Part shown: positions 1-64,000 of the stretch, piece after piece | Numbering within the stretch: position 1 is the stretch's first letter | How the letters are laid out: every line of letters starts with the position of its first letter | Assembly (NCBI RefSeq): GCF_963921235.1 | Contig: NC_086097.1 | Coordinates: 310,001-374,000 of the forward strand | DNA: 64,000 bases | Direction: 5' to 3' | Source: Mobula hypostoma | Taxonomy: Eukaryota | Position numbers and translations under genes: made by a program | The notes under the pieces: model-generated | Told to the model about the DNA's origin: nothing | What the model saw: only the letters and a program-made list of their open reading frames with translations | Databases searched by the model: none

Positions 1-364
1 ATCTGAATATAGGGTTAGTAAAGAAAATAAAAAGAAAAAGGCCCCATTTTAAGAGAAAAGTCAGAAGTGCACGTTGGCACTCATAAATACAGCCATTCAT
101 CAACCATCAACCTCTTCCAAGCGTCATCTACCTTCAGACCCTCGCTCCCGGTCCACTCCGTCCAGTGGTCTACCAGCTGTCTCCGTACGTGTCTTCCTTC
201 TTCTCCTCTTGCTGACCAAAGACCGCGAAAATCTCTCTTCCAAACTCACAAGAAACAACAGCATGTCTCATTGGATAGGCCCCCCCACATTCCAAGCCCT
301 GTTATCTCCAGTCATAACCCAAACATTGCTGCTACAGAGAAACCATTACATTAGCAGTGAAACC

Positions 365-1580
365 TTACAGCGTGCTACATCTATGTATCTTTATCTTATG
401 GACAAGTCTTTTATGCACTTTATCGAACGCCTTCTGGAAATCCAAGTAAATAATGTCCATCTGTTCCCCTTTATGCACTGTGCTCATTATATCCTCAAAG
501 AACTCCAGTAAGTTTGCCAAACAGGACCTGCCTTTGCTGAATCCATGTTGCGTCTGCCTGATGAATCCATTGCTTTCCAGATGCCTCGCAATTTCTTTAA
601 AGATAGCTTCAAGCATTTTCCCAACTACAGATGTTAAACTAACTGGCCTAGTTACCTGCCTTTTGTTTACATCTTTTTTTGAACAGAATCAGAATCAGGT
701 TTATTATTACCAGCATGTGACATGAAATTTGTCTCACAGTGGCATGACATTCGCCGTCTTCCAATCCGTTGGGACCTGCCCAGAGTCCTGAGAATTTTGG
801 TAAATTATCACCAAAGCCTCTACTATAACTTCTGCCATTTCTTTCAATACCCTTGGATGCATTCATCAGGTCCAGGGGACTTTACTCTTTTCAGGCCCAC
901 AAGTTTACTCAGCACTACCTCTTTAGTGATAGCTACTGTATCGAGGTCCTCATCTCCTATTGGATCCATAACATCTCTCTTTGGCATGTTAGACGTGTCC
1001 TCCACCGTGAAGACCGACACATAATAGTCATTCAAAGCCTCTGCCATTTCCTCATTACCCAATGTCAATTCCCCCTTCTCGTCCTTCAAGGAACCTACAT
1101 TCACTTTAGCCACCCTTTTCTGCTTTATATAATAAAAAGTTTTACTATCTTTTTTTTATATTTTGTGCTCATTTATTTTCATAAACTAGCTTCCCTTTCT
1201 TTATTGCTCACTTTGTGAGCAATAAAGTTTTAAAGTTTTCTCAATTTTCCAGTTACCCACAATCCTTGGCGACTTTGTAACCATGAATGGTTCAGCACAG
1301 CCAAGAAGGGCCAAAAGGCCTGTTTCTGTGCTGTAGTTTTTCTATGGTTTCTATGAGCTTTTAGTTTGATGCCTTCTTTTATTTCCTTAGTTTCCAAGGC
1401 TGGCTCTCCCCACTTTCACTGTCCTTGCTTTCAACTGGAATATACTTTTGTTGAGCACCGTGAAAAATCTCTGAAAGTCTTCCACTGTTCCTCAACTGTC
1501 CCACCATATAGCCTGTGTTCCCAGTCTACACTAGCCAAATCCTCCGTCATCCCATTGTAGTCTCCATTGTTCAGGCATAA
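365..1580 (-). mobile_element. Degenerate CR1 LINE ORF2 fragment (RT region), interrupted by short LINE tails
   Basis: ORF pieces QHGFSKGRSCLANLLEFFE, YLDFQKAFDKV and KSPGPD. Confidence 0.85.
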
Positions 1581-3586
1581 TACAGAATCAGAATCAGGTT
1601 TATAAACACTGGCAGGTGTCGTGAAATTTGTGAACTTAGCAGCAGTAGTTCAGTGCAAAACATACAGAAGAAGAAAAAGAAATAATAAGTATATGAATAA
1701 GACCATAAGACAAAGGAGCAGAAGTCGGCCATTCGGCCCATCGAGTCTGCTCCGCAATTTTATTATGAGCTGATCTATTCTCCCATTTAGTCCCACTCCC
1801 CTGCCTTCTCACCATAACCATTGAGGCCCTGGCTACTCAGATACTTATCACTCTCTGCCTTAAATACACCCAATGACTTGACCTCCACTGCTGCCCGTGG
1901 CAACAAATTCCATAGATTCACCACCCTCTGGCTAAAAAAATTTCTTCGCATTTCTGTTCTGAATGGGAGCCCTTCAACCCTTAAGTCATGCCCTCTTGTA
2001 CTGGACTCCTCCATCATGGGAAACAACTTTGCCACATACACTCTATCCATGCCTTTCATCATTCGAAATGTTTCTATGAGGTCTCCCCTCATTCTTCTAA
2101 ACTCCAAGGAGTACAGTCCAAGAGCGGACAAACGTTCCTCATAGGTTAACCCTCTCATTCCCGGAATCATTCTACTGAATCTTCTCTGAACCCTCTCCAA
2201 CATCAGCACATCCTTTCTTAAATAAGGAGACCAAAACTGCACAGTACTCCAAGTGAGGTCTTACCAGTGCCTTATAGAGCCTCAACATCACATCCCTGCT
2301 CCTATACTCTATTCCTCTAGAAATGAATCCCAACTTTTCATTCGCCTTCTTCACCACGGACTCAACCTGGAGGTTAACCTTAAGGGTATCCTGCACGAGG
2401 ACTCCCAAGTCCCGATGCATCTCCGAACCTTGAATTCTTTCCCTATTTAAATAATAGTCTGCCCGTTTATTTCTTCTGCCAAAGTGCATAACCATACACT
2501 TTCCAACATTGTATTTCATTTGCCACTTCTTTGCCCATTCTCCCAATCTATCCAAGTCTCCCTGCAGAGTCTCTGTTTCCTCAGCACTACTGGCCCCTCC
2601 ACCTATCTTTGTATCATCAGCAGACTTAGCTACAAAGCCATCTATTCCATAATCCAAATCGTTGATGTACAACGTAAAAAGAAGCGGCCCCAACACGGAC
2701 CCCTGTGGAACACCAACCAGAATGGGATCCCTTTATTCCCACTCTCTGTTTCCTGCCAATCAGCCAATGCTCTATCCACGTATGTAACTTTCCCATAATT
2801 CCATGGGCTCTTACCTTGTTTAGCAGCCTCATGCGCAACACCTTGTCAAAGGTCTTCTGAAAATCCAAATACACAACATCCACTGCATCTCCCTTGTCTA
2901 GCCTACTTGTAATTTCCTCAAAAAATGGCAATAGGTTTGACAGGCAGGATTTTCCTTTAAGGAAACCATGCTGAGTTTGTCTATCTTGTCATATGCCTCC
3001 AGGCACTCCGTAACCTCATCCTTGACAATCGACTCCAACAACTTCCCAACCACCGATGCCAAGCTAACAGATCTATAATTTCCTTTTTGCTTCCTTGCCC
3101 CCTTCTTAAATAGCAGAGTGGCATTTGCAATCTTCCAGTCCTCTGGAACCATGCCAGAATCTATCGACTTTTGAAAGATCATTGCTAATTCCTCCGCAAT
3201 CTCTACAGCTACTTCCTTCAGAACACGAGGGTGCATTCCATCTGGTCCGGGAGATTTATGTACCCTTAGACTATTCAGCTTCCTGAGTACTTTCTCTGCC
3301 GTAATTGTGACTGCGCACAGTTCACTTCCCTGACACTCTTGAGTGTCCGGTATACTGCTGACGTCTTCCTCAATGAAGACTTGTTCAAAATACTCATTCA
3401 GCTCCTCCGCCATCTCCTTATCTCCCATTACAATTTCCCCAGCATCATTTTCTATTGGTCCTATATCTACTCTCACCTGTCTTTTACTCTTTATATACTT
3501 GAAAAATCTTTTATAATCCTCTTTGATATTATTTGCTAGCTTCTTTCATAGTTCATCTTTTCCCTCTTAATGACCTTCTTAGTTTC

Positions 3587-3892
3587 CTTTTGGATTGGGA
3601 ATACAGAGCGTTGTGGGAGCTGAATTCTGAAGGAAGGCAGTTTTTTAAAAAAAACTTCTTCGAGTGCAAGAAGGATGAGACTGCGCAGGCACATGACGTC
3701 AACAGGACAGTGTGGAGAGTTTAAAAAGGCAGGTTGCTACCAACGGCTGTCTTTTGGATGGGGACGACAGAGCGTCGTGGGAACTGAATTCTGAAGGAAG
3801 GCAGTTTTTTAAAAAAACTACTTCAAGTGCCAGAAGGACGAGACTGCGCAGGCGCGTGACGTCAACAGGACCGCGTGGAGAGTTTAAAAAGG
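3587..3892 (+). promoter_or_regulatory. Two tandem ~164-bp 5'-UTR monomers of CR1 with NRF1-like, CRE and TATA-like motifs (putative internal Pol II promoter)
   Basis: direct repeat starting at 3587 and 3751; each unit has TGCGCAGGC, TGACGTCA and TTTAAAAA. Confidence 0.6.
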
Positions 3893-6800
3893 AGATCATG
3901 TAGCGGTGTGCTACACACAGCGCTAGAATAACCACACGGAGTCGGTGAGTTAGAGTTGCGATGAAAGAGATTTATTCAAACTTCGCGGCCTGCTTTGAAG
4001 CCTTCCTGTTCCCGCCCTCCCTGGGGCGGGACTGCTGTGGGGAATGCATATTCCCAGACCCTTTCCGCGCGCGGAATTTTCCCCCTGCTGGTGAAGATGG
4101 CCTGGCGCCCTTTTTGGGGCCGGCCCTCTGCCTGCGTGCGCTGTTGTGACCCGGTTCGTGTGTGCCAGAAAGTGGGTTGCCACAACCACCTTATACAGCG
4201 GGCAGCTGTTGGAGCTGGCAGCAGAGTGAGTGGGAGCAGAGTGCAGGGTTTTGGCTTCAGCGGTAAACGGGAATAGGCGAGAGCAAAGCACCAACTTTTT
4301 TTTCTCCCCCCGCCCTTTCGTGAATTGGACCGGACAGACAGGAACAGCAGGGCTCTCACAGCTAACGGTACGAGCATCTGCGCCAGGTGCACCGAGATGC
4401 GGCTCCTCAGAGACCATGTTAGGGATCTGGAGCTGCAGCTTGATGATCTGCTTATCAGGGAAAGTGAAGAAGTGATAGGAGCTACAGGGAGTAGTCATCC
4501 CTAGGCTACAGGGGTCAGAAAACTGGGTCACTGTCAAGAGAGGGAAGGGAAATGCCCGGATAGTGGAGAGCACACCTGTGGCTGTCCCCCTCAGCAACAA
4601 ATATCTTGTTCTGGATCCTGTTGAGGGGGATGACCTGACAGGGGATGCCCACGGTGACCGGATCTCTGGCACTGAGCCTGGCGCTGTTGTGCAGGAGAAG
4701 GAGGGAGAAGAGGAATGCGGTAGTCATAGGGGATTCCATAGTCAGGGGAACGGACAGGAGGTTCTGTGAGCCTGATAGAGATACCCGCATGGTGTGTTGC
4801 CTCCCAGGTGCCAGGGTACGGGATGTCTCGGATCGGGTTCTGAATATTCTGAAGGGGGAGGGCGAGCAGCCAGTTGTCTTGGTACATGTTGGTACCAATG
4901 ACATAGAGAGGACAAAGGAGGAGGTCCTGAAGAGAGATTTCTGGGAGTTAAGAAGGAAGCTGAGAAGCAGGACCTCCAGGGTAGTAATCTTGGGATTGCT
5001 ACCTGTGCCACGTGCTAGCGAGGGCAAGAATAGTAGGATCAGGCAGATGAATGCATGGTTGAGAGATTGGTGCAGGGGGCAGGGCTTCAGATTCTTGGAT
5101 AATTGGGATCTCTTCTGGGGGAAGTATGACCTGTTCAAAAAGGACAGGTTACACCTGAACCCGAAGGGGACCAATATCCTGGCGGGAATTTAATAGAGCT
5201 GTTAGGGAGGGTTTAAACTAATTTGGCAGGGGGATGGGAACCGGAATGACAGCGGAGGAAGGGGAAAACAGAAATAAATCTAAGATAGTGAGCAGTAAAG
5301 ATGTCAGGAAAGACAGGCAGGTGATGGGGCAAATTTGTAGCCATTGGGATGAGTTGCAGTGCAATAAAGTTGCAGTGAAATCAAAGCGAAAAGTACCAAA
5401 TACTGGTCTTGAGGTGTTATACTTAAATGCACGCAGCATAAGGAATAGGTGGATGATCTTGTCGTACAGCTACAGATTGGCAGGTATGATATTGTGGCCA
5501 TCACAGAGACCTGGCTAAAGGATGCATGTTTCTGGGAGTTGAACATCCAGGGATACACGGTGTATCGGAAGGATAGGAAGGTAGGCAGAGGGGAGGCGTG
5601 GCTTTATTGGTAAGAAATGATATTAAATCATTAGAAAGAGGTGATATAGGATCGGAAGGTGCAGAATCTTTATGGGTTGAGCTAAGAAATTACAGGGGTA
5701 AAAGGACCCTGTTGGCAGTTATTTATAGGCCTCCAAATAGCTGCAGGGATGTGGACTACAAATTACAACAGGAAATAGAAAAGGCTTGTCAGAAGGGCAG
5801 TGTTATGATAATTGTGGAGGATTTTAACATGCGAGTGGATTGGGAAAATCAGGTCGGCACTGGATCTCAAAAGAGAGAATTTGTAGAATGTCTGCAAGAT
5901 GGCTTTTTAGAACAGCATGTTGTTGAGCCCACTGGGGGATCGGCTGTACTGGATTGGGTATTGTGTAATGAACCGGAGGTGATTAGAGAGATTGAGATGA
6001 AGGAACCCTTAGGAGGCAGTGATCATAACATGATTGAGTGCACTGTGAAATTTGAAAAAGAGAAGCCGAAATCTAATGTGTCGGTATTTCAGTGGAGTAA
6101 AGGAAATTACAGTGGTATGAGAGAAGTCAAAGCCAAAGTTAAAGCAAAGGAGAGGGCATACAAGGAAGCAAAAATTAGTGGGAAGACGGAGGATTGGGAA
6201 GATTGCAATGTCAATCCGCTATTTAAGAAGGGGGCAAGGAAGCAAAAAGGAAATTATAGACCTGTTAGCTTGACATCGGTGGTTGGGAAGTTGTTGGAGT
6301 CGATTATCAAGGATGAGGTTACAGAGTACCTGGAGGCATATAACAAGATAGGCAGAACTCAGCATAGATTCCTTAAAGGAAAATCCTGCTTGACAAACCT
6401 ATTACAATTTTTTGAGGAAATTACAAGTAGGCTAGACAAGGGAGATGCAGTGGATGTTGTATATTTGGATTTTCGGAAGGCCTTTTACAAGGTGCCACAC
6501 ATGAGGCTACTTAACAAGATAAGAGCCCATGGAATTACGGGAAAGTTACATACGTGGGTAGAGCGTTGGCTGATTGGCAGGAAACAGAGACTGGGAATAA
6601 AGGGATCCTATTCTGGTTGGTTGTCAGCTACCAGTGGTGTTCCACAGGGGTCCGTGTTGGGGCTGCTTCTTTTTACATTGTACATCAACGATTTGGATTA
6701 TGGAATAGATTCAAAGATTCAAAAAACTTTATTGTAATTCAAACCGTACATCAGCTCTGCAGGGCAGAATGAGACAGCATTTCTCAGGAGCAGTGCAATC

Positions 6801-7802
6801 ATAACATAACAAACGCAACACTAAATAATAAACATAACAATAAATAGTAAAACACAACAGCCACATGTCTTTGTGGCTAAGTTTGCTGATGATACGAAGA
6901 TAGGTCGTGCTGAGGAAACGGAGAGTCTGCAGAGAGACTTGGATAGATTGGAAGAATGGGCAGAGAAGTGGCAAATGAAGTACAATGTTGGAAAGTGTAT
7001 GGTTATGCACTTTGGCAGAAATAATAAATGGGCAGACTATTATTTAAATAGGAAAAGAATTCAAAGTTCGGAGATGCAGCGGGACTTGGGAGTCCTCGTA
7101 CAGGATACCCTTAAGGTTTACCTCCGGGTTGAGTCGGTAGTGAAGAAGGCGAATGCAATGTTGGCATTCATTTCTGGAAGAATAGAGTATAGGAGCAGGG
7201 ATGTGATGTTGAGGCTCTATAAGGTGCTGGTGAAACCTCACTTGGAGTACTGTGGGCAGTTTTGGTCTCCTTATTTAAGGAAGGATGTGCTGATGTTGGA
7301 GAGGGTACAGAGAAGATTCACTAGAATGATTTCTGGGAATGATAGAGTTAACATATGAGGAACGCTTGTCTGCTCTTGGACTGTATTCCTTGGAGTTTAG
7401 AAGAATGAGGGGAGACCTGATAGAAACATTTTGAATGTTGAAAGGCATGGACAGAGTGGATGTGGCAAAGTTGTTTCCCATGATGGGGGAGTCTAGTACG
7501 AGAGGGCATGACTTAAGGATTGAAGGGCGCCCATTCAGAACAGAAATGCGAAGAAATTTTTTTAGTCAGGGGGTGGTGAATCTATGGAATTTGTTGCCAC
7601 GGGCGGCAGTGGAGGCCAAGTCATTGGGTGTATTTAAGGCGGAGATTGATAGGTATCTGAGTAGCCAGGGCATCAAAGGTTATGGTGAGAAGGTGGTGGA
7701 GTGGGACTAAATGGGAGAATGGATCTGCTCATGATGGAATGGCGGAGCAGACTCGATGGGCCGAATGGCCGACTTCTGCTCCTTTGTGTTATGGTCTTAT
7801 GG
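3587..7802 (+). mobile_element. Full-length, internally deleted CR1 LINE, subfamily A: 5' monomers, ORF1 (SGNH esterase), ORF2 (APE-RT), 3' stem-loop and tail
   Basis: ORF1 VIGDSIVRG..VHVGTND..DRLHLN; ORF2 YLNARS, GSDH, FADD; ends ttatggtcttatgg. Confidence 0.92.
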
Positions 7803-9710
7803 TAAGCTTTTAAAAATTTCCCGATCCTCTGTATTCTCACTAATTTTTGCTTCCTTGTATGCCCTCTCCTATGCTTTAACTTGGCTTTGACTTCTCCTGT
7901 CAGCCACGGTTGCATCCTTTTTCTATTCGAAAATTTCTTCTTTTTTGGAATATATCTGTCTTGCCCCTTCCTCACTTCTCGCATAAACTCCAGCCACTGC
8001 TGCTCTGCCATCCTTCCCACCAGTGTCCCTTTCCAGTCAACTTTGGCCAGTTCCTTTCTCATGCCATTGTAATTTCCTTTACTCCGGACACATTAGATTT
8101 CGGCTTCTCTTTTCCAAATTTCACAGTGAAGTCAATCATGTTATGATCACTGCCTCCTAAGGGTTCCTTGACCCCAATCTCTTTAATCACTTCTGGTTCA
8201 TTACGCAATACCCAATCCAGCACAGCCGATCCCCGAGTGGGCTCAACAACAAGCTGTTCTAAAAAGCCATCTTGCAGACATTCTACAAATTCTCTCTCTC
8301 GAGATCCAGTGCCGACCTGATTTTCCCAATCCACTCGCATGTTAAAATCCCCCACAATTATCATAACACTGCCATTCTGGCAAGCCTTTTCTATTTCCTG
8401 TTGTATTTTGTAGTCCACATCAATGCATCTGTTAGGAGGCCTGTATATAACTGCCATCAGAGTCCTTTTACCCCTGCGATTTCTTAGCTCAACCCATAAA
8501 GATTCTGCACCTTCCGATCCTATGTCACCTCTTTCTAATGATTTAATATAATTTCTTACCAATAAAACCACTCCACCCCTCTGCCTACCTGCCTATCCTT
8601 CCGATACACTGTGTATCCTTGGATGTTCAGCTCCCAGAGACATGCATCCTTTAGCCATGTCTCTGTGATGGCCACAATATCATACCTGCCAATCTGTAGC
8701 TGTACGACAAGATCATCCACCTTATTCCTTATGCTGCGTGCATTTAAGTATAACACCTTAAGTCCAGTATTTGGTACTTTTTGCTTTGATTGCACTGCAA
8801 CTTTATTGCACTGCAACTCATCCCAATGGCTGCAAGTTTGCCCCATCACCTGCCTGTCTTTCCTGACATCTTTATTGCTCACTATCTTAGATTTAATTCT
8901 GTTTTCCCCTTCGTCTGCTCTGTCATTCTGGTTCCCATCCCCCTGCCAAATTAGTTTAAACCCTCCCTAACAGCTCTATTAAACCTTCCCGCCAGGATAT
9001 TAGTCACCTTCGGGTTCAGGTGTAACCTGTCTTTTTTGAACAGGTCATACTTCCCCCAGAAGAGATCCCAATTATCCAAGAATCTGAAGCCCTGCCCCCT
9101 GCACCAACCTCCCAGCCATGGATTCATCTGCCTGATCCTACTATTCTTGCCCTCGCTAGCACGTGGCATAGGTAGCAATCCTGAGATTACTACCCTGGAG
9201 GTCCTGCTTCTTAGCTTCCTTCCTAACTCCCGGAAATCTCTCTTCAGGACCTCCTCCCTTTTCCTATCTATGTCATTGGTACCAACACGTACCAAGACAG
9301 CTGGCTGCTCGCCCTCTCCCTTCAGAATATTCTGGACCCGATCTGAGACATCCTGTGCCCTGGCACCTGGGAGGCAACACACCATGCGGGTATCTCTATC
9401 AGGCTCACCGAATCTCCTGTCTGATCCCCTATGACTACCGTATTCCTCTTCTCCCTCCTTCTCTCCTGTACAACAGCACCAGTCTCAGTGCCTGAGACCC
9501 GGTCACCGTGGCCGTCCCCTGTCAGGTCATCCCCCTGAACAGCATCCAAAACGATATACTTGTTGCTGAGAGGGGCAGCCACAGGGGTGCTCTCCACTAT
9601 CCTGGCATTTCCCTTCCCTCTCCTGACAGTCACCCAGTTTTCTGACCGCTGTAGCCTTGGGATGAGTACCTCCCTGTAGCTCCTGTCTATCATCTCCTCA
9701 CTCTCCCTAA

Positions 9711-9975
9711 TAGATTAGATTATGAGGACACGCGGTCCTCTTTTATTGTTATTTAGTAATGCATGCATTAAGAAATGATACAATGTTTTTCCAGGATGAT
9801 ATCACAGAAACACATGACAAACCAAGACTGAAAAACTGACAAAAGCTACATAATTATAACATATAGCTGCTACAGTGCAAAGCAATACCGTAATTTGATA
9901 AGAACAGACCATGGGCACTGTACAGTCTCAAAGTCTCTCGAAAGTCCCATCATCTCACGCAGACGGTAAACCTCC
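9711..9975 (-). mobile_element. 5'-truncated copy of an unclassified non-autonomous retroelement with (TCTAA)n tail, inserted into CR1 ORF1
   Basis: homologous to 47621-47860; interrupts CR1 ORF1. Confidence 0.7.
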
Positions 9976-10344
9976 GGTAGGTCATCAAGCTGCAGCTCCA
10001 GATCCCAACACGGTCTCTGAGGAGCTGCATCTCGGTGCACCTGATGCAGATGTGGCCATCAGGGAGGCTGGAGGTCTCCCAAGATTCCCACATCTGACAC
10101 CCTGAACAAAGCACTAACCCTGCAGACATACTACCTAATTCTACAGGAATGAAACAAGGAAAAATAAGTCTACTCACCCACTTACCTCACCAAACACATG
10201 AACACACAAATTAATTAATTAATTACAGTATAAGTATATTGAATAGATTAAAAATCATGCTAAAGTCATGGCAAAAATAGGAAAACAGATTATTATCTGA
10301 ATGGTGGCCGATTAGGAAAAGGGGAGGTGCAACGAGACCTGGGA

Positions 10345-11145
10345 TCATTAATGACAGCAGAAGGGAAACCACGATCTTTAAAGAGGACATTTGAGATATC
10401 CTGGAACGGAAAACCTCATCCTCAGAGCAGATGCGGCGGAGACAGAGGAACTGGGAATAGGGAGTGGCATTTTTGCATGTGGCGGGGTGGGAAGAGGTAT
10501 AGTTGAGGTAGTTATGAGAGTCAGTGGGCTTGTAGAAGATGTTAGTGGACAGTCTGTCTCCAGAGATGGAGACCGAGAGATCAAGAAGGGGGAGAGAAGT
10601 GTCCAAGATAGACCAAGTGAATTTGAGGGCTGGGTGGAAGTTAAAAGTAAAGTCGATGAAATTGACGAGCTCAGCATGGGTGCAGAAAGCAGCACCAATG
10701 TAGTCGTCAATGTACCGAAGGAAAAGTTGGGGAGCAGTACCAGAATAGGTTTGGAGCACAGACTGTTCCACATAATCAACGAAGAGGCAGGCATAGCTAG
10801 GGCCCATGCGAGTTCCCATAGCTACACCCTTGGTCTGAAGAAAGTGGGAAGAGCCAAAAGAGAAGTTATTGAGTGTGAGAACCAGTTCCGCCAACTGGAG
10901 GAGGGTAGTGGTGGTGGGGAACTGGTGAGGTCTATTATCCAGAAAGTAGCAGAGGGCTTTGAGGCCTTCTTCATGGGGAATAGAGGTGTATAGGGATTGG
11001 ACATCCATAGTGAAAATGAAGCGGTTGGGACTGGGGAACTGGAAGTTATTGAAGAGGTGGAGGGCATGGGATGTATCCCGGATGTAGGTGGGGAGAGACT
11101 GAACTATGGGTGACAAAATGGAGTCCAGGTAGGCAGATACAACTT
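10345..11145 (-). mobile_element. Penelope-like element reverse transcriptase fragment
   Basis: FTMDVQSLYTSIPH, QTKGVAMGTRMGPSYACLF, FLRYIDD. Confidence 0.9.
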
Positions 11146-11302
11146 CTTTACAGGGCCTCTGCCCCTTCCCCCTACAGTCCTGACGAAGGGTTCCAGCCCG
11201 AAACGTCGACCGATCTTTTCCACTGATGCTGCCCGACCTGCTGAGTTCCTCCAGCATGTTGTGAGTGTTGCTTTGACCCCAGCATCTGCAGATTATTTTG
11301 TG
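11146..11302 (+). mobile_element. Penelope pseudo-LTR fragment, inverted relative to the adjacent RT
   Basis: homologous to the termini at 56500-56670 and 53309-53430. Confidence 0.75.
11176..11211 (+). ncRNA. Minimal type-I hammerhead ribozyme (Penelope type)
   Basis: gtc-CTGACGA-a-GGGT tcca GCCC-GAAA-cgTC-gac: intact core, stem I, stem II, and palindromic ACGT in place of stem III. Confidence 0.75.
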
Positions 11303-11729
11303 TCCCGGATGGTAGCAGCTGGAATAGATTGTGGTTGGGGTGACTCGGGTCCCCAATGATCCTACGGGCCCTTTTTACACACCTGTCCTTGTAAATGTCC
11401 TGAATCGTGGGAAGTTCACAACTGCAGATGAGCTGGGGTGTGGTGACTTTTTATTCAATCTACTACAAAAGGCTTACCTGTTAGTTTCCTGTGCCTCCTC
11501 ACCGAAGCCTCTTGAGAGAAAGTCTCAAGTTCCCACTCATACACTGGTCCACTCACACAATGGCCGCTCTGCTTTGACCCTGCTTTACTTCTATTTGCTC
11601 CTGTTAATGAATTGTGAATCAATTGGTCTGCCGTTAATGTGCTGAGCTCCATAAAACGCTCCTTTTTGTAACACTTCTCCCCGACCTGTGCAAAGTGCTC
11701 CCTGTCTACAAATCGATTGGTCCGCCAAC

Positions 11730-12885
11730 ACTAATGTAGGAAGCAGAGAGGCTTCAAAAGGACTTAGACAGATTGGGAGACTGGGCAAAGAAATGCCAGA
11801 TGGAAAACAGTGTCGGGAAATGTATGGTCATGCACTTTTGGAGAAGAAATGAAATGGTAGACTATTTTCTAAATGGAGAGAAAATTTGAATAACTGAGAT
11901 GCAAAGAGACTTGGGCATCCTTTTGCAGGATTCCTTGGAGGTTAATTTGCAGCTTGAGTCAGTGTGAGGAAGTCAAATATGATGTTAGCATTCATATCAA
12001 GAGGACTAGAAGATACTGGCATTGTACCGGATGACTGGAAAATTGCAAATGTTACTCCGCTATTTAAGAAGGGTGGGAGGCAGCAGAAAGGAAGCTATAG
12101 ACCTGTCAGCCTCACATCAGTGGTTGGGAAGTTGTTGGAATTGATTGTTAGGGATGAGATTACAGAGTACCTGGAGGCACATGACAAGATAGGCCAAAGC
12201 CAGTAGGGTTTCCTGAAAGAAAAATCCTGCTTGACTAACCTGCTGCAACTTTTTGAGGAAATTACAAGCAGGGTAGACAAAGGAGATGCAGGAGATGTGT
12301 ACTAGGATTTTCAGATGGCATTTGACAAGGAGCCCCATATGAGGTTGCTCAGCAAGATATGAGCCCATGGAATTACAGGGAAGTTACGGGCATGGGTGGA
12401 GCATTGGCTGATACGCGGAAAACAGAGAGTGGGAATAAAGGGATTCTATTCTGGCTGGCTGCTGGTTAGCAGTGGAGTTCCACAGGGTTCGGTGTTGGGA
12501 CCGCTGCTTTGTATGATGTATGACAATGATTTGGGCTATGGGATTATTAGATTTGTGGCTAAATTTGCTGATGATACAAAGATAGGTGGAGGAGGGCCTA
12601 GTGTGGAGGAAACAGACAGCCTGCAGAGAAACTTAGATAATTTAGTGGAATGGGCAGAGTGGCAAATGAAATACAATGTTGGAAAGTGTATGGCCATACA
12701 CTTCGGTGGAAGAAATAAGCGGGTAGACATTGAGATGAGGAGATAATTCAAAGTGCAGAGATGCAAAGGGAGTTGGGAGTCCTTGTGCAAGATACCCTAA
12801 AGTTCAACCTCCAGCTTGAGTTGGTGGTGAAGAAGGCGAATGTAATGTTGGTATTCATTTCTAGAGGTATATAATATAAGAGCAG
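11730..12885 (+). mobile_element. Mosaic of CR1 ORF2 fragments
   Basis: [34 protein letters not shown]. Confidence 0.8.
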
Positions 12886-15800
12886 GGGGCAGGGATTCGG
12901 ATTTCTGGATCATTGGGACCTCTTTTGGGGCAGGTGTGACCTGTACAAAAAGGACGGGTTGCACTTGAATCCCAGGGGGACCAATATCCTGGTGGGGAGA
13001 TTTGCTAAGGCTACTGGGGAGAGTTTAAACTAGAATTGTTGGGGGGCAGGAACCGAACTGAAGTGACCGGGGAAGAGGCAGTTGGCTCACATATAGAGAA
13101 AGCTTGAAGACAGTGTGTGAGGGAGGATAGGCAGGTGATAGAGAAGGGACACGCTCAGACGGACGGTTTGAGATATGTCTATTTTAACGCAAGGGGTATT
13201 GTGAACAAAGCGGATGAGCTTAGAGCGTGGATCAGTACTTGGAGCTATGATGTGGTGGCCATTACAGAGACTTGGATGGCTCAGGGACAGGAATGGTTAC
13301 TTCAAGTGCTGAGTTTTAGATGTTTCAGAAAGGACAGGGAGGGAGGCAAAAGAGGTGGGGGCATGGCACTGTTGATCAGAGATAGTGTCACAGCTTCAGA
13401 AAAGGTGGACGTCATGGAGGGATTGTCTACGGAGTCTCTGTGGGTGGAGGTTAGGAACAGGAAGGGGGTCAATAACTTTTCTGGGTGTTTTTTATGGGCC
13501 GCCCAATAGTAACAATGATATCGAGGAGCAGATAGGGAATCAGATCCTGGAAAGGTGTAATAATAACAGAATTGTCGTGATGGGAGATTTTAGTTTCTCA
13601 AATATCAATTGGCATCTCCCGAAAGTGGGGGGTTTCAGATGGGGTGGAGTTTGTTAGGTGTGTTCAGGAAGGTTTCTTGACACAATATGTAGATAAGCCT
13701 ACAAGAGGAGAGACTGTACTTGATTTGGTGTTGGGAAATGAACCTGGTCAGGTGTCAGATCTCTCAGTGGGAGAGCATTTTGGAGATAGTGATCTAAATT
13801 CTATCTCCTTTACAATAGCATTGGAGAGAGATAGGAGCAGACAAGTTAGAAAAGCGTTTAATTGGAGTAAGGGGAATTATGAGGCTATCAGGCAGGAAAT
13901 TGGAAACTTAAATTTGGAACAGATGTTCTCAGGGAAAAGTATGGAAGAAATGTGGAAAATGTTCAGGGGATATTTGTGTGGAGTTCTGCGTAGGTATGTT
14001 CCAATGAGACAGGGAAGTTATGGTAGGGTACAGGAGCTGTGGTGTACAAAGGCTGTAATAAATCTAGTCAAGAAGAAAAGAAAAGCTTACGAAAGGTTCA
14101 GAGAGCTGGTTATGTTAGAGATCTAGAAGATTATCAGGCTAACAGGAAGGAGTTTAAAAAGGAAATTAGGAGAGCCAGAAGGGGCCATGAGATCATAAGA
14201 CAAAGGAGCAGAAGTAGGCCATTCGGCCCATCGAGTCTGCTCGGCCATTTTATCATGAGCTGATGCATTTTATCCTATTTAGTCCCACTGCCCCGCCTTC
14301 TCACCATAACCTTTGATGCCCTGGCTACTCAGATACCTATCAATCTCTGCTTTAAATACACCCAATGACTTGGCCTCCACTGCTGCCCGTGGCAACAAAT
14401 TCCATAGATTCACCACCCTCTGACTAAAAAAATTTCTTTGCATTTCTGTTCTGAAAGGGCACCCTTCAATCCTGAAGTACAATGAGAAGGCTTTGGCAGG
14501 CAGGATTCAGTAAGACCCCAAGGCATTCTACAAGTATGTGAAAAGCAAGAGGATAAGACATGAACGAATACACCTATCAAGTGTGACAGTGGGGAAAATG
14601 TGTATGGAACTGGAGGAAATAGCAGCAGTGCTTAATGAATACTTTACTACAGTATTCATTATGGAAAAGGATCTTGGTGATTGTAGTGATGACTTGCAGC
14701 AGACTGTAAAGCTTGAGCATGTAGATATTAAGGGAGAGGATGTGCTGCAACTTTTGGAAAGCATCAAGTTGGATAAGTTGCCGGGACCAGATGAGATGTA
14801 CCCCAGGCTACTGTAGGAGGCGAGGGAAGAGATTGCTGAGCCTCTGGCAATGATCTTTGAATCATCAATAGGGATGGGAGAGGTTCCAGAGGATTAGAGG
14901 GTTGCAGATATTGTTCCTTTATTCAAGAAAAGGAGTAGAGATAGCCCAGGAAATTATAGACCATTGATCTTACTTCAGTGGTTGATAAGTTAATGGAGAA
15001 GATCCTGAGAGGCAGGATTTATGAACATTTGGAGAAGCGTAATATGATTAGGAATAGTCAGCATGGCTTTGTCAAGGGCAGGTCGTGCTTTACGAGCCTG
15101 ATTGAAATTTTTGAGGATGTGACTAAACACATTAATGAAGGAAGAGCAGTAGATGTAGTATATATGGATTTAAGCAAGGCATTTGATAAGGTATCCCATG
15201 CAAGGCTTATTGAGAAAGTAAGGAGGATGGGATCCAAGGGGACATTGCTTTCTGGATCCAGAACTGGCTTGCCCACAAAAGGCAAAGAGTGGTTGTAGAC
15301 GGGTCATATTGTGCATGGAGGTCGGTGACCAGTGGTGTGCCTCAGGGATCTGTTCTGGGACCCCTTCTCTTCGTGATTTTTATAAATGAGCTGCATGAGG
15401 AAGTGGAGGGATGGGTTAGTAAGGTTGGGAATGTTGTGGATAGTGTGGAGGGCTGTCAGAGGTTACAGCAGGATATTGATAGGATGCAAAACTGGGCTGA
15501 GAAGTGGCAGGTGGAGTTCAACCCAGATCAGTGTGAAGTGGTTCATTCTGGTAGGTCAAATATGATGGCAGAATATAGTATTAATGGTAAGACGCTTGGC
15601 AGTGTGGAGAATCAGAGGAATCTTGGGATCCGAGTCCATAGTACGCTCAAAGCAGCTGCGCAGGTTGACTCTGGTTAAGAAGGCATACGGTGTATTGTCC
15701 TTCATTATTCGTGGAATTGAATTTAGGAGCTGAGAGGTAATGTTGCAGCTATATAGGACCCTGGTCAGACCCCACTTGGAGTACTGTGCTCAGTTCTGGT

Positions 15801-16315
15801 CGCCTTAGTACCGGAAGGATGTGGAAACCATAGAGAGGGTGCAGAGGAGATTTACAAGGATGTTGCCTGGATTGAGGAATATGCCTTATGAAAACAGGTT
15901 GAGTGAACTTGGCCTTTTCTCCTTGGAGCGACGGAGGATGAGAGGTGACCTGATAGAGGTGTATGAGGTGATGAGAGGCATTGATCGTGTGGATAGTCAG
16001 AGGCTTTTTGCCAGGGCTGAAATGCTTGCCACAAGAGGACTCAGGTTTAAGGTGCTGGAGAGTAGGTTCAGAGGAGATGTGAGGGGTAAGTTTTTTATGC
16101 AGCGAGTGGTGAGTGCGTGGAATGGGCTGCCGGCAACGGTGGTGGAGGTGGATACGATGGGGTCTTTTAAGAGACTTTTGGATAGGTACATGGAGAGCTA
16201 AGAAAAATAGAGGGCTATGGGTAAGCCTGGTAATTTCTAAGGTCGGGACATGTTCAGCACAACTTTCTGGGCGGAAGGGCCTGTATTGTGCTTTAGGTTT
16301 TCTATGTTTCTATGT
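12885..16315 (+). mobile_element. CR1 LINE subfamily B (end of ORF1, ORF2, 3' tail) with an antisense subfamily-A 3' fragment inserted at 14193-14481
   Basis: ORF1 ends GESLN*; ORF2 YFNARG..RT; (TTTCTATG) tail; insertion flanked by TSD ATGAGA (14187-92 and 14482-87). Confidence 0.88.
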
Positions 16316-17500
16316 GATGTTAAGGTTCCTTAAGGCACTCGTGATACCACGCTTGGAGTATCATGTACAGTTTTGGTCTCCTTATTTTAGGAAGGAGATA
16401 TTGACTTTGTAGAGAGTTCAGAGAAGACTCCCAAGAATGATTTCAGGAATGAAAGGGTTACTCTATGAGGAACGTCTGGCAGCTCTTGGGCTGTATTCCT
16501 TGGAGTTCAGGAGAATGTGGGGATGTCATTGAAACATTCTGAATGTTAAAAGGCCTGAACAGATTAGATATGCCAAAGTTATTTCCCATGGTAGGGGAGT
16601 CGAGGACAAGAGGGCACGACTTCAGAATTGAAGGATGTCCATTTAGAACAGAGATGCGGAGAAATTACTTTAGTCAAAGGGTGGTAGATCTGTGGAATTT
16701 GTTGCCATGAATAGCTGTGGAGGTGAAGTCATTGGGTGCATTTAAGGCAGAGATAGATATGTTCTTGATTAGCCAGGGCATTAAAGGGTATGGGGAGAAG
16801 GCAGGGGATGGGGATGACTGGAAGTATTGGATCAGCCCATGATTGAATGGCGGAGCAGACTCCATGGCCGAATTGCCTACTTCTACTCCTATATCCTGTG
16901 GTCTCATGGACTAGAATATAAAAGGAAGGATGTAATGTTGAGGCATTTTAATGAACTGGTGAGGCCTCATTGTAAATATTGTGAGCAGTTTTGGGCCCCT
17001 TTGAATGGAAGTGCTGAAACTAGAGAGGGTTCAAATGAGATTCAGAAAAATGATTCCTGGATTGAGTGGCTTGTCATATGAAGAGCTCTGGGCCTGGATT
17101 CACTAGAATTCAGAAGAATGAATGGTGACCTAATTGAAACCTATTGAATGGCGAAAGGTCTTGATACAGTGGATTGGAGATGTTTACTCCCATTGGAGAG
17201 TCTAGGACCAGAGCCTCAGAATCGAGGGGCATCCTTTTAGAACAGAGATGAGGAGAAATTTCTTTAGCTAGAGAATGGTGAATCTGTGGAAATCATTGTC
17301 ACAGGTAGCTGTGGAGGCTAAGTCTTTACAAATATTTAAGGCAGAGGTTGAAGGATTCTTGATTGGTGAAGCCGTGAAAGGATACAGAGAAAAGGCAGGA
17401 GATTGAGGCTGAGAGGGAAAAATGGATCAGCCATAATGAAATCGCTGAGCGGACTCGATGGGTCAAATTGCCTAATTCTGCTCTATGGTTTTATGGTCAT
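16316..17500 (+). mobile_element. Two tandem CR1 3'-end fragments
   Basis: ORF2 C-terminal sequence plus 3' stem-loops near 16850 and 17450. Confidence 0.75.
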
Positions 17501-18199
17501 ATGATTCAGTGTGAGTCACATTGTATTGGTGGGAGGAGGCAAAGCATGGTATTACAAAGGATGGGTTTTCAGATGGGAGTCCAAGAGATCAGTGCTTGGT
17601 CTGCTGATGTTTGTCATCTATTTAATGATTTGGATGACAGTGTTAGTAACGTGGACAACATCATCTGTAGTGGACGGAGAAGAGGGTTATTTATGTTGAA
17701 AAGGTGTTGGTCCATGTTCTCTAGATGTCCATAAGAAGGGGACCAGAGATTGGCAAATGGAATATTATAAACACAGGTGGTTCTGCAGATGCTGGAAATC
17801 CAAAGTTACACACACAAAGTGCTGGAGGAATTCAGCAAGCCAGACAGGATCAATGAAAATGAATAAAAAGTCGACATTTCAGGCTGAGAGCCTTGTTCAG
17901 TAAAATGGAATATTATTCAAACTGGTGTAAGATGTTGGATTTTGGTAACTATGGGAGACTTGTACAGTAAATGGTAGCTCTGCGGAAAGTGTTGCAGAGC
18001 AGAATGTGTGAAGGGGACAGGTACATAGTTCTCTCAAAGCAGAGATATAGATAGGCAGAGTGGTGAAGAAGGCAGTTAGTTTGGCAGGGCATTGAATTCA
18101 AGAGTTAAGATGTCATGTTACTCTTGTATGTACAAGATGTTGGTGAGACTGTATTTGGTATATTGTGTGCAGTTCAGCTCAACTACCTCTAGAAAGTAT

Positions 18200-18491
18200 G
18201 TCATTAAGTATGTAATGTTATGTATGTCTTCATCCCCTCTGCCATCTGATTCCTAAATGGACTTTGAAGCTTTGGACACTACCTCACTTTTTTAATATAC
18301 AGTATTTCTGTTTTTGCACATTTTAAAATAATCTATTCAATATACTTAATTGATTTACTTGTTTATTTATTACATTTTATTTATTTTTTTTCTCTCTGCT
18401 AGATTATGTATTGTATTGAACTGCAGCTGCTAAGTTAACAAATTTCACATCACATACCGGTGATAACAAACCTGATTCTGATTCTGATTCT
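18200..18491 (+). mobile_element. LINE 3' end with (GATTCT)n tail; antisense copies at about 685-728 and 1584-1700
   Basis: acaaatttcac..ggtgataacaaacctgattctgattctgattct recurs in three places. Confidence 0.6.
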
Positions 18492-19022
18492 AAAGAGTGA
18501 TACTGGGACTGAAGGCTGAGAGATATAAGGAGAGATTGGACAGGTTGGGGCTGTTTTCTCTGGAGTGCAGGGGATTGAGGTTCATGAAATCATGTGTGAT
18601 ATAGATAAGGAGATTTCTTTTCCCCCATGGTAGAGGAGGCTAAGATAAGGGACATATTTTTACAGTGAGGGGGGAAAAATTTAAAAGGGACCCGAAGGGC
18701 AGTTTCTTCACATTGAGAGTGGTGAGTAAATGGAATGAGCTGTGACACCCTCTCTTAAGGGCTCATATACATACTGGGCTCGTTAGCTAACTCTGCTAAC
18801 AACAAACTCAAGATAGACAAATTGCTCAGCATGGATAAGTTTCGCTGAAAAGCTATTTCTGTGCTGGTTAACTCTATGACTGCCAGTGTGGATGGCTTCA
18901 CATTTTTCCTCATGGCTACTTTCTTGCTCAATCTGCAAACCTTTTGAACTTGTTCCCAGCTATTATCAGCAAACTAATTTGAAATGTGATTGTTCCTATA
19001 ATTGTTCTCCATATATGTTTAG

Positions 19023-19182
19023 GCCTTTTTCTCTACCTTGGTGGCAATGGTTGATATTGACAGGAGTTAACATTGCTGGAGCCCTTGGAGTAAAATTTGT
19101 TGGAATCTTTGTGATCATCCTCATTGGAATTAACACTGCCAGTGACCTCTGGCACCTTCTGGGAATTCTTGACGTATCTTTG
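19023..19182 (+). CDS. POMT2: POMT2 internal exon (equivalent to human exon 6), transmembrane region: (R)[53 protein letters not shown]
   Basis: ttttAG|G acceptor and TTG|GTAAGT donor; 160 bp; peptide resembles POMT2 (GVKFVG motif); splices in frame to the next exon. Exon numbering is from memory of the human gene. Confidence 0.93.
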
Positions 19183-19818
19183 GTAAGTAGCTATTTACGC
19201 AACATTTTCTGAGTTAGGGAATTATACCCTGTGTTATTTATATTTATTGATTTCTGTCCATTTCTTGAAGTCATGTGTCTGTGAACCTCAAAGGAACAAA
19301 TGTCTGAATTTGAGGGAACAATAATTTTGGACTCCATGGAACCATAAAATGGCGGAGCAGAATGATGGGCCGAATGGCCGACTTCTGCTCCTTTGTCTTG
19401 TCTTATGATCTCCAAGAGCTGTGATCTCAGCTGGTCTGGGAAATAATGGTTTTATCTTGGTGTTTGGTTCAAAGATAGATGTGAAAGGTGTTCCTGAAAG
19501 CGGTAATGTGCCAGACTGGAGGATGAGATGGAGTTCCTTGAGGTTTGGGCACTGTGAGAGACCAGACGCATGGTCTGAAAGGGAGTGGAATAGAGACTTG
19601 AGTGATAGCAACAGTGTAGGCACCACTGCAGGCTGAGTAGCTGATGTCCAAAGTGGCCTCTTGAGGGATAGGGAGATAATACTATGAAGGCACAACAAGA
19701 TAAAGTAATTTTCAAAAAAAAGTTGATGTTCAATTTTGGAGGGCAATCCTACAGGCCATCTCAGAGATGTTGCTGTTCTTTCTTTCTGGGCCTTGTGGCT
19801 CATCGGGTGGCAACCTTA

Positions 19819-20672
19819 TAGTCATCGTCATAGTCATACTTTATTGATCCCGGGGGAAATTGGTTTTCGTTACAGTTGCACCATAAATAATAAATAGTAA
19901 TAGAACCATAAATAGTTAAATAGTAATATGTAAATTATGCTAGTAAATTATGAAATAAGTCCAGGACCAGCCTATCGGCTCAGGGTGTCTGACCCTCCAA
20001 GGGAGGAGTTGTAAAGTTTCATGGCCACAGGCAGGAATGACTTCCTATGACGCTCTGTGCTACATCTCGGAGGAATGAGTCTCTGGCTGAATGTACTCCT
20101 GTGCCCATCCAGTACATTATGTAGTGGATGGGAGACAATGACCAAGATGGCATGCAACTTAGACAGCATCCTCTTTTCAGACACCACTGTGAGAGAGTCC
20201 AGTTCCATCCCTACAACATCACTGGCCTTACGAATGAGTTTGTTGATTCTGTTGGTGTCTGCCACCCTCAGCCTACTGCCCCAGCATACAACAGCAAACA
20301 TGATAGCACTGGCCACCACAGACTCGTAGAACATCCTCGGCATCGTCCAGCAGATGTTAAAGGACCTCAGTCTCCTCAGGAAATAGAGACGGCTCTGACC
20401 CTTCTCGTAGACAGCCTCAGTGTTCTTTGACCAGTCTAGTTTATTGTCAATTCGTATCCCCAGGTATTTGTAATCCTCCACCATGTCCACACTGACCCCC
20501 TGGATGGAAACAGGGTCACCGGTACCTTAGCTGTCCTCAGGTCCACCACCAGCTCCTTAGTCTTTTTCACATTAAGCTGCAGACAATTCTGCTCAGACCA
20601 TGTGACAAAGTTTCCTACCGTAGACCTGTACTCAGCCTCATCTCCCCTGCTGATGCATCCAACTAAGGCAGT
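19819..20672 (-). mobile_element. Rex1/Babar LINE 3' portion
   Basis: YKYLGIRIDNKLDWSKNT..QSRLYFLRRLRSF; tail aataaagt(atgact)n. Confidence 0.88.
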
Positions 20673-20739
20673 GTGCTGCTGCTGCTGCTGCTTTTGCGTT
20701 TTTTGTCTGCTTTTTTGCGAGGCCGAGTTGTTCAATCAA

Positions 20740-20835
20740 GTACACATGAAAAGTGTGCAGGGAACCGGTTGGATTTGAACCCGGGACCACACAGCTTGAA
20801 GTCTGGTGATGATTTCACTTCACCACCAGCCAGCT
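20740..20835 (-). mobile_element. tRNA-derived SINE head
   Basis: reverse strand has an A-box-like TGGTGAAGTG and a B-box GGTTCAAATCC; similar to 52590-52660. Confidence 0.55.
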
Positions 20836-21243
20836 GATCATAGAGATGTTTCCATAAGACCATTAGCCATAGGAGCAGAATTAGGCCATCTGGCCCATTC
20901 AGTCTGCTCTGCCATTCAACCATGGCTAATCCATTTTTTCTATCTCCTCCTCAGCCCCAGTTCCCGACCTTCTCCTCGTAACTTATCATGCTATGTCCAA
21001 ACAAGAACCTATCAATCTCTGCCTTAAATACACCTAATGACCTGGCTTCCATAGCTGCATTTGGCAACAAATTCCACGAATCCGCCACCCTTTGGCTAAA
21101 GAATATTTCTCCGCATTTCTGGTTTGAAAGGGCGCCCCTCTATCCTGAAGCTGTGTCCTCTTGTCCTAGACTCTCCCACCATGGGAAACATCCTTTCCAC
21201 GTCTACTCTGTCTAGGCCTTTCAACATTCGAAAGGTTTCAATG

Positions 21244-23180
21244 AGGTTTGCTAAAGCTGTTGGGGAGAGTTTAAACTAGAATTGCAGGTAGGTGGGAACC
21301 GAACTGAAGAGACAGAGGAAGGGATGGTTGGCTCACAGATGGAGAAAGCTTGAAGGCAGTGTGAGAGGGAGGATAGGCAGGTGACAGAAAAGGGATGCGC
21401 CCTGACTGATGGTTTGAGATGTGTCTATTTTAAAGCAAAAAACATCATGAACAAAGCGGATGAACTCAGAACGTGAATCAGTACTTGGATCTGTGATGCT
21501 GTGGCCATTACAGAGACTTGGCTGGCTTAGGGGCAGGAATGGTTACTTAGAGTACCAGGCTTCAGATGTTTCAGAAAGGACAGGGAGAGATGCAAAAGAG
21601 GTGGGGGCCGTGGCACTGCTGATCAGAGGTAGTGTCATGGCTGCAGAAAAGGAGGAAGTCATGGAGGGATTGTCTACTGAGTCTCTGGGTGGAAGTTAGG
21701 AACAGCAAGGGGTCAATAACTCTACTGGGTGTTCTTTTTTTGACCACCCAATAGTAACAGGGACATTGAGGTGCAGATAGGGAGACAAATTCTGTGGTGT
21801 ACAAAGACTGTTGAAAATCTAATCAAGAAGAAAAGAAAAGCTTACAAAAGGTTCAAAAAACTAGGTAATGATAGAGATCTAGAAGATTATAAGACTAGCA
21901 GGAAGGAGTTTAAGAATGAAATTAGGAAAGCTGGAAGGGGCCATGAGAAGACCTTGGTAAGCAGGATTAAGGAAAACCCCAAGGCATTCTACAAGTATGT
22001 GAAGAGCAAGAGGATAAGATGTGGAGAGAATAGGACCAATCAAGTGTGACAGTGGAAAAGTGTGTATGGAACCGGAGGAGATAGAGGAGGTACTTAATGA
22101 AAACCTTGCTTCAGTATTCACTATGGGAAAGGACCTTGGCGATTGTAGGGATGACTTACAGCGGACCGAAAAGCTTAAGCATACAGACATTAAGAAAGAG
22201 GACATGTTGCAGGTTTTGGAAAGCACCAAGTTGGATAAGTCACCGGGACCAGGCGAGATATACCCCAGGCTACTGTGGCAGGCGAGGGAGGAAATTGCTG
22301 AGCCTCTGACAATGATTTTTGCATCATCAATGAGGATGGGAGAGGTCCCGGAGGATTGGAGGTTTGCAGATGTTGTTCCCTTATTCAAGAAAGGGAGTAG
22401 AGATAGCCCAGGAAACTATAGACCAGTGAGTCTTACTTCAGTGGTTGGTAAGTTGATGGAGAACATCCTGAGCGGCAGGATTTATGAACATTTGGAGAAG
22501 CATAATATGATTAGGAAGAGTCAGCATGGCTTTGTCACAGGCAGGTCGTGCCTTATGAGCCTGATGAAATTTTTGAGGATGTGACATTGATTAAGATAGA
22601 GTAGTAGATGTAGTGTATATGGATTTCAGCAAGGCAGTCAATAAGGTACCCCATACAAGACTTATTGGGAAAGTAAGGAGGTATGGGATTCAAGGGGACA
22701 TTGCTTTGTGGATCCAGAACTGGCTTGCCCAAAGAAGGCAAAGGGTGGTTGTAGTCGGGTCATATTCTGCATGGAGATTGGTGACCAGTGGTGTGCCTCA
22801 GGGATCTGTTCTGGGACCTCTTCTCTTCGTGATTTTTATAAATGAGCTGCATGAGGAAGTGGAGGGATGGGTTAGTAATTTTGCTGATGACACAAAGGTT
22901 AGGGTTATTGTGGATCGTGTGGAGGAGGGCTGTCAGAGGTTACAGCAGGACATTGATAGGATGCAAAACTGGGCTGAGAAGTGGCAGGTGGAGTTCAACC
23001 CAGATCAGTGTGAAGTGGTTCATTCTGGTAGGTCAAATATGATGGCAGAATATAGTATTAATGGTAAGACTCTTGGCAGTGTGGAGGATCAGAGGGATCT
23101 TGGGGTCCGAGTCCATAGGACACTCAAAAGCTGCTATGCAGGTTGACTCTGTGGTTAAGAAGGCATATGGTGCCTTCATC
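21244..23180 (+). mobile_element. CR1 subfamily B copy with internal deletions
   Basis: ORF1 end GESLN*, APE start, RT ORFs at 22021-23146. Confidence 0.85.
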
Positions 23181-23542
23181 AAGCCGTGTGGTCCCAAGTT
23201 GCACCTTCCTCACTTTTCGAGAAACACACGTCGTTACTGCTGTGCTGACATGCCTGCCAGCAGCTCCTTCCAATTTACTTTGGCCAACTCCTCTTTCATA
23301 CCACTGTAGTTCCCTTACTCCACTGAAATACTGCTACATCAGACGTTAATTCTCCCTATCAAATTTTAAGTTGAACACAATCATATTGTGATCACTGGTT
23401 CCTAAGGGTTCTTATACCTTAAGCTCCCTAAATACCTCTGGTTCATTCCATAACACCCAATCCAGTATAGCTGATCCCTTAGTAGGCTCAATGACAAAAT
23501 GCTCTAAAAAGCCATCTAATAGGCATTGAACAAACGCACTCT

Positions 23543-25631
23543 ATTTTGAGAGTGCAGAGTTTGTATGTTCCTGTCAGGATTAAAGGCAAATTGAATAGGA
23601 ATAAGGAACCTTGGTTCTCAAGGGATATTGCAACTCTGATAAAGAAGAAGAGGGAGTTGTATGAAATGTATAGGAAACAGGGGGTAAATCAGGTGCTTGA
23701 GGAGTATAAGAAGTGCAAGAAAATACTTAAGAAAGAAATCAGGAGGGCTAAAAGAAGACATGAGGTTGCCTTGGCAGTCAAAGTGAAGGATAATCCAAAG
23801 AGCTTTTACAAGTATATTAAGAGCAAAAGGATTGTAAGGGATAAAATTGGTCCTCTTGAAGATCAGAGTGGTCGGCTTTGTGCGGAACCAAAGGAAATGG
23901 GGGAGATCTTAAATAGGTTTTTTGCGTCTGTATTTACTAAGGAAGCTGGCATGAAATCTATGGAATTGAGGGAATCAAGTAGTGAGACCATGGCAACTGT
24001 ACAGATTGAAAAGGAGGAGGTGCTTGCTGTCTTGACGAAAATTAAAGTGGATAAATCCCCGGGACCTGACAGAGTGTTCCCTCGGACCTTGAAGGAGACT
24101 AGTGTTGAAATTGCGGGGGCCCTGGCAGAAATATTTAAAATGTCGCTGTCTATGGGTGAAGTGCCGGAGCATTGCAGAGTGGCTCATGTTGTTCTGTTGT
24201 TTAAAAAAGGATCGAAAAGTAATCCGAGAAATTATAGGCCGGTGAGTTTAACGTCAGTAGTAGGTAAGTTATTGGAGGGAGTACTAAGAGACAGAATCTA
24301 CAAGCATTTGGATAGACAGGGGCTTATTAGGGAGAGTCAACATGGCTTTGTGCGTGATAGGTCATGTTTGACCAATCTGTTGGAGTTTTTCGAGGAGGTT
24401 ACCAGGAAAGTGGATGAAGGGAAGGCAGTGGATATTGTCTCCATGGACTTCAGTAAGGCCTTTGACAAGGTCCCGCATGGGAGGTTAGTTAGGAAAATTC
24501 AGTTGCTAGGTATACATGGAGAGGTGGTAAATTGGATTAGACATTGGCTCGATGGAAGAAGCCAGAGAGTGGTGGTAGAGAATTGCTTCTCTGAGTGGAG
24601 GCCTGTGACTAGTGGTGTGCCACAGGGATCAGTGCTGGGTCCATTGTTATTTGTCATCTATATCAATGATCTGGATGATAATGTGGTAAATTGGATCAGC
24701 AAGTTTGCTGATGATACAAAGATTGGAGGTGTAGTAGACAGTGAGGAAGGTTTTCAGAGCCTGCAGAGGGACTTGGACCAGCTGGAAAAATGGGCTGAAA
24801 AATGGCAGATGGAGTTTAATACTGACAAGTGTGAGGTATTGCACGTTGGAAGGACAAACCAAGGTAGAACATACAGGGTTAATGGTAAGGCACTGAGGAG
24901 TGCAGTGGAACAGAGGGATCTGGGAATACAGATACAAAATTCCCTAAAAGTGTCGTCACAGGTAGATAGGGTCGTAAAGAGAGCTTTTGGTACATTGACC
25001 TATATTAATCGAAGTATTGATTATAAGAGCTGGAATGTTATGATGAGGTTATATAAGGCATTGGTGAGGCCGAATCTGGGGACTATTGTGTTCAGTTTTG
25101 GTCACCAAATTACAGGAAGGATATAAATAAGGTTGAAAGAGTGCAGAGAAGGTTTACAAGGATGTTGCCGGGACTTGAGAAACTCAGTTACAGAGAAAGG
25201 TTGAATAGGTTAGGACTTTATTCCTTGGAGCGTAGAAGAATGAGGGGAGATTTGATAGAGGTATATAAAATTATGATGGGTATAGATAGAGTGAATGCAA
25301 GCAGGCTTTTTCCACTGAGGCAAGGGGAGAAAAAAACCAGAGGACATGGGTTAAGGGTGAGGGGGGAAAAGTTTAAAGGGAACATTAGGGGGGGCTTCAC
25401 ACAGAGAGTGGTGGGAGTATGGAATGAGCTGCCAGACGAGGTGGTAAATGCGGGTTCTTTTTTAATGTTTAAGAATAAATTGGACAGATACATGGATGGG
25501 AGGTGTATGGAGGGATATGGTCTGTGTGCAGGTCAGTGGGACTAGGCAGAAAATAGTTCGGCACAGCCAAGAAGGGCCAAAGGGCCTGTTTCTGTGCTGT
25601 AGTTTCTATGGTTCTATGGTTTCTATGGTTC
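23543..25631 (+). mobile_element. CR1 subfamily E, 5'-truncated ORF2 (526-aa open RT ORF) with (TTCTATGG)n tail
   Basis: ORFs 23546-25126 and 25141-25545; tail at 25603-25631. Confidence 0.92.
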
Positions 25632-28600
25632 TACATAGAACAGTACAGCACAGTACAGGCCCTTCGGCCCACAATATTGTGCCGACCCTCAAACCCTGCC
25701 TCCCATGTAACCCCCCCCACTTTAAATTCCTCCATATACCTGTCTTGTAGTCTCTTAAACTTCACTAGTGTATCTGCCTCCACCACTGACTCAGGCAGTG
25801 CATTCCACGCACCAACCACTCTCTGAGTAAAAAACCTTCCTCTAATATCCTCCTTGAACTTCCCACCCCTTACCTCAAAGCCATATCCTCTTGTATTGAG
25901 CAGTGGTGCCCTGGGGAAGAGGCGCTAGCTATCCACTCTATCTATTCCTATTAATATCCTGTATACCTCTATCATGTCTCCTGTCATCCTCCTTCTCTCC
26001 AAAGAGTAAAGCCTTAGCTCCGTTGATCTCTGATCATAATCCATGCTCTCTGAACCAGGCAGCATCCTGGTAAATCTTCTCTGTACCCTTTCCAATGCTT
26101 CCACATCCTTCCTGTAGTGAGGCGACCAGAACTGGACAGAATACTCCAAGCGTGGCCCAACCAGAGTTTTATAGAGCTGCATCATTACCTCGTGACTCTT
26201 AAACTCCATCCCTCAACTTATGAAAGCTAACAACCCATAAGCTTTCTTAACTACCCTATCTACCTGTGAGGCAACTTTCAGGGATCTGTGGACATGTACC
26301 CCCAGATCCCTCTGCTCCTCCACACTACCAAGTATCCTGCCATTTACTTTGTACTTGCCTTGGAGTTTCTCCTTCCAAAGTGTACCACTTCACACTTCTC
26401 CAGGTTGAACTCCATCTGCCACTTCTCAGCCCACTTCTGCATCCTATCAATATCTCTCTGCAATCTTTGACAATCCTCTACACTATCTACAACACCACCA
26501 ACCTTTGTGTCGTCTGCAAATTTGTCAACCCACCCACTTCTACCCCCATATCCAGGTCGTTAATAAAAATCACAAAAAGCAGAGGTCCCAGAACAGATCC
26601 TTGTGGGACACCACTAGTCACAACCCTCCAATCCGAATGTACTCCCTCCACCATGACCCTCTGCCTTCTGCAGGCAAGCCAATTCTGAATCCACCTGGCC
26701 AAACTTCCCTGGATCCCATGCCTTCTGACTTTCTGAATAAGCCTACTGTGTGGAACCTTGTCAAATGCCTTACTAAAATCCATATAGATCACATCCACTG
26801 CACTACCCTCATCTACCCTCATCTATATGCCTGGTCACCTCCTCAAAGAACTCTATCAGGCTTGTTAGACACGATCTGCTCTTTCACAAAGCCATGCTGA
26901 CTGTCCCTGAGCAGCCATGATTCTCTAAATGCCCAAAGATCCTATCTCTAAGAATCTTTTCTAACAGCTTTCTCACCACAGATGTAAGGCTCACTGGTCT
27001 ATAATCACCTGGATTATCCCTACTACCTTTTTTGAACAAGGGGACAACATTCGACTCCCTCCAATCCTCCAGTACCATTCCCGTAGACATCGAGGACATA
27101 AAGATCCTAGTCAGAGGTTCAGCAATATCTTCCCTCACCTCGTGGAGCAGCCTGGGGAATTATCCGTCAGGCCCCGGAGACTTCTCCATCCTAATGTATT
27201 TTAACAACTCCAACACCTCCTCTCCCTTAATATCAACATGCTCCAGAACATCAACCTCACTCATAGTCTTCACCGTCATCAAGTTCCCTCTCATTGGTGA
27301 ATACTGAAGAGAAGTATTCATTGAGGATTTCGCTTACTTCCACAGCCTCCAGGCACATCTTCCCACCTTTATCTCTAATCAGTCCTACCTTCACTCTTGT
27401 CATCCTATTGTTCTTCACATAATTGAAGAACGTATTGGAGTTTTCCTTTCCCCTACTTGCCAAGGCCTTCTCATGCCCCCTTCTTGTTCTTCTTAGCCCC
27501 TTCTTAAGCTCCTTTCTTGCTTCCCTATATTCCTCAATAGACCTGTCTGATCCTTGCTTCCTAAACCTCATGTATGCTGCCTTCTTCCACCTGACTAGAT
27601 TTTCCACCTCACTTGTCGACCATGGTTCCTTCACCCTACCATTCTTTATCTTGCTCACCTGGACAAATTTATCCCTAACATCCTGGAAGAGATCCCTAAA
27701 CATCGATCACATGTCAAAAGTACATTTCCCTGCAAAAATATCATCCCAATGCAGACCCGCATGTTTTAGCCTGACAGCCTCATAATTTGCCCTTCCCCAA
27801 TTAAAAATTTTCTGTCTTCTCTGATTCTATCCTTTTCCATGATAATGCTAAAGGCCAGGGAGCGGTGATCGCTGTCCCCCAGATGCTCACCCACTGAGAG
27901 ATCTGTGACCTGACCCGGTTTGTTACCTAATACTAGACCTAGTATGGCATTCCCCCTAGTCGACCTGTCAACATACTGTGACAGGAATTCGTCCTGGACA
28001 CACTTAACAAACTCTGCCCCATCTAAAGCATTGGAACTAATCAGGTGCCAATCAATATTAGGGAAGTTAAAGTCATCCATGATAACAACCCTGTTATTTT
28101 TGCACCTCCCCAAAATCTACCTCCAAATCTGCTCCTTGGTATCTCTGCTGCTACCAGGGGGCCTATAGAATACCCCCAATAGAGTAACTGCTCCCTTCCT
28201 GTTCCTGACTTCTACCCATACTGACTCAAAAGAGGATCCTGCTACATTACCCACCCTTTCTGTAGCTGTAATAGTATCCCTGTGCAGTAATGCCACCCCT
28301 CCTCCCCTTTCCCCCCACCCCTCTATCCCTCTTAAAGCACTGAAATCCAGGAATATTGAGAATCCATTCCTGCCCTGGTGCCAGCCAAGTCTCTGTAATA
28401 TCACTCTCTTGAGATCCATTACCAACCTGACTTTCCCAATCAACCTGCGTGTTAAAATCTCCCATGACTATCTTTTGACTAGCCTTTTCTATTTCCTGCT
28501 GTAACCTGTGGTATGCCTCCCAGCCACTGTTGAGAGGCCTGTATATAACTACCATCAATATCCTTTTACCCTTATAGTTTCTTAACTCCTCCCACAAGGA

Positions 28601-29065
28601 TTCAACATCTTCTGATCCTATGTCACATCTTTCTACTGATTTGATGCCATTCTTTAACAGTAGAGCCACACCACCCCTTCTGCCTACCGTCCTATCCCTC
28701 CAATATAACATATAAACTTGGACATACAGCTCCCAACTACAACCACCCTTCAGCCACGATTCAGTGATGGCCACAGCATTATACCTGGCAATCTGTAATA
28801 TTGCAACAAGATCAGCCAGCTGATTTCTTACACTACACGCATTTAGATACAGCACCTTCAGTTCCATATTTGCTATCCTTTCTGACTCTGCATCCCTAAT
28901 GATTTGATACTCAGCCTATTGGCTGCAACTAGGTCCCATCACCTGCCTGCCCTTCCTGACAATCTGCCTGCACGCTATCTTTACTTCTTTTTAACTATCC
29001 GTCCTTTCCTGAGTCCCTTCACTCTGGTTCCCAGTCCCCTGCCGAGTTAGTTTAAACCCTCCCCA
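25632..29065 (-). mobile_element. CR1 subfamily C ORF2 (25632-~28400) joined to the APE 5' part of an A-like subfamily (~28400-29065)
   Basis: 25632-28400 closely matches 33953-36720; abrupt switch of sequence type near 28400. Confidence 0.85.
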
Positions 29066-29066
29066 A

Positions 29067-29345
29067 TACAAGAAAATCTGCAGATGCTGGAGATCGAAAG
29101 CAATGCACACAAAATGTTGGAGGAACTCAGCAGGCCGGGTAGCATCTATGGAAAAGAGCAAACATTTCTGAACCAAAGAATCATCTCAGCCAGAATCTGT
29201 GTTGCCTTAAAGATATGTGCTCATTTTGAACACAAAAAAAAAGATTCTGCAGATGCTGGAAATTCAGAGCAGCACCCAAAACTCTGGAGGAACTCAGCTG
29301 GTCAGGCCGCATCCAAGGAGGGAATGTTGTGTGGGCATTTCATTG
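29067..29345 (-). mobile_element. Two Penelope pseudo-LTR-like terminal fragments
   Basis: ctgcagatgctgga..ggaggaactcagc..gcatc motif shared with the PLE termini; similar pieces at 17775-17900 and 63705-63990. Confidence 0.6.
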
Positions 29346-29714
29346 GTGATTACGGGAAATAGCGTGCAGGATGTGCAGAGGTGGGTAAGGGTTTGATTGT
29401 GGGGAATGGCATGCAGGGTGTGGCCAAGTGCGTGAGGGGTTGATAGTGGGGAGTGGTGTGCAGGATGTGGGGGAGTGGGTGAGGGTCTTCAATATCTGCA
29501 CTGAAGATTGTGATTTACCCACTTTCTGTGAGTAATCAAAATCAGAAATATCTAACTCACTTGATAAGTGTTCAAATATCCATCATTAAAGACATGTATG
29601 TGGATTTTCACTGTCTAAAAGCTCACACATGTTCAATATTTTGGAAGGAATATTGTTTGAAAAGGTTACAAAGCACAGCTGGATACGTTTGGCTGACTGT
29701 ATGTTTTATTCCAG

Positions 29715-29821
29715 GTTGAGTTTGGAAAACACTTGCTAGCTCGAGTATTGTGCCTTATTCTCCTGCCTCTGGTTTTCTACACAACCTTTTTTGCAATTCA
29801 TTTTACAGTTTTGAATAAAAG
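29715..29821 (+). CDS. POMT2: POMT2 internal exon (equivalent to exon 7): [35 protein letters not shown](S)
   Basis: ttattccAG|GTT acceptor and AAAAG|GTGAGT donor; 107 bp; phase 0 to phase 2; not in the ORF track, read by eye. Confidence 0.92.
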
Positions 29822-30134
29822 GTGAGTTATGATCAACTTTGATCAAACCTATGATCACACTTAAACTTATTGCCAGTTACATAGTAACATAGAAAACCGA
29901 CAGCACAATACAGGCTCTTCGGGCCACAAAGTTGTGCCGAACATATCCCGACCTTAGAAATTACTCGGCTTACCCATAGCCCTCTATTTTTCTAAGCTCC
30001 ATGTACCTATCCAAAAGTCTCTTAAAAGACCTTATTGTATCCACCTCCACCACCGTTGCCGGCAGCCCATTTCACGCACTCACCCCTCTCTGCGTAAAAA
30101 AAAATTACCCCTGACATCTCCTCTGTACCTACTG

Positions 30135-32352
30135 CAAATAGTATTCATTGATTGCAGGTCAAAATCAACAGATAAATATATAGGTGCATGGTCACTTACA
30201 TCTATTGTCCCAATTCCACAGGTGTTTATTTTGTCTTTGTTTATTCCAACTGTTATGAAATAGTCTATTCTTGTAAATACAGAATGGGGGGCAGAATAAT
30301 GAGTGTAACCGCTTCTGTCTGGGAAAAGGTCCCTCCATATATCAATTAAACCAACATCCTCAAAAAGTGTATTCACTCTCTTATGTAAGGATTTTGTTTC
30401 ATAAGTTTTTATATTGGAGGAGTCTAACTTTGGTTGTAATTGTAAATTTAAATCTCCCCCACATATCAAGAGACCTTCTGTTTCCATTACCATAATATTA
30501 GAAATTTTCTGAAAGAAATCAATATCACTTTCTGGGGGTGCGTATATATTCAATAGAGTAACTGAATTTCCATCCATATTTCCCCTTACCAAAATATATC
30601 TGCCCTCCTTATCTTCCATTTCGCATACTTTTTCACAATTTAGCTGGCTTGAGATGAGAATAGCAACTCCTCTTCTATGTCCTGATTTATATGAGGAGAA
30701 AAACAAATTAGTGAAGCCCATTCTCTTTAATTTTCCATGCTCGTTATCACTTGTGAGTTTCCTGTAAATATACTACGTGGGCTTGTTCTTTTTTCATTTT
30801 GGATAGAATTTTACTGCATTTGATTGAATTTAACAGCCCATTGACATTAAAAGAAATGAACTTTACTTTGTCCTTAGCCATGTGTATTTATCTGTCAATA
30901 TATCATTGAAATTAGCAGAATAAAACTTAATCGATCTACTCCCTGAACAAATAAGAGCCAAGAAACGCAAATAATTTAAAAAAAAAGGCAACGAAGGTGT
31001 GATTCCAAGGCTGAGGTCTCTAGTAGATGACCCTGGGTTGAGCTAGAGGAAATGTCTAGCCGTGGAGGATAGCCCCTCCTTCCTGTGAGTTGGAGGCCCC
31101 CATTACAGTACCCATAAAAGTAAGTGAAGAAGACTATATCCATTACACAGAAAAGATTTTCCTGTGTATTCCTCCCATATATATATATATATATAGATAT
31201 ATTCTCATTTAGGTGGGGAAAAGGAGTGAATGAATGAATAAAAAAAATTGAGTTAATATAAAGTCCACATTATAATAAGTATTTCTTGAAATAGGTATAG
31301 CACCATCTATTTTTGCTTCCATTTATCCTATCAATACTTTTAAAGTTAGCCAAACTTTATGGCTCTTCTGGAGGGGGTGAGGGCTGTCTTCGGAAAACTC
31401 ACAGTCTCTTCCTGATATTCTCTCACCCTCCTCCCATCCCCTGCTTTCTCGGTTCTCTTACCATTTCCCAAGCGGATTGGGATAACTGCTCAGCCAGGCT
31501 TTCCCTTGGTTTGATCACGCTGACGGACAGCCCTCTCTCTGTTCCTCATGTCTGTAGTCGCCTGTTCCACTATCTGATACAGTTGCATACCATCTTCATA
31601 AAACACCCGCAGTTTAGCAGGGTACGGAGTTTGGAATCTAATCTTTCCTTGCTTTAATATTCATTTTACTGCAGAGTATTCTTTACGTTTCTGCAGGACC
31701 ACTGGGGGGGTAACCTTGATCGAAATATATTAATTTCCCTTCCAAAAACACCCTCTTCTTACCCAGGCCCTTCGTAGAATCTCTGCCTTGGTATTGTATC
31801 GAAGGAATCTAATTACTATTGAGCGTGACTTATCTTCTCTGTCTCCAGTAAGCCTCGTGACGAGCGCACGATGCACACTCTCAATTTCAAGCTCCAGAGT
31901 GGAGGGAATCTCTAGTGCGTCCTGCAGCAACTTTCCTACAAACTCCGTCATAGACAAATCCTCCACTCCTTCGGAACATTGTATATCCTGATATTTTTCT
32001 GTCGTGATCTTCCCTCCTGGTCAATCAGTTTACTTTCTTGTTGATTTAATATTTTTATTGTCTTACTTAGTATCCGTTCCACATTTTGCATGCGATCTTC
32101 CACGAGGCCCATCATCAGCCTTGCTAGCACGCATTTGGGTAGGAGATCCGCGTGTTGCACCTCTCTCGTCCATAGGCTCCGCAGTGAGGCTTTTTTTTTA
32201 TCTCCATTCTTTTTCTTCATTCTTGCCCCCCTTATCAGTTCAGATATTTTTGGATGATCTTATATTTGATGGATTAACGGGGCAATGTGTGCGTTTTTCC
32301 AGAGGAGCTATTGATTTAAGCTGCCATTCTGGATGATGACGTCACCGGAACC
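30135..32352 (-). mobile_element. L1-clade LINE 5' half: 5' UTR, ORF1 remnants and ORF2 endonuclease; cut off at its 3' side next to a CR1 tail (29880-30133)
   Basis: ORF1 EGRSRQKNIRI and EIESVHRAL..SRSIVIRF; APE RGVAILI, EGRYILV, NIYAP, GGDLN, RIDYF, SDHAP. Confidence 0.85.
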
Positions 32353-32354
32353 AG

Positions 32355-35300
32355 GGAAAGTTTTCTAAATCAATATATAGAGGTACCTACGAGAGAGGAC
32401 GCAGTACTTGATCTTCTATTAGGGAACCAGACAAGCCAGGTGACAGAAGTATGTGCAGGTGAACATTATGGGTCCAGTGACCATAATGTCATTTGTTTCA
32501 AGTTAAGTATGGATAAGGATAGGTCTGGTCCTCGAGTTGAGGTTCTAAATTGGAGAAGGGCCAATTTTGTGGAAATGAGTAAGCATCTAGGAAGAGTGGA
32601 TTGGATAAGTTGTTTTCTGGCAAGGATGTTTTCAGTAAGTGGGAGGCCTTCAAAGGCGTAATTTTGAGAGTGCAGAGTTTGCATGTTCCTGCCAGGATTA
32701 AAGACAAAGTTAATAGGCATAGAGAACATTGGTTTTCAAGGGATATTGGTGATCTGGTTAAGAAAAAAAGAGAGGTGTATAGCAGGTATAGGCAACAAGG
32801 AACAAATGAGGTACTTGAAGAGTATAGAAAATACTAAAGAAGGAAATCAGGAAGGCAAAAAGAAGACATGAGGTTGCTTTGGCAGATAATGTGAAGGTAA
32901 ACCCGAAGGGGTTCTACAACTATATTAAGAATAAAAGGGACAAAATTGGTTCCCTAGAAGATAAGAGTGGTCGTCTATGTGTGGAGCTACATGAGATGGG
33001 GGAGATCTTAAACAGTTTTTTTGCATCAGTATTTATTCAGGAAACTGGCAAAGCGTATATGGAAGGAAGGGAAACAAGCAGCAGTGTCATGGAAAATATA
33101 GAGATTAAAGAAGAGGAGGTACTTGTTGCCTTACAGCGAATAAAGGTAGATAAATCCCCCGGGCCTGACATGATATTTCCTTGGACCTTGAGAGAGATTA
33201 GTGTAGAAATTGCAGAGGCCCTGGCAGAAATATTTAAAATGTCCTGAGCCACGGGTGCGGTGCCGGAGGATTGGAGGGTAGCTCATGTTATTCCGTTGTT
33301 TAAAAAAGGCTCCAAAAGTAAACCAAGCAATTACAGGCCGGTGAGCTTGACATCAGTAGTCGGTAAATTATTGGAAGGTGTTCTGAGAGATTAGATATAC
33401 AACTATTTGGACAGCCAAGGGCTGATTAAGGATAGTCACCATGGCTTTGTGTGTGGTAGATCGTGTTTAACGAATCTTGTAGAGTTTTTCGAGGAGGTTA
33501 CCAAGAAAGTAGATGAAGGAAAGGCTGTGGATGTTGTCTACATGGACTTTAGTAAGGCCTTTGACAAGGTGCCATATGGGAGGTTAGTTCAGAAGGTTTA
33601 GACACTAGGTATCCATGGAGAGGTTGTGAACTGGATTAGATATTGGCTGTGTGGGAGAAGAGTGGTAGTGGATGATTGTTTCTCAGACTGGAGGCCTGTG
33701 ACTAGCGGTGTGCCTCAGGGATCTGTGCTGGGACTATTGTTGTTTGTTGTCTATATAAATGATGCAGATGATAATGTGGTAAATTGGATCAGCAAGTTTG
33801 CTGATGACACTAAGATTGGAGGTGTTGTGGACAGCGAGGAAGGCTTTCAAAGCTTGCAGAGTGATCTGGACCAACTGGAAAAATGGGCCAGAAAATGGCA
33901 GATGGAATTTAATGCAGACAAGTGTGAGGTGTTGCATTTTGCAAGGACAAATAGAACATAGAACATAGAACATAGAATAGTACAGCACAGTACAGGCCCT
34001 TCGGCCCACAATGTTGTACCAACCCTTTAACCCTGCCTCCCATGTAACCCCCCCACTTTAAATTCCTCCATATACCTGTCTTGTAGTCTCTTAAACTTCA
34101 CTAGTGTATCTGCCTCCACCACCGACTCAGACAGTGCATTCCACGCACCAACGACTCTCTGAGTAAAAAGCCTTCCTCTAATATCCCCCTTGAACTCCCC
34201 ACCCCTTCCCTTAAAGCCATGTCCTCTTGTACTGAGCAGTGCTGCCCTGGGGAAGAGGCGCTGGCTGTCCACTCTATCTATTCCTCTTAATATCTTGTAT
34301 ACCTTTATCATGTCTCCTCTCATCCTCCTCCTCTCCAAAGAGTAAAACCCTAGCTCCCTTAATCTCTGATCATAATGCATACTCTCTAAACCAGGCAGCA
34401 TCCTGGTGAATCTCCTCTGTACCCTTTCCAATGCTCCTACATCCTTCCGATAGTGAGGTGACCAAAACGGGACACAGTACTCCAAGTGTGGCCTAACCAG
34501 AGTTTTATAGAGCTGCATCATTACCTTGTGATTCTTAAACTCTATCCCCCAACTTATGAAAGCTAACAACCCATAAGCTTTCTTAACTACCCTATCTACC
34601 TGTGAGGCAATTTTCAAGGATCTATGGACATGTACCCCCAGATCCCTCTGCTCCTCCACACTACCAAGTATCCTGCCATTTACTTTGTACTTGCCTTGGA
34701 GTTTCTCCTTCCAAAGTGTACCACCTCACACTTCTCCGGGTTGAACTCCGTCTGCCACTTCTCAGCCCACTTCTGCATCCTATCAATATCTCTCTGCAAT
34801 CTTTGACAATCCTCTACACTATCTACAACACCACCAACCTTTGTGTCGTCTGCAAATTTGTCAACCCACCCTTCTACCCCCATATCCAGGTCGTCAATAA
34901 AAATCACAAAAAGTAGAGGTCCCAGAACAGATCCTTGTGGGACACCACTAGTCACAACCCTCCAATCCGAATGTACTCCCTCCACCATGACCCTCTGCCT
35001 TCTGCAGGCAAGCCAATTCTGAATCCACCTGGCCAAACTTCCCTGGATCCCATGCCTTCTGACTTTCTGAATAAGCCTACTGTGTGGAACCTTGTCAAAT
35101 GCCTTACTAAAATCCATATAGATCACATCCACTGCACTGCCCTCATCTATATGCCTGGTCACATCCTCAAAGAACTCTGTCAGGCTTGTTAGATGTGATC
35201 TGCCCTTCACAAAGCCATGCTGACTGTCCCTGATCAGACCATGATTCTCTAAATGCCCATAGATCCCATCTCTAAGAATGTTTTCCAACAGCTTTCCCAC

Positions 35301-38300
35301 CACAGACGTAAGGCTCAGTGGTCTATAATTACCTGGACTATCCCTACTACCTTTTTTGAACAAGGGGACAACATTCGTCTCCCTCCAATCCTCCGGTACC
35401 ATTCCCATGGACAACGAGGACATAAAGATCCTAGCCAGAGGCTCAGCAATCTCTTCCCTCGCCTCGTGGAGCAGCCTGGGGAATATTCCGTCAAGCCCCG
35501 GGGGCTTATCCTTCCTAATGTATTTTAACAACTCCAACACCTCCTCTCCCTTAATATCAACATGCTCCAGAACATCAACCTCACTCATATTGTACTCACC
35601 GTCATCAAGTTCCCTCTCAATGGTAAATACCGAAGAGAAGTATTCTTGAGGACCTCGCTCACTTGCACAGCCTCCAGGCACATCTTCCCACCTTTATCTT
35701 TAATCAGTCTTACCTTCACTCCTGTCATCCTTTTGTTCTTCACATAATTGAAGAATGCCTTGGGGATTTCCTTTACCCTGCTCGCCAAGGCTTTCTCATT
35801 CCCCCTTCTTGCTCTCCTCAGACCCTTCTTAAGCTCCTTTCTTGCTACCCTATATTCCTCAATAGACCCATCTGATCCTTGCTTCCTAAACCTCATGTAT
35901 GCTGCCTTCTTCCACCTGACTAGACTTTCCACCTCGCTTGTCACCCATGGTTCCTTTACCCTACCATTCTTTATCTTCCTCACTGGAACAAATTTATCCC
36001 TAGCATCCTGCAAGACATCCCTAAACATCGACCACATGTCCATAGTACATTTCCCTGGAAAAACATCATCCCAATTCACACCCGCAAGTTCTAGCCTTTT
36101 AACCTCATAATTTGCCCTTCTCCAAGTAAAAATTTCCCTGTCCTCTCTAATTCTATCCTTTTCCATGATAGTGTTAAATGCCAGGGAGCCGTGGTCACTG
36201 TCTCCCAGATGTTCACCCACTCAGAGATCTGTGACCTGACCCAGTTCGTTACCCAATACTAGATCTATTATGGCATTCCCCCTAGTTGGCCTGTCAACAT
36301 ACTGTGACAGGAATCCGTCCTGGACACACTTAACAAATGCTGCCCAGTCTAAAGCATTAGAACTAATCAGATGCCAATCAATATAAGGGAAGTTAAAGTC
36401 ACCCATGATAACAACACTGTTATTTTTGCACCTTTCCAAAATCTGCCTCCCAATCTGCTCCTCGGTATCTCTGCTGCTACCAGGGGGCCTATAGAATACC
36501 CCCAATAGAGTAACTGCTCCCTCCTTGTTCCTGACTTCCACCCATACTGACTCAAAAGAGGATCCTGCAACATTACCCACCCTTTCTGTAGCTGTAATAG
36601 TATCCCTTGCCAGTAATACCACCCCTCCTCCCCTTTCCCCCCTCTCTATCCCTTTTAAAGCTCGAAAATCCAGGAATATTGAGAATCCATTTCTGCCCTG
36701 GTGACAGCCAAGCCTTTGTAATGGCCACTGCATGATAGTTCCATGTATGTATCCAAGCTCTCAGTTCACCACCTTTGTTCCTGATGCTTCTTGCATTGAA
36801 GTGCACGCACTTTAGCCCTTCTACCTTACTACCTTTTAACGCTTTATTCTGCTTCTCTTTCCTCAAAGCCTCTTTCTCTGTTAGATCTGGCTTTAATCCA
36901 TGCACTATACTTGCAGTTCTCGCATGACCTTTATCCTCCTCCACCTCACTCTCTGCTCTAACACTGGTTCCCCTTCCCCTGCAAATCCAGTTTAAACCCC
37001 CCGGAGCAGCACTAACAAACCTTCCCGCAAGGATGTTAGTCCCCCTCCTGTTCAATGCAACCCGTCCCGTTGGAACAGGTCCCACCTTCCCTGGAACAAG
37101 GCCCAATTGTCCAGAAACATGAAGCCCTCCTTCATGTACCAACTCCTTAGCCACGTATTTAGCTGTATTATCTTCTTATTTCTAGCCTCACTAGCACATG
37201 GCATGGGTAGCAATCCTGAGATTACAACCCTGGAGGTCCTGTCCTTCAACTTTGCACCTAACTCCCTAAACTCTCTTTGTAGGACCTCCTCCTCAGTCCT
37301 ATCCATGTCATTGGTCCCTACATGGACCAAAACATCTGGCTGCTTACCCTCCTACATGAGAATACTGAGAACTCGATACGAGATATCGCGGACCCTGGCA
37401 CCAGGGAGGCAACAGACCATCTGCAATTCTTGATCGCTCCCATAGAACCTCTTATTTGTCCCCCTAACTATTAAATCCCCTATCACTACTGCTGTCCTCT
37501 TTTCCCTCCTTCCTTGCTGAGCTGAGGGTCCCGTCTCGGTGCCAGAGACGTGACCACTACAACTTGTCCCTGGTAGGTTATCCCCACCAACAGTATCCAA
37601 AACAGTATTCTTATTAATGATAGGAACGACCACAAGGGTGCTCTGCTCTTTCTGTCTATTCCACTTCCCTCTTCTGATAGTCACCCAGCTACCTGCCTCC
37701 TGACTTTTAGGGGTGACTGTCTCCCTGAAACTCCTGTCTATTTCTATTTCTGCTTCTGCCTCATGAATGATCTGAAGTTCATCCAGCTCCAGCTCCAGTT
37801 CCCTAACTCAGTTTGTCAGGAGCTGCAGCTGGATGCACCTTTTACAGGTGTAGTCATCAGAGACAATTGTACTCGCCCTGACTTCCCACATCCTGCAATC
37901 TGAGCACTCGACTGCCCTAACTGCTGCCTCCATTACCTACTCCTAAGTTAATTAGATTAATTAAAGGAACTTACCTGGCCTTACCTCACTGGGAGTAAGC
38001 TCATCCTTAACCCCTGCTCGCTGAAGCCTCTCGAGCCAAAGCCTTCCCACTCTGTCTCCCACTACTCAGTTGCACGCTCTGTTAATCTACTCGCTTTTTA
38101 AGCTCTCCTGCTGTCTCGCAGGCCGACCTTCACGCGCTTGTGCAGTTGTGCCCCGTTCAAACTGCTGAAGAAATCAAGGTAGGACATACACAGTAAATGT
38201 TAGGGTACTGAGGTGTGCGGAGTAATAAGGAGATCTGGGAGTTCAGATACATAATTCCCTGAAAGTGGCGTCACAGGTAGACAGGATTGTAAAGAAGGCT

Positions 38301-38930
38301 TTTGGCATCCTTGCGCTCATAAATCAATTTATTGAGTATAGGAGGTGGGATGTTATGGTGAGGTTGTATAAGACATTGGTGAGGCCAAATTTGGAGTATT
38401 GTATGCAGTCCTGGTCACCTAACTATAGGAAGGATATCAGTAAGATTGAAAGAGTGCAGAGAAGATTTACTAGGATGTTGTCGGGTCTTCAGGAGTTGAG
38501 TTACAGGGAAAGATTGAACAGGTTCGGACTTTATTCCTTGGAGTGTAGATGAATGAGGGGGGATTTGATAGCGGTTTACAAAATCATGAGGGGTATAGAC
38601 AGAGTAAATGCGAGTAGGCTCTTTCCACTTAGACTAGGAGAGATAATTACGAGAGGACATGGGTTTAGGGTGAAAGGGGAAAGGTTTAGGGGGAACTTCT
38701 TCACTCAGAGAGTGGTGGGAGTGTAGAATGAGCTGCCATCTGATGTGGTAAATGCAGGCTCACTCTTAAGTTTTAAGAATAAATTGGATAGATACATGGA
38801 TGGGAGAGGTCTGGAGGGTTATGGGCTGGGTGCAGGTCAATGGGACTAGTGGAATAAAGTTTCGACACAGACTAAAAGGGCTGAGTGGCCTGTTTTTCTG
38901 TGCTGTAGTGTTCTATGGTTCTATGGTTCT
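32355..38930 (+). mobile_element. CR1 subfamily E ORF2 (32355-33952 plus 38171-38930), interrupted by a full-length antisense CR1
   Basis: RT ORFs; sequence resumes at aaatcaaggtagg after the insert; TTCTATGG tail near 38925. Confidence 0.85.
33953..38170 (-). mobile_element. Full-length CR1 subfamily C (~4.2 kb) with 4-bp TSD AAAT
   Basis: (TTCTATG)n tail at 33953-33978; RT at 34027-35681; APE; esterase ORF1 at 37000-37930; 5' UTR to 38170; AAAT at 33949-52 and 38171-74. Confidence 0.9.
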
Positions 38931-40170
38931 AGTTCTGGTCATCTGTGTACAGGGAAAATAATAATATGGTTGGCGTGCAGAGAAAATTTACAAGCATGTT
39001 GGCATTCTTGGAGCTGAGTTATAGGGAAAGATTGAATTAGATTAGGACTTCATTCCTTTGAGCATAAGAGTGTGAGGGAGATCTGAAAAAGGTTTTTGAG
39101 GGATAAGCTGGGGTAAATGCAGGTAGGCTTTTTTCTACTGAGGTTGGCAGAGATGAGAACTGGATGTTTTGGGTGAAGGGTGAAAGATTAAATGTTTAAG
39201 GGGAACATGAGAGGGAAATTCTTCACTCTAAGGCTTGTCAGAATGTGAAACGAGTTGCCAGTGGAAGTTATGGACATGGCTTCGATGTAAGTATATTCAA
39301 AAGAAATTTGAATAGGTACATAGTGGGATGGGTATGGAGGGCTATGGTCCAGTTACATGTCAATGGGACTAGCTTGTAGCGGGATCTGGACCTCCTGGAA
39401 AAATGGGCTGAGAAATGGTTGATGGAATTTAATATAGACAAGTGTGAGGTGTTGCACTTTTGTAGGATCAGCCAGGGTAGATTTTACACAGTGAATGGTA
39501 GGGCACTGAGGAGTGCTGTAGAACAAAGGGGAATACAGGTTCACAAATCGTTGAAAGTGGTATCACAGGTAGATAAGGTCGTAAAGAAGGCTTTTAGCAC
39601 ATTGGCCTTCATAAGTCAATGTATTGAGATGGGATGTTATTTTGAAGTTGAACCAGGCATTGGTGAGGCCTAATTTGGAGTTGCAGCTTTGGTCACCTAC
39701 CTGCAGGAAAGATGTAAAAAGGTTGAAAAAGTGTAGAGAAAACTTACAAGGATGTTGCCAGGACTGGAGGACTTGAGTTATAAGGAAAGATTGAATAGAT
39801 TTGGACTTTATGCCTTGGAGCGAAGAAGATGGATAGAGGTATGCAAAATGATGTGTGGTATATATAGGGTGAACACAAGCAGGTTTTTTCCACTGTGGTC
39901 ATGTGGAACAAGACCTTGAAGTCATGGGTTAAGGGTGAAAGGTGCAAAGTTTAAGGGGAACATGAGAGGAAGTACTTCACTCAGAGGGTCGTGCGAGTGT
40001 CGAACGAGTTGCCAGCACAAGTGGTGTACCCGTGCTCGATTTCAACGTTTAAGAGGAGTTTGGATAGGTTTGGACAGCTTTGGTGTGGTAGGTCGATGGG
40101 AAGTTGGCATGGACTAGGTGGAGCGAAGGGCATGTTTCTGTGCTATACCTTTCTGTGACTCTGAGTCCAT
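38930..40170 (+). mobile_element. Older diverged CR1 3' fragments
   Basis: degenerate ORF2 C-terminal coding sequence (MEFNIDKCEVLHF). Confidence 0.7.
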
Positions 40171-41199
40171 GGTACAAAAATAGGTGGGATAGTGAATAAT
40201 GATGAAAATTATCAAAAACTACAGGGGGATTTTGATCAGTAAGATGGTGGCACACTCGGCCGCAGCAGCGTCTTGGGAGCCAACGAAAGGTGCTTTTGTC
40301 TTTTTTAAGTGTCTTGTTTACAATTATAAGACTGTACTGGACTCCAAGAACTTTGGGTGCTGCAGGTCTATCCCATCAGTGCTTGTTGAGGAGTTGGACT
40401 TGGTGCAGAATGTATTGCTGCCTGCTACAGGAAAGCATTGGAGTTGGTGTGCGAAGGTGGCATGTAGTGTAACTGCGGGTGATTGTCCTGCACATTACTC
40501 TTGTGATCGCAAGATCCTATTGGACATTGTTAATGTAAGTTGCAGCAGGTCTGTTTCCCTCATTTGGTGATGCGACAGATGGTGAGGAAGCTGCGTGGCC
40601 TCGGTTGTTGCAAACACTAGGCCTCAAGCCGTGGGCTTACCTGTTGCTGCGGTCCAGGAGAGGAGATGCCGAAAGCAGTGTAGCGTGGATCGGTTGGAGG
40701 CTAGCCTATCCTGTTAGTGCTTTTCTCCAGTGTTCGATCGGTAGAATGACAGGCTGGATTGCGTGCATGTGTTTTTCTATGGACTATCCAGAACTGCATC
40801 AACAATTTGTGGGACATGTCATTCAGAGACTTTGACTATTTTGATGTCTGCTCGCTGTATTCAATGTGTTTAGTGTCTTGTGTATGTTTTTCACGTTGGC
40901 CGCAGGGGAATGTTGTTTCATTCAACTGTATTCATGTATGATTGAGTGATAATTAGAGTTGAAATTGATTTGAAAAATTTGATCAGCGGAATAAGTTGAC
41001 AAATATAGTTGAATTTAGATGGTTGTGAGCTTTTGCATTTTGGAAAGTTAAATCTGGATCAGACTTTCACAATGAGTGGCAGGGCTCTCAGCTGTATTGC
41101 AAAACAGAGGGTCCTTGGAGCACAAGTACATGGTTCACTAAAAGTGGATTTATAAGTAGATAGAGTGGTGAAGAAGCCTTTTGGCATGCTCACTTTCGT

Positions 41200-42812
41200 C
41201 ATAAGACCATCAGACAAAGGAGCAGAATTGGACCATTTGGCTCATTGAGTTTGCTCTGCCATTTTATCATGGCTGATTCATTTCCCTCTCGACCCCATCC
41301 CTCTGCCTTCTCCCTACAACTTTTTATTCCCTACTAATCAAGAACCTATCAACCTCCACCTTAAATACAGCCAGTTATCTGGCTTCCACATCTGACTGTG
41401 ACAATGAATTGCACAACCCTCTGGCTAATTAATTTCCTCCTCATCTCTGTTCTAAATTGATATCCCTCTATTCTGAGGCTGTACCCTCTGGTCCCAGAGT
41501 CCCCCACCAAAGGGAAGATCCTCTCCACATTCATTCTATCTTGGTTTTTCAACATTTGATAGGTTTCAATCAGATGCCCCTCATTCTTTTAAATTCCAGC
41601 GAGCACAAACCCAGAGCCTTCAATCACTGTTCATATGATAACCCTTAAATTCCTGGAATTAACCCTAACCCGATGAAAGTTTTTCACCATTCGATAGGTT
41701 TCAATGAGGTCACCCCTCATTCTTCTGAATTCCAGTGAATACAAGCCCAGAACCATCAAATGCTCTTCATATAACAAGCCATTCAATCCTGGAATCATTT
41801 TCATGAATCTCCTTTGAACCTTCTCCAGTTTCAGCACATCCTTTCTAAGATACGGGGCCCAAACCTGCTCACAATACTTCATGTGAGGCCTCACAGGTGC
41901 AATATTAACATCCTTGCTTTTATATTCTAGTCTTCTTGAAATGAATGCTAACATTGCATTTGCCTTCCTCATCACACACTCAACCTGTAAATTAACCTTA
42001 AGGGAATTCAGCACAAGAACTCCTAAGTCCCTTTGTACCCCAGTTTTTTGTATTTTCTCTCCATTTAGAACAAAGTCAACCCTTTCATTTTTCTACCAAA
42101 GTGCATGACCATACACTTCCTAACACTGTATTCCATCTGCCATGTCTTTGCCCATTCTCCTAATTTGTCTAAGTTCTTCTGTAGCCTCTCTACTTCCTCA
42201 AAACCACCTGTACCACCACCTACCTTCATATCGTCTGCAAACATTGCAACAAAACCATCAATTCCATCATCCAAATCATTGACATACTGTATAATATGAA
42301 AAGAATCAGTCCCAACATAGACCCCTGCGGAACACTTCTAGTCACTGGGCAGCCTGCCAGAAAAGGCTCCCTTTATTCCCACTCTTGCCTCCTGCCAATA
42401 AGCCACTGCTTTATCCATGCTAGAATCTTTCCTGAAATACCATGGGCTCGTAGCTTGTTAAGCAGCCTCATGTGTGGCATTGCTTGTTATTTCTTCAAAG
42501 GATTCCAACAGTTTGTCAGGCAAGATTTTCCCTTGCCGAAAGCACGCTGACTACGACCTATTTTATCATGTGCCTCCAAGTACCCCGAAACCTCATTTTT
42601 GATAATTGACTCCAACATCTTCCCACCCATTGAGGTCACACTAACTGGTCTCTATTTCCCTTTTGTCTGCCTCTCTCCCTTCTAGAAGAGTGGAATGACA
42701 TTTGCAATTTTCCAGTTCTCTGGAACCATGCCAGAATCTACTGATTCTTGAAAGGTCATTACTAATGCCTCCATGATCTCTTCAGCCACCTCTTTCAGAA
42801 CTCTGGGGTGTA
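41200..42812 (-). mobile_element. CR1 ORF2 and 3' fragments
   Basis: FADDMKVGG, PYLRKDVL; tail near 41200. Confidence 0.8.
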
Positions 42813-44209
42813 CAGTGATCGAGGAACGACGGCGCAGGCGCGTGGATGTCAGCAAGTTAGACCGATGGGAAGAGTATAAAAGGCGATCATTTTTTCTTTG
42901 GCGGTAAGATCGAGGAACGACTGCGGAGGCATGTGGACGTCAGCGAGTTAGACCGGCTGGAAGAGTATAAAAAGAAGACAGCTTTATAGAGCGTGTGCCA
43001 GAGGAGCAGGCAACTGAGTAGTGGTAGACAGAGTAAGAGGGCTTTGGCTCAATGGGGCTTTGGCAATAATGGGTCAAGATGAGGTACCTGTGAAGAATAG
43101 AAACAAAAAGTATGTCTGTGAGACTTGTGTTCTGTACTGGGTGTCAGATGTGGGAAGTCCAGGAGACTCCCAGCCTCCTGGACAGCCACATTTATGCCAG
43201 GTGCGTTGAGCTGCAGCTCCTTCGGGACCGGGTTAGGGACCTGGAGCTGCAGCTCGATGATCTTCATCTGGTTAGCGAAAGCGAGGAGGTGATAGAGAGG
43301 AGCAAATAAGCAAGTAGTCACACCGGGGCCTCGAGAGACAGGTAAGTGGGTAACAATCAGGAGAGGGAAGGACAAGAGTCAGATACTAGAGAATACCCCT
43401 GTGGCTGTCCCCCTTAACAGTAAGTACTCCTGTTTGAGTACTGTTTGGGGGGGATGACCTACCTGAGGGAAGCAACAGTGGCCACGCCTCTGGCACAGAG
43501 TCTGGTCCCTGTGGCTCAGAAGGGTAAGGAAAGGAAGAAGGCATCAGTATTAGAGAACTCAAAAGTTAGGGGTCAGACAGGCGATTCTGTGGACGCAGGA
43601 AAGAAACACGGATGGTAGTTTGCCTCCCAGGTGCCAGGGTCTGGGATGTTTCTGATTGTGCCAACGATATTCTGAAGTGGGAAAGTGAACAGCCAAAGGT
43701 CGTGGTACATATTAGTACCAACGACGTAGGTAGGAAATGGGAGGAAGTCCTGAAAACAGACAACAGAGAGTTATGAAGGAGGTCGAGAAGCAGGACCTCA
43801 AAGGTAGTAATCTCGGGATTACTGCCTGTGCCATGTGACAGTGAGTATAGAAATAGAGTGAGGTGGAGGATAAATGCGTGGCTGAGGGAATGGAGCATGG
43901 GGCAGGGATTCAGATTTCTGGATCATTGACCTCTTTTGGGGCAGGCAGGACAGGTTGCATTTGAATCTGAGGGGGACCAATATCCTGGCAGGGAGGTTTG
44001 CTAAGGCTATTGGGGTCAGTTTAAAATAGAGTTTCTGGGGGGGTGGGAACTCAAGTGAAGAGACAGAGGAAGTGGCTGTTGGCTCACAAATAGAGAAAGC
44101 TTGGAGACTTTGCGAAAGGGAGGATAGCCAGGTGATAGACAAGGGATGTGCTCAGACCGATGGTTTGAGATGTGTCTATTTTAATGCAAGAAGCATCATG
44201 AACAAAGCG

Positions 44210-44519
44210 GCACACACAAAAAAATGCTGGTGAACGCAGCAGGCCAGGCAGCATCTACAGGAAAAGGTACAGTCGACATTTCGGACCAAGCTCCCTTCAT
44301 CAGGACTAACTGAAAGAAGAGATAGTAAGAGATTGAAACTTTCAACTCCCACTTTCAAATCTCTTGCCATCTCTTCTTTCAGTTCGTCCTGACGAAGGGT
44401 CTTGGCCCAAAACATCGACTGTACCTCTTCCTATAGATGCTGCCTGGCCTGCTGCGTTCACCAGCATTTTTTGTGTGTGTTGCTTGAACTTCCAGCATCT
44501 GCAGATTTCCTCGTGTTTG
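44210..44519. mobile_element. Fold-back Penelope pseudo-LTR insertion with two oppositely oriented hammerhead motifs and a 13-bp TSD
   Basis: 44210-44335 is the reverse complement of about 44355-44480; TSD CATGAACAAAGCG at 44197-44209 and 44520-44532. Confidence 0.85.
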
Positions 44520-46040
44520 CATGAACAAAGCGAATGAGCTTAGAGCATGGATCAGTACTTGGAGCTATGATGTTGTGGCCATTATAGAGATTTGGATGGT
44601 TCAGGGCCAGGAATGGTTGCTCAGAGTGTCAGGCTACAGATGTTTCAGAAAGGACAGGGAGGGAGGCAAAAGAAGTGGGGGCGTGGCACTGTTGATCAGA
44701 GATAGTGTCATGGCTTCAGAAAAGGAGGAAGTCATAGAGGGATTGTCTATTGAGTCTCTGTGGGTGGAAGTTAGGAACAAGAAGGGGTCAGTCACTCCAC
44801 TGGGTGTATTTTTATAGACAACCCAATAGTAACAGGGACATAGAGGAGCAGATAGGACAGATTCAGGAAAGGTGTGATAACAACAGGGTTGATGTGGGAG
44901 ATTTTAATTTCCCAAATATTGATTGGCATCTCCTGACAGTAAGGGGTTTAGATGGGGTGGAGTTTCTTCGGTGTGTTCAGGAAGGTTTCCTGACACAATA
45001 TTTAGATAAGCCTACAAGAGGAGAGTCTGTACTTGATCTGGTGTTGGGAAATGAAGCTGGTCAGGTGTTGGGTCTCTCAGTGGGAGAGCATTTTGGAAAT
45101 AGTGATCACAATTCTGTCTCCTTTACCATAGCCTTGGAGAGGGATAGGAACAGACAAGGTTGGAAAGTGTTTAATTGGAGTAAGGGGAAATATAAACCTA
45201 TCAGGCAGGAACTTGGAAGTATAAATTGGAAACAGATGTTCTCAGGGAAATGTATGGGGCAAAAGTGGCAAATGTTGAGTGGATATTTGTGTGGAGTTCT
45301 GCATAGGTATGTTCCAATGAGACAGGGAAAAGATGGTAGGGTACAGGAACTGTGGTGTACAAAGGCTGTTGAAAATCCAGTCAAGAAGAAAAGCTTATGA
45401 AAGGTTAAAAAAACTAGGTAATTTATAGAGATGGAAACATAGAAAACCTACAGCACAATACAGGCCCTTTGGCCCACAAAGTTGTGCCGAACATGTCCCT
45501 AGCTTAGAGATTACTAGGGTTACCCATAGCCCTCTATTTTTCTAAGCTCCATGTACCTATCCAAAAGTCCCTTAAAAGACACTGTCGTATCCGCTTCCAC
45601 CACCATTGCCAGCAGCCCATTCCACACAGTCACCACTCTCTGCATAAAAAAACTTACCCCTGACATCTCCTCTGACCCTACTCCCAAACACCTTAAACCT
45701 GTGCCCTCTTGTGGCAGCCATTTCCGCCCTGGGAAAAAGCCTCTGACTGTCTACATGATCAATGCCGCTCATCATGTTATACACCTCTATCAGGTCACCT
45801 CTCATCCTCCGTCTAGAAGATTATAAGGCTAGCAGGAAGGAGCTTAAGAATGAAATTATGAGACCCAGAAGGGGCCATGAGAAGGCCTTGGTGAGCAGGA
45901 TTAAGGAAAACCCCAAGGCATTCTACAAGTATGTGAAGAACAAGAGGATAAGACGTGAGAGAATAGGACCAATCAAGTGTGACAGTGGAAAAGTGTGTAT
46001 GAAACCGGAGGAGTTAGCAGAGATACTTAATGAATACTTT

Positions 46041-47260
46041 AGATGACTTTATACTTTATTACTTTATATTTGCAGATGACACAAAGCTGGGTGGCAGTGT
46101 GAAATGTGAGGAGGATGTTATGAGTACATTCAGCCAGAGACTCATTCCTCCAAGATGCAGCACAGAGCGTCATAGAAAGTCATTCCTGCCTGTGGCCATC
46201 AAACTTTACAACTCCTCCCTTGGAGAGTCAGACACCCTGTGCCGATAGGCTGGTCCTGGACTTATTTCATAATTTACTGGCATAATTTACATATTACTAT
46301 TTAACTATTTATGGTTCTATTACTATTTATTATTTATGGTGCAACTGTAACGAAAACCAGTTTCCGCCGGGATCAATAAAGTATGACTATGAGAATGCAG
46401 GGTGACTTGGACAGGTTGGGTGAGTGGGCAGATGCATGGCAGATGCAGTTTAATGTGGATAAATGTGAGGTTATCCACTTTGGTGGCAAGAACAGGAAAG
46501 CAGATTACTATCTGAATGGTGTTAAGTTTGGAAAAGGGGAAGTACAACAAGATCTAGGTTTCCTTGTTCATCAGTCACTGAAAGTAAGCATGCAGGTACA
46601 GCAGGCAGTGAAGAAAGCTAATGGCATGCTGGCCTTCATAACAAGGGGAATTGAGTATAGGAGCAAAGAGGTCCTTCTGTAGTTGTACAGGGCCCTGGTG
46701 AGACCACACCTGGAATATTTTGTGTACAGTTTTGGTCTCCAAATTTGAGGAAGGACATTCTAGGTATTGAGGGAGTGCAGTGTAGGTTCACGAGGTTAAT
46801 TCCCGGGATGGCAGGACTGTCATATGTTGAAAGATTGGAGCGACTGGGTTTGTATACACTGGAATTTAGAAGGATGAGAGGGGATCTGATTGAAACATAT
46901 AAGATTATTAAGGGATTGGACACGCTAGAGGCAGGAAACATGTTCCTGATGTTGGGGGAGTCCAGAACCAGAGGCCACAATATAAGAATAAGGGGTAGAC
47001 AATTTAGAACGGAGTTGAGGAAAAACTTTTTCACACAGAGGGTTGTGGTTCTGTGGAATGCTCTGCCTCAGAAGGCAGTGGGGGCCAATTCTCTGGATTA
47101 TTTCAAAAAAGAGTTAGATAAAGCTCTTAAAGATAGCGGAGTGAAGGGATATGGGGAGAAGGCAGGAAAAGGGTACTGAATGTGGATGATCAGCCATGAT
47201 CACAGTGAATGGTGGTGCTGGCTCGAAGGGCTGAATGGCCTATTCCTGACCTATTGTCTA
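46041..47260 (+). mobile_element. CR1 subfamily D 3' portion nested in CR1-B, itself carrying a Rex1 3' tail (46125-46387)
   Basis: FADDTKLGGSV..; Rex tail flanked by TATGAG (46119-24 and 46388-93). Confidence 0.82.
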
Positions 47261-47620
47261 TTTACTTCAGTATTCACTACAGAAAAGGATCTTGGTGATT
47301 GTTGGGATGACTTACAGTGGATTGAAAAGCTTGAGCATACAGACATTAAGAAAGAGAATGTGCTGGAGACTTTAGAAAGCATCAAGTTGGATAAGTCATC
47401 GGGATCGGACGAGATATACCTCAGGCTACTGTGGGAAGTGAGGGAAGAGATTGCTGAATCTCTGGCAATGATCTTTGCATCATCAATGGGGACTGGAGAG
47501 GTTTCAGAGGATTGGAGGGTTGCAGGTGTTAGTCCCTTGTTCAAGAAAGGGAGTAGAGATAGCTCAGAAAATTATAGGCCAGTGAGTCTTACTTCAGTGG
47601 TTGGTAAATTGATGGAGAAG

Positions 47621-48265
47621 ATTAGATTAGATTAGATTATGAGGACACTCAGTCTTCGTTTATTGTCATTTAGAAATGTATGTATGCATTAAGAAATGAT
47701 ACAATGTTCCTCCAGAGTGATATCACAAAAAAAAGGACAAACCAAAGTCCAACACTGACAAGACCACAGAATTATAACATGTAGTTACAGCAGTGCAAAG
47801 CAATATCATAATTTGATAAAGAGCAGACCATGGGAACAGTAAAAAAAGAAGTCTCAAAGTTCCGATCGACTCCTGATAGTTCCCGATAGCAGGCAGCAGA
47901 ACGGAGAAACTCTCTCTGCCATAAACCTCCGGGCACCGACAACTGTTGATGCATTGGAAGCACCCGACCACAACCCTGAGTCCGTCTGAAAACTTTGCGC
48001 CTCCAACCAGCCCTTCGACACAAGCACTGATTACCATCTCTGCTGAGCGCCTCGACCCCATCCCGGCCGCCGAGCAACAAGCAAAGCCGAGGACTCGGAG
48101 CCTTCCCCTCCAGAGATTCTGGATCACACAGTAACAGCGGCAGTGAAAAAGGCATTTCAGAAGTTTCTACAGATGTTCCTCCGTTCTCTCACGTCTGTCT
48201 CCATCAAATCAGGATTGTGCACGGCACCCTACTTGACAGATAACAGATATTCATCACCGGATGTG
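47621..48265 (-). mobile_element. Unclassified non-autonomous retroelement with (TCTAA)n tail
   Basis: second copy at 9711; AATAAA, hairpin and pentamer tail on the minus strand; no recognisable protein. Confidence 0.6.
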
Positions 48266-50138
48266 GGGTTTTGTGTGGTGAGCATGTAGGGCTCTGGCAT
48301 AGGGTCATGTAGTGGCTGCGGGTTTGTGGGTGTGTGGCCAGAGTTAATCGGGGTGTGGATCAGGTTAGTGGGGGTGTGTGCCCCCTTGGACCTTAGGATT
48401 AGGTTTGAGGGTAGGAATGGCAGATGTATTTGTGGGGCTGGGAGAGAGAAGGTTGTGTAGTTTTGTGTGGTGAGGTATGAGGTGCTGTGGCGGATAGGGT
48501 AGTGTAGTGGAGCCAGTTTAATCTGGCCCATGCCTTTCATTATCGTGGTTTGACACCACTTCGTTTAATGAACCGGGTGTGAACTGGGACACATCATCAA
48601 TAATGCAACCTGGGATCATTGGGTGTTTCGGATCTTTAATCATTAGACATCCTTGCCAAGGCGACCCAGCCAGGGTTGATCAGGCGTGGCTTGTGTTTAT
48701 CCCATGGACCAAGATAATGAGAGGCATGTAAATCTGAGGGTAATTATATTTTTAAACATCATTACCTGGCATCTGTATGCCTGGGATTGCACGGGTTAAA
48801 TTGACAGTGTTTACTGGGGATTCAGTATCACTCCACACTGTCCCTGAGTTTAGTAGTGACTTGTTTTCTGTGGACCCAGCTTGCGTTTAACTAACTGGTT
48901 CTCTCTTGCCTTTTGGGTATCTGGGCTTTTTTATTAGCATTTCGTGGACTGGGAGAATGAAGAGCATGTCACTGTAACGTTAGGTTGAGAGTGTTCAGGC
49001 AGTGGGCAAACAGCCCTCTTCTGCTTCTTGATCTCGTCACTTGAGATTCAGTGTCACGCAACCCTGCCACTTTGATCTGGCAGGGCACCTTCATTAACCA
49101 GGTTCTCTTCTCTGCACGCGCTCTTCAAAGTTGTCTCCTTTTAAACTCTTCGCGCTGGTCTAACTTGCTGACGTCCATGTGCTTGCGCAGTCGTCCCTCG
49201 ATCAGGCTGGGAGTCTCCCAGACATCCCACATCTGACACCCAGTACAGAACACCGGCCTCACAGACATGCTTCCTATTCCTTTTCCTCACAAGTAACTTA
49301 CCTCGCCTCGACCCATTATTGACGAAGCTCCATTGAGCCAAAGTCCTCCTACTCTGTCTCCCTCTACTTAGGCAGAAGAAAAGCAGAGTGAGGTTGAAGA
49401 TCCTTTGTGAGCTTGAATATCATTTCCGTGGTCTTTCTTCATTGTTTTCTTTTCAGAACTGATCAATGCAGTTTTCAAAATCAACATTAAAGTTGTCTCC
49501 ATCAACTTGTCAAGTAGTTATTTCAGATGCTAACCACAAGTTGTTTTAGGGAGAAAATGTTTTCTTTTGAAACCGATTGTCATGTCATTCTTGGTTCATT
49601 TGCCAGTCATATGAAACTTGCATCCTCTGGTTCTCCAGTTCCCAATGAGAACCATTTCTTTCTTTCCCAGTCTGAATTCCTGTCCGAACTCTTTTCAACA
49701 GTCCCACCAATCCTCTCTCTCAAAAAATTATTGATGGAAGTTTCTTATTAATACATCTTTTCTGTTTCCTCTCCAAACCATTTTAATATGCACGGGTATG
49801 ATGATTTGTCCTTACACAAGTTCATTTCGGATTGTCATTGTCTCTCATTTTCATCTCACTGATAGTTGTATGAAAACATTTCAGTATCTTCCTTTATAAG
49901 CAAGTAGATGGGGCACTGAAAACAATATTGTCAAGTGGCATCCCCATCAGAACTTATAATTGTAATTTAGAGTCTTAAATTGTTGAGTGCTTTGTCCAAA
50001 AAATGCAGTCTACAAATGTCATCAAGATTGTGTAACTTTGCAATTGGGTGTCGTATTTTTATTCAAGGCAAAACAGGAAATTTGCAGTGCTCATTAACTT
50101 GTCACCTTTATGTTCTCCTTTTTTTCTCTCCCTTGCAG

Positions 50139-50221
50139 TGGCCCTGGTGATGGATTCTTTAGCTCTGCATTTCAGTCTCGTCTCATTGGTAATAACTTAC
50201 ACAATGCCACAATGCCAGAAT
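50139..50221 (+). CDS. POMT2: POMT2 internal exon (equivalent to exon 8): (S)[27 protein letters not shown](Y)
   Basis: long polypyrimidine tract + gcAG| acceptor and GAAT|GTGAGT donor; 83 bp; [13 protein letters not shown] is a conserved PMT-family motif. Confidence 0.94.
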
Positions 50222-51814
50222 GTGAGTATATCTGAAATTCTAAAAAAATTACTCTGATTCTTACGGTTTGCTATCATGTTCTGGAATAAATATTAACTCT
50301 GTTGTAACCAGTGATAAATTTTGCCCCTATGTTTCTGGATTTGATTCTCGTGAGAAAGTTCACATTGGCATGGGAAATAGGAGCTGTTGGAGAAGGAGCA
50401 TTGAGTACTTTCAGACACATCATCTGCATGTTAGAGGACTCTTAAGAGTATTGCAGCCCAAATTTGTGCTGGCCTATTTTTCTGCCTAGTCCCATCTACC
50501 CGTACTGGGCTGTAGTCCCATCTACATACACTTCTGATCCATGTACTTATACAAATCCGTGTCCACCACCTCCACTGGTAGCTCTTTCCACACTCACTAT
50601 CCTTTGAATGAAGAAATTCCCTTCAGGTTTCCCTTAAACATTTCACTTTCTACCCTTAATCCATGACCACCAGTTTTAATCTCTCCTATCCTCAGTGGAA
50701 TAAGCCTGCTTGCATTTATCCAATTTATACACCTCTCAAATCTCCTCTCAATATTCTTCCTCTAGCAAGGTAACCAGAACTACACACAGTATTCCCTGTA
50801 GGGCCTTCAACTTCAACATAGCATACCAAATCGTGTACTTAGCATTCTGATTTATGAAGATCATCGTGCTAAAACCTTTCTTTATCACCCTCTCAACCTG
50901 AGGGTAGGTTGGCCAGGATTGTTCAGGTGGGTTTAAGCTAAATTTCTGGGGGATCGGAACTAGATTGTTTATGCTCAAGATGAGGTAGTTGGTTTACAGA
51001 CAGAGGCAACGTGTACTGAGACTGCGAACAAGGAAAGGCAATTGAGAAGGCAAAATTCCAATCAACTGATGAGTTGCAACATAAAATATGGACAAAATTG
51101 AAAAAGATGAATACAGGACTGAAGGTGTTGTATTTGAATGCGCGCAGTATGCTGTGTAAGATGGATGAACTTGTAGCACAGTTACAGATTGGCATGTATG
51201 ATGCTGTAGGCATTGCTGAATCATGGTTGAAAGAAGATTATAGCTGGGAGCTTAATATCCAAGGTTACGCATTGTATCAAAAGGACAGGCAAGAGGCAGA
51301 GTGGATGGCATTGCTCTATTCGTAAAAAGTGAAATCAAATCATTAGAAAGAGATGGCATAGGCTCGGAAGATGTTGAATCATTGTGGATAGGTTTGAATT
51401 GCTTGTCATTTGAAGAGCATTCAATAACTCTGGGCCTGTATTCGCTATAATTCAGAAGAATGAGGGGTGACCTCATTGAAACCTATCGAATGGTAAAAGT
51501 CTTTGATGGAGTGGATGTGGAGAGGATGTTTTCTCTGGTGGGGGAGTCTAAGACCAGAGGACACAGCCTCAGAATAGAGTGTCCTTTGAGAATGGAGGTG
51601 AGAAGGAATTTCTTTAGCCAAAGAGTGGTGAATCTGTGGAATTCTTTGCCACAGGCAGTTGTGGAGGCAGAGGTTGATAGATTCTCGATTGGTCGGGGTG
51701 TGAAGGGATACAGGGAGAAGGCAGACGATTGGGGCTGAGAGGAAAAATGGATCAGCCATGATAAAATGGTGGAGCAGACTCTTTGGGCCAAATGGCCTAA
51801 TTCTGCTCCTATAT

Positions 51815-52528
51815 CATAGTCATAGTCATAGTCATACTTTATTGATCCCAGGGGGAAATTGGTTTTCGTTACAGTTGCACCATAAATAATAAATAGTAAT
51901 AGAACCATAAATAGTTAAATAGTAATATGTAAATTATGCCAGTAAATTATGAAATAAGTCCAGGACCAGCCTATCGGCACAGGGTGACCCTCCAAGGGAG
52001 GAGTTGTAAAGTTTCATGGCCACAGTCAGGAATGAGTTCCTATGATGCTCTGTGCTGCATCTCGGAGGAATGAGTCTCTGGCTGAATGTACTCCTGTGCC
52101 CACCCAGTACATTATGTAGTGGATGGGAGACATTGACCAAGATGGCATGCAACTTGGACAGCATCCTCTTTTCAGACACCACCGTGAGAGAGTCCAGTTC
52201 CATCCCCACAACATCACTGGCCTTACGAATAAGTTTGTTGATTCTGCTGGTGTCTGCTACCCTCAGCCTGCTGCCCCAGCACACAACAGCAAACATGATA
52301 GCACTGGTCACCACAGACTCGCAGAACATCCTCAGCATCGTCCGGTAGATGTTAAAAGACTTCAATCTCCTCAGGAAGTAGAGACAGCTCTGACCCTTCT
52401 GGTAGACATCCTCAGTGTTCTTTGACCAGTCTAGTTTATTGTCAATTTGTATCCCCAGGTATTTGTAATCCTCCACCATATCCACACTGACCCCCTGGAT
52501 GGAAACAGGGGTCACCGGTACCTTAGCT
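51815..52528 (-). mobile_element. Rex1/Babar LINE 3' portion inserted at the tail of a CR1 fragment (51390-51815)
   Basis: ORF 51934-52515; (ATGACT)n tail. Confidence 0.88.
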
Positions 52529-52589
52529 CGTATGGTTTTATGATCTAAGAAGTATTGTAGGAAAAGCAGATGAGCTCAGGGCATGGGTT

Positions 52590-52786
52590 AGGGTGGTTTA
52601 GTGGCATCAGCACTGAATTTCAAGGCAGATGGTCCTCAGTGCAAACCCAGCCGGATCCCAGCCTGGGCAGTAGCAGTATCTGCATGGAAGAAAGGCCTGA
52701 CAATCTACTTCCGTATCTTGACATGAAAACCCTACAGACCGCGAGGTCACAAAGAGTCGGACTTGACTTAACAACTGAACAACAAG
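52590..52786 (+). mobile_element. SINE with tRNA-like head and RTE/BovB-like 3' tail
   Basis: head related to 20740-20835; ends ggtcacaaagagtcggacttgacttaacaactgaacaacaa. Confidence 0.55.
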
Positions 52787-53308
52787 GAAGCTATTATTGA
52801 TACTTGGTTGCAGGAAGGGCAGTATTCTGGGGTTCCATTGTTTTAGACACGACATAGCAGGACGGATTAAAGCGGGAGGGATGATGTTACTAGTCAAGGA
52901 AGATGTCACAGTAGTGCTCAGTCAGGACAGGCCGGAGACCAGAGCAGTGAGGCTTTATGGGTGGAACCGAGGAACAGGAAAGCCACATTTTGACTACCCA
53001 ACAGTCCGCGGGATTTAGAGGGACAAATCTCTAAAATACAATGTTGGAAAGTATGGTCATGCACTTTGGTGGCAGAAATATACGGACAAACTATTATTTA
53101 GATGGGGAGAGAATTCAAAATGCAGAGATGCAAAGGGACTTGGGAGTCCTTGTGCAGGATACCTTAAAGGTTAACCGCCAGGTTGAGTCAGTTGTGAAGA
53201 AGACGAATACAATGTTGGCATTCACTTCTAGAGGTATAGAATATAAGAGCAGGAATGTGATGTTGAGGCTCTATAAGGCACTCGTGAGACCACACGTGGA
53301 GTATTGTG

Positions 53309-55700
53309 CAACACACACAGAATGCTGATGGAATGCAGCAGGCCAGGCAGCATCTATAGGAAGAGGTACGGTCGACGTTTCGGGCCAAGACCCTTCGTCA
53401 GGACTAACTGAAAGAAGAGAAAATGAGAGATTTGAGAGGGAGAGGGGGAGATCCGAAATGATAGGAGAAGACAGGAGGGGGAGGGATGGAGCTAAGAGCT
53501 GGAAAGTTGATTGGCAAAAGGGATACAAGGCTGGAGAAGGGGGAGGATCATGGGACGGGAGGCCTAGGGAGAAAGAAAGGGGGAGGGGAGCATCAGTGGA
53601 AGATGGAGTGCAGGCGAGGAGTTGTTGTGAGAGGGACAGAGAGAGAAAAGGGGGGGGGAGGAGGAGGAGGAGGAATAATAAATAAATAAATAAGGGATGG
53701 GATAAGAAGGGGAGGAGGGGCATTAACGGAAGTTAGAGAAGTCAATGTTCATGCCATCAGGTTGGAGGCTACCCAGACGGAATATGAGGTGTTGTTCCTC
53801 CAACCTGAGTGTGGCTTCATCGTGACGGTAGAGGAGGCCATGGATAGACATATCAGAATGGGAATGTGATGTGGAATTAAAATGTGTGGCCACTGGGAGA
53901 TCCTGCTTTTGCTGGCAGACAGAGCGTAGGTGTTCAGCGAAACGATCTCCCAGTCTACGTCAGGTCTCACCAATATATAGAAGGCCACACAGGGAGCACC
54001 AGACACAGTATATCACCCCAGCTGACTCACAGGTGAAGTGTCGCCTCACCTGGAAGGACGGTCTGGGGCCCTGAATGGTGGTGAGGGAGGAGGTGTAAGG
54101 GCATGTGTAGCACTTGTTCCGCTTACAAGGATAAATGCCAGGAGGGAGATCAGTGGGAAGGGATGGGAGGGACGAATGGACAAGGGAGTCACGTAGGGAG
54201 CGATCCCTGCAGAAAGCAGAAAGAGGGGGGGAGGGAAAGATGTGCTTGCTGGTGGGATCCCGTTGGAGGCGGCAGAAGTTACGGAGAATTATATGTTGGA
54301 CTCGGAGGCTGGTGGGGTGGTAGGTGAGGACAAGAGGAACCCCTAGTGGGGTGGCAGGAGGATGGAGTGAGAGCAGATGTGTGTGAAATGGGAGAGATGC
54401 ATTTGAGAGCAGAGTTGATGGTGGGGGAAGGGAAGCCCCTTTCTTTAAAAAAGGAAGACATCTCCCTCGTCCTGGAATGAAAGGCCTCATCCTGAGAGCA
54501 GATGCGGCGGAGACGGAGGAATTGCAAGAAGGGGATGGCATTTTTGTAAGAGACAGGATGGGAAGAGGAATAGTCCAGGTGGCTGTGAGAGTCCGTAGGC
54601 TTGTAGTAGATATCAGTAGCTAAGCTGTCTCCAGAGATGGAGACAGAAAAATCAAGAAAGGGGAGGGTGGTGTCGGAAATGGACCAGGTAAATTTGAAGG
54701 CAGGGTGAAAGTTGGAGGCAAAGTTAATGAAGTCAATGAGCTCAGCATGTGTACAGGAAGCAGTGCCAATGCAGTCATCGATGTAGCGAAGGAAAAGTGG
54801 GGGACAGATACCAGTATAGGCTTAGAACATGGACTGTTCCACAAAGCCAACAAAAAGGCAGGCATAGCTGGGACCCATATGGGTGCCCATGGCTACACCT
54901 TTAGTTTGGAAGAAGTGGGAGGAGCCAAAGGAGAAATTATTAAGAGTAAGGACTAATTCTGCTAGACGGAGGAGAGTGGTGGTAGAAGGGAACTGGTTAG
55001 GTCTGGATTCCAAAAAGAAGCGGAGAGTTTTGAGACCTTCCTGGTGGGGAATGGAGTTATATAGGGACTGGATATCCATGGTGAAAATAAGGCAGTGGGG
55101 GCCAGGGAACTTAAAATCATTGAAAAAATCTAGAGCGTGAGAAGTGTCACGAACATAGGTGGGAAGGGATTGAACAAGGGGGGATAAAACACTGTCGGGG
55201 TATGCAGAAATGAGTTTGGTGGGGCAGGAGCAAGCTGAGACGATGGGTCTACCTGGACAGGCAGGTTTGTGGATCTTGGGTAGGAGGTAGAAATGCAGCG
55301 TGTGGGAACTGAGGTTGGTGGCAGTGGATGGGAGATCCCCTGAGCTGATAAGGTTGGTCATGGTGTGGGAGACAATGGCCTGGTGCTCCTTAGTGGGGTC
55401 ATGATTGAGGGGTAAATAAGAGGAGGTATCAGCAAGTTGTCGCTGTGCCTCGGCAAGGTGGAGGTCAGTACGCCAGACTACAACAGCACACCCCTTATCA
55501 GCGGGTTTTATAGTAAGGTTAGGATTGGTGCTGAGGGAGTGGAGTGCAGAGTGTTCAGAAGAAGTGAGGTTGGAATTGGAACAAGATGCGGTGAAGTTGA
55601 GACGGTTGATGTCCCGTCGGCAATTTGCAATAAAGAAATCCAGAGCAGGCAGAAGACCAGAGCGGGGTGTCCATGAAGAGGAGGAGGGTTGAAGATGGGA
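53309..55700 (-). mobile_element. Penelope-like element: RT, GIY-YIG endonuclease and pseudo-LTR with hammerhead
   Basis: KPADKG, FYLLPKIHK..PGRPIVS, GVAMGT; C..C..C..FTCESAGVIYCVWCSLCGLLYIGET. Confidence 0.92.
53371..53405 (-). ncRNA. Minimal hammerhead ribozyme (Penelope type)
   Basis: reverse strand reads agtc-CTGACGA-a-GGGT cttg GCCC-GAAA-cgTC-gac. Confidence 0.75.
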
Positions 55701-56069
55701 GAAGGGTCCTATCCCTTCTGCAGCCTTGTATCCCTTTTGCCAATCAACTTTCACAAGATCACAAGACAAAGGAGCAGAAGTAGGCCATTCGGCCCATCGA
55801 GTCTGCTCCACCACTCCACCATGAGCTAAACTATTCTCCCATCTAGTTCCAATTTCCGGCTTTTTTCCCCATATCCCTTGATACCCTGACTAATTAGATA
55901 TCTATCAATCTCCTCCTTAAACACCCTCAATGATCGGGCCTCCGCAGCTGTATGTGGCAACGAATTCCATAAATCCAGGACCCTCTGGCTAAAAAAATTT
56001 CTCCTCATCTCTGTTTTAAATGGGTACCCTCTAATGGCCGTGGATAGACATATCAGAATGGGAATGGCA

Positions 56070-56670
56070 CCTCTACTGGCAAGATGAAGCCACACTCAGG
56101 TTGGAGGAACAACACCTTATATTCCGTCTGGGTAGTCTCCAACCTGATGGCATGAACATTGACTTCTCTAACTTCCGTTAATGCCCCACCTCCCCTTTGT
56201 ACCCCATCCCTTATTTATTTATTTATCTATCTATCTATTTATTTAATTTCCCCTTTTTTCCTCATTTTTTCTGTCTCTTTTTTTCCCCCTCTGTCCCTCT
56301 CACACTCTCACTATAACTCCTTGCCTATCCCCTGGGTTTCCCCCCCCCCTCCCCATTTCTTTCTCCCTAGGCCTCCCGTCCCATGATCCTCTGCCTTCTC
56401 CAGCCTCGTATCCCTTTTGCCAATCATCTTTCCAGCCCTTAGCTCCATCCCTCCCCCTCCTGTCTTCTCCTATCATTTCAGATCTCCCCCTCCCCCTTCC
56501 ACTTTCAAATCTCTGAGTACCTCCTCTTTCAGTTAGACCTGACGAAGGGTCTCGGCCTGAAACGTCGACTGTACCTCTTCCTAGAAATGCTGCCTGGCCT
56601 GCTGCGTTCACCAGCATTTTGTGTGTGTTGCTTGGATTTCCAGCACCTACAGATTTCCTTGTGTTTGCGT
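56070..56670 (+). mobile_element. Penelope 3' end and pseudo-LTR, inverted relative to 53309-53830; hammerhead motif at 56535-56570
   Basis: reverse complement of 53309-53830; CTGACGAAGGGTCTCGGCCTGAAACGTCGACT. Confidence 0.85.
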
Positions 56671-59260
56671 AAATATAAATATGTAAGATGGCTTATGTAC
56701 ATTGATTATAAAGTGAAGGTTGGCACAAGAGTCGTGGTACGTAAAGTGACTCTGACAAAAAAATGAGAAAGTAGTGGTGGTTGGAGGTGTGGGATAGGTT
56801 AGTGGGTGGAGGTTTTGATCAGGCTTGGTTCTTGGGGAAAGTAACTGTGTTGAATTTGGTGGCCCTGGTGTGAATGCTACATAGCCGGCTCCCTGATGAG
56901 AGTGGGACAAACAGGCTGGGTGGGTTTCTTCATGATATTTCTGGCATCTCTCTGTATATATATCCTTGGTGGGTAGGCTGATGCCAGTGATGCACAGGGC
57001 AGTTTTGACTACCTGTTGTGGAGCCTTACTGTCCGCTGCAGTGCAGTTTTCATAACAGGCATGGTGCAGCATGTTAAGGTGCTCTCCACTGTGCTTCTAC
57101 AGAAGGATGTGCCTAATGCTGTGCATAGTCCAGTTCTCTTCAGGCTTCTCAGAAAGCAGAGGTGTTGGTTAACTTTCTTGATTATGTAGAATATGTTCTA
57201 GGATGATGAGAGGTTGTGCAAGATGTGCACTCCCAGGAGCTTGAAACTGCTTGCAGTGCCACCAAAAGTAGTAAGTAGTTCGAGTTCAACTGAAGTCAAC
57301 AACTATTTCCTTTGATTTGTTGACATAGTGGAAGAGGTTATTTGCCTGGCACCAGTCCTCAAGCTCTTCCATCTCCTGTCTATAGCCCATTCCCCACACG
57401 AAACCACCACGGTGAGCTTCACAGCTCTACAGGTGAGAAGACAGCTGAAACGTCTCAACCCAAGCAAGGCTGCAGGACCGGATGGTGTCAGTACCAGGGT
57501 GCTCAAAGCCTGTGCCCCTCAGCTGTGTGGAGTAGTTCGCCATGTATTCAACCTGAGCCTCTGGAGGGTTCCTGTATTGTGGAAGACATCCTGCCTCGTC
57601 CCTGTTCCGAAGACGCCGCACCCCAGCGGCCTCAATGACTACAGACCAGTGGCATTGACCTCCCATATCATGAAGACCCTGGAGAGACTTGTTCTGGAGC
57701 TGCTCTGGCCTATGGTCAGGCCACACTTAGATCCCCTCCAGTTCGCCTACCAGCCCCGACTAGGAGTTGATGCCATCATCTTCCTGCGGAACCGTGTCTA
57801 CGCCCACCTAGACAAGCCAGCGAGCACTGTGAAGGTCATGTTGTTTGATTTCTCCAGTGCGTTCAACACCATCCGCCCTGCTCTGCTGGGGGAGAAACTG
57901 ACAGCGATGCAGGTGGATGCTTCCCTGGTATCATGGATTCTTGATTACCTGACTGGCAGACCACAGTACGTGTGCTTGCAACACTGGGGCTCCACAGGGG
58001 ACTGTCTTGTCTCCCTTTCTCTTCACCATTTACACCTCGGACTTCAACTACTGTACAGAGTTTTTTCATCTTCAGAAGTTTTCTGATGACTCTGCCATAG
58101 TTGGATGCATCAGCAAGGGAGATGAGGCTGAGTACAGGGCTACAGTAGGAAACTTTGTCACATGGTGTGAGCAGAATGATCTGCAGCTTATTGTGAAAAA
58201 GACTAAGGAGCTGGTGGTAGACCTGAGGAGAGCTAAGGTACCGGTGACCCCTGTTTCCATCCAGGGGGTCAGTGTGGACATGGTGGAGGATTACAAATAC
58301 CTGGGGATACGAATTGACAATAAACTGGACTGGTCAAAGAACACTGAGGCTGTCTACAAGAAGGGTCAGAGCCGTCTGTATTTCCTGAGGAGACTGAGGT
58401 CCTTTAACATCTGCTGAGGATGTTCTACGAGTCTGTGGTGGCCAGTGCTATCATGTTTGCTGTTGTGTGCTGGGGCAGCAGGCTGAGGGTAGCAGACACC
58501 AACAGAATCAACAAACTCATTCGTAAGGCCAATGATGTTGTGGGGATGGAACTGGACTCTCCGACAGTGGTGTCTGAAAAGAGGATGCTGTCTAAGTTGC
58601 ATGCCATCTTGGTCATTGTCTCCCATCCACTACATAATGTACTGGGTGGGCACAGGAGTACATTCAGCCAGAGACTCATTCCACCGAGATGCAGCACTGA
58701 GCGTGATAGGAAGTCATTCCTGCCTCTGGCCATCAAACTTGTGGCTAAAGGGATCAGGGGGTATGGAGGGAAGGCTGGTGCAGGGTTCTGAGTTGGATGG
58801 TCAGCCATGATCATACTGAATGGCGGTGCAGGTTCCGGCCTGCATACTGAATGGCCTACTCCTGCACCTATTTACTATGTCTCTCTATGTTCTAAACTTT
58901 ACAACTCCTGCCTTGGAGGGTCAGACACCCTGAGCCAATAGGCTGGTCCTAGACTTATTTCATAATTTACTGGCATAATTTACATGTTACTATTTAACTG
59001 TTTATGGTTCTATTACTATTTATTATTTATGGAACAACTGTAACAAAAACCAATTTCCCCCGGGATTAATAAAGTATGACTATGACTATCTCATAGTTGT
59101 TGGTAGCAGTGAGAGATTAAAAATATGTGGTACCAAAAGAGATAGCAGAGATGTTGTGCCATTCGGGTGTTTGGCCATGCAGTTGTGGATCAGCACAGTG
59201 TACGTCAGTGGGCTCAGCAAACAGTCCGGGGGGGGTGCACTTGTTTTGAGGATGATGGGG
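56671..59260 (-). mobile_element. Older Rex/Babar-like LINE remnant (56671-~57389 and ~59089-59260) split by a younger Rex1
   Basis: ORF 56647-57072 NCTAADSKAPQQVVKTA resembles a Rex/Babar C-terminus. Confidence 0.55.
57390..59090 (+). mobile_element. Rex1/Babar LINE RT and 3' end, with a CR1 tail inserted at 58741-58893 (TSD AAACTT)
   Basis: KAAGPDG, DYRPVALTS..MKTLERLV, DPLQFAY, DFSSAFNTI, FSDD; tail aataaagtatgactatgact. Confidence 0.92.
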
Positions 59261-59269
59261 AGGGAAGAG

Positions 59270-62200
59270 CACCACAGTGACCGGGTCTCTGGCACTGATC
59301 CTGGCGCTGTTGTGCAGGAGGGAAGGAGGGAGAAGAGGAATGCGGTAGTCATAGGGGATTCCATAGTCAGGGGAACAGACAGGAGATTCTGTGAGCCTAA
59401 TAGAGATACCCGCATGGTGTGTTGCCTCCCAGGTGCCAGGGTACGGGATGTCTCGGATCGGGTCCTGAATATTTTGAAGGGAGAGGGCAAGCAGTCAGTT
59501 GTCTTGATACATGTTGGTACCAATGACATAGATAGGATAAGGGAGGAGGTCCTGAAGAGAGATTTCTGGGAGTTAGGAAGGAAGCTGAGAAGCAGGACCT
59601 CCAGGATAGTAATCTCGGGATTGTTACCTGTGCCACGTGCTAGCGAGGGCAAGAATAGTAGGATCAGGCAGATGAATACGTGGCTGAGAGATTGGTGCAG
59701 GGGGCAAGGCTTCAGATTCTTGGATCATTGGGATCTCTTCTGGGGGAAGTATGACCTGTTCAAAATGGACAGGTTACACCTGAACCTGAAGGGGACCAAT
59801 ATCCTGGCGGGAAGGTTTAATAGAGCTGTTAGGGAGGGTTTAAACTAATTTGGCAGGGGGATGGGAACCAGAATGACAGAGCAGAGGAAGGGGAAAACAG
59901 AAATAAATCTTAGATAGTGAGCAGTAAAGATGTCAGGAAAGACAGGCAGGTGATGGGGCAAATTTGTAGCCATTGGGATGAGTTGCAGTGCAATAAAGTT
60001 GCAGTGAAATCAAAGCGAAAAGTACCAAATACTGGTCTTAAGGTGTTATACTTAAATGCACGCAGCATAAGGAATAAGGTGGATGATCTTGTCGCACAGC
60101 TACAGATTGGCAGGTATGATATTGTGGCCATCACTGAGGCGTGGCTAAAGGATGCATGTCTCTGGGAGCTGAACGTCCAAGGATACATGATGTATCAGAA
60201 GGATAGGAAGGTAGGCAGAGGGGGGGGCGTGGCTTTATTGGTAAGAAATGATATTAAATCATTAGAAAGAGGTGATATAGGATCGTAGTGTGCAGAATCT
60301 TTGTGGATTGATCTAAGAAATCGCAGGGGTAAAAGGACCCTGATGGCAGTTGTATATAGGCCTCCAAACAGCTGCAGTGATGTGGACTACAAATTACAAC
60401 AGGAAATAGAAAAGGCTTGTCAGAAGGGCAGCGTTATGATAATTGTGGGGATTTTAACATGCGAGTGGATTGGAAAATCAGGTCGGCACTGGATCTCAAG
60501 AGAGAGAGTTTGTAGAATGTCTGCGAGATGGCTTTTTAGAACAGCTTGTTGTTGAGCCCACTAGGGGATCGGCTGTACTAGATTGGGTATTGTGTAATGA
60601 ACCGGAGGTGATAGAGAGATTGAGGTGAAGGAACCCTTAGGAGGCAGTGATCATAACATGATTGAGTTCACTGTGAAATTTGAAAAAGAGAAGCCGAAAT
60701 CTGATGTGTCGGTATTTCAGTGGACTAAAGGAAATTATAGTGGCATGAGAGAGGAACTGGCCAAAGTTGACTGGAAAGGGACACTGGCGGGAAGGACGAC
60801 AGAGCAGCAGTGGCTGGAGTTTATGCGAGAAGTGAGGAAGGTGCAAGACAGGTATATTCCAAAAAAGAAGAAATTTTTGAATGGAAGAAGGATGCAACTG
60901 TGGCTGATAAGAGAAGTCAAAGCCAAAGTTAAAGCAAAGGTGAGAGCATACAAGGAAGTAAAAATTAGTGGAAAGACAGAGGATTGGGGAAGTTTTTAAA
61001 AGCTTACTAAAGGAAACTAAGAAGGTCATTAAGAGGGAAAAGATTAACTATGAAAGGAAGCGAGCAAATAATATCAAAGAGGATACTAAAAGCTTTTTCA
61101 AGTATATAAAGAGTAAAAGACAGGTGAGAGTAGATATAGGACCGATAGAAAATGATGCTGGAGAAATTGTAATGGGAGATAAGGAGATGGCGGAGGAACT
61201 GAACGAGTATTTTGCATCAGTCTTCACTGAGGAAGACATCAGCAGGATATCGGACACTCAAGGGTGGCAAGGAAGCGAAGTGTGTGCAGTCACAATTACG
61301 ACAGAGAAAGTACTCAGGAAGCTGAATAGTCTAAAGGTTGATAAATCTCCTGGACCAGATGAAATGCACCCTCATATTCTGAAGGAAGTAGCTGTGGCGA
61401 TTGCAGAGGCATTAGCAACGATCTTTCAAAAGTCGATAGATTCTGGCATGGTTCCGGAGGACTGGAAGATTGCAAATGTCACTTCGCTATTTAAAAAGGG
61501 GTCAAGGAAGCAAAAAGGAAATTATAGACCTGTTAGCTTGACATCGGTGGTTGGGAAGTTGTTGGAGTCGATTGTCAAGGATGAGGTTACAGAGTACCTG
61601 GAGGCATATGACAAGATAGGCAGAACTCAGCATGGATTCCTTAAAGGAAAATCCTGCCTGACAAACCTATTACAATTTTTTGAGGAAATTACAAGTAGGC
61701 TAGACAAGGGAGATGCAGTGGATGTTGTATATTTGGATTTTCGGAAGGCCTTTGACAAGGTGCCACACATGAGGCACATGAGGCAAGGTAAGAGCCCATG
61801 GAATTACGGGAAAGTTACATACATGGATAGAGCGTTGGCTGATTGGCAGGAAACAGAGAGTGGGAATAAAGAGATCCTATTCTGGTTGTCTGCCGGTTAC
61901 CAGTGGTGTTCCACAGGGGTCCGTGTTGGGGCCGCTTCTTTTTACGTTGTACATCAACAGTTTGGATTATGGAATAGATATCTTTGTGGCTAAGTTTGCT
62001 GATGATACGAAGATAGGTGGAGGGTCCGGTAAGTGTTGAGGAAACAGGGAGTCGGCAGAGAGACTTGGATAGATTGGAAGAATGGGCAAAGAAGTGATAA
62101 ATGAAATACAGTGTTGGAAAGTGTGTGGTTATGCACTTTGGCAGAAGAAATAAATGGGCAGACTGTTATTTAAATGGGGAGAGAATTCAAAGTTCTGAGA

Positions 62201-62927
62201 TGCAACGGGACTTGGGAGTCCTCGTGCAGGATACCCTTAAGGTTAACCTCCAGGTTGAGTTGTTGGTGAAAAAGGCGAATGCAATGTTGGCATTAATTTC
62301 TGGAGGAATAGAGTATAGGAGCAGGGATGTGATGTTGAGGCTCTATAAGGTGCTGGTAAGACCTCACTTGGAGTACTGTGGGCAGTTTGGGTCTCCTTAT
62401 TTAAGAAAGGATGTGCTGATATTGGAGAGGGTACAGAGAAGATTCACTAGAATGGTTCCGGGAATGAGAGGGTTAACATATGAGGAACGTTTGTCCACTC
62501 TTGAACTGTATTCTTTGGAGTTTAGAAGAATGAAGGGAGACCTCATAGATACATTTCGAATGTTGAAAGGCATGGGCAGAGTGGATGTGGCAAAGTTGTT
62601 TCCCATGATGGGGGAGTCTAGTACGAGAGGGCATGACTTAAAGATTGAAGGGCGCCCATTCAGAACAGAGATGCGAAGAAATTTTTTTAGTCAGAGGGTG
62701 GTGAATTTATGGAATTTGTGCCACGGGCGGCAGTGGAGGCCAAGTCATTGGGTGTATTTAAGGCAGAGAGTGATAGGTATCTGAGTAGCCAGGGCATCAA
62801 AAGTTATGGTGAGAAGGCGGGGGAGTGGGACTAAATGGAAGAATGGATCAGCTCATGATAAAATGGCGGAGCAGACTCAATGGGCCGAATGGCCGATTTC
62901 TGCTCCTTTGTCTTATGGTCTTATGGT
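59270..62927 (+). mobile_element. CR1 subfamily A (esterase ORF1, ORF2, tail), ending about 180 bp upstream of a POMT2 exon
   Basis: ORF1 ends VREGLN* at 59848; ORF2 segments at 59917-62784; tcttatggtcttatgg tail. Confidence 0.92.
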
Positions 62928-63105
62928 TATGCATCCTAACTATTTGAGGTCTGTTGGTTAGGAAGTCTTATCATACAGTTGCACAGTGGGGTATTCAAAC
63001 TGAAGAGCAGCAGTTTGTTAACCAAGGAGTGTGGGACAGTAGTGTTGAATGCCAAAATGAAATCTGGAGATAGCATGACAGCTCTCCCTTGCACATTTGC
63101 TGCAG

Positions 63106-63215
63106 ATATTGCTTATGGATCAATAATTACAATGAAGAATGTGCAGACTGCAGGGGGATATCTGCACTCTCACTGGCATCTCTATCCAGAAGGGGTTGGA
63201 GCACGACAACAGCAG
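63106..63215 (+). CDS. POMT2: POMT2 internal exon (equivalent to exon 9), start of the MIR domain: (Y)[36 protein letters not shown]
   Basis: tgcAG|AT acceptor and CAG|GTCAGT donor; 110 bp; GGYLHSH..YP...QQQ MIR motif. Confidence 0.95.
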
Positions 63216-63297
63216 GTCAGTTGGCTGCCCTGAGATATTGTGTGGGTTTAGGTGCTGAAATTGTGTTGTGTAAAAAGTTCTGTTGTCCTTTTTTCAG

Positions 63298-63364
63298 GTT
63301 ACAGCATATTTACACAAGGATGATAACAATCTTTGGATTGTCAGGAAACCTGATCACACCACAG
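63298..63364 (+). CDS. POMT2: POMT2 internal exon (equivalent to exon 10): VTAYLHKDDNNLWIVRKPDHTT
   Basis: ttttttcAG|GTT acceptor and ACAG|GTTAGT donor; 67 bp; continues QQQ-VT..HKD.NN.W of the MIR domain. Confidence 0.94.
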
Positions 63365-64000
63365 GTTAGTGTTCTACTTTGTGTGTTTAATTTCCTAGAG
63401 ATAACAGCTGGATCTAATTCACATACATAGCCTGAATCCCAGGGGTCCTAACCTTTTGGACCAGTCTCCTATATGGAATGTCATGGAAGGCAATTCTGAA
63501 GTCCATGTAAACCACATGTACACTACCCTTATCAGTACACTTTATTACCTCCTCAAAAAAAAAATCAATCCTATTGTTGATCAGGTCCTTTAGGACTTGA
63601 AGACCTGATTTGTCCTTTTCCATAACTAGTTTAAAACTAATAAAGATAAAAAAAGATTAGTGCTATTTGTCACATATACATTGAAACATGCAGTGAAATG
63701 CATTGCGACACATTCAAAATGCTGGAGGAAATCAGCAGAACAGGCAGCATCAATGAAAATGAGCAAACAATTGATGGTCTGGGCTGAGACCCTTCAGGAC
63801 TGGAAAGGAAAGGAAGGGAGATAGATGACAGAATAAAGAGGTGGGGGAGGGGAAGGAGGATAGCTAGAATGTGATAGGTGAAGCCAGGTGGCTGGTAAAG
63901 GGAGAGGAAAGGATCTGTCGACAGGACCATGGGAGAAAGGGAAAAGAGAGGGGTCCCAGAGGAATTTATAGGTAGGTGAGAAAAGGTAAGACCATAAGAT

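Follow-up and report, generated by a model that had tools for sequence, protein, structure and literature searches.

The window, that is, the whole stretch of 64,000 nt of Mobula hypostoma DNA that was analysed, holds several copies of a CR1-clade LINE with an esterase ORF1. The reference element belongs to subfamily A, and its ORF1 (58979–59848, + strand) is a stop-to-stop ORF, taken here as frame 0, which encodes a GDSL/SGNH esterase and ends GGT TTA AAC TAA. Assignment to the SGNH/GDSL esterases follows from a Pfam match to Lipase_GDSL_2 at 59240–59845 (E = 2.1e-13) and from a match to the esterase structure 4c1b of the ZfL2-1 ORF1p (E = 3.6e-30). ORF2 encodes an apurinic-type endonuclease (EN) and then a reverse transcriptase (RT); homologues of its N-terminus carry PF03372, and RVT_1 is matched at 60962–61993. 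Near-identical junctions in the examined part of a published consensus library bear the label LINE/CR1 (PMC13343379). The repeat is hugely abundant in four organisms, with 153,182 to 211,086 contigs per run matching positions 8700–13300 in four runs (X1, X5, X8 and X10); among the 40 of 890 variant rows listed for this interval in those runs, too few to judge, none falls at the heptamers described below or at the TGA. In fish, amphibians, reptiles and birds the principal LINEs are those of the CR1 group, which dominate outside mammals.

ORF1 of the reference element closes with the slippery run G_GGT_TTA_AAC (59836–59845, +), in which the canonical heptamer T_TTA_AAC (59839–59845) lies in X_XXY_YYZ phase with ORF1. 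The stop codon TAA (59846–59848, +) is immediately 3′ of the heptamer. UUUAAAC is the −1 frameshift heptamer of coronaviruses. The endonuclease ORF at 59914–60288 is in phase with the −1 frame of this heptamer, and the ORF2 frame leading from the heptamer into the endonuclease (59839–60288, +) is broken by a TAG at 59911–59913. The first ATG in that frame is at 59953–59955 and the endonuclease runs from near 60037, while a −1-frame TAG at 59830–59832 leaves only two sense codons ahead of the heptamer. An earlier, sequence-only reading had described this ORF1 end, the phasing of the heptamer and the −1 position of ORF2, and its coordinates and frames are confirmed. Its rendering of the trans-frame peptide as ...FKLIWQ... 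requires correction; the product would read ...GLN-LIWQ....

Nine junctions between an ORF1 end and an endonuclease start were located in the window by tblastn, exactly those already listed in the sequence-only reading. TTTAAAC is exact in seven (5212+, 8960−, 13024+, 21270+, 29056−, 36996− and 59839+) and differs by one base in two, being TTTAAAA at 44020+, as previously described, and TTTAAGC at 50932+, earlier noted only as mutated. The constancy of the leading T and of TTA as the leucine codon likewise stands, in 9/9 junctions. TAA or TAG directly follows the heptamer in eight of the nine, with TGG at 36996(−). ORF2 lies in the −1 frame in five copies, of subfamilies A, B and D, and in frame 0 in the other four (5212, 36996(−), 44020 and 50932), which have indels or are single decayed copies.

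Subfamily A supplies the window's sole uninterrupted junction (8556–8966, −), in which the −1 frame runs stop-free over 134 codons, from the heptamer (8954–8960) into the endonuclease, bearing out what had been reported of this antisense copy. At the A junction with its heptamer at 5212–5218 (+), a 2-nt deletion downstream places ORF2 in frame 0. A subfamily B junction, AGT TTA AAC TAG (13024–13107, +), is open in the −1 frame for 27 codons and then meets a TGA at 13105–13107. An independent B insertion (21270–21353, +), 5′ truncated about 30 nt ahead of its heptamer, shares this TGA 27 codons past the heptamer (21351–21353). In the third B copy (TTTAAAA, 44020–44026, +) a 1-nt insertion in a G-run shifts the frame, and TGG stands where the other two have TGA. 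The two TGAs had been put down to decay; they occupy the same site in two independent insertions, so that decay private to each copy is not the whole account. As the three B copies relate to one another in a star-like fashion, the subfamily B source most likely carried the −1-frame TGA. Sense codons are nevertheless found at this site, namely TGG in the 44020 copy, Gly in one protein (P0001) and GG in the available portion of a B-like stingray consensus.

The subfamily D heptamer (29050–29056, −) belongs to a short 5′ fragment abutting a C-like element, with ORF2 in the −1 frame and two stops in the linker, and the mutated subfamily E heptamer (50932–50938, +) belongs to a decayed copy. The subfamily C junction (36576–37175, −) had been treated as equivalent to the rest. 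Its heptamer (36990–36996) is indeed present, but TGG takes the place of the stop, ORF2 is in frame 0 and not −1, and a frame of 200 codons spans the junction. A protein database search returned no long proteins with an in-frame subfamily C junction of this type, so the in-frame fusion at 36996(−) is known from a single decayed copy. Among 13 longer ORF1 relatives none is an esterase-then-endonuclease protein, and the named ones are chimeric gene models.

Across the window junctions the ORF2 frame opens two to five codons ahead of the heptamer, and the ORF1 stop is immediately 3′ of it; any change of frame would thus have to fall within about 16 nt, and the bases of this overlap are those of the canonical heptamer. 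The earlier statement that the overlap barely exceeds the heptamer is in agreement with this. ORF2 has no conserved AUG: an ATG lies 38 codons downstream in subfamilies A and D, the corresponding codon of B is ATA or ACA, and the ATG of E is at another position. The position at which the LINE SART1 places an AUG overlapping the ORF1 stop is occupied in the window by ATT, GAA, GAT, ACT, GAG or AAT, and by AUG in 0/9. A conserved AUG for reinitiation had been named as evidence against frameshifting; none is conserved in the window, but UAAUG, whose AUG overlaps the stop and is read in the −1 frame, occurs in catshark CR1-1a and dogfish CR1-6c and CR1-17a, the only instances in the part of the library surveyed. 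The library junctions of crocodilians, frog, bowfin and chimaera have no AUG at the ORF1 stop. By hand translation, the −1 frame is open for 52 codons from the heptamer to LNCIYFNARG in ScyCan_CR1-1a and for 70 codons to LKALYLNARS in SquAca_CR1-6c; SquAca_CR1-17a has a −1-frame TAA nine codons past the heptamer. Several of the published consensus sequences, within the portion covered, fail to keep the −1 frame (PMC13343379). A codon-position test on the linker, A versus D, is flat (30/37/37 differences) and, being flat even within the endonuclease, is uninformative. At the level of sequence, a frame open from heptamer to endonuclease is supported for the youngest subfamily (A) and for two clean published shark consensus sequences.

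Counting both strands, the window contains TTTAAAC 24 times, compared with 9.17 ± 3.19 in shuffled sequences, and 0/100 shuffles reach 24; the seven exact junctions account for 14 of these occurrences, each being scored on both strands since GTTTAAAC is palindromic. Slippery heptamers in phase occupy 8 of 1419 positions in CR1 coding stretches, two of the eight being ORF1 ends, which leaves a background of 6 in about 1417 positions outside ORF1 ends. Mean pairwise identity across the five subfamilies is 0.94 in the heptamer block, against 0.60–0.74 in the last 45 nt of ORF1 and 0.46 at positions +10 to +16. Just upstream of the heptamer, 5 of 15 same-residue codons differ synonymously between subfamilies A and B, including TTA/TTG and AAC/AAT changes in the DxLHLN motif, whereas there are zero such changes in xxT TTA AAC. 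Under the element's own codon usage (TTA 23% of Leu, AAC 27% of Asn, GGT 18% of Gly), Gly-Leu-Asn would be encoded as xxT TTA AAC by chance in about 1% of cases.

Published CR1 consensus sequences extend the pattern to other species. The nucleotide survey covered the first 400 nt of each of about 1000 consensus sequences in Supplementary Table 2 of PMC13343379. Within these, TTTAAACTA was matched 23 times, 17 of them at esterase-ORF1/EN junctions from 11 species (alligator, crocodile, bowfin, bullfrog, chimaera, stingray, sawfish, catshark, dogfish, coelacanth and halosaur). All 17 read NNT TTA AAC TAR, with the heptamer correctly phased to the ORF ahead of it; the codon ahead of TTA is GCT, CTT, GAT, GGT, TGT or TAT, its third base T in 17/17. 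The downstream motif GGGGATGGG led to seven CR1 junctions, and the heptamer is present in all of them, one of the seven being cut inside it. Among the matches listed in 9-mer searches of the same library portion, no junction had A, C or G in place of the first T, and none had TTG, CTG, CTT, CTC or CTA for TTA or AAT for AAC, apart from eagle TTTAAATAG, the only variant 9-mer at an ORF1 end. A comparison with synonymous expectation, which the sequence-only reading had proposed genome-wide, returns for the window and the library portion surveyed a heptamer fixed at synonymous sites, the eagle consensus apart. That the heptamer, its phase and the adjacent stop have been kept far beyond the needs of the ORF1 protein, both in the window and among jawed vertebrates, is supported by these sequence comparisons.

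The protein survey took the 150 top-ranking ORF1p relatives from a set of 1.84 billion representatives. A C-terminal x-Leu-Asn-stop is found in 52 of these best 150, named examples coming from electric ray, lizard and frog; other C-termini include QGN in nine, compatible with G_GGA_AAC, and KN in one. A residue that no NNU codon can encode (K, E, Q, M or W) precedes LN in 1 of the 52, as against 34/104 at the two positions farther upstream (Fisher 3e-6, for sequences that are not independent). To our knowledge the zebrafish L2 element ZfL2-1 is the sole relative that is experimentally active. ORF1 relatives of the ZfL2-1 group end ...TLHTI, ...TLRTI or similar and not LN, the final two residues of the ZfL2-1 chain itself not being among those seen. 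Searching proteins with the N-terminus of B-type ORF2 yielded nine matches, too few for copy counts. No CR1-related DNA was found in viral contigs, in metagenome contigs (where the single locus, L001, is bacterial) or in prokaryote genome contigs (four bacterial lipase loci only).

Downstream of the ORF1 stop lies a conserved purine-rich tract, GGCAGGGGGATGGGAACC (59852–59869, +), in which GGAAC is invariant in 9/9 copies. The start of GGGAAC is 17 nt from the heptamer in seven of the nine copies, 18 nt in 44020 and 16 nt in 50932. The core GGGGGATGGG is also present 3′ of the heptamer in the surveyed portions of alligator, chimaera, sawfish and catshark consensus sequences. The sequence-only reading had seen here a G-rich tract and no clear structure, and folding is in accord: Z-scores for the 113 nt past the heptamer are −0.05 (A), −0.13 (B), +0.20 (C) and −1.36 (D), with no stable structure, and RNAalifold finds downstream of the heptamer only a 5-bp GGUUU/GAACC helix (−0.97 kcal/mol). 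No stable or covarying stem-loop is predicted 5–9 nt downstream by methods that model structure without pseudoknots, and there is no Rfam match at the junction. A two-layer G-quadruplex is predicted in only three copies of the nine, all of subfamily A, and was rejected as a general stimulator. On purely inferential grounds, the G-rich tract is a candidate linear stimulator of frameshifting.

Two other ways of joining the frames were considered and rejected. A mini-intron (GT...CAG), judged by eye, would be about 19 nt long and so too short, and its CAG is present in only 6/9 copies. A T3A3 run is too short for transcriptional slippage.

Programmed −1 frameshifting at the CR1 ORF1 end, probable although not proven, is the best reading of what was directly observed: a phased heptamer with a stop beside it, an ORF2 in the −1 frame that overlaps ORF1 only very briefly, and conservation at synonymous sites. 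We infer that a minority of the ribosomes translating ORF1 slip back one base at U_UUA_AAC (G_GGU_UUA_AAC in most subfamilies). Slippage would take place while the last two ORF1 codons fill the P and A sites, before the stop reaches the A site. Slipped ribosomes would then read the −1 frame through a linker of about 50–75 codons into the endonuclease and reverse transcriptase, and the product, presumably the functional form of ORF2p, would be an ORF1p-ORF2p fusion analogous to Gag-Pol. Efficiency would be low, with the fusion made in small amounts and most ribosomes terminating to yield ORF1p, and the putative stimulator would be the G-rich tract 6–24 nt downstream, the adjacent stop codon, or both. 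The earlier proposal of a fusion through −1 frameshifting is partly supported, by the conservation of heptamer, phase and stop, by the absence of a conserved ORF2 AUG, and by the open subfamily A copy and two shark consensus sequences, but no stem-loop is predicted, subfamily B has its TGA and SquAca_CR1-17a its TAA, one window copy in nine is fully open while four have ORF2 in frame 0, some shark elements have UAAUG, the ORF1 relatives grouped with ZfL2-1 lack the LN end, and the protein database searches returned neither a trans-frame protein nor an in-frame esterase-endonuclease fusion. In the searchable literature, which did not extend to the 1990s CR1, turtle and fugu papers in subscription journals, we found neither a slippery heptamer nor −1 frameshifting reported for CR1, nor any account of how CR1-group ORF2 is expressed.

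The shark UAAUG junctions, with their AUG in the ORF2 frame, are what would be expected if ribosomes terminating on ORF1 restarted at or near its stop in the −1 frame, on AUG or on a non-AUG codon, and made a separate ORF2p; the tethering or restart signal would in that case consist of the conserved block at the stop and of the G-rich tract. Such termination-coupled reinitiation has published LINE precedents in the stop-start coupling of SART1 and the AUG-independent restart of L1, agrees with the lack of a predicted frameshift-type RNA structure and, were the restart downstream, would tolerate the subfamily B TGA. Yet the AUG is missing in most lineages, including all window copies, crocodilians, frog, bowfin and chimaera, and the downstream structure of the SART1 type is not predicted either. 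Reinitiation also gives no reason for TTA and AAC to resist synonymous change and leaves unexplained the T before TTA, which is kept in 17/17 published and 9/9 window junctions through seven different codons. We regard it as rather unlikely.

The conserved block from GTTTAAAC to GGGAAC could also have another function altogether, as a binding site for RNA or protein or in RNA dimerisation through its 8-nt palindrome; ORF2 would then be translated through internal or leaky initiation of its own, and the likeness to a slippery heptamer would be incidental. The palindrome is perfect, GGAAC 17 nt downstream equals the heptamer in invariance, and GGTTTAAACTA plus GGGAAACTA are located in the 5′ UTRs of dogfish CR1-18 and CR1-3 in the library portion surveyed. 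However, the first G of the palindrome varies across the published species, the codons GCT, CTT, GAT and TAT giving CTTTAAAC, TTTTAAAC or ATTTAAAC; conservation covers exactly the seven bases phased as X_XXY_YYZ and the stop, the −1 frame opens shortly ahead of them, and ORF2 lacks a conserved start. This makes a separate function improbable. Chance and shared ancestry, by which an ancestral ORF1 happened to end Leu-Asn as TTA AAC and the copies are too young to have diverged, would have some footing inside the window, as its copies are all related and dead copies decay neutrally, so that identity within one subfamily carries little weight. The motif nevertheless persists from cartilaginous fish to crocodilians while flanking codons and linker have completely changed, nearby synonymous sites vary, and codon usage makes xxT TTA AAC a rare outcome for Gly-Leu-Asn; chance with shared descent is a very improbable explanation.

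How ORF2 is translated from a bicistronic LINE RNA is a long-standing question, to which L1 and SART1 give different and incompletely understood answers. The conservation from sharks to crocodiles of a coronavirus-type slippery signal at the ORF1 end suggests how CR1 ORF2 is translated, and a heptamer that is canonical and deeply conserved at the ORF1 stop offers a concrete hypothesis for it. A wider and more tentative proposal, less likely true than not, is that CR1-group LINEs of jawed vertebrates make EN/RT only as an ORF1p-ORF2p fusion through the U_UUA_AAC shift, and that the stimulus is the adjacent stop together with the linear G-rich element (GGGGGAUGGG/GGGAAC, 6–24 nt downstream) and not a pseudoknot. 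This element may bind ORF1p or a host G-run-binding protein; the shift rate would set the ORF1p:ORF2p ratio and link ORF2p physically to assemblies of ORF1p on the RNA that encodes it, and this would account for cis-preference. If frameshifting is correct, Gag-Pol-style expression would extend to vertebrate non-LTR retrotransposons, a new protein species (an esterase-endonuclease-RT fusion) is predicted, and a frameshift site working without obvious RNA structure would be added to those known. ORF2 of CR1 elements is routinely annotated with no start, and frameshifting would also supply a rule for that annotation.

Among known systems, the −1 frameshift sites of coronaviruses, arteriviruses and retroviruses that use U_UUA_AAC share with CR1 the heptamer, the X_XXY_YYZ phase and a −1 polymerase ORF without its own start. 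They yield a fusion of structural protein and polymerase at a low ratio, as would likewise be expected for CR1. These sites have a pseudoknot or stem-loop 5–9 nt downstream. In CR1, by contrast, no downstream structure is predicted and the host is a non-LTR retrotransposon. In the luteovirus BYDV and the dianthovirus RCNMV the zero-frame stop directly follows the shift site and overlap is minimal. The CR1 heptamer too directly precedes the zero-frame stop, with minimal overlap. These plant RNA viruses use the heptamers G_GGU_UUU and G_GAU_UUU with structured or long-range stimulators, and so differ from the U_UUA_AAC of CR1. Stimulators 12–15 nt downstream that act with trans-acting factors are described in the available part of Atkins 2016. 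As in the PRRSV C-rich motif recognised by nsp1beta/PCBP and in the cardiovirus 2A system, CR1 has conserved unstructured sequence about 10–24 nt 3′ of the slip site; the CR1 element differs in being G-rich, with no binding factor known and a purely inferred role.

We know of no slippery heptamer in SART1. In this Bombyx R1-clade LINE, ORF2 is reached by UAAUG stop-start coupling (Kojima et al. 2005, in the summary available in PMC3708506). SART1 resembles CR1 as a LINE with ORF2 in the −1 frame and an overlap of a few bases, and the shark CR1 families with UAAUG come closest to it, whereas most CR1 lineages and all window copies lack the AUG, and SART1 needs a downstream structure of which none is predicted for CR1. 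Human L1 ORF2 is expressed by an unconventional, AUG-independent termination/reinitiation (Alisch et al. 2006, as cited in the available parts of Atkins 2016 and PMC3708506). Likeness to CR1 lies in the bicistronic LINE RNA, AUG-independent ORF2 expression and low ORF2p yield; in L1 a stop-containing spacer lies between the ORFs, with no overlap or heptamer, and L1 ORF1p is an RNA chaperone and not an esterase. In its available part, Atkins 2016 lists no frameshift at an ORF1/RT heptamer in a non-LTR retrotransposon, and records that Drosophila HeT-A gag needs a ribosomal frameshift. In that insect telomeric element the shift falls within gag and not at an ORF1-RT junction, and the signal is another one; like CR1 on the reading preferred here, HeT-A is a non-LTR retrotransposon with a required ribosomal frameshift.

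CR1-type LINE copies densely fill the window. The focal ORF1 is a 289-codon stop-to-stop ORF on the forward strand (58979..59848), and its C-terminal 202 residues are matched by Pfam Lipase_GDSL_2 (E 2.1e-13) and by the ZfL2-1 ORF1p esterase structure from a zebrafish LINE (4c1b, E 3.6e-30); the nearest named ORF1p relative, at 74% identity, is an electric ray protein (Narcine bancroftii, uncharacterised). The frame ends GGT TTA AAC TAA at 59837-59848. The −1 frame carries a TAG at 59830-59832 and afterwards reads TTT AAA CTA ATT TGG, a register shared with the endonuclease ORF (59914..60288, forward strand), downstream of which comes a reverse transcriptase (RVT_1); in this copy the −1 frame is interrupted by a TAG at 59911-59913. 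Searches by tblastn with ORF1 and endonuclease queries located nine ORF1/ORF2 junctions across the window, the same nine that the sequence-only reading lists, and the heptamer is TTTAAAC at seven of them. The junctions described there as still slippery (44020) and mutated (50932) read TTTAAAA and TTTAAGC, respectively.

The nine copies, named by heptamer start, sort into five lineages: A (5212, 8960, 59839), B (13024, 21270, 44020), C (36996), D (29056, a short A/D-like 5′ fragment adjoining a separate C-like element) and E (50932). ORF2 lies in the −1 frame relative to ORF1 in 8960, 59839, 13024, 21270 and 29056, and in frame 0 in 5212 (2 nt deletion), 44020 (1 nt insertion in the G-run), 36996 and 50932. 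No junction has ORF2 in +1 and four of nine have it in frame 0; random indels should go both ways (p ~0.06, four events). Of the nine, 8960 alone keeps the −1 frame open past the heptamer and into the endonuclease, over 134 codons; this antisense copy had been claimed to be open. At the C junction (36576-37175, reverse strand) the stop has become TGG and 2 nt are deleted, giving an open frame of 200 codons that spans the junction, with the heptamer intact. This lone decayed copy of the C junction in the window may represent a lineage in which ORF1 and ORF2 are naturally fused in frame, or the product of two chance lesions; no long protein matching it was found in databases.

Several other features accompany these copies. 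C-like CR1 copies at 25712-28399 and 34048-36722 lie in direct orientation 8.3 kb apart, with 89-99% identity over ~2.7 kb; it is the first of them that the 29056 fragment adjoins. A 47 nt G-rich unit is tandemly repeated 2.8 times at 29354-29485, immediately upstream of the fragment that carries the 29056 junction. Between the A and B copies, 10223-11374 (reverse strand) holds an open frame of 383 codons whose reverse-transcriptase-like motifs (YIDDYIG) belong to a different retroelement. In each of the coded sequencing runs X1, X5, X8 and X10, the contigs aligning to 8700-13300 at no less than 80% number 153,182 to 211,086, indicating that its repeats reach very high abundance in four organisms with different codes; 40 of the 890 variant rows of the contig-derived profile over this interval were listed. 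Subfamily A words are common to runs of five coded organisms at 0.44-0.66.

Mean pairwise identity among the five lineages is 0.94 in the heptamer, 0.60-0.74 in the last 45 nt of ORF1 and 0.46 directly past the stop. Between A and B, 5 of the 15 same-residue codons directly upstream of the heptamer differ synonymously, with changes including TTA/TTG, CTG/TTG and AAC/AAT within the catalytic DxLHLN motif; the terminal xxT TTA AAC does not vary. A second conserved block downstream consists of a G-run and then GGGAAC. GGAAC is unchanged throughout the nine copies, and the distance from the heptamer to the start of GGGAAC is 17 nt in seven of them, 18 nt in 44020 and 16 nt in 50932.

With the esterase part as phmmer query, 2895 hits were obtained among 1.84 billion cluster representatives. 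Among the best 150 of these 2895, to which all the C-terminal tallies refer, 52 end in Leu-Asn, nine in Gln-Gly-Asn and one in Lys-Asn; Asn-terminal ends number 68 in all. Eleven different residues precede Leu-Asn in the 52 proteins, and residues without an NNU codon (K, E, Q, M, W) do so once in 52, against 34 of 104 at the two prior positions (Fisher 3e-6, which overstates the evidence because the sequences are related). Named members of the Leu-Asn group come from ray, lizard and frog, and no Leu-Asn ending occurs among the L2-type relatives nearest ZfL2-1 that were checked. The Gln-Gly-Asn ends (proteins P0042, P0051, P0053, P0056, P0058, P0066, P0068, P0118 and P0123, always with Gln before Gly) would be compatible with G_GGA_AAC and the Lys-Asn end with A_AAA_AAC, and three Phe-Phe-x ends (P0057, P0063, P0125) could spell U_UUU_UUN. 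If so spelled, other CR1-group clades could have different slippery heptamers at the same place.

Junction DNA from other species was drawn from Supplementary Table 2 of PMC13343379, a 2026 CR1-group survey, covering the first 400 nt of each of ~1000 family consensus sequences. In this portion TTTAAACTA occurs 23 times, and 17 of these matches, read by eye, sit where an esterase ORF1 ends and an endonuclease closely follows. These junctions come from 11 species (alligator, saltwater crocodile, bowfin, bullfrog, elephant shark, stingray, sawfish, catshark, spiny dogfish, coelacanth and halosaur, the last in a Crack-family element), and the codon before TTA is GCT, CTT, GAT, GGT, TGT or TAT. Because the search itself fixed the first T, first-T controls were run: ATTAAACTA (3 matches), CTTAAACTA (0) and GTTAAACTA (7) yielded no junction among the 8 matches listed. 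Synonymous Leu/Asn spellings occur in the same portion as TCTGAACTA (2), TTTGAACTA (5), TCTTAACTA (2), TCTCAACTA (0), TCTAAACTA (4), TTTAAATTA (16, 10 listed), TTTAAATAA (5) and TTTAAATAG (5); the one junction among the matches listed, an eagle consensus reading GCT TTA AAT AGA, resembles a 1 nt deletion. All seven CR1 junctions containing GGGGATGGG have the heptamer, one being cut inside it, and the post-stop G-rich core GGGGGATGGG is common to alligator, chimaera, sawfish and catshark. Translated by hand, the −1 frame is open from the heptamer for 52 codons to LNCIYFNARG in catshark CR1-1a and for 70 codons to LKALYLNARSIRNKIDEL in dogfish CR1-6c; in dogfish CR1-17a the −1 frame meets a TAA after nine codons, and no frame is kept in several further consensus sequences that contain many uncertain lower-case letters. 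In the first 130 nt of dogfish SquAca_CR1-18 and SquAca_CR1-3, GGTTTAAACTA and then GGGAAACTA lie in the 5′ UTR before the ORF1 ATG, inside an AACTA-rich stretch.

Downstream folding into nested helices, a check proposed from the sequence alone, produced no stimulatory structure: RNAalifold gave just a 5 bp helix (−0.97 kcal/mol), the 113 nt past the heptamer fold no better than shuffles (z −0.05, −0.13, +0.20 and −1.36), and Rfam has no match for the junction region. Of the nine window copies, only the three of subfamily A have a predicted two-layer G-quadruplex. Linker stops had been ascribed to decayed copies, but the TGA of subfamily B most likely comes from the B source. It lies 27 codons after the heptamer in both 13024 and 21270, which are independent insertions because their 5′ truncation points differ, and the three B copies are about equidistant from one another. 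The site is TGG in 44020, Gly in the related protein P0001 and GG in a stingray B-like consensus; thus the TGA is not ancestral to the whole family, and it may be the sign of a defective source that was mobilised in trans.

Chance is a very improbable explanation of the heptamer. On both strands TTTAAAC occurs 24 times in the window against 9.17 ± 3.19 in shuffles, none of 100 reaching 24, an excess due to the junctions, each scored twice since GTTTAAAC is palindromic. This 8 nt palindrome, made up of the preceding G and the heptamer at 59838-59845 and at other junctions, is probably incidental, because the G is not kept in other vertebrates (GCT, CTT, GAT and TAT precede). Canonical slippery heptamers occupy 8 of 1419 in-phase positions in CR1 coding sequence, two of the eight being ORF1 ends themselves (G_GGT_TTA, overlapping T_TTA_AAC); given this rarity, one inside the 16 nt overlap (three in-phase positions) is roughly a 1% event. 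Under the element's own codon usage (GGT 18%, TTA 23%, AAC 27%), the chance of this spelling of Gly-Leu-Asn is likewise ~1%. The heptamer, its phase and the adjacent stop are kept well beyond the requirements of the ORF1 protein, in the window and at the 17 library junctions.

The evidence leans towards programmed −1 frameshifting at the CR1 ORF1 end. A T before TTA whatever the amino acid, fixed TTA and AAC, and a heptamer in phase are the signatures that tandem tRNA slippage would be expected to leave; TTA and AAC are minority codons in the element, yet they withstand synonymous substitution across several hundred million years. The frameshift proposal draws on the in-phase heptamer and the synonymous fixation; folding predicts no stimulatory structure, and a database search for an esterase-endonuclease fusion protein found none. 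Since the ORF2p requirement of a LINE is very small, a low slippage rate from the heptamer alone could suffice; the adjacent stop and G-rich tract, sited where a stimulator would act, may help. Production of ORF2p by reinitiation is a less likely alternative. It can explain the conserved block around the stop, and UAAUG is present in catshark CR1-1a and dogfish CR1-6c and -17a, where AAC TAA TG places an ATG in the ORF2 frame. These shark sites, the B TGA and the CR1-17a TAA count against frameshifting, as the earlier reading had anticipated of a conserved AUG or −1-frame stops; the ORF2 AUG, however, is not conserved, being an ATG 38 codons after the heptamer in A and D, ATA or ACA there in B, and an ATG elsewhere in E. 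Reinitiation also leaves unexplained the canonical in-phase X_XXY_YYZ heptamer, the T before TTA and the resistance of TTA and AAC to synonymous change. Some other RNA signal could also account for the conserved block, but for none of these three features, and is considered improbable.

The idea, in general form, that LINEs with overlapping ORFs might employ frameshifting is an old one. Frameshifting itself is a known kind of mechanism; the CR1 case would be new, and its stimulator possibly unusual in being structure-free. No mention of a CR1 slippery heptamer or −1 frameshift was found in the searchable parts of the literature, which included the Atkins 2016 recoding review, a paper on 2A in LINEs, the report of the ZfL2-1 esterase structure and the CR1 survey of 2026 (PMC13343379), the older chicken, turtle and fugu CR1 papers and Kapitonov & Jurka 2003 lying outside that coverage. 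In SART1, a UAAUG stop-start arrangement has been shown to couple ORF1 and ORF2 translation (PMC3708506). Catshark CR1-1a and dogfish CR1-6c and -17a match this arrangement, and in sharks reinitiation and frameshifting may coexist.

Follow-up and report, generated by a model that had tools for sequence, protein, structure and literature searches.

How ribosomes reach the second open reading frame of an esterase-encoding LINE is the question raised by a locus in Mobula hypostoma, where ORF1 closes directly behind a slippery heptamer and ORF2 continues in the -1 frame. The locus lies in a stretch of 64,000 nucleotides (contig NC_086097.1, positions 310,001 to 374,000 of the forward strand), here called the window, within a genome crowded with CR1-type LINEs. 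To our knowledge, the long-standing question of how LINE ORF2 is translated has been answered experimentally only for L1 and SART1, and in neither case is a fusion protein made. Our literature search found no report of -1 frameshifting for CR1 elements, a paper by Kapitonov and Jurka (2003) being one that might cover the junction, and seemingly nothing on ORF2 translation of CR1-group elements. A preliminary description of the window had proposed that a programmed -1 frameshift joins the two frames. The copy on which this proposal centres has the following features, in window coordinates.

58979..59848, + strand: ORF1 of a family-A CR1-type LINE, stop to stop with the stop included, 289 aa, a GDSL/SGNH esterase (from the ORF list)
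59830..59832, + strand: TAG in the ORF2 (-1) frame, which bounds the ORF1/ORF2 overlap upstream and leaves an overlap of 16 nt
59839..59845, + strand: slippery heptamer T_TTA_AAC, in ORF1 phase (X_XXY_YYZ)
59846..59848, + strand: ORF1 stop codon TAA, adjoining the heptamer; TAG or TGA in other lineages, always adjacent
59856..59865, + strand: G-run GGGGGATGGG, starting 11 nt past the heptamer, a candidate stimulatory element
59839..60039, + strand: linker, starting with the heptamer and leading up to the endonuclease domain in the -1 frame of ORF2, 201 nt or 67 codons
59911..59913, + strand: TAG in phase with ORF2, found in this copy alone, AAG in the others (alignment)
59953..59955, + strand: ATG in phase with ORF2, shared by families A and C; family B and the B-like copy at 44020 have ATA instead
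60040..60285, + strand: start of the AP-endonuclease of ORF2 (KVLYLNARS...), PF03372; a stop at 60286 breaks this copy
60962..61993, + strand: reverse-transcriptase part of ORF2 of this copy, PF00078, E 3.1e-11

The ORF1 product has a Cys-rich and coiled-coil N-terminal part followed by the GDSL esterase, and it matched the Pfam families PF13472 (E 6.4e-13, residues 125-272) and PF00657 (E 1.7e-6), the SGNH/GDSL domain by which esterase-ORF1 LINEs are recognized. Its best relative, an 'uncharacterized protein' of a stingray, was 85% identical, and its relatives carry the same Pfam families. ORF2 encodes an AP-endonuclease followed by a reverse transcriptase, the former detected in the window as a PF03372 fragment with E 3.2e-5 and 24.2 bits, just under the Pfam cut-off of 24.5; PF03372 and PF14529 were clear in two of the diverged lineages discussed below (L075 and L072). 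The label CR1 is that of the preliminary description, and it fits the esterase type of ORF1 in the available text of PMC4120745 rather than a placement in a reverse-transcriptase tree. The same architecture is given there for the type IV (esterase) ORF1 LINEs, CR1 subgroup 7 and L2 subgroup 9 (Metcalfe and Casane 2014), and ZfL2-1 of zebrafish likewise has a GDSL esterase ORF1 and then APE-RT in ORF2 (PMC3905857, available text). Neither text discusses ORF2 translation: 'frameshift' and 'overlap' occur 0 times in PMC4120745, and 'frameshift' and 'stop codon' 0 times in PMC3905857. Public ray gene models merge or split ORF1 and ORF2 arbitrarily (P0023, P0108). Two public models that read ...GGFKL... 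from ORF1 into the APE were considered and set aside as evidence for frameshifting; they may owe this reading to a 1-nt length change, since in this family the window copy at 36996 has a G-run immediately ahead of the heptamer, or to model repair.

At 59837-59848 the window reads GGT TTA AAC TAA, and since the open frame of ORF1 closes at the adjacent TAA, the heptamer at 59839-59845 stands in X_XXY_YYZ phase. The -1 frame from 59839 reads TTT AAA CTA ATT TGG and is in phase with KVLYLNARS at 60040, so that the arrangement of heptamer, ORF1 stop and ORF2 was as the preliminary description had given it. The TAG at 59830-59832 leaves an overlap of 16 nt. Among intact lineages the overlap was 16-22 nt, the heptamer forming its last 7 nt before the ORF1 stop. 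A phased X_XXY_YYZ heptamer, as in canonical -1 frameshift signals, was found in family A in the window, in families B and C and in more distant lineages designated L below; an ORF2 that is open at -1, overlaps ORF1 briefly and requires no start of its own is a further canonical trait of these junctions.

Other copies of the junction in the window are the following.

5212..5218, + strand: phased heptamer of a family-A copy (GTTTAAAC)
8954..8960, - strand: phased heptamer of a family-A copy, the -1 frame open into the endonuclease
13024..13030, + strand: phased heptamer of a family-B copy, AGT TTA AAC TAG, with a private TGA at 13105
21270..21276, + strand: heptamer of a 5'-truncated family-B copy, with a TGA at 21351 in common with the copy at 13024
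29050..29056, - strand: heptamer of a family-C copy truncated just upstream, the phase known only from other C copies
36990..36996, - strand: heptamer of an old family-D copy, GGT TTA AAC TGG, the stop lost
44020..44026, + strand: TTTAAAA in a decayed B-like copy with a 1-nt linker insertion
50932..50938, + strand: TTTAAGC, a mutated heptamer in a 5'-truncated copy (window sequence)

As previously listed, GTTTAAAC was found at 5212(+), 8960(-), 13024(+), 21270(+), 29056(-) and 36996(-), with TTTAAAA at 44020 and TTTAAGC at 50932-50938. Two of these sites call for a correction. The heptamer at 29056(-) is in phase in 12 other C copies, the ORF1 phase of the window copy itself being out of sight because this copy is cut off at its 5' side about 10 nt before the heptamer. 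At 36996(-), in an old and decayed copy, the heptamer is present and AAC is followed by TGG in place of a stop. TTTAAAC occurred 24 times in the window on both strands, against 9.2 expected from shuffles (at least 24 in 0/100 shuffles), an excess due to the repeated junction, which on either strand reads GTTTAAAC.

Genome copies were sampled for family A (n = 30), family B (n = 30) and family C (n = 12); as they were drawn by similarity to window stretches of 511-750 nt that include the heptamer, the sample favours window-like copies. The heptamer was intact in 28/30, 26/30 and 10/12 copies, respectively, and the majority sequence keeps it in all three families. The majority -1 frame runs open from heptamer to endonuclease for 74 (A), 56 (B) and about 72 (C) codons, and in A and B no stop appears for 449 and 426 codons, the limit of the data. 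The other two frames hold 4-9 stops across the majority linker stretch. Single copies were open at -1 without an indel in 24 of the 30 cases in A and 19 of the 30 in B, and in either other frame in 0/30. The majority-rule linkers of A, B and C thus contain no fixed -1-frame stop, which the preliminary description had named as a finding that would speak against frameshifting. The linker stops that it reported at 59911, 13105 and 21351 do exist, yet they are private to window copies and not features of the families: codon 59911 is AAG in every aligned copy outside the window (alignment read by eye), and the TGA of 13105/21351 was seen in 0/30 family-B copies elsewhere, 25/30 of which have TGG. 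As for variation among young copies, another of the named counter-findings, heptamer variants of individual copies were singletons plus one near-identical pair, and look like post-insertion decay rather than a subfamily-level change.

Across contigs from four sequencing runs of four organisms, depth peaked on 59840-59853 and, among the entries listed, no alternative letter reached at least 10% between 59832 and 59848. Position 59911 was A at nearly all depth in three of the four runs and in 481/857 in run X15. All four runs consist of contigs whose labelling as RNA is a guess, so we draw nothing from them on expression. Joints within the contigs were rejected as splicing, each resting on 1-6 contigs with short sides.

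The preliminary description had also pointed to the same heptamer in subfamilies with very different linkers. The heptamer is indeed kept, and part of this is recent shared ancestry: families A and B differ at 14/47 four-fold sites in the ORF1 3' end versus 33/51 in ORF2, so that their ORF1 3' ends are much younger than their ORF2s. On this comparison the argument from conservation within the genome is weakened, and the deep comparison described below carries the weight. For the pairs A-B, A-C and B-C, testing codon positions of the linker in each of three frames revealed no significant third-position excess (p 0.23-0.41), and across three frames and three family pairs amino-acid identity was highest in the ORF2 frame for A-B only. 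With the linker peptide barely constrained, the case for its translation is made by openness and phase. Within families, shared synonymous and non-synonymous variants numbered only 5-9 in the linker, which left their comparison powerless, and ORF1 and APE also looked near neutral, an appearance caused by rough, fast alignments.

We found no conserved AUG that could serve reinitiation. In families A and C an ATG stands in frame 38 codons past the heptamer. The majority sequence of family B has ATA at that place and no Met in its 56 linker codons, and no AUG precedes the catalytic residues of its endonuclease; in the window family-B copy the catalytic ...AITETW motif precedes the first Met. Nor is there an AUG in the -1 frame at or near the ORF1 stop, where A, B and C read AAA CUA; the AUG nearest to the stop, at 59861, is in the ORF1 frame. 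Human L1 ORF2 translation does not need an AUG (cited in PMC5972666, as far as its available text goes), so the absence of one in family B is not decisive.

The comparison was then extended to four lineages (the ray families, L074/L075, L084 and L072) whose ORF1 proteins are 26-43% identical and whose four-fold sites differ at 50-90%, which means that synonymous sites are saturated. All four end ORF1 with the codons TTA AAC and an adjacent stop, with ORF2 at -1. TTA AAC is thus conserved at synonymous positions across this divergence, yet elsewhere in the ORF1 stretches TTA makes up 0-20% of Leu codons and AAC 9/34 of Asn codons. T_TTA_AAC in ORF1 phase also occurs in L074, L075, L077 and L084. 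The codon before TTA AAC may be GGT, AGT or GCT, and in L072 it ends in G, giving G_UUA_AAC; the earlier observation that the leading T is kept and Leu is always TTA therefore holds across deep lineages with L072 as the one that has G as first letter. The -1 frame of L075 and L072 spans 435 and 493 codons and encodes APE, and ORF2 lies at -1 in every intact member despite linkers of 156, 204, 210 nt and other lengths. Among ORF1 protein relatives from sharks, rays and frogs, 40/107 end in x-L-N, where x is one of 8 different residues, all of which have NNT codons; K, Q, E, M or W occupied x in 0/40, as against 16% at positions -13 to -4. One esterase LINE, L151, has ORF2 at -1 with a 157-nt overlap and no canonical heptamer at the stop. 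It was the only LINE-like locus, and an off-pattern one, among 28 loci returned by a scan of genome contigs, nearly all of which were true bacterial SGNH hydrolases.

Conservation at the nucleotide level extends from the heptamer to the G-run. The first run of at least four G starts at +11 from the heptamer in 9/11 sequences of the -1 class, whereas starts of such runs occur elsewhere at 0.002-0.010 per nt. The codon that holds the first G varies (CAG, TTG, AAG, TCG) and always ends in G, and the encoded residues vary as well (Q-G-D-G, L-G-G-G, K-G-G-T, S-G-G-Q). Canonical -1 signals have a stimulatory structure 5-9 nt downstream; in its place these junctions have the conserved G-run at +11. 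The preliminary description had noted a G-rich tract and no clear pseudoknot. Folding for local, nested pairs found no conserved stem-loop: RNAalifold returned 2 pairs for seven ray sequences and 0 pairs for seven metagenome sequences, with no compensatory change, single-sequence folds in family A were weak (-7.2 kcal/mol per 100 nt), and an Rfam search of the junction gave no match. G4Hunter scores at the G-run were moderate (1.2-2.4), with only two G-tracts adjacent. Frameshift elements bound by proteins lie 10-14 nt downstream in arteriviruses (C-rich motif, nsp1beta, PCBP) and cardioviruses (2A protein), and the 10-nt spacing found here resembles that class. In reporters, a G-quadruplex positioned behind UUUAAAC raises -1 frameshifting as well as readthrough; the spacer reported as optimal is 6-8 nt, and the UUUAAAC control lacking a stimulator still gave 0.4% in vitro (PMC3919603, available text). 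The likeness to those constructs is a G-rich element after UUUAAAC; the differences are the 10-nt spacer, longer than that optimum, and the presence of only two adjacent G-tracts. We take the G-run to be the likely stimulator.

A sister group (L070, L076, L086, L100, L107, L119, L138) has ORF1, a UGA and ORF2 in one frame. The stop is TGA in 7/7 members, the next base is C in 6/7 (CTA in 4), and 163-499 codons are open past the TGA in the same frame; in L070 and L119 Pfam places esterase and APE in one frame. A single UGA, mostly followed by C, between two in-frame ORFs is the arrangement expected for readthrough, and suggests, for the sister group only, that its members may make ORF2 by stop-codon readthrough. 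A similar G-run lies downstream of their in-frame UGA.

We consider it probable, on the grounds that distant relatives keep the same heptamer letters, that programmed -1 frameshifting makes an esterase-APE-RT fusion. Most ribosomes would translate ORF1 and stop at the codon right after U_UUA_AAC. A minority, with tRNA-Leu (UUA) and tRNA-Asn (AAC) on the heptamer, would slip by -1 so that these tRNAs pair anew with UUU and AAA, and would then read the 56-74 codons of a loosely conserved linker to reach the endonuclease and reverse transcriptase. This would yield an ORF1-ORF2 fusion (...G-L-N-L-I-W-Q-G... in family A) at a low fixed ratio to the ORF1 protein. The G-run at +11 would stimulate this, either as a G-quadruplex together with further downstream G-tracts or as a protein-binding site. 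That slippage occurs, how often it does so and what the G-run contributes we infer from sequence. The preliminary description had likened the predicted product to Gag-Pol, and all of its checks on that reading that computation could address supported it.

Ribosomes might instead terminate and restart at -1 near the stop with no fixed AUG, which would yield a separate ORF2 protein that includes the linker and would make the heptamer and G-run parts of a retention or restart signal. The stop always stands directly at the conserved motif, and an open linker is equally compatible with a restart at the stop. The GGGA-containing downstream G-runs recall UGGGA, the 18S-pairing motif of calicivirus reinitiation signals, although the calicivirus motif is located upstream of the stop and the G-runs here lie downstream. 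L1 and SART1 do use termination-linked mechanisms (PMC5972666, available text). Such a restart would nevertheless have to begin in A, B and C where neither an AUG nor a near-cognate codon stands at -1 at the stop (CUA is found there), and it has no need of exact, phased X_XXY_YYZ letters that include the wobble T of a variable residue; we judge it unlikely. Slippage could also be unprogrammed, a basal fraction of a percent being sufficient and the G-run merely supplying glycine codons or serving RNA packaging. LINEs probably get by on very little ORF2 protein, which suits this account, as does the failure of folding to reveal a conserved structure. The 0.4% obtained in vitro for UUUAAAC without a stimulator (PMC3919603) also speaks for it. 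Against it stand the constant spacing between G-run and heptamer, held although the encoded residues change, and a similar G-run past the in-frame UGA of the sister group; we regard this account as very improbable.

The least probable reading, in our estimation, treats the heptamer as a by-product of a need for a C-terminal Leu-Asn, the codons being kept by ancestry or codon habit and ORF2 being made from a start of its own, ATG 59953 in A and C, by leaky scanning or internal entry. Leu-Asn is the conserved C-terminus of those 40/107 relatives, A and C do possess the in-frame ATG 38 codons past the heptamer, and A, B and C have closely related ORF1 3' ends. However, that ATG is absent from family B and from the B-like copy, and a start there does not require the at least 38 codons that are open upstream of it. 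TTA and AAC, minority codons elsewhere, are invariant here across saturated divergence, and the phase of ORF2 relative to ORF1 is fixed across differing linker lengths. Programmed -1 frameshifting is the reading that we retain. More tentatively, and with doubt prevailing, recoding may be the general and ancient route to ORF2 in esterase CR1/L2 LINEs, with a -1 branch and a UGA-C readthrough branch that would share an unstructured G-run about 10 nt downstream, acting through a bound protein or a G-quadruplex.

The -1 signals at the ORF1a/1b junctions of coronaviruses and arteriviruses are U_UUA_AAC and, in equine arteritis virus, G_UUA_AAC; they have a pseudoknot 5-7 nt downstream, and their zero-frame stop does not adjoin the heptamer. 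The LINE junctions have the same heptamers in the same phase and likewise join an upstream ORF to an enzyme ORF at -1, but here the stop is adjacent, no stem is conserved and a G-run stands at +11. In Rous sarcoma virus the shift site A_AAU_UUA is followed by UAG. With retroviral and LTR-element Gag-Pol the predicted LINE product would have in common the fusion of an accessory protein to RT, a low fixed ratio and a stop after the shift site; it differs in that the element is non-LTR, has no Gag, protease or capsid, and has an esterase as its upstream protein. Frameshift cases in LTR elements have been described (Atkins et al. 2016, PMC5009743, available text). Among LINEs, human L1 uses unconventional termination-reinitiation across a 63-nt spacer and silkworm SART1 a UAAUG stop-start coupling (PMC5972666, available text). 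Both resemble the present elements in having a second ORF on one mRNA, whereas here there is neither a stop-bearing spacer nor an overlapping AUG, and a phased heptamer is followed by an open -1 frame. A -1 arrangement was noted earlier for LINEs in the non-LTR elements TRE5-A and TRE3-A of Dictyostelium, which belong to another clade and have another ORF1; the available part of that account describes no shift site, conservation analysis or stimulator.

If programmed frameshifting is confirmed as the route to ORF2, these junctions would extend the animal -1 frameshift signals by a large natural class, with a stimulator other than a pseudoknot. According to the abstract of a 2026 survey (PMC13343379), whose supplement holds about 1,000 CR1-group sequences, most vertebrates have CR1-group elements as their dominant retrotransposon. 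The finding would also bear on annotation, as public ray gene models treat ORF1 and ORF2 arbitrarily. For the elements themselves, fusion would keep an ORF1 protein devoid of RNA-binding domains on the RNA of its own element and would answer how esterase ORF1 proteins enter the particle, a question raised in PMC3905857 (available text). Esterase LINEs would then be truly Gag-Pol-like, unlike L1.

The 64-kb window, part of a 3.48-Gb animal genome, is crowded with LINE copies. In Pfam the ORF1 product of the studied copy matches the GDSL/SGNH esterase domain PF13472 (E 6.4e-13), and a protein search paired it at 85% identity with an unnamed stingray protein; 3' of ORF1 we detected a broken piece of an AP-endonuclease (APE; PF03372, 24.2 bits against a cut-off of 24.5) and a reverse transcriptase (RT; PF00078, E 3.1e-11). 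An esterase ORF1 followed by APE-RT is the layout described for CR1/L2-group LINEs with an esterase-type (type IV) ORF1 (PMC4120745). The studied copy has this architecture; 'CR1' is the provisional label of the preliminary description. That description had also placed a slippery heptamer, T_TTA_AAC (U_UUA_AAC), at the end of ORF1, with ORF2 (APE-RT) in the -1 frame. Both points hold: positions 59837-59848 read GGT TTA AAC TAA, with the heptamer (59839-59845) phased X_XXY_YYZ and the stop adjoining, and the endonuclease motif at 60040 is in register with the -1 frame of the heptamer. The recurrence of the heptamer at other junctions was also borne out, GTTTAAAC being present at seven window junctions; position 44020 has TTTAAAA and position 50932 has TTTAAGC.

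Features of the ORF1/ORF2 junctions in the window
58979-59848, + strand: ORF1, open frame of the studied copy
59830-59832, + strand: TAG in the -1 frame, the upstream closure, giving an ORF1/ORF2 overlap of 16 nt
5212, 8960 and 59839: family A copies
13024 and 21270: family B copies
29056: family C copy
36996: family D copy
44020: B-like copy E

The in-phase position asserted for family C (29056) is not visible in the truncated window copy but is seen in other C copies, which read ...GRFVRAVGEGLN and then TAA.

Genome copies were picked by similarity to the window junctions (30 of A, 30 of B and 12 of C) with query stretches that contained the heptamer, which biases the sample toward window-like copies.

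Junctions of genome copies, by family
Family A: heptamer intact in 28/30; single copies with the -1 frame open and no indel, 24/30; either other frame open, 0/30; in the majority sequence the -1 frame is open from heptamer to endonuclease over 74 codons
Family B: heptamer intact in 26/30; single copies with the -1 frame open and no indel, 19/30; either other frame open, 0/30; in the majority sequence the -1 frame is open from heptamer to endonuclease over 56 codons
Family C: heptamer intact in 10/12; in the majority sequence the -1 frame is open to the endonuclease over about 72 codons, with several stops in the other frames

No fixed -1-frame stop was present in the linkers (heptamer to endonuclease) of the A, B and C majority sequences, and the majority ORF2 frame was open over all available codons, 449 in A and 426 in B. 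Heptamer variants in the three families were singletons, bar one near-identical pair. Letters off the majority amounted to 1-2.4% in the heptamer versus 2.2-10.5% in the flanks, a difference of little weight, since copies decay neutrally once inserted. The linker stops listed earlier as obstacles do exist in the window but are private to it: the TAG at 59911 is AAG in every aligned copy outside the window (alignment by eye), and the TGA at 13105 and 21351 occurs in 0/30 family B copies, 25 of which have TGG. Both window B copies share the latter stop (13105-13107 and 21351-21353), which would fit either one insertion duplicated locally or a small sub-lineage that died out.

Four runs, each from a different organism, supplied contigs that were aligned to the window at 80% likeness; for three of these runs the RNA label is a guess. 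Depth was greatest on 59840-59853 in each of the four runs, and among the positions listed no alternative letter with a share of at least 10% fell between 59832 and 59848, while many did in the flanks. At 59911 run X15 had A in 481/857, and in the other three runs almost the whole depth was A. The motif CAGGTGAT (59947-59955; peptide R-Q-V-M/I) is retained in A, B, C and the B-like copy amid a fast-changing linker; it also resembles the splice-donor consensus, and splicing there had no support in the aligned contigs of the four runs.

An in-frame ATG lies 38 codons past the heptamer in families A and C (59953 in the window), and the same place reads ATA in family B and the B-like copy. There is thus no conserved reinitiation AUG, the family B majority linker having no Met over 56 codons. 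The first Met of the window B copy comes only after ...AITETW, which holds a catalytic residue, so in family B an ORF2 product begun at an AUG would be missing essential residues of the endonuclease. In the ORF1 frame a short ORF (59861-59913) starts at an ATG within the downstream G-run (GGGGGATGGG) and extends for 18 codons to TAG in the family A majority (translation by eye).

Families A and B share 72% identity over the last 150 ORF1 codons, with 14/47 four-fold sites changed, against 44% and 33/51 in ORF2. ORF1, whose end carries the heptamer, is therefore a younger module than ORF2. This age difference points to a putative swap of ORF1 modules whose breakpoint lies close to the junction (window 58979-60300 and 12884-13400; loci L010-L068), and agrees with the reticulate ORF1 evolution reported in this LINE superfamily (PMC4120745). 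That A, B and C all keep the heptamer thus partly reflects shared recent ancestry, and it is the deep relatives that carry the argument.

Scanning metagenome contigs with the ORF1 alignment yielded 70 loci, of which 16 had both an esterase and an endonuclease match. ORF1 ended GCT TTA AAC TAG in L074, L075 and L077 and GCT TTA AAC TGA in L084, and the decayed L071 and L083 had the same letters at the junction. L072 ended TCG TTA AAC TAG, giving G_UUA_AAC, the shift site of equine arteritis virus. In the intact L072, L074 and L075 ORF2 was at -1 with overlaps of 16-19 nt, and the -1 frame, which encodes the endonuclease, ran on past the stop for 435 codons in L075 and 493 in L072. These ORF1s were only 26-43% identical to the ray families and between groups, and 50-90% of the four-fold sites in shared residues differed, which is saturation. 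All lineages nevertheless end TTA AAC, preceded by T in three and G in one, with a stop that varies among TAA, TAG and TGA; in the remainder of these ORF1 stretches Leu is encoded by TTA in 0-20% of cases and Asn by AAC in 9/34, and third positions are T in 20-37%. Chance retention comes to roughly 0.11^3 x 0.26^3 x 0.25^2, about 1e-6, with the ray state given and three further lineages taken as independent. By this comparison, selection at TTA AAC evidently acts on the nucleotides and not only on a Leu-Asn C-terminus.

As supporting evidence only, the sequences being interrelated, a C-terminal x-L-N was found in 40/107 ORF1 relatives from rays, skates, sharks and frogs, where x was G (21), T (5), C, S, D or A (3 each), Y or L (1 each), all residues with NNT codons; K, Q, E, M or W occurred in 0/40, versus 16% at positions -13 to -4 and 24/40 at position -4. 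Teleost and bichir relatives had other endings. Off the pattern was L151, an esterase and APE LINE whose ORF2, at -1, overlaps ORF1 by 157 nt; its contig is assigned to a bacterial MAG, probably through misbinning of eukaryotic DNA.

The G-rich tract noted earlier proved to be precisely placed: in 9/11 sequences of the -1 class the first run of at least four G starts exactly at +11 after the heptamer (+8 in L072, +18 in the decayed L084), on a background of 0.002-0.010 such starts per nt. The codon with the first G is CAG, TTG, AAG or TCG, always G in its final base, and the residues encoded across the run differ by lineage, which argues that it is conserved as RNA. The preliminary description had seen no clear pseudoknot; folding gave no conserved helix beside the run, and an Rfam search gave no match. 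Frameshift signals of comparable spacing that depend on a protein occur in arteriviruses and cardioviruses, which the 10-nt spacing here would resemble. G4Hunter scores were 1.2-2.4. In reporters, G-quadruplexes behind UUUAAAC lift -1 frameshifting to about 7%, against 0.4% in a control without one, with a spacer optimum of 6-8 nt, and the same elements stimulate readthrough (PMC3919603). With a 10-nt spacer and only two G-tracts adjacent, a quadruplex is possible in the LINEs but not evident.

The arrangement of both domains was not restricted to the -1 layout. Seven loci with both domains (L070, L076, L086, L100, L107, L119, L138) have ORF1 and ORF2 in one frame with a single stop between, TGA in 7/7, followed by C in 6/7 (CTA in 4) and by 163-499 open codons. 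A GGGG run lies 15 nt past the site in L100, L107, L138 and the decayed L097. The one-frame TGA-C junction is the classical layout of programmed readthrough and looks like UGA readthrough. That related elements have two recoding layouts, each of which would yield one and the same fusion, supports the view that the fusion itself is selected. The decayed L097 and L128 show the one-frame arrangement too, and the L070 ORF1 C-terminus resembles the teleost group.

We consider it likely, from these sequence patterns, that ribosomes slip -1 in tandem on U_UUA_AAC at the end of ORF1, helped by the downstream G-run, and make, in low proportion to the ORF1 protein, a fusion of esterase, APE and RT. Against this count the lack of a conserved structure at the junction, the long spacer, a linker codon-position signal that was not significant, and L151, which has no canonical slippery heptamer at its ORF1 stop. 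AUG-independent reinitiation at that stop, as proposed for L1 (PMC5972666), would be compatible with the open linker but does not account for an exactly phased heptamer, and we regard it as unlikely. Slippage at the basal rate with no stimulator, which would be a weaker version of the tandem slippage reading, seems improbable. That the heptamer is a by-product and ORF2 starts at an AUG is contradicted by family B, by the frame open upstream of the ATG and by the codon-level conservation, and has very little probability.

Related sequences also surfaced in public annotation. In the stingray gene models P0023 and P0108, one named 'hydroxyacid oxidase 2 isoform X1', ...GGFKL... runs from esterase into endonuclease in the -1 frame without a shift; in their LINE family a G-run directly precedes the heptamer, so the frames were probably joined by a length change of 1 nt or by model repair. 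LINE ORF1 sequence sits under host or bacterial names (P0016, P0020, P0053/P0054): in rays, '40S ribosomal protein S24 isoform X2' and isoforms of 'transmembrane protein 204' are chimeric gene models, and a protein 63% identical to ray ORF1, named 'SGNH/GDSL hydrolase family protein [Pseudomonas aeruginosa]', comes from a 4-kb contig and is likely contamination.

A -1 arrangement is known from several insect and plant LINEs. It was also noted for Dictyostelium TRE5-A and TRE3-A (PMC5911963), and in the searched part of a large recoding review HeT-A and TART are the only non-LTR elements mentioned (PMC5009743). We found no paper in the full-text literature tying CR1 or esterase LINEs to frameshifting or UUUAAAC, although an older mention is possible; 'frameshift' and 'overlap' have 0 occurrences in a 2026 CR1-group survey (PMC13343379) and a 2014 ORF1 study (PMC4120745). 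Apparently new, as no description was found, is the canonical shift site in CR1-type LINEs together with a G-run at +11 without a helix. The frameshift hypothesis is open to test by a 200-nt reporter. Schneider et al. asked how esterase ORF1 proteins without RNA-binding domains enter the ribonucleoprotein (PMC3905857); if the fusion is made, the fraction of ORF1 joined to ORF2 would be one answer.
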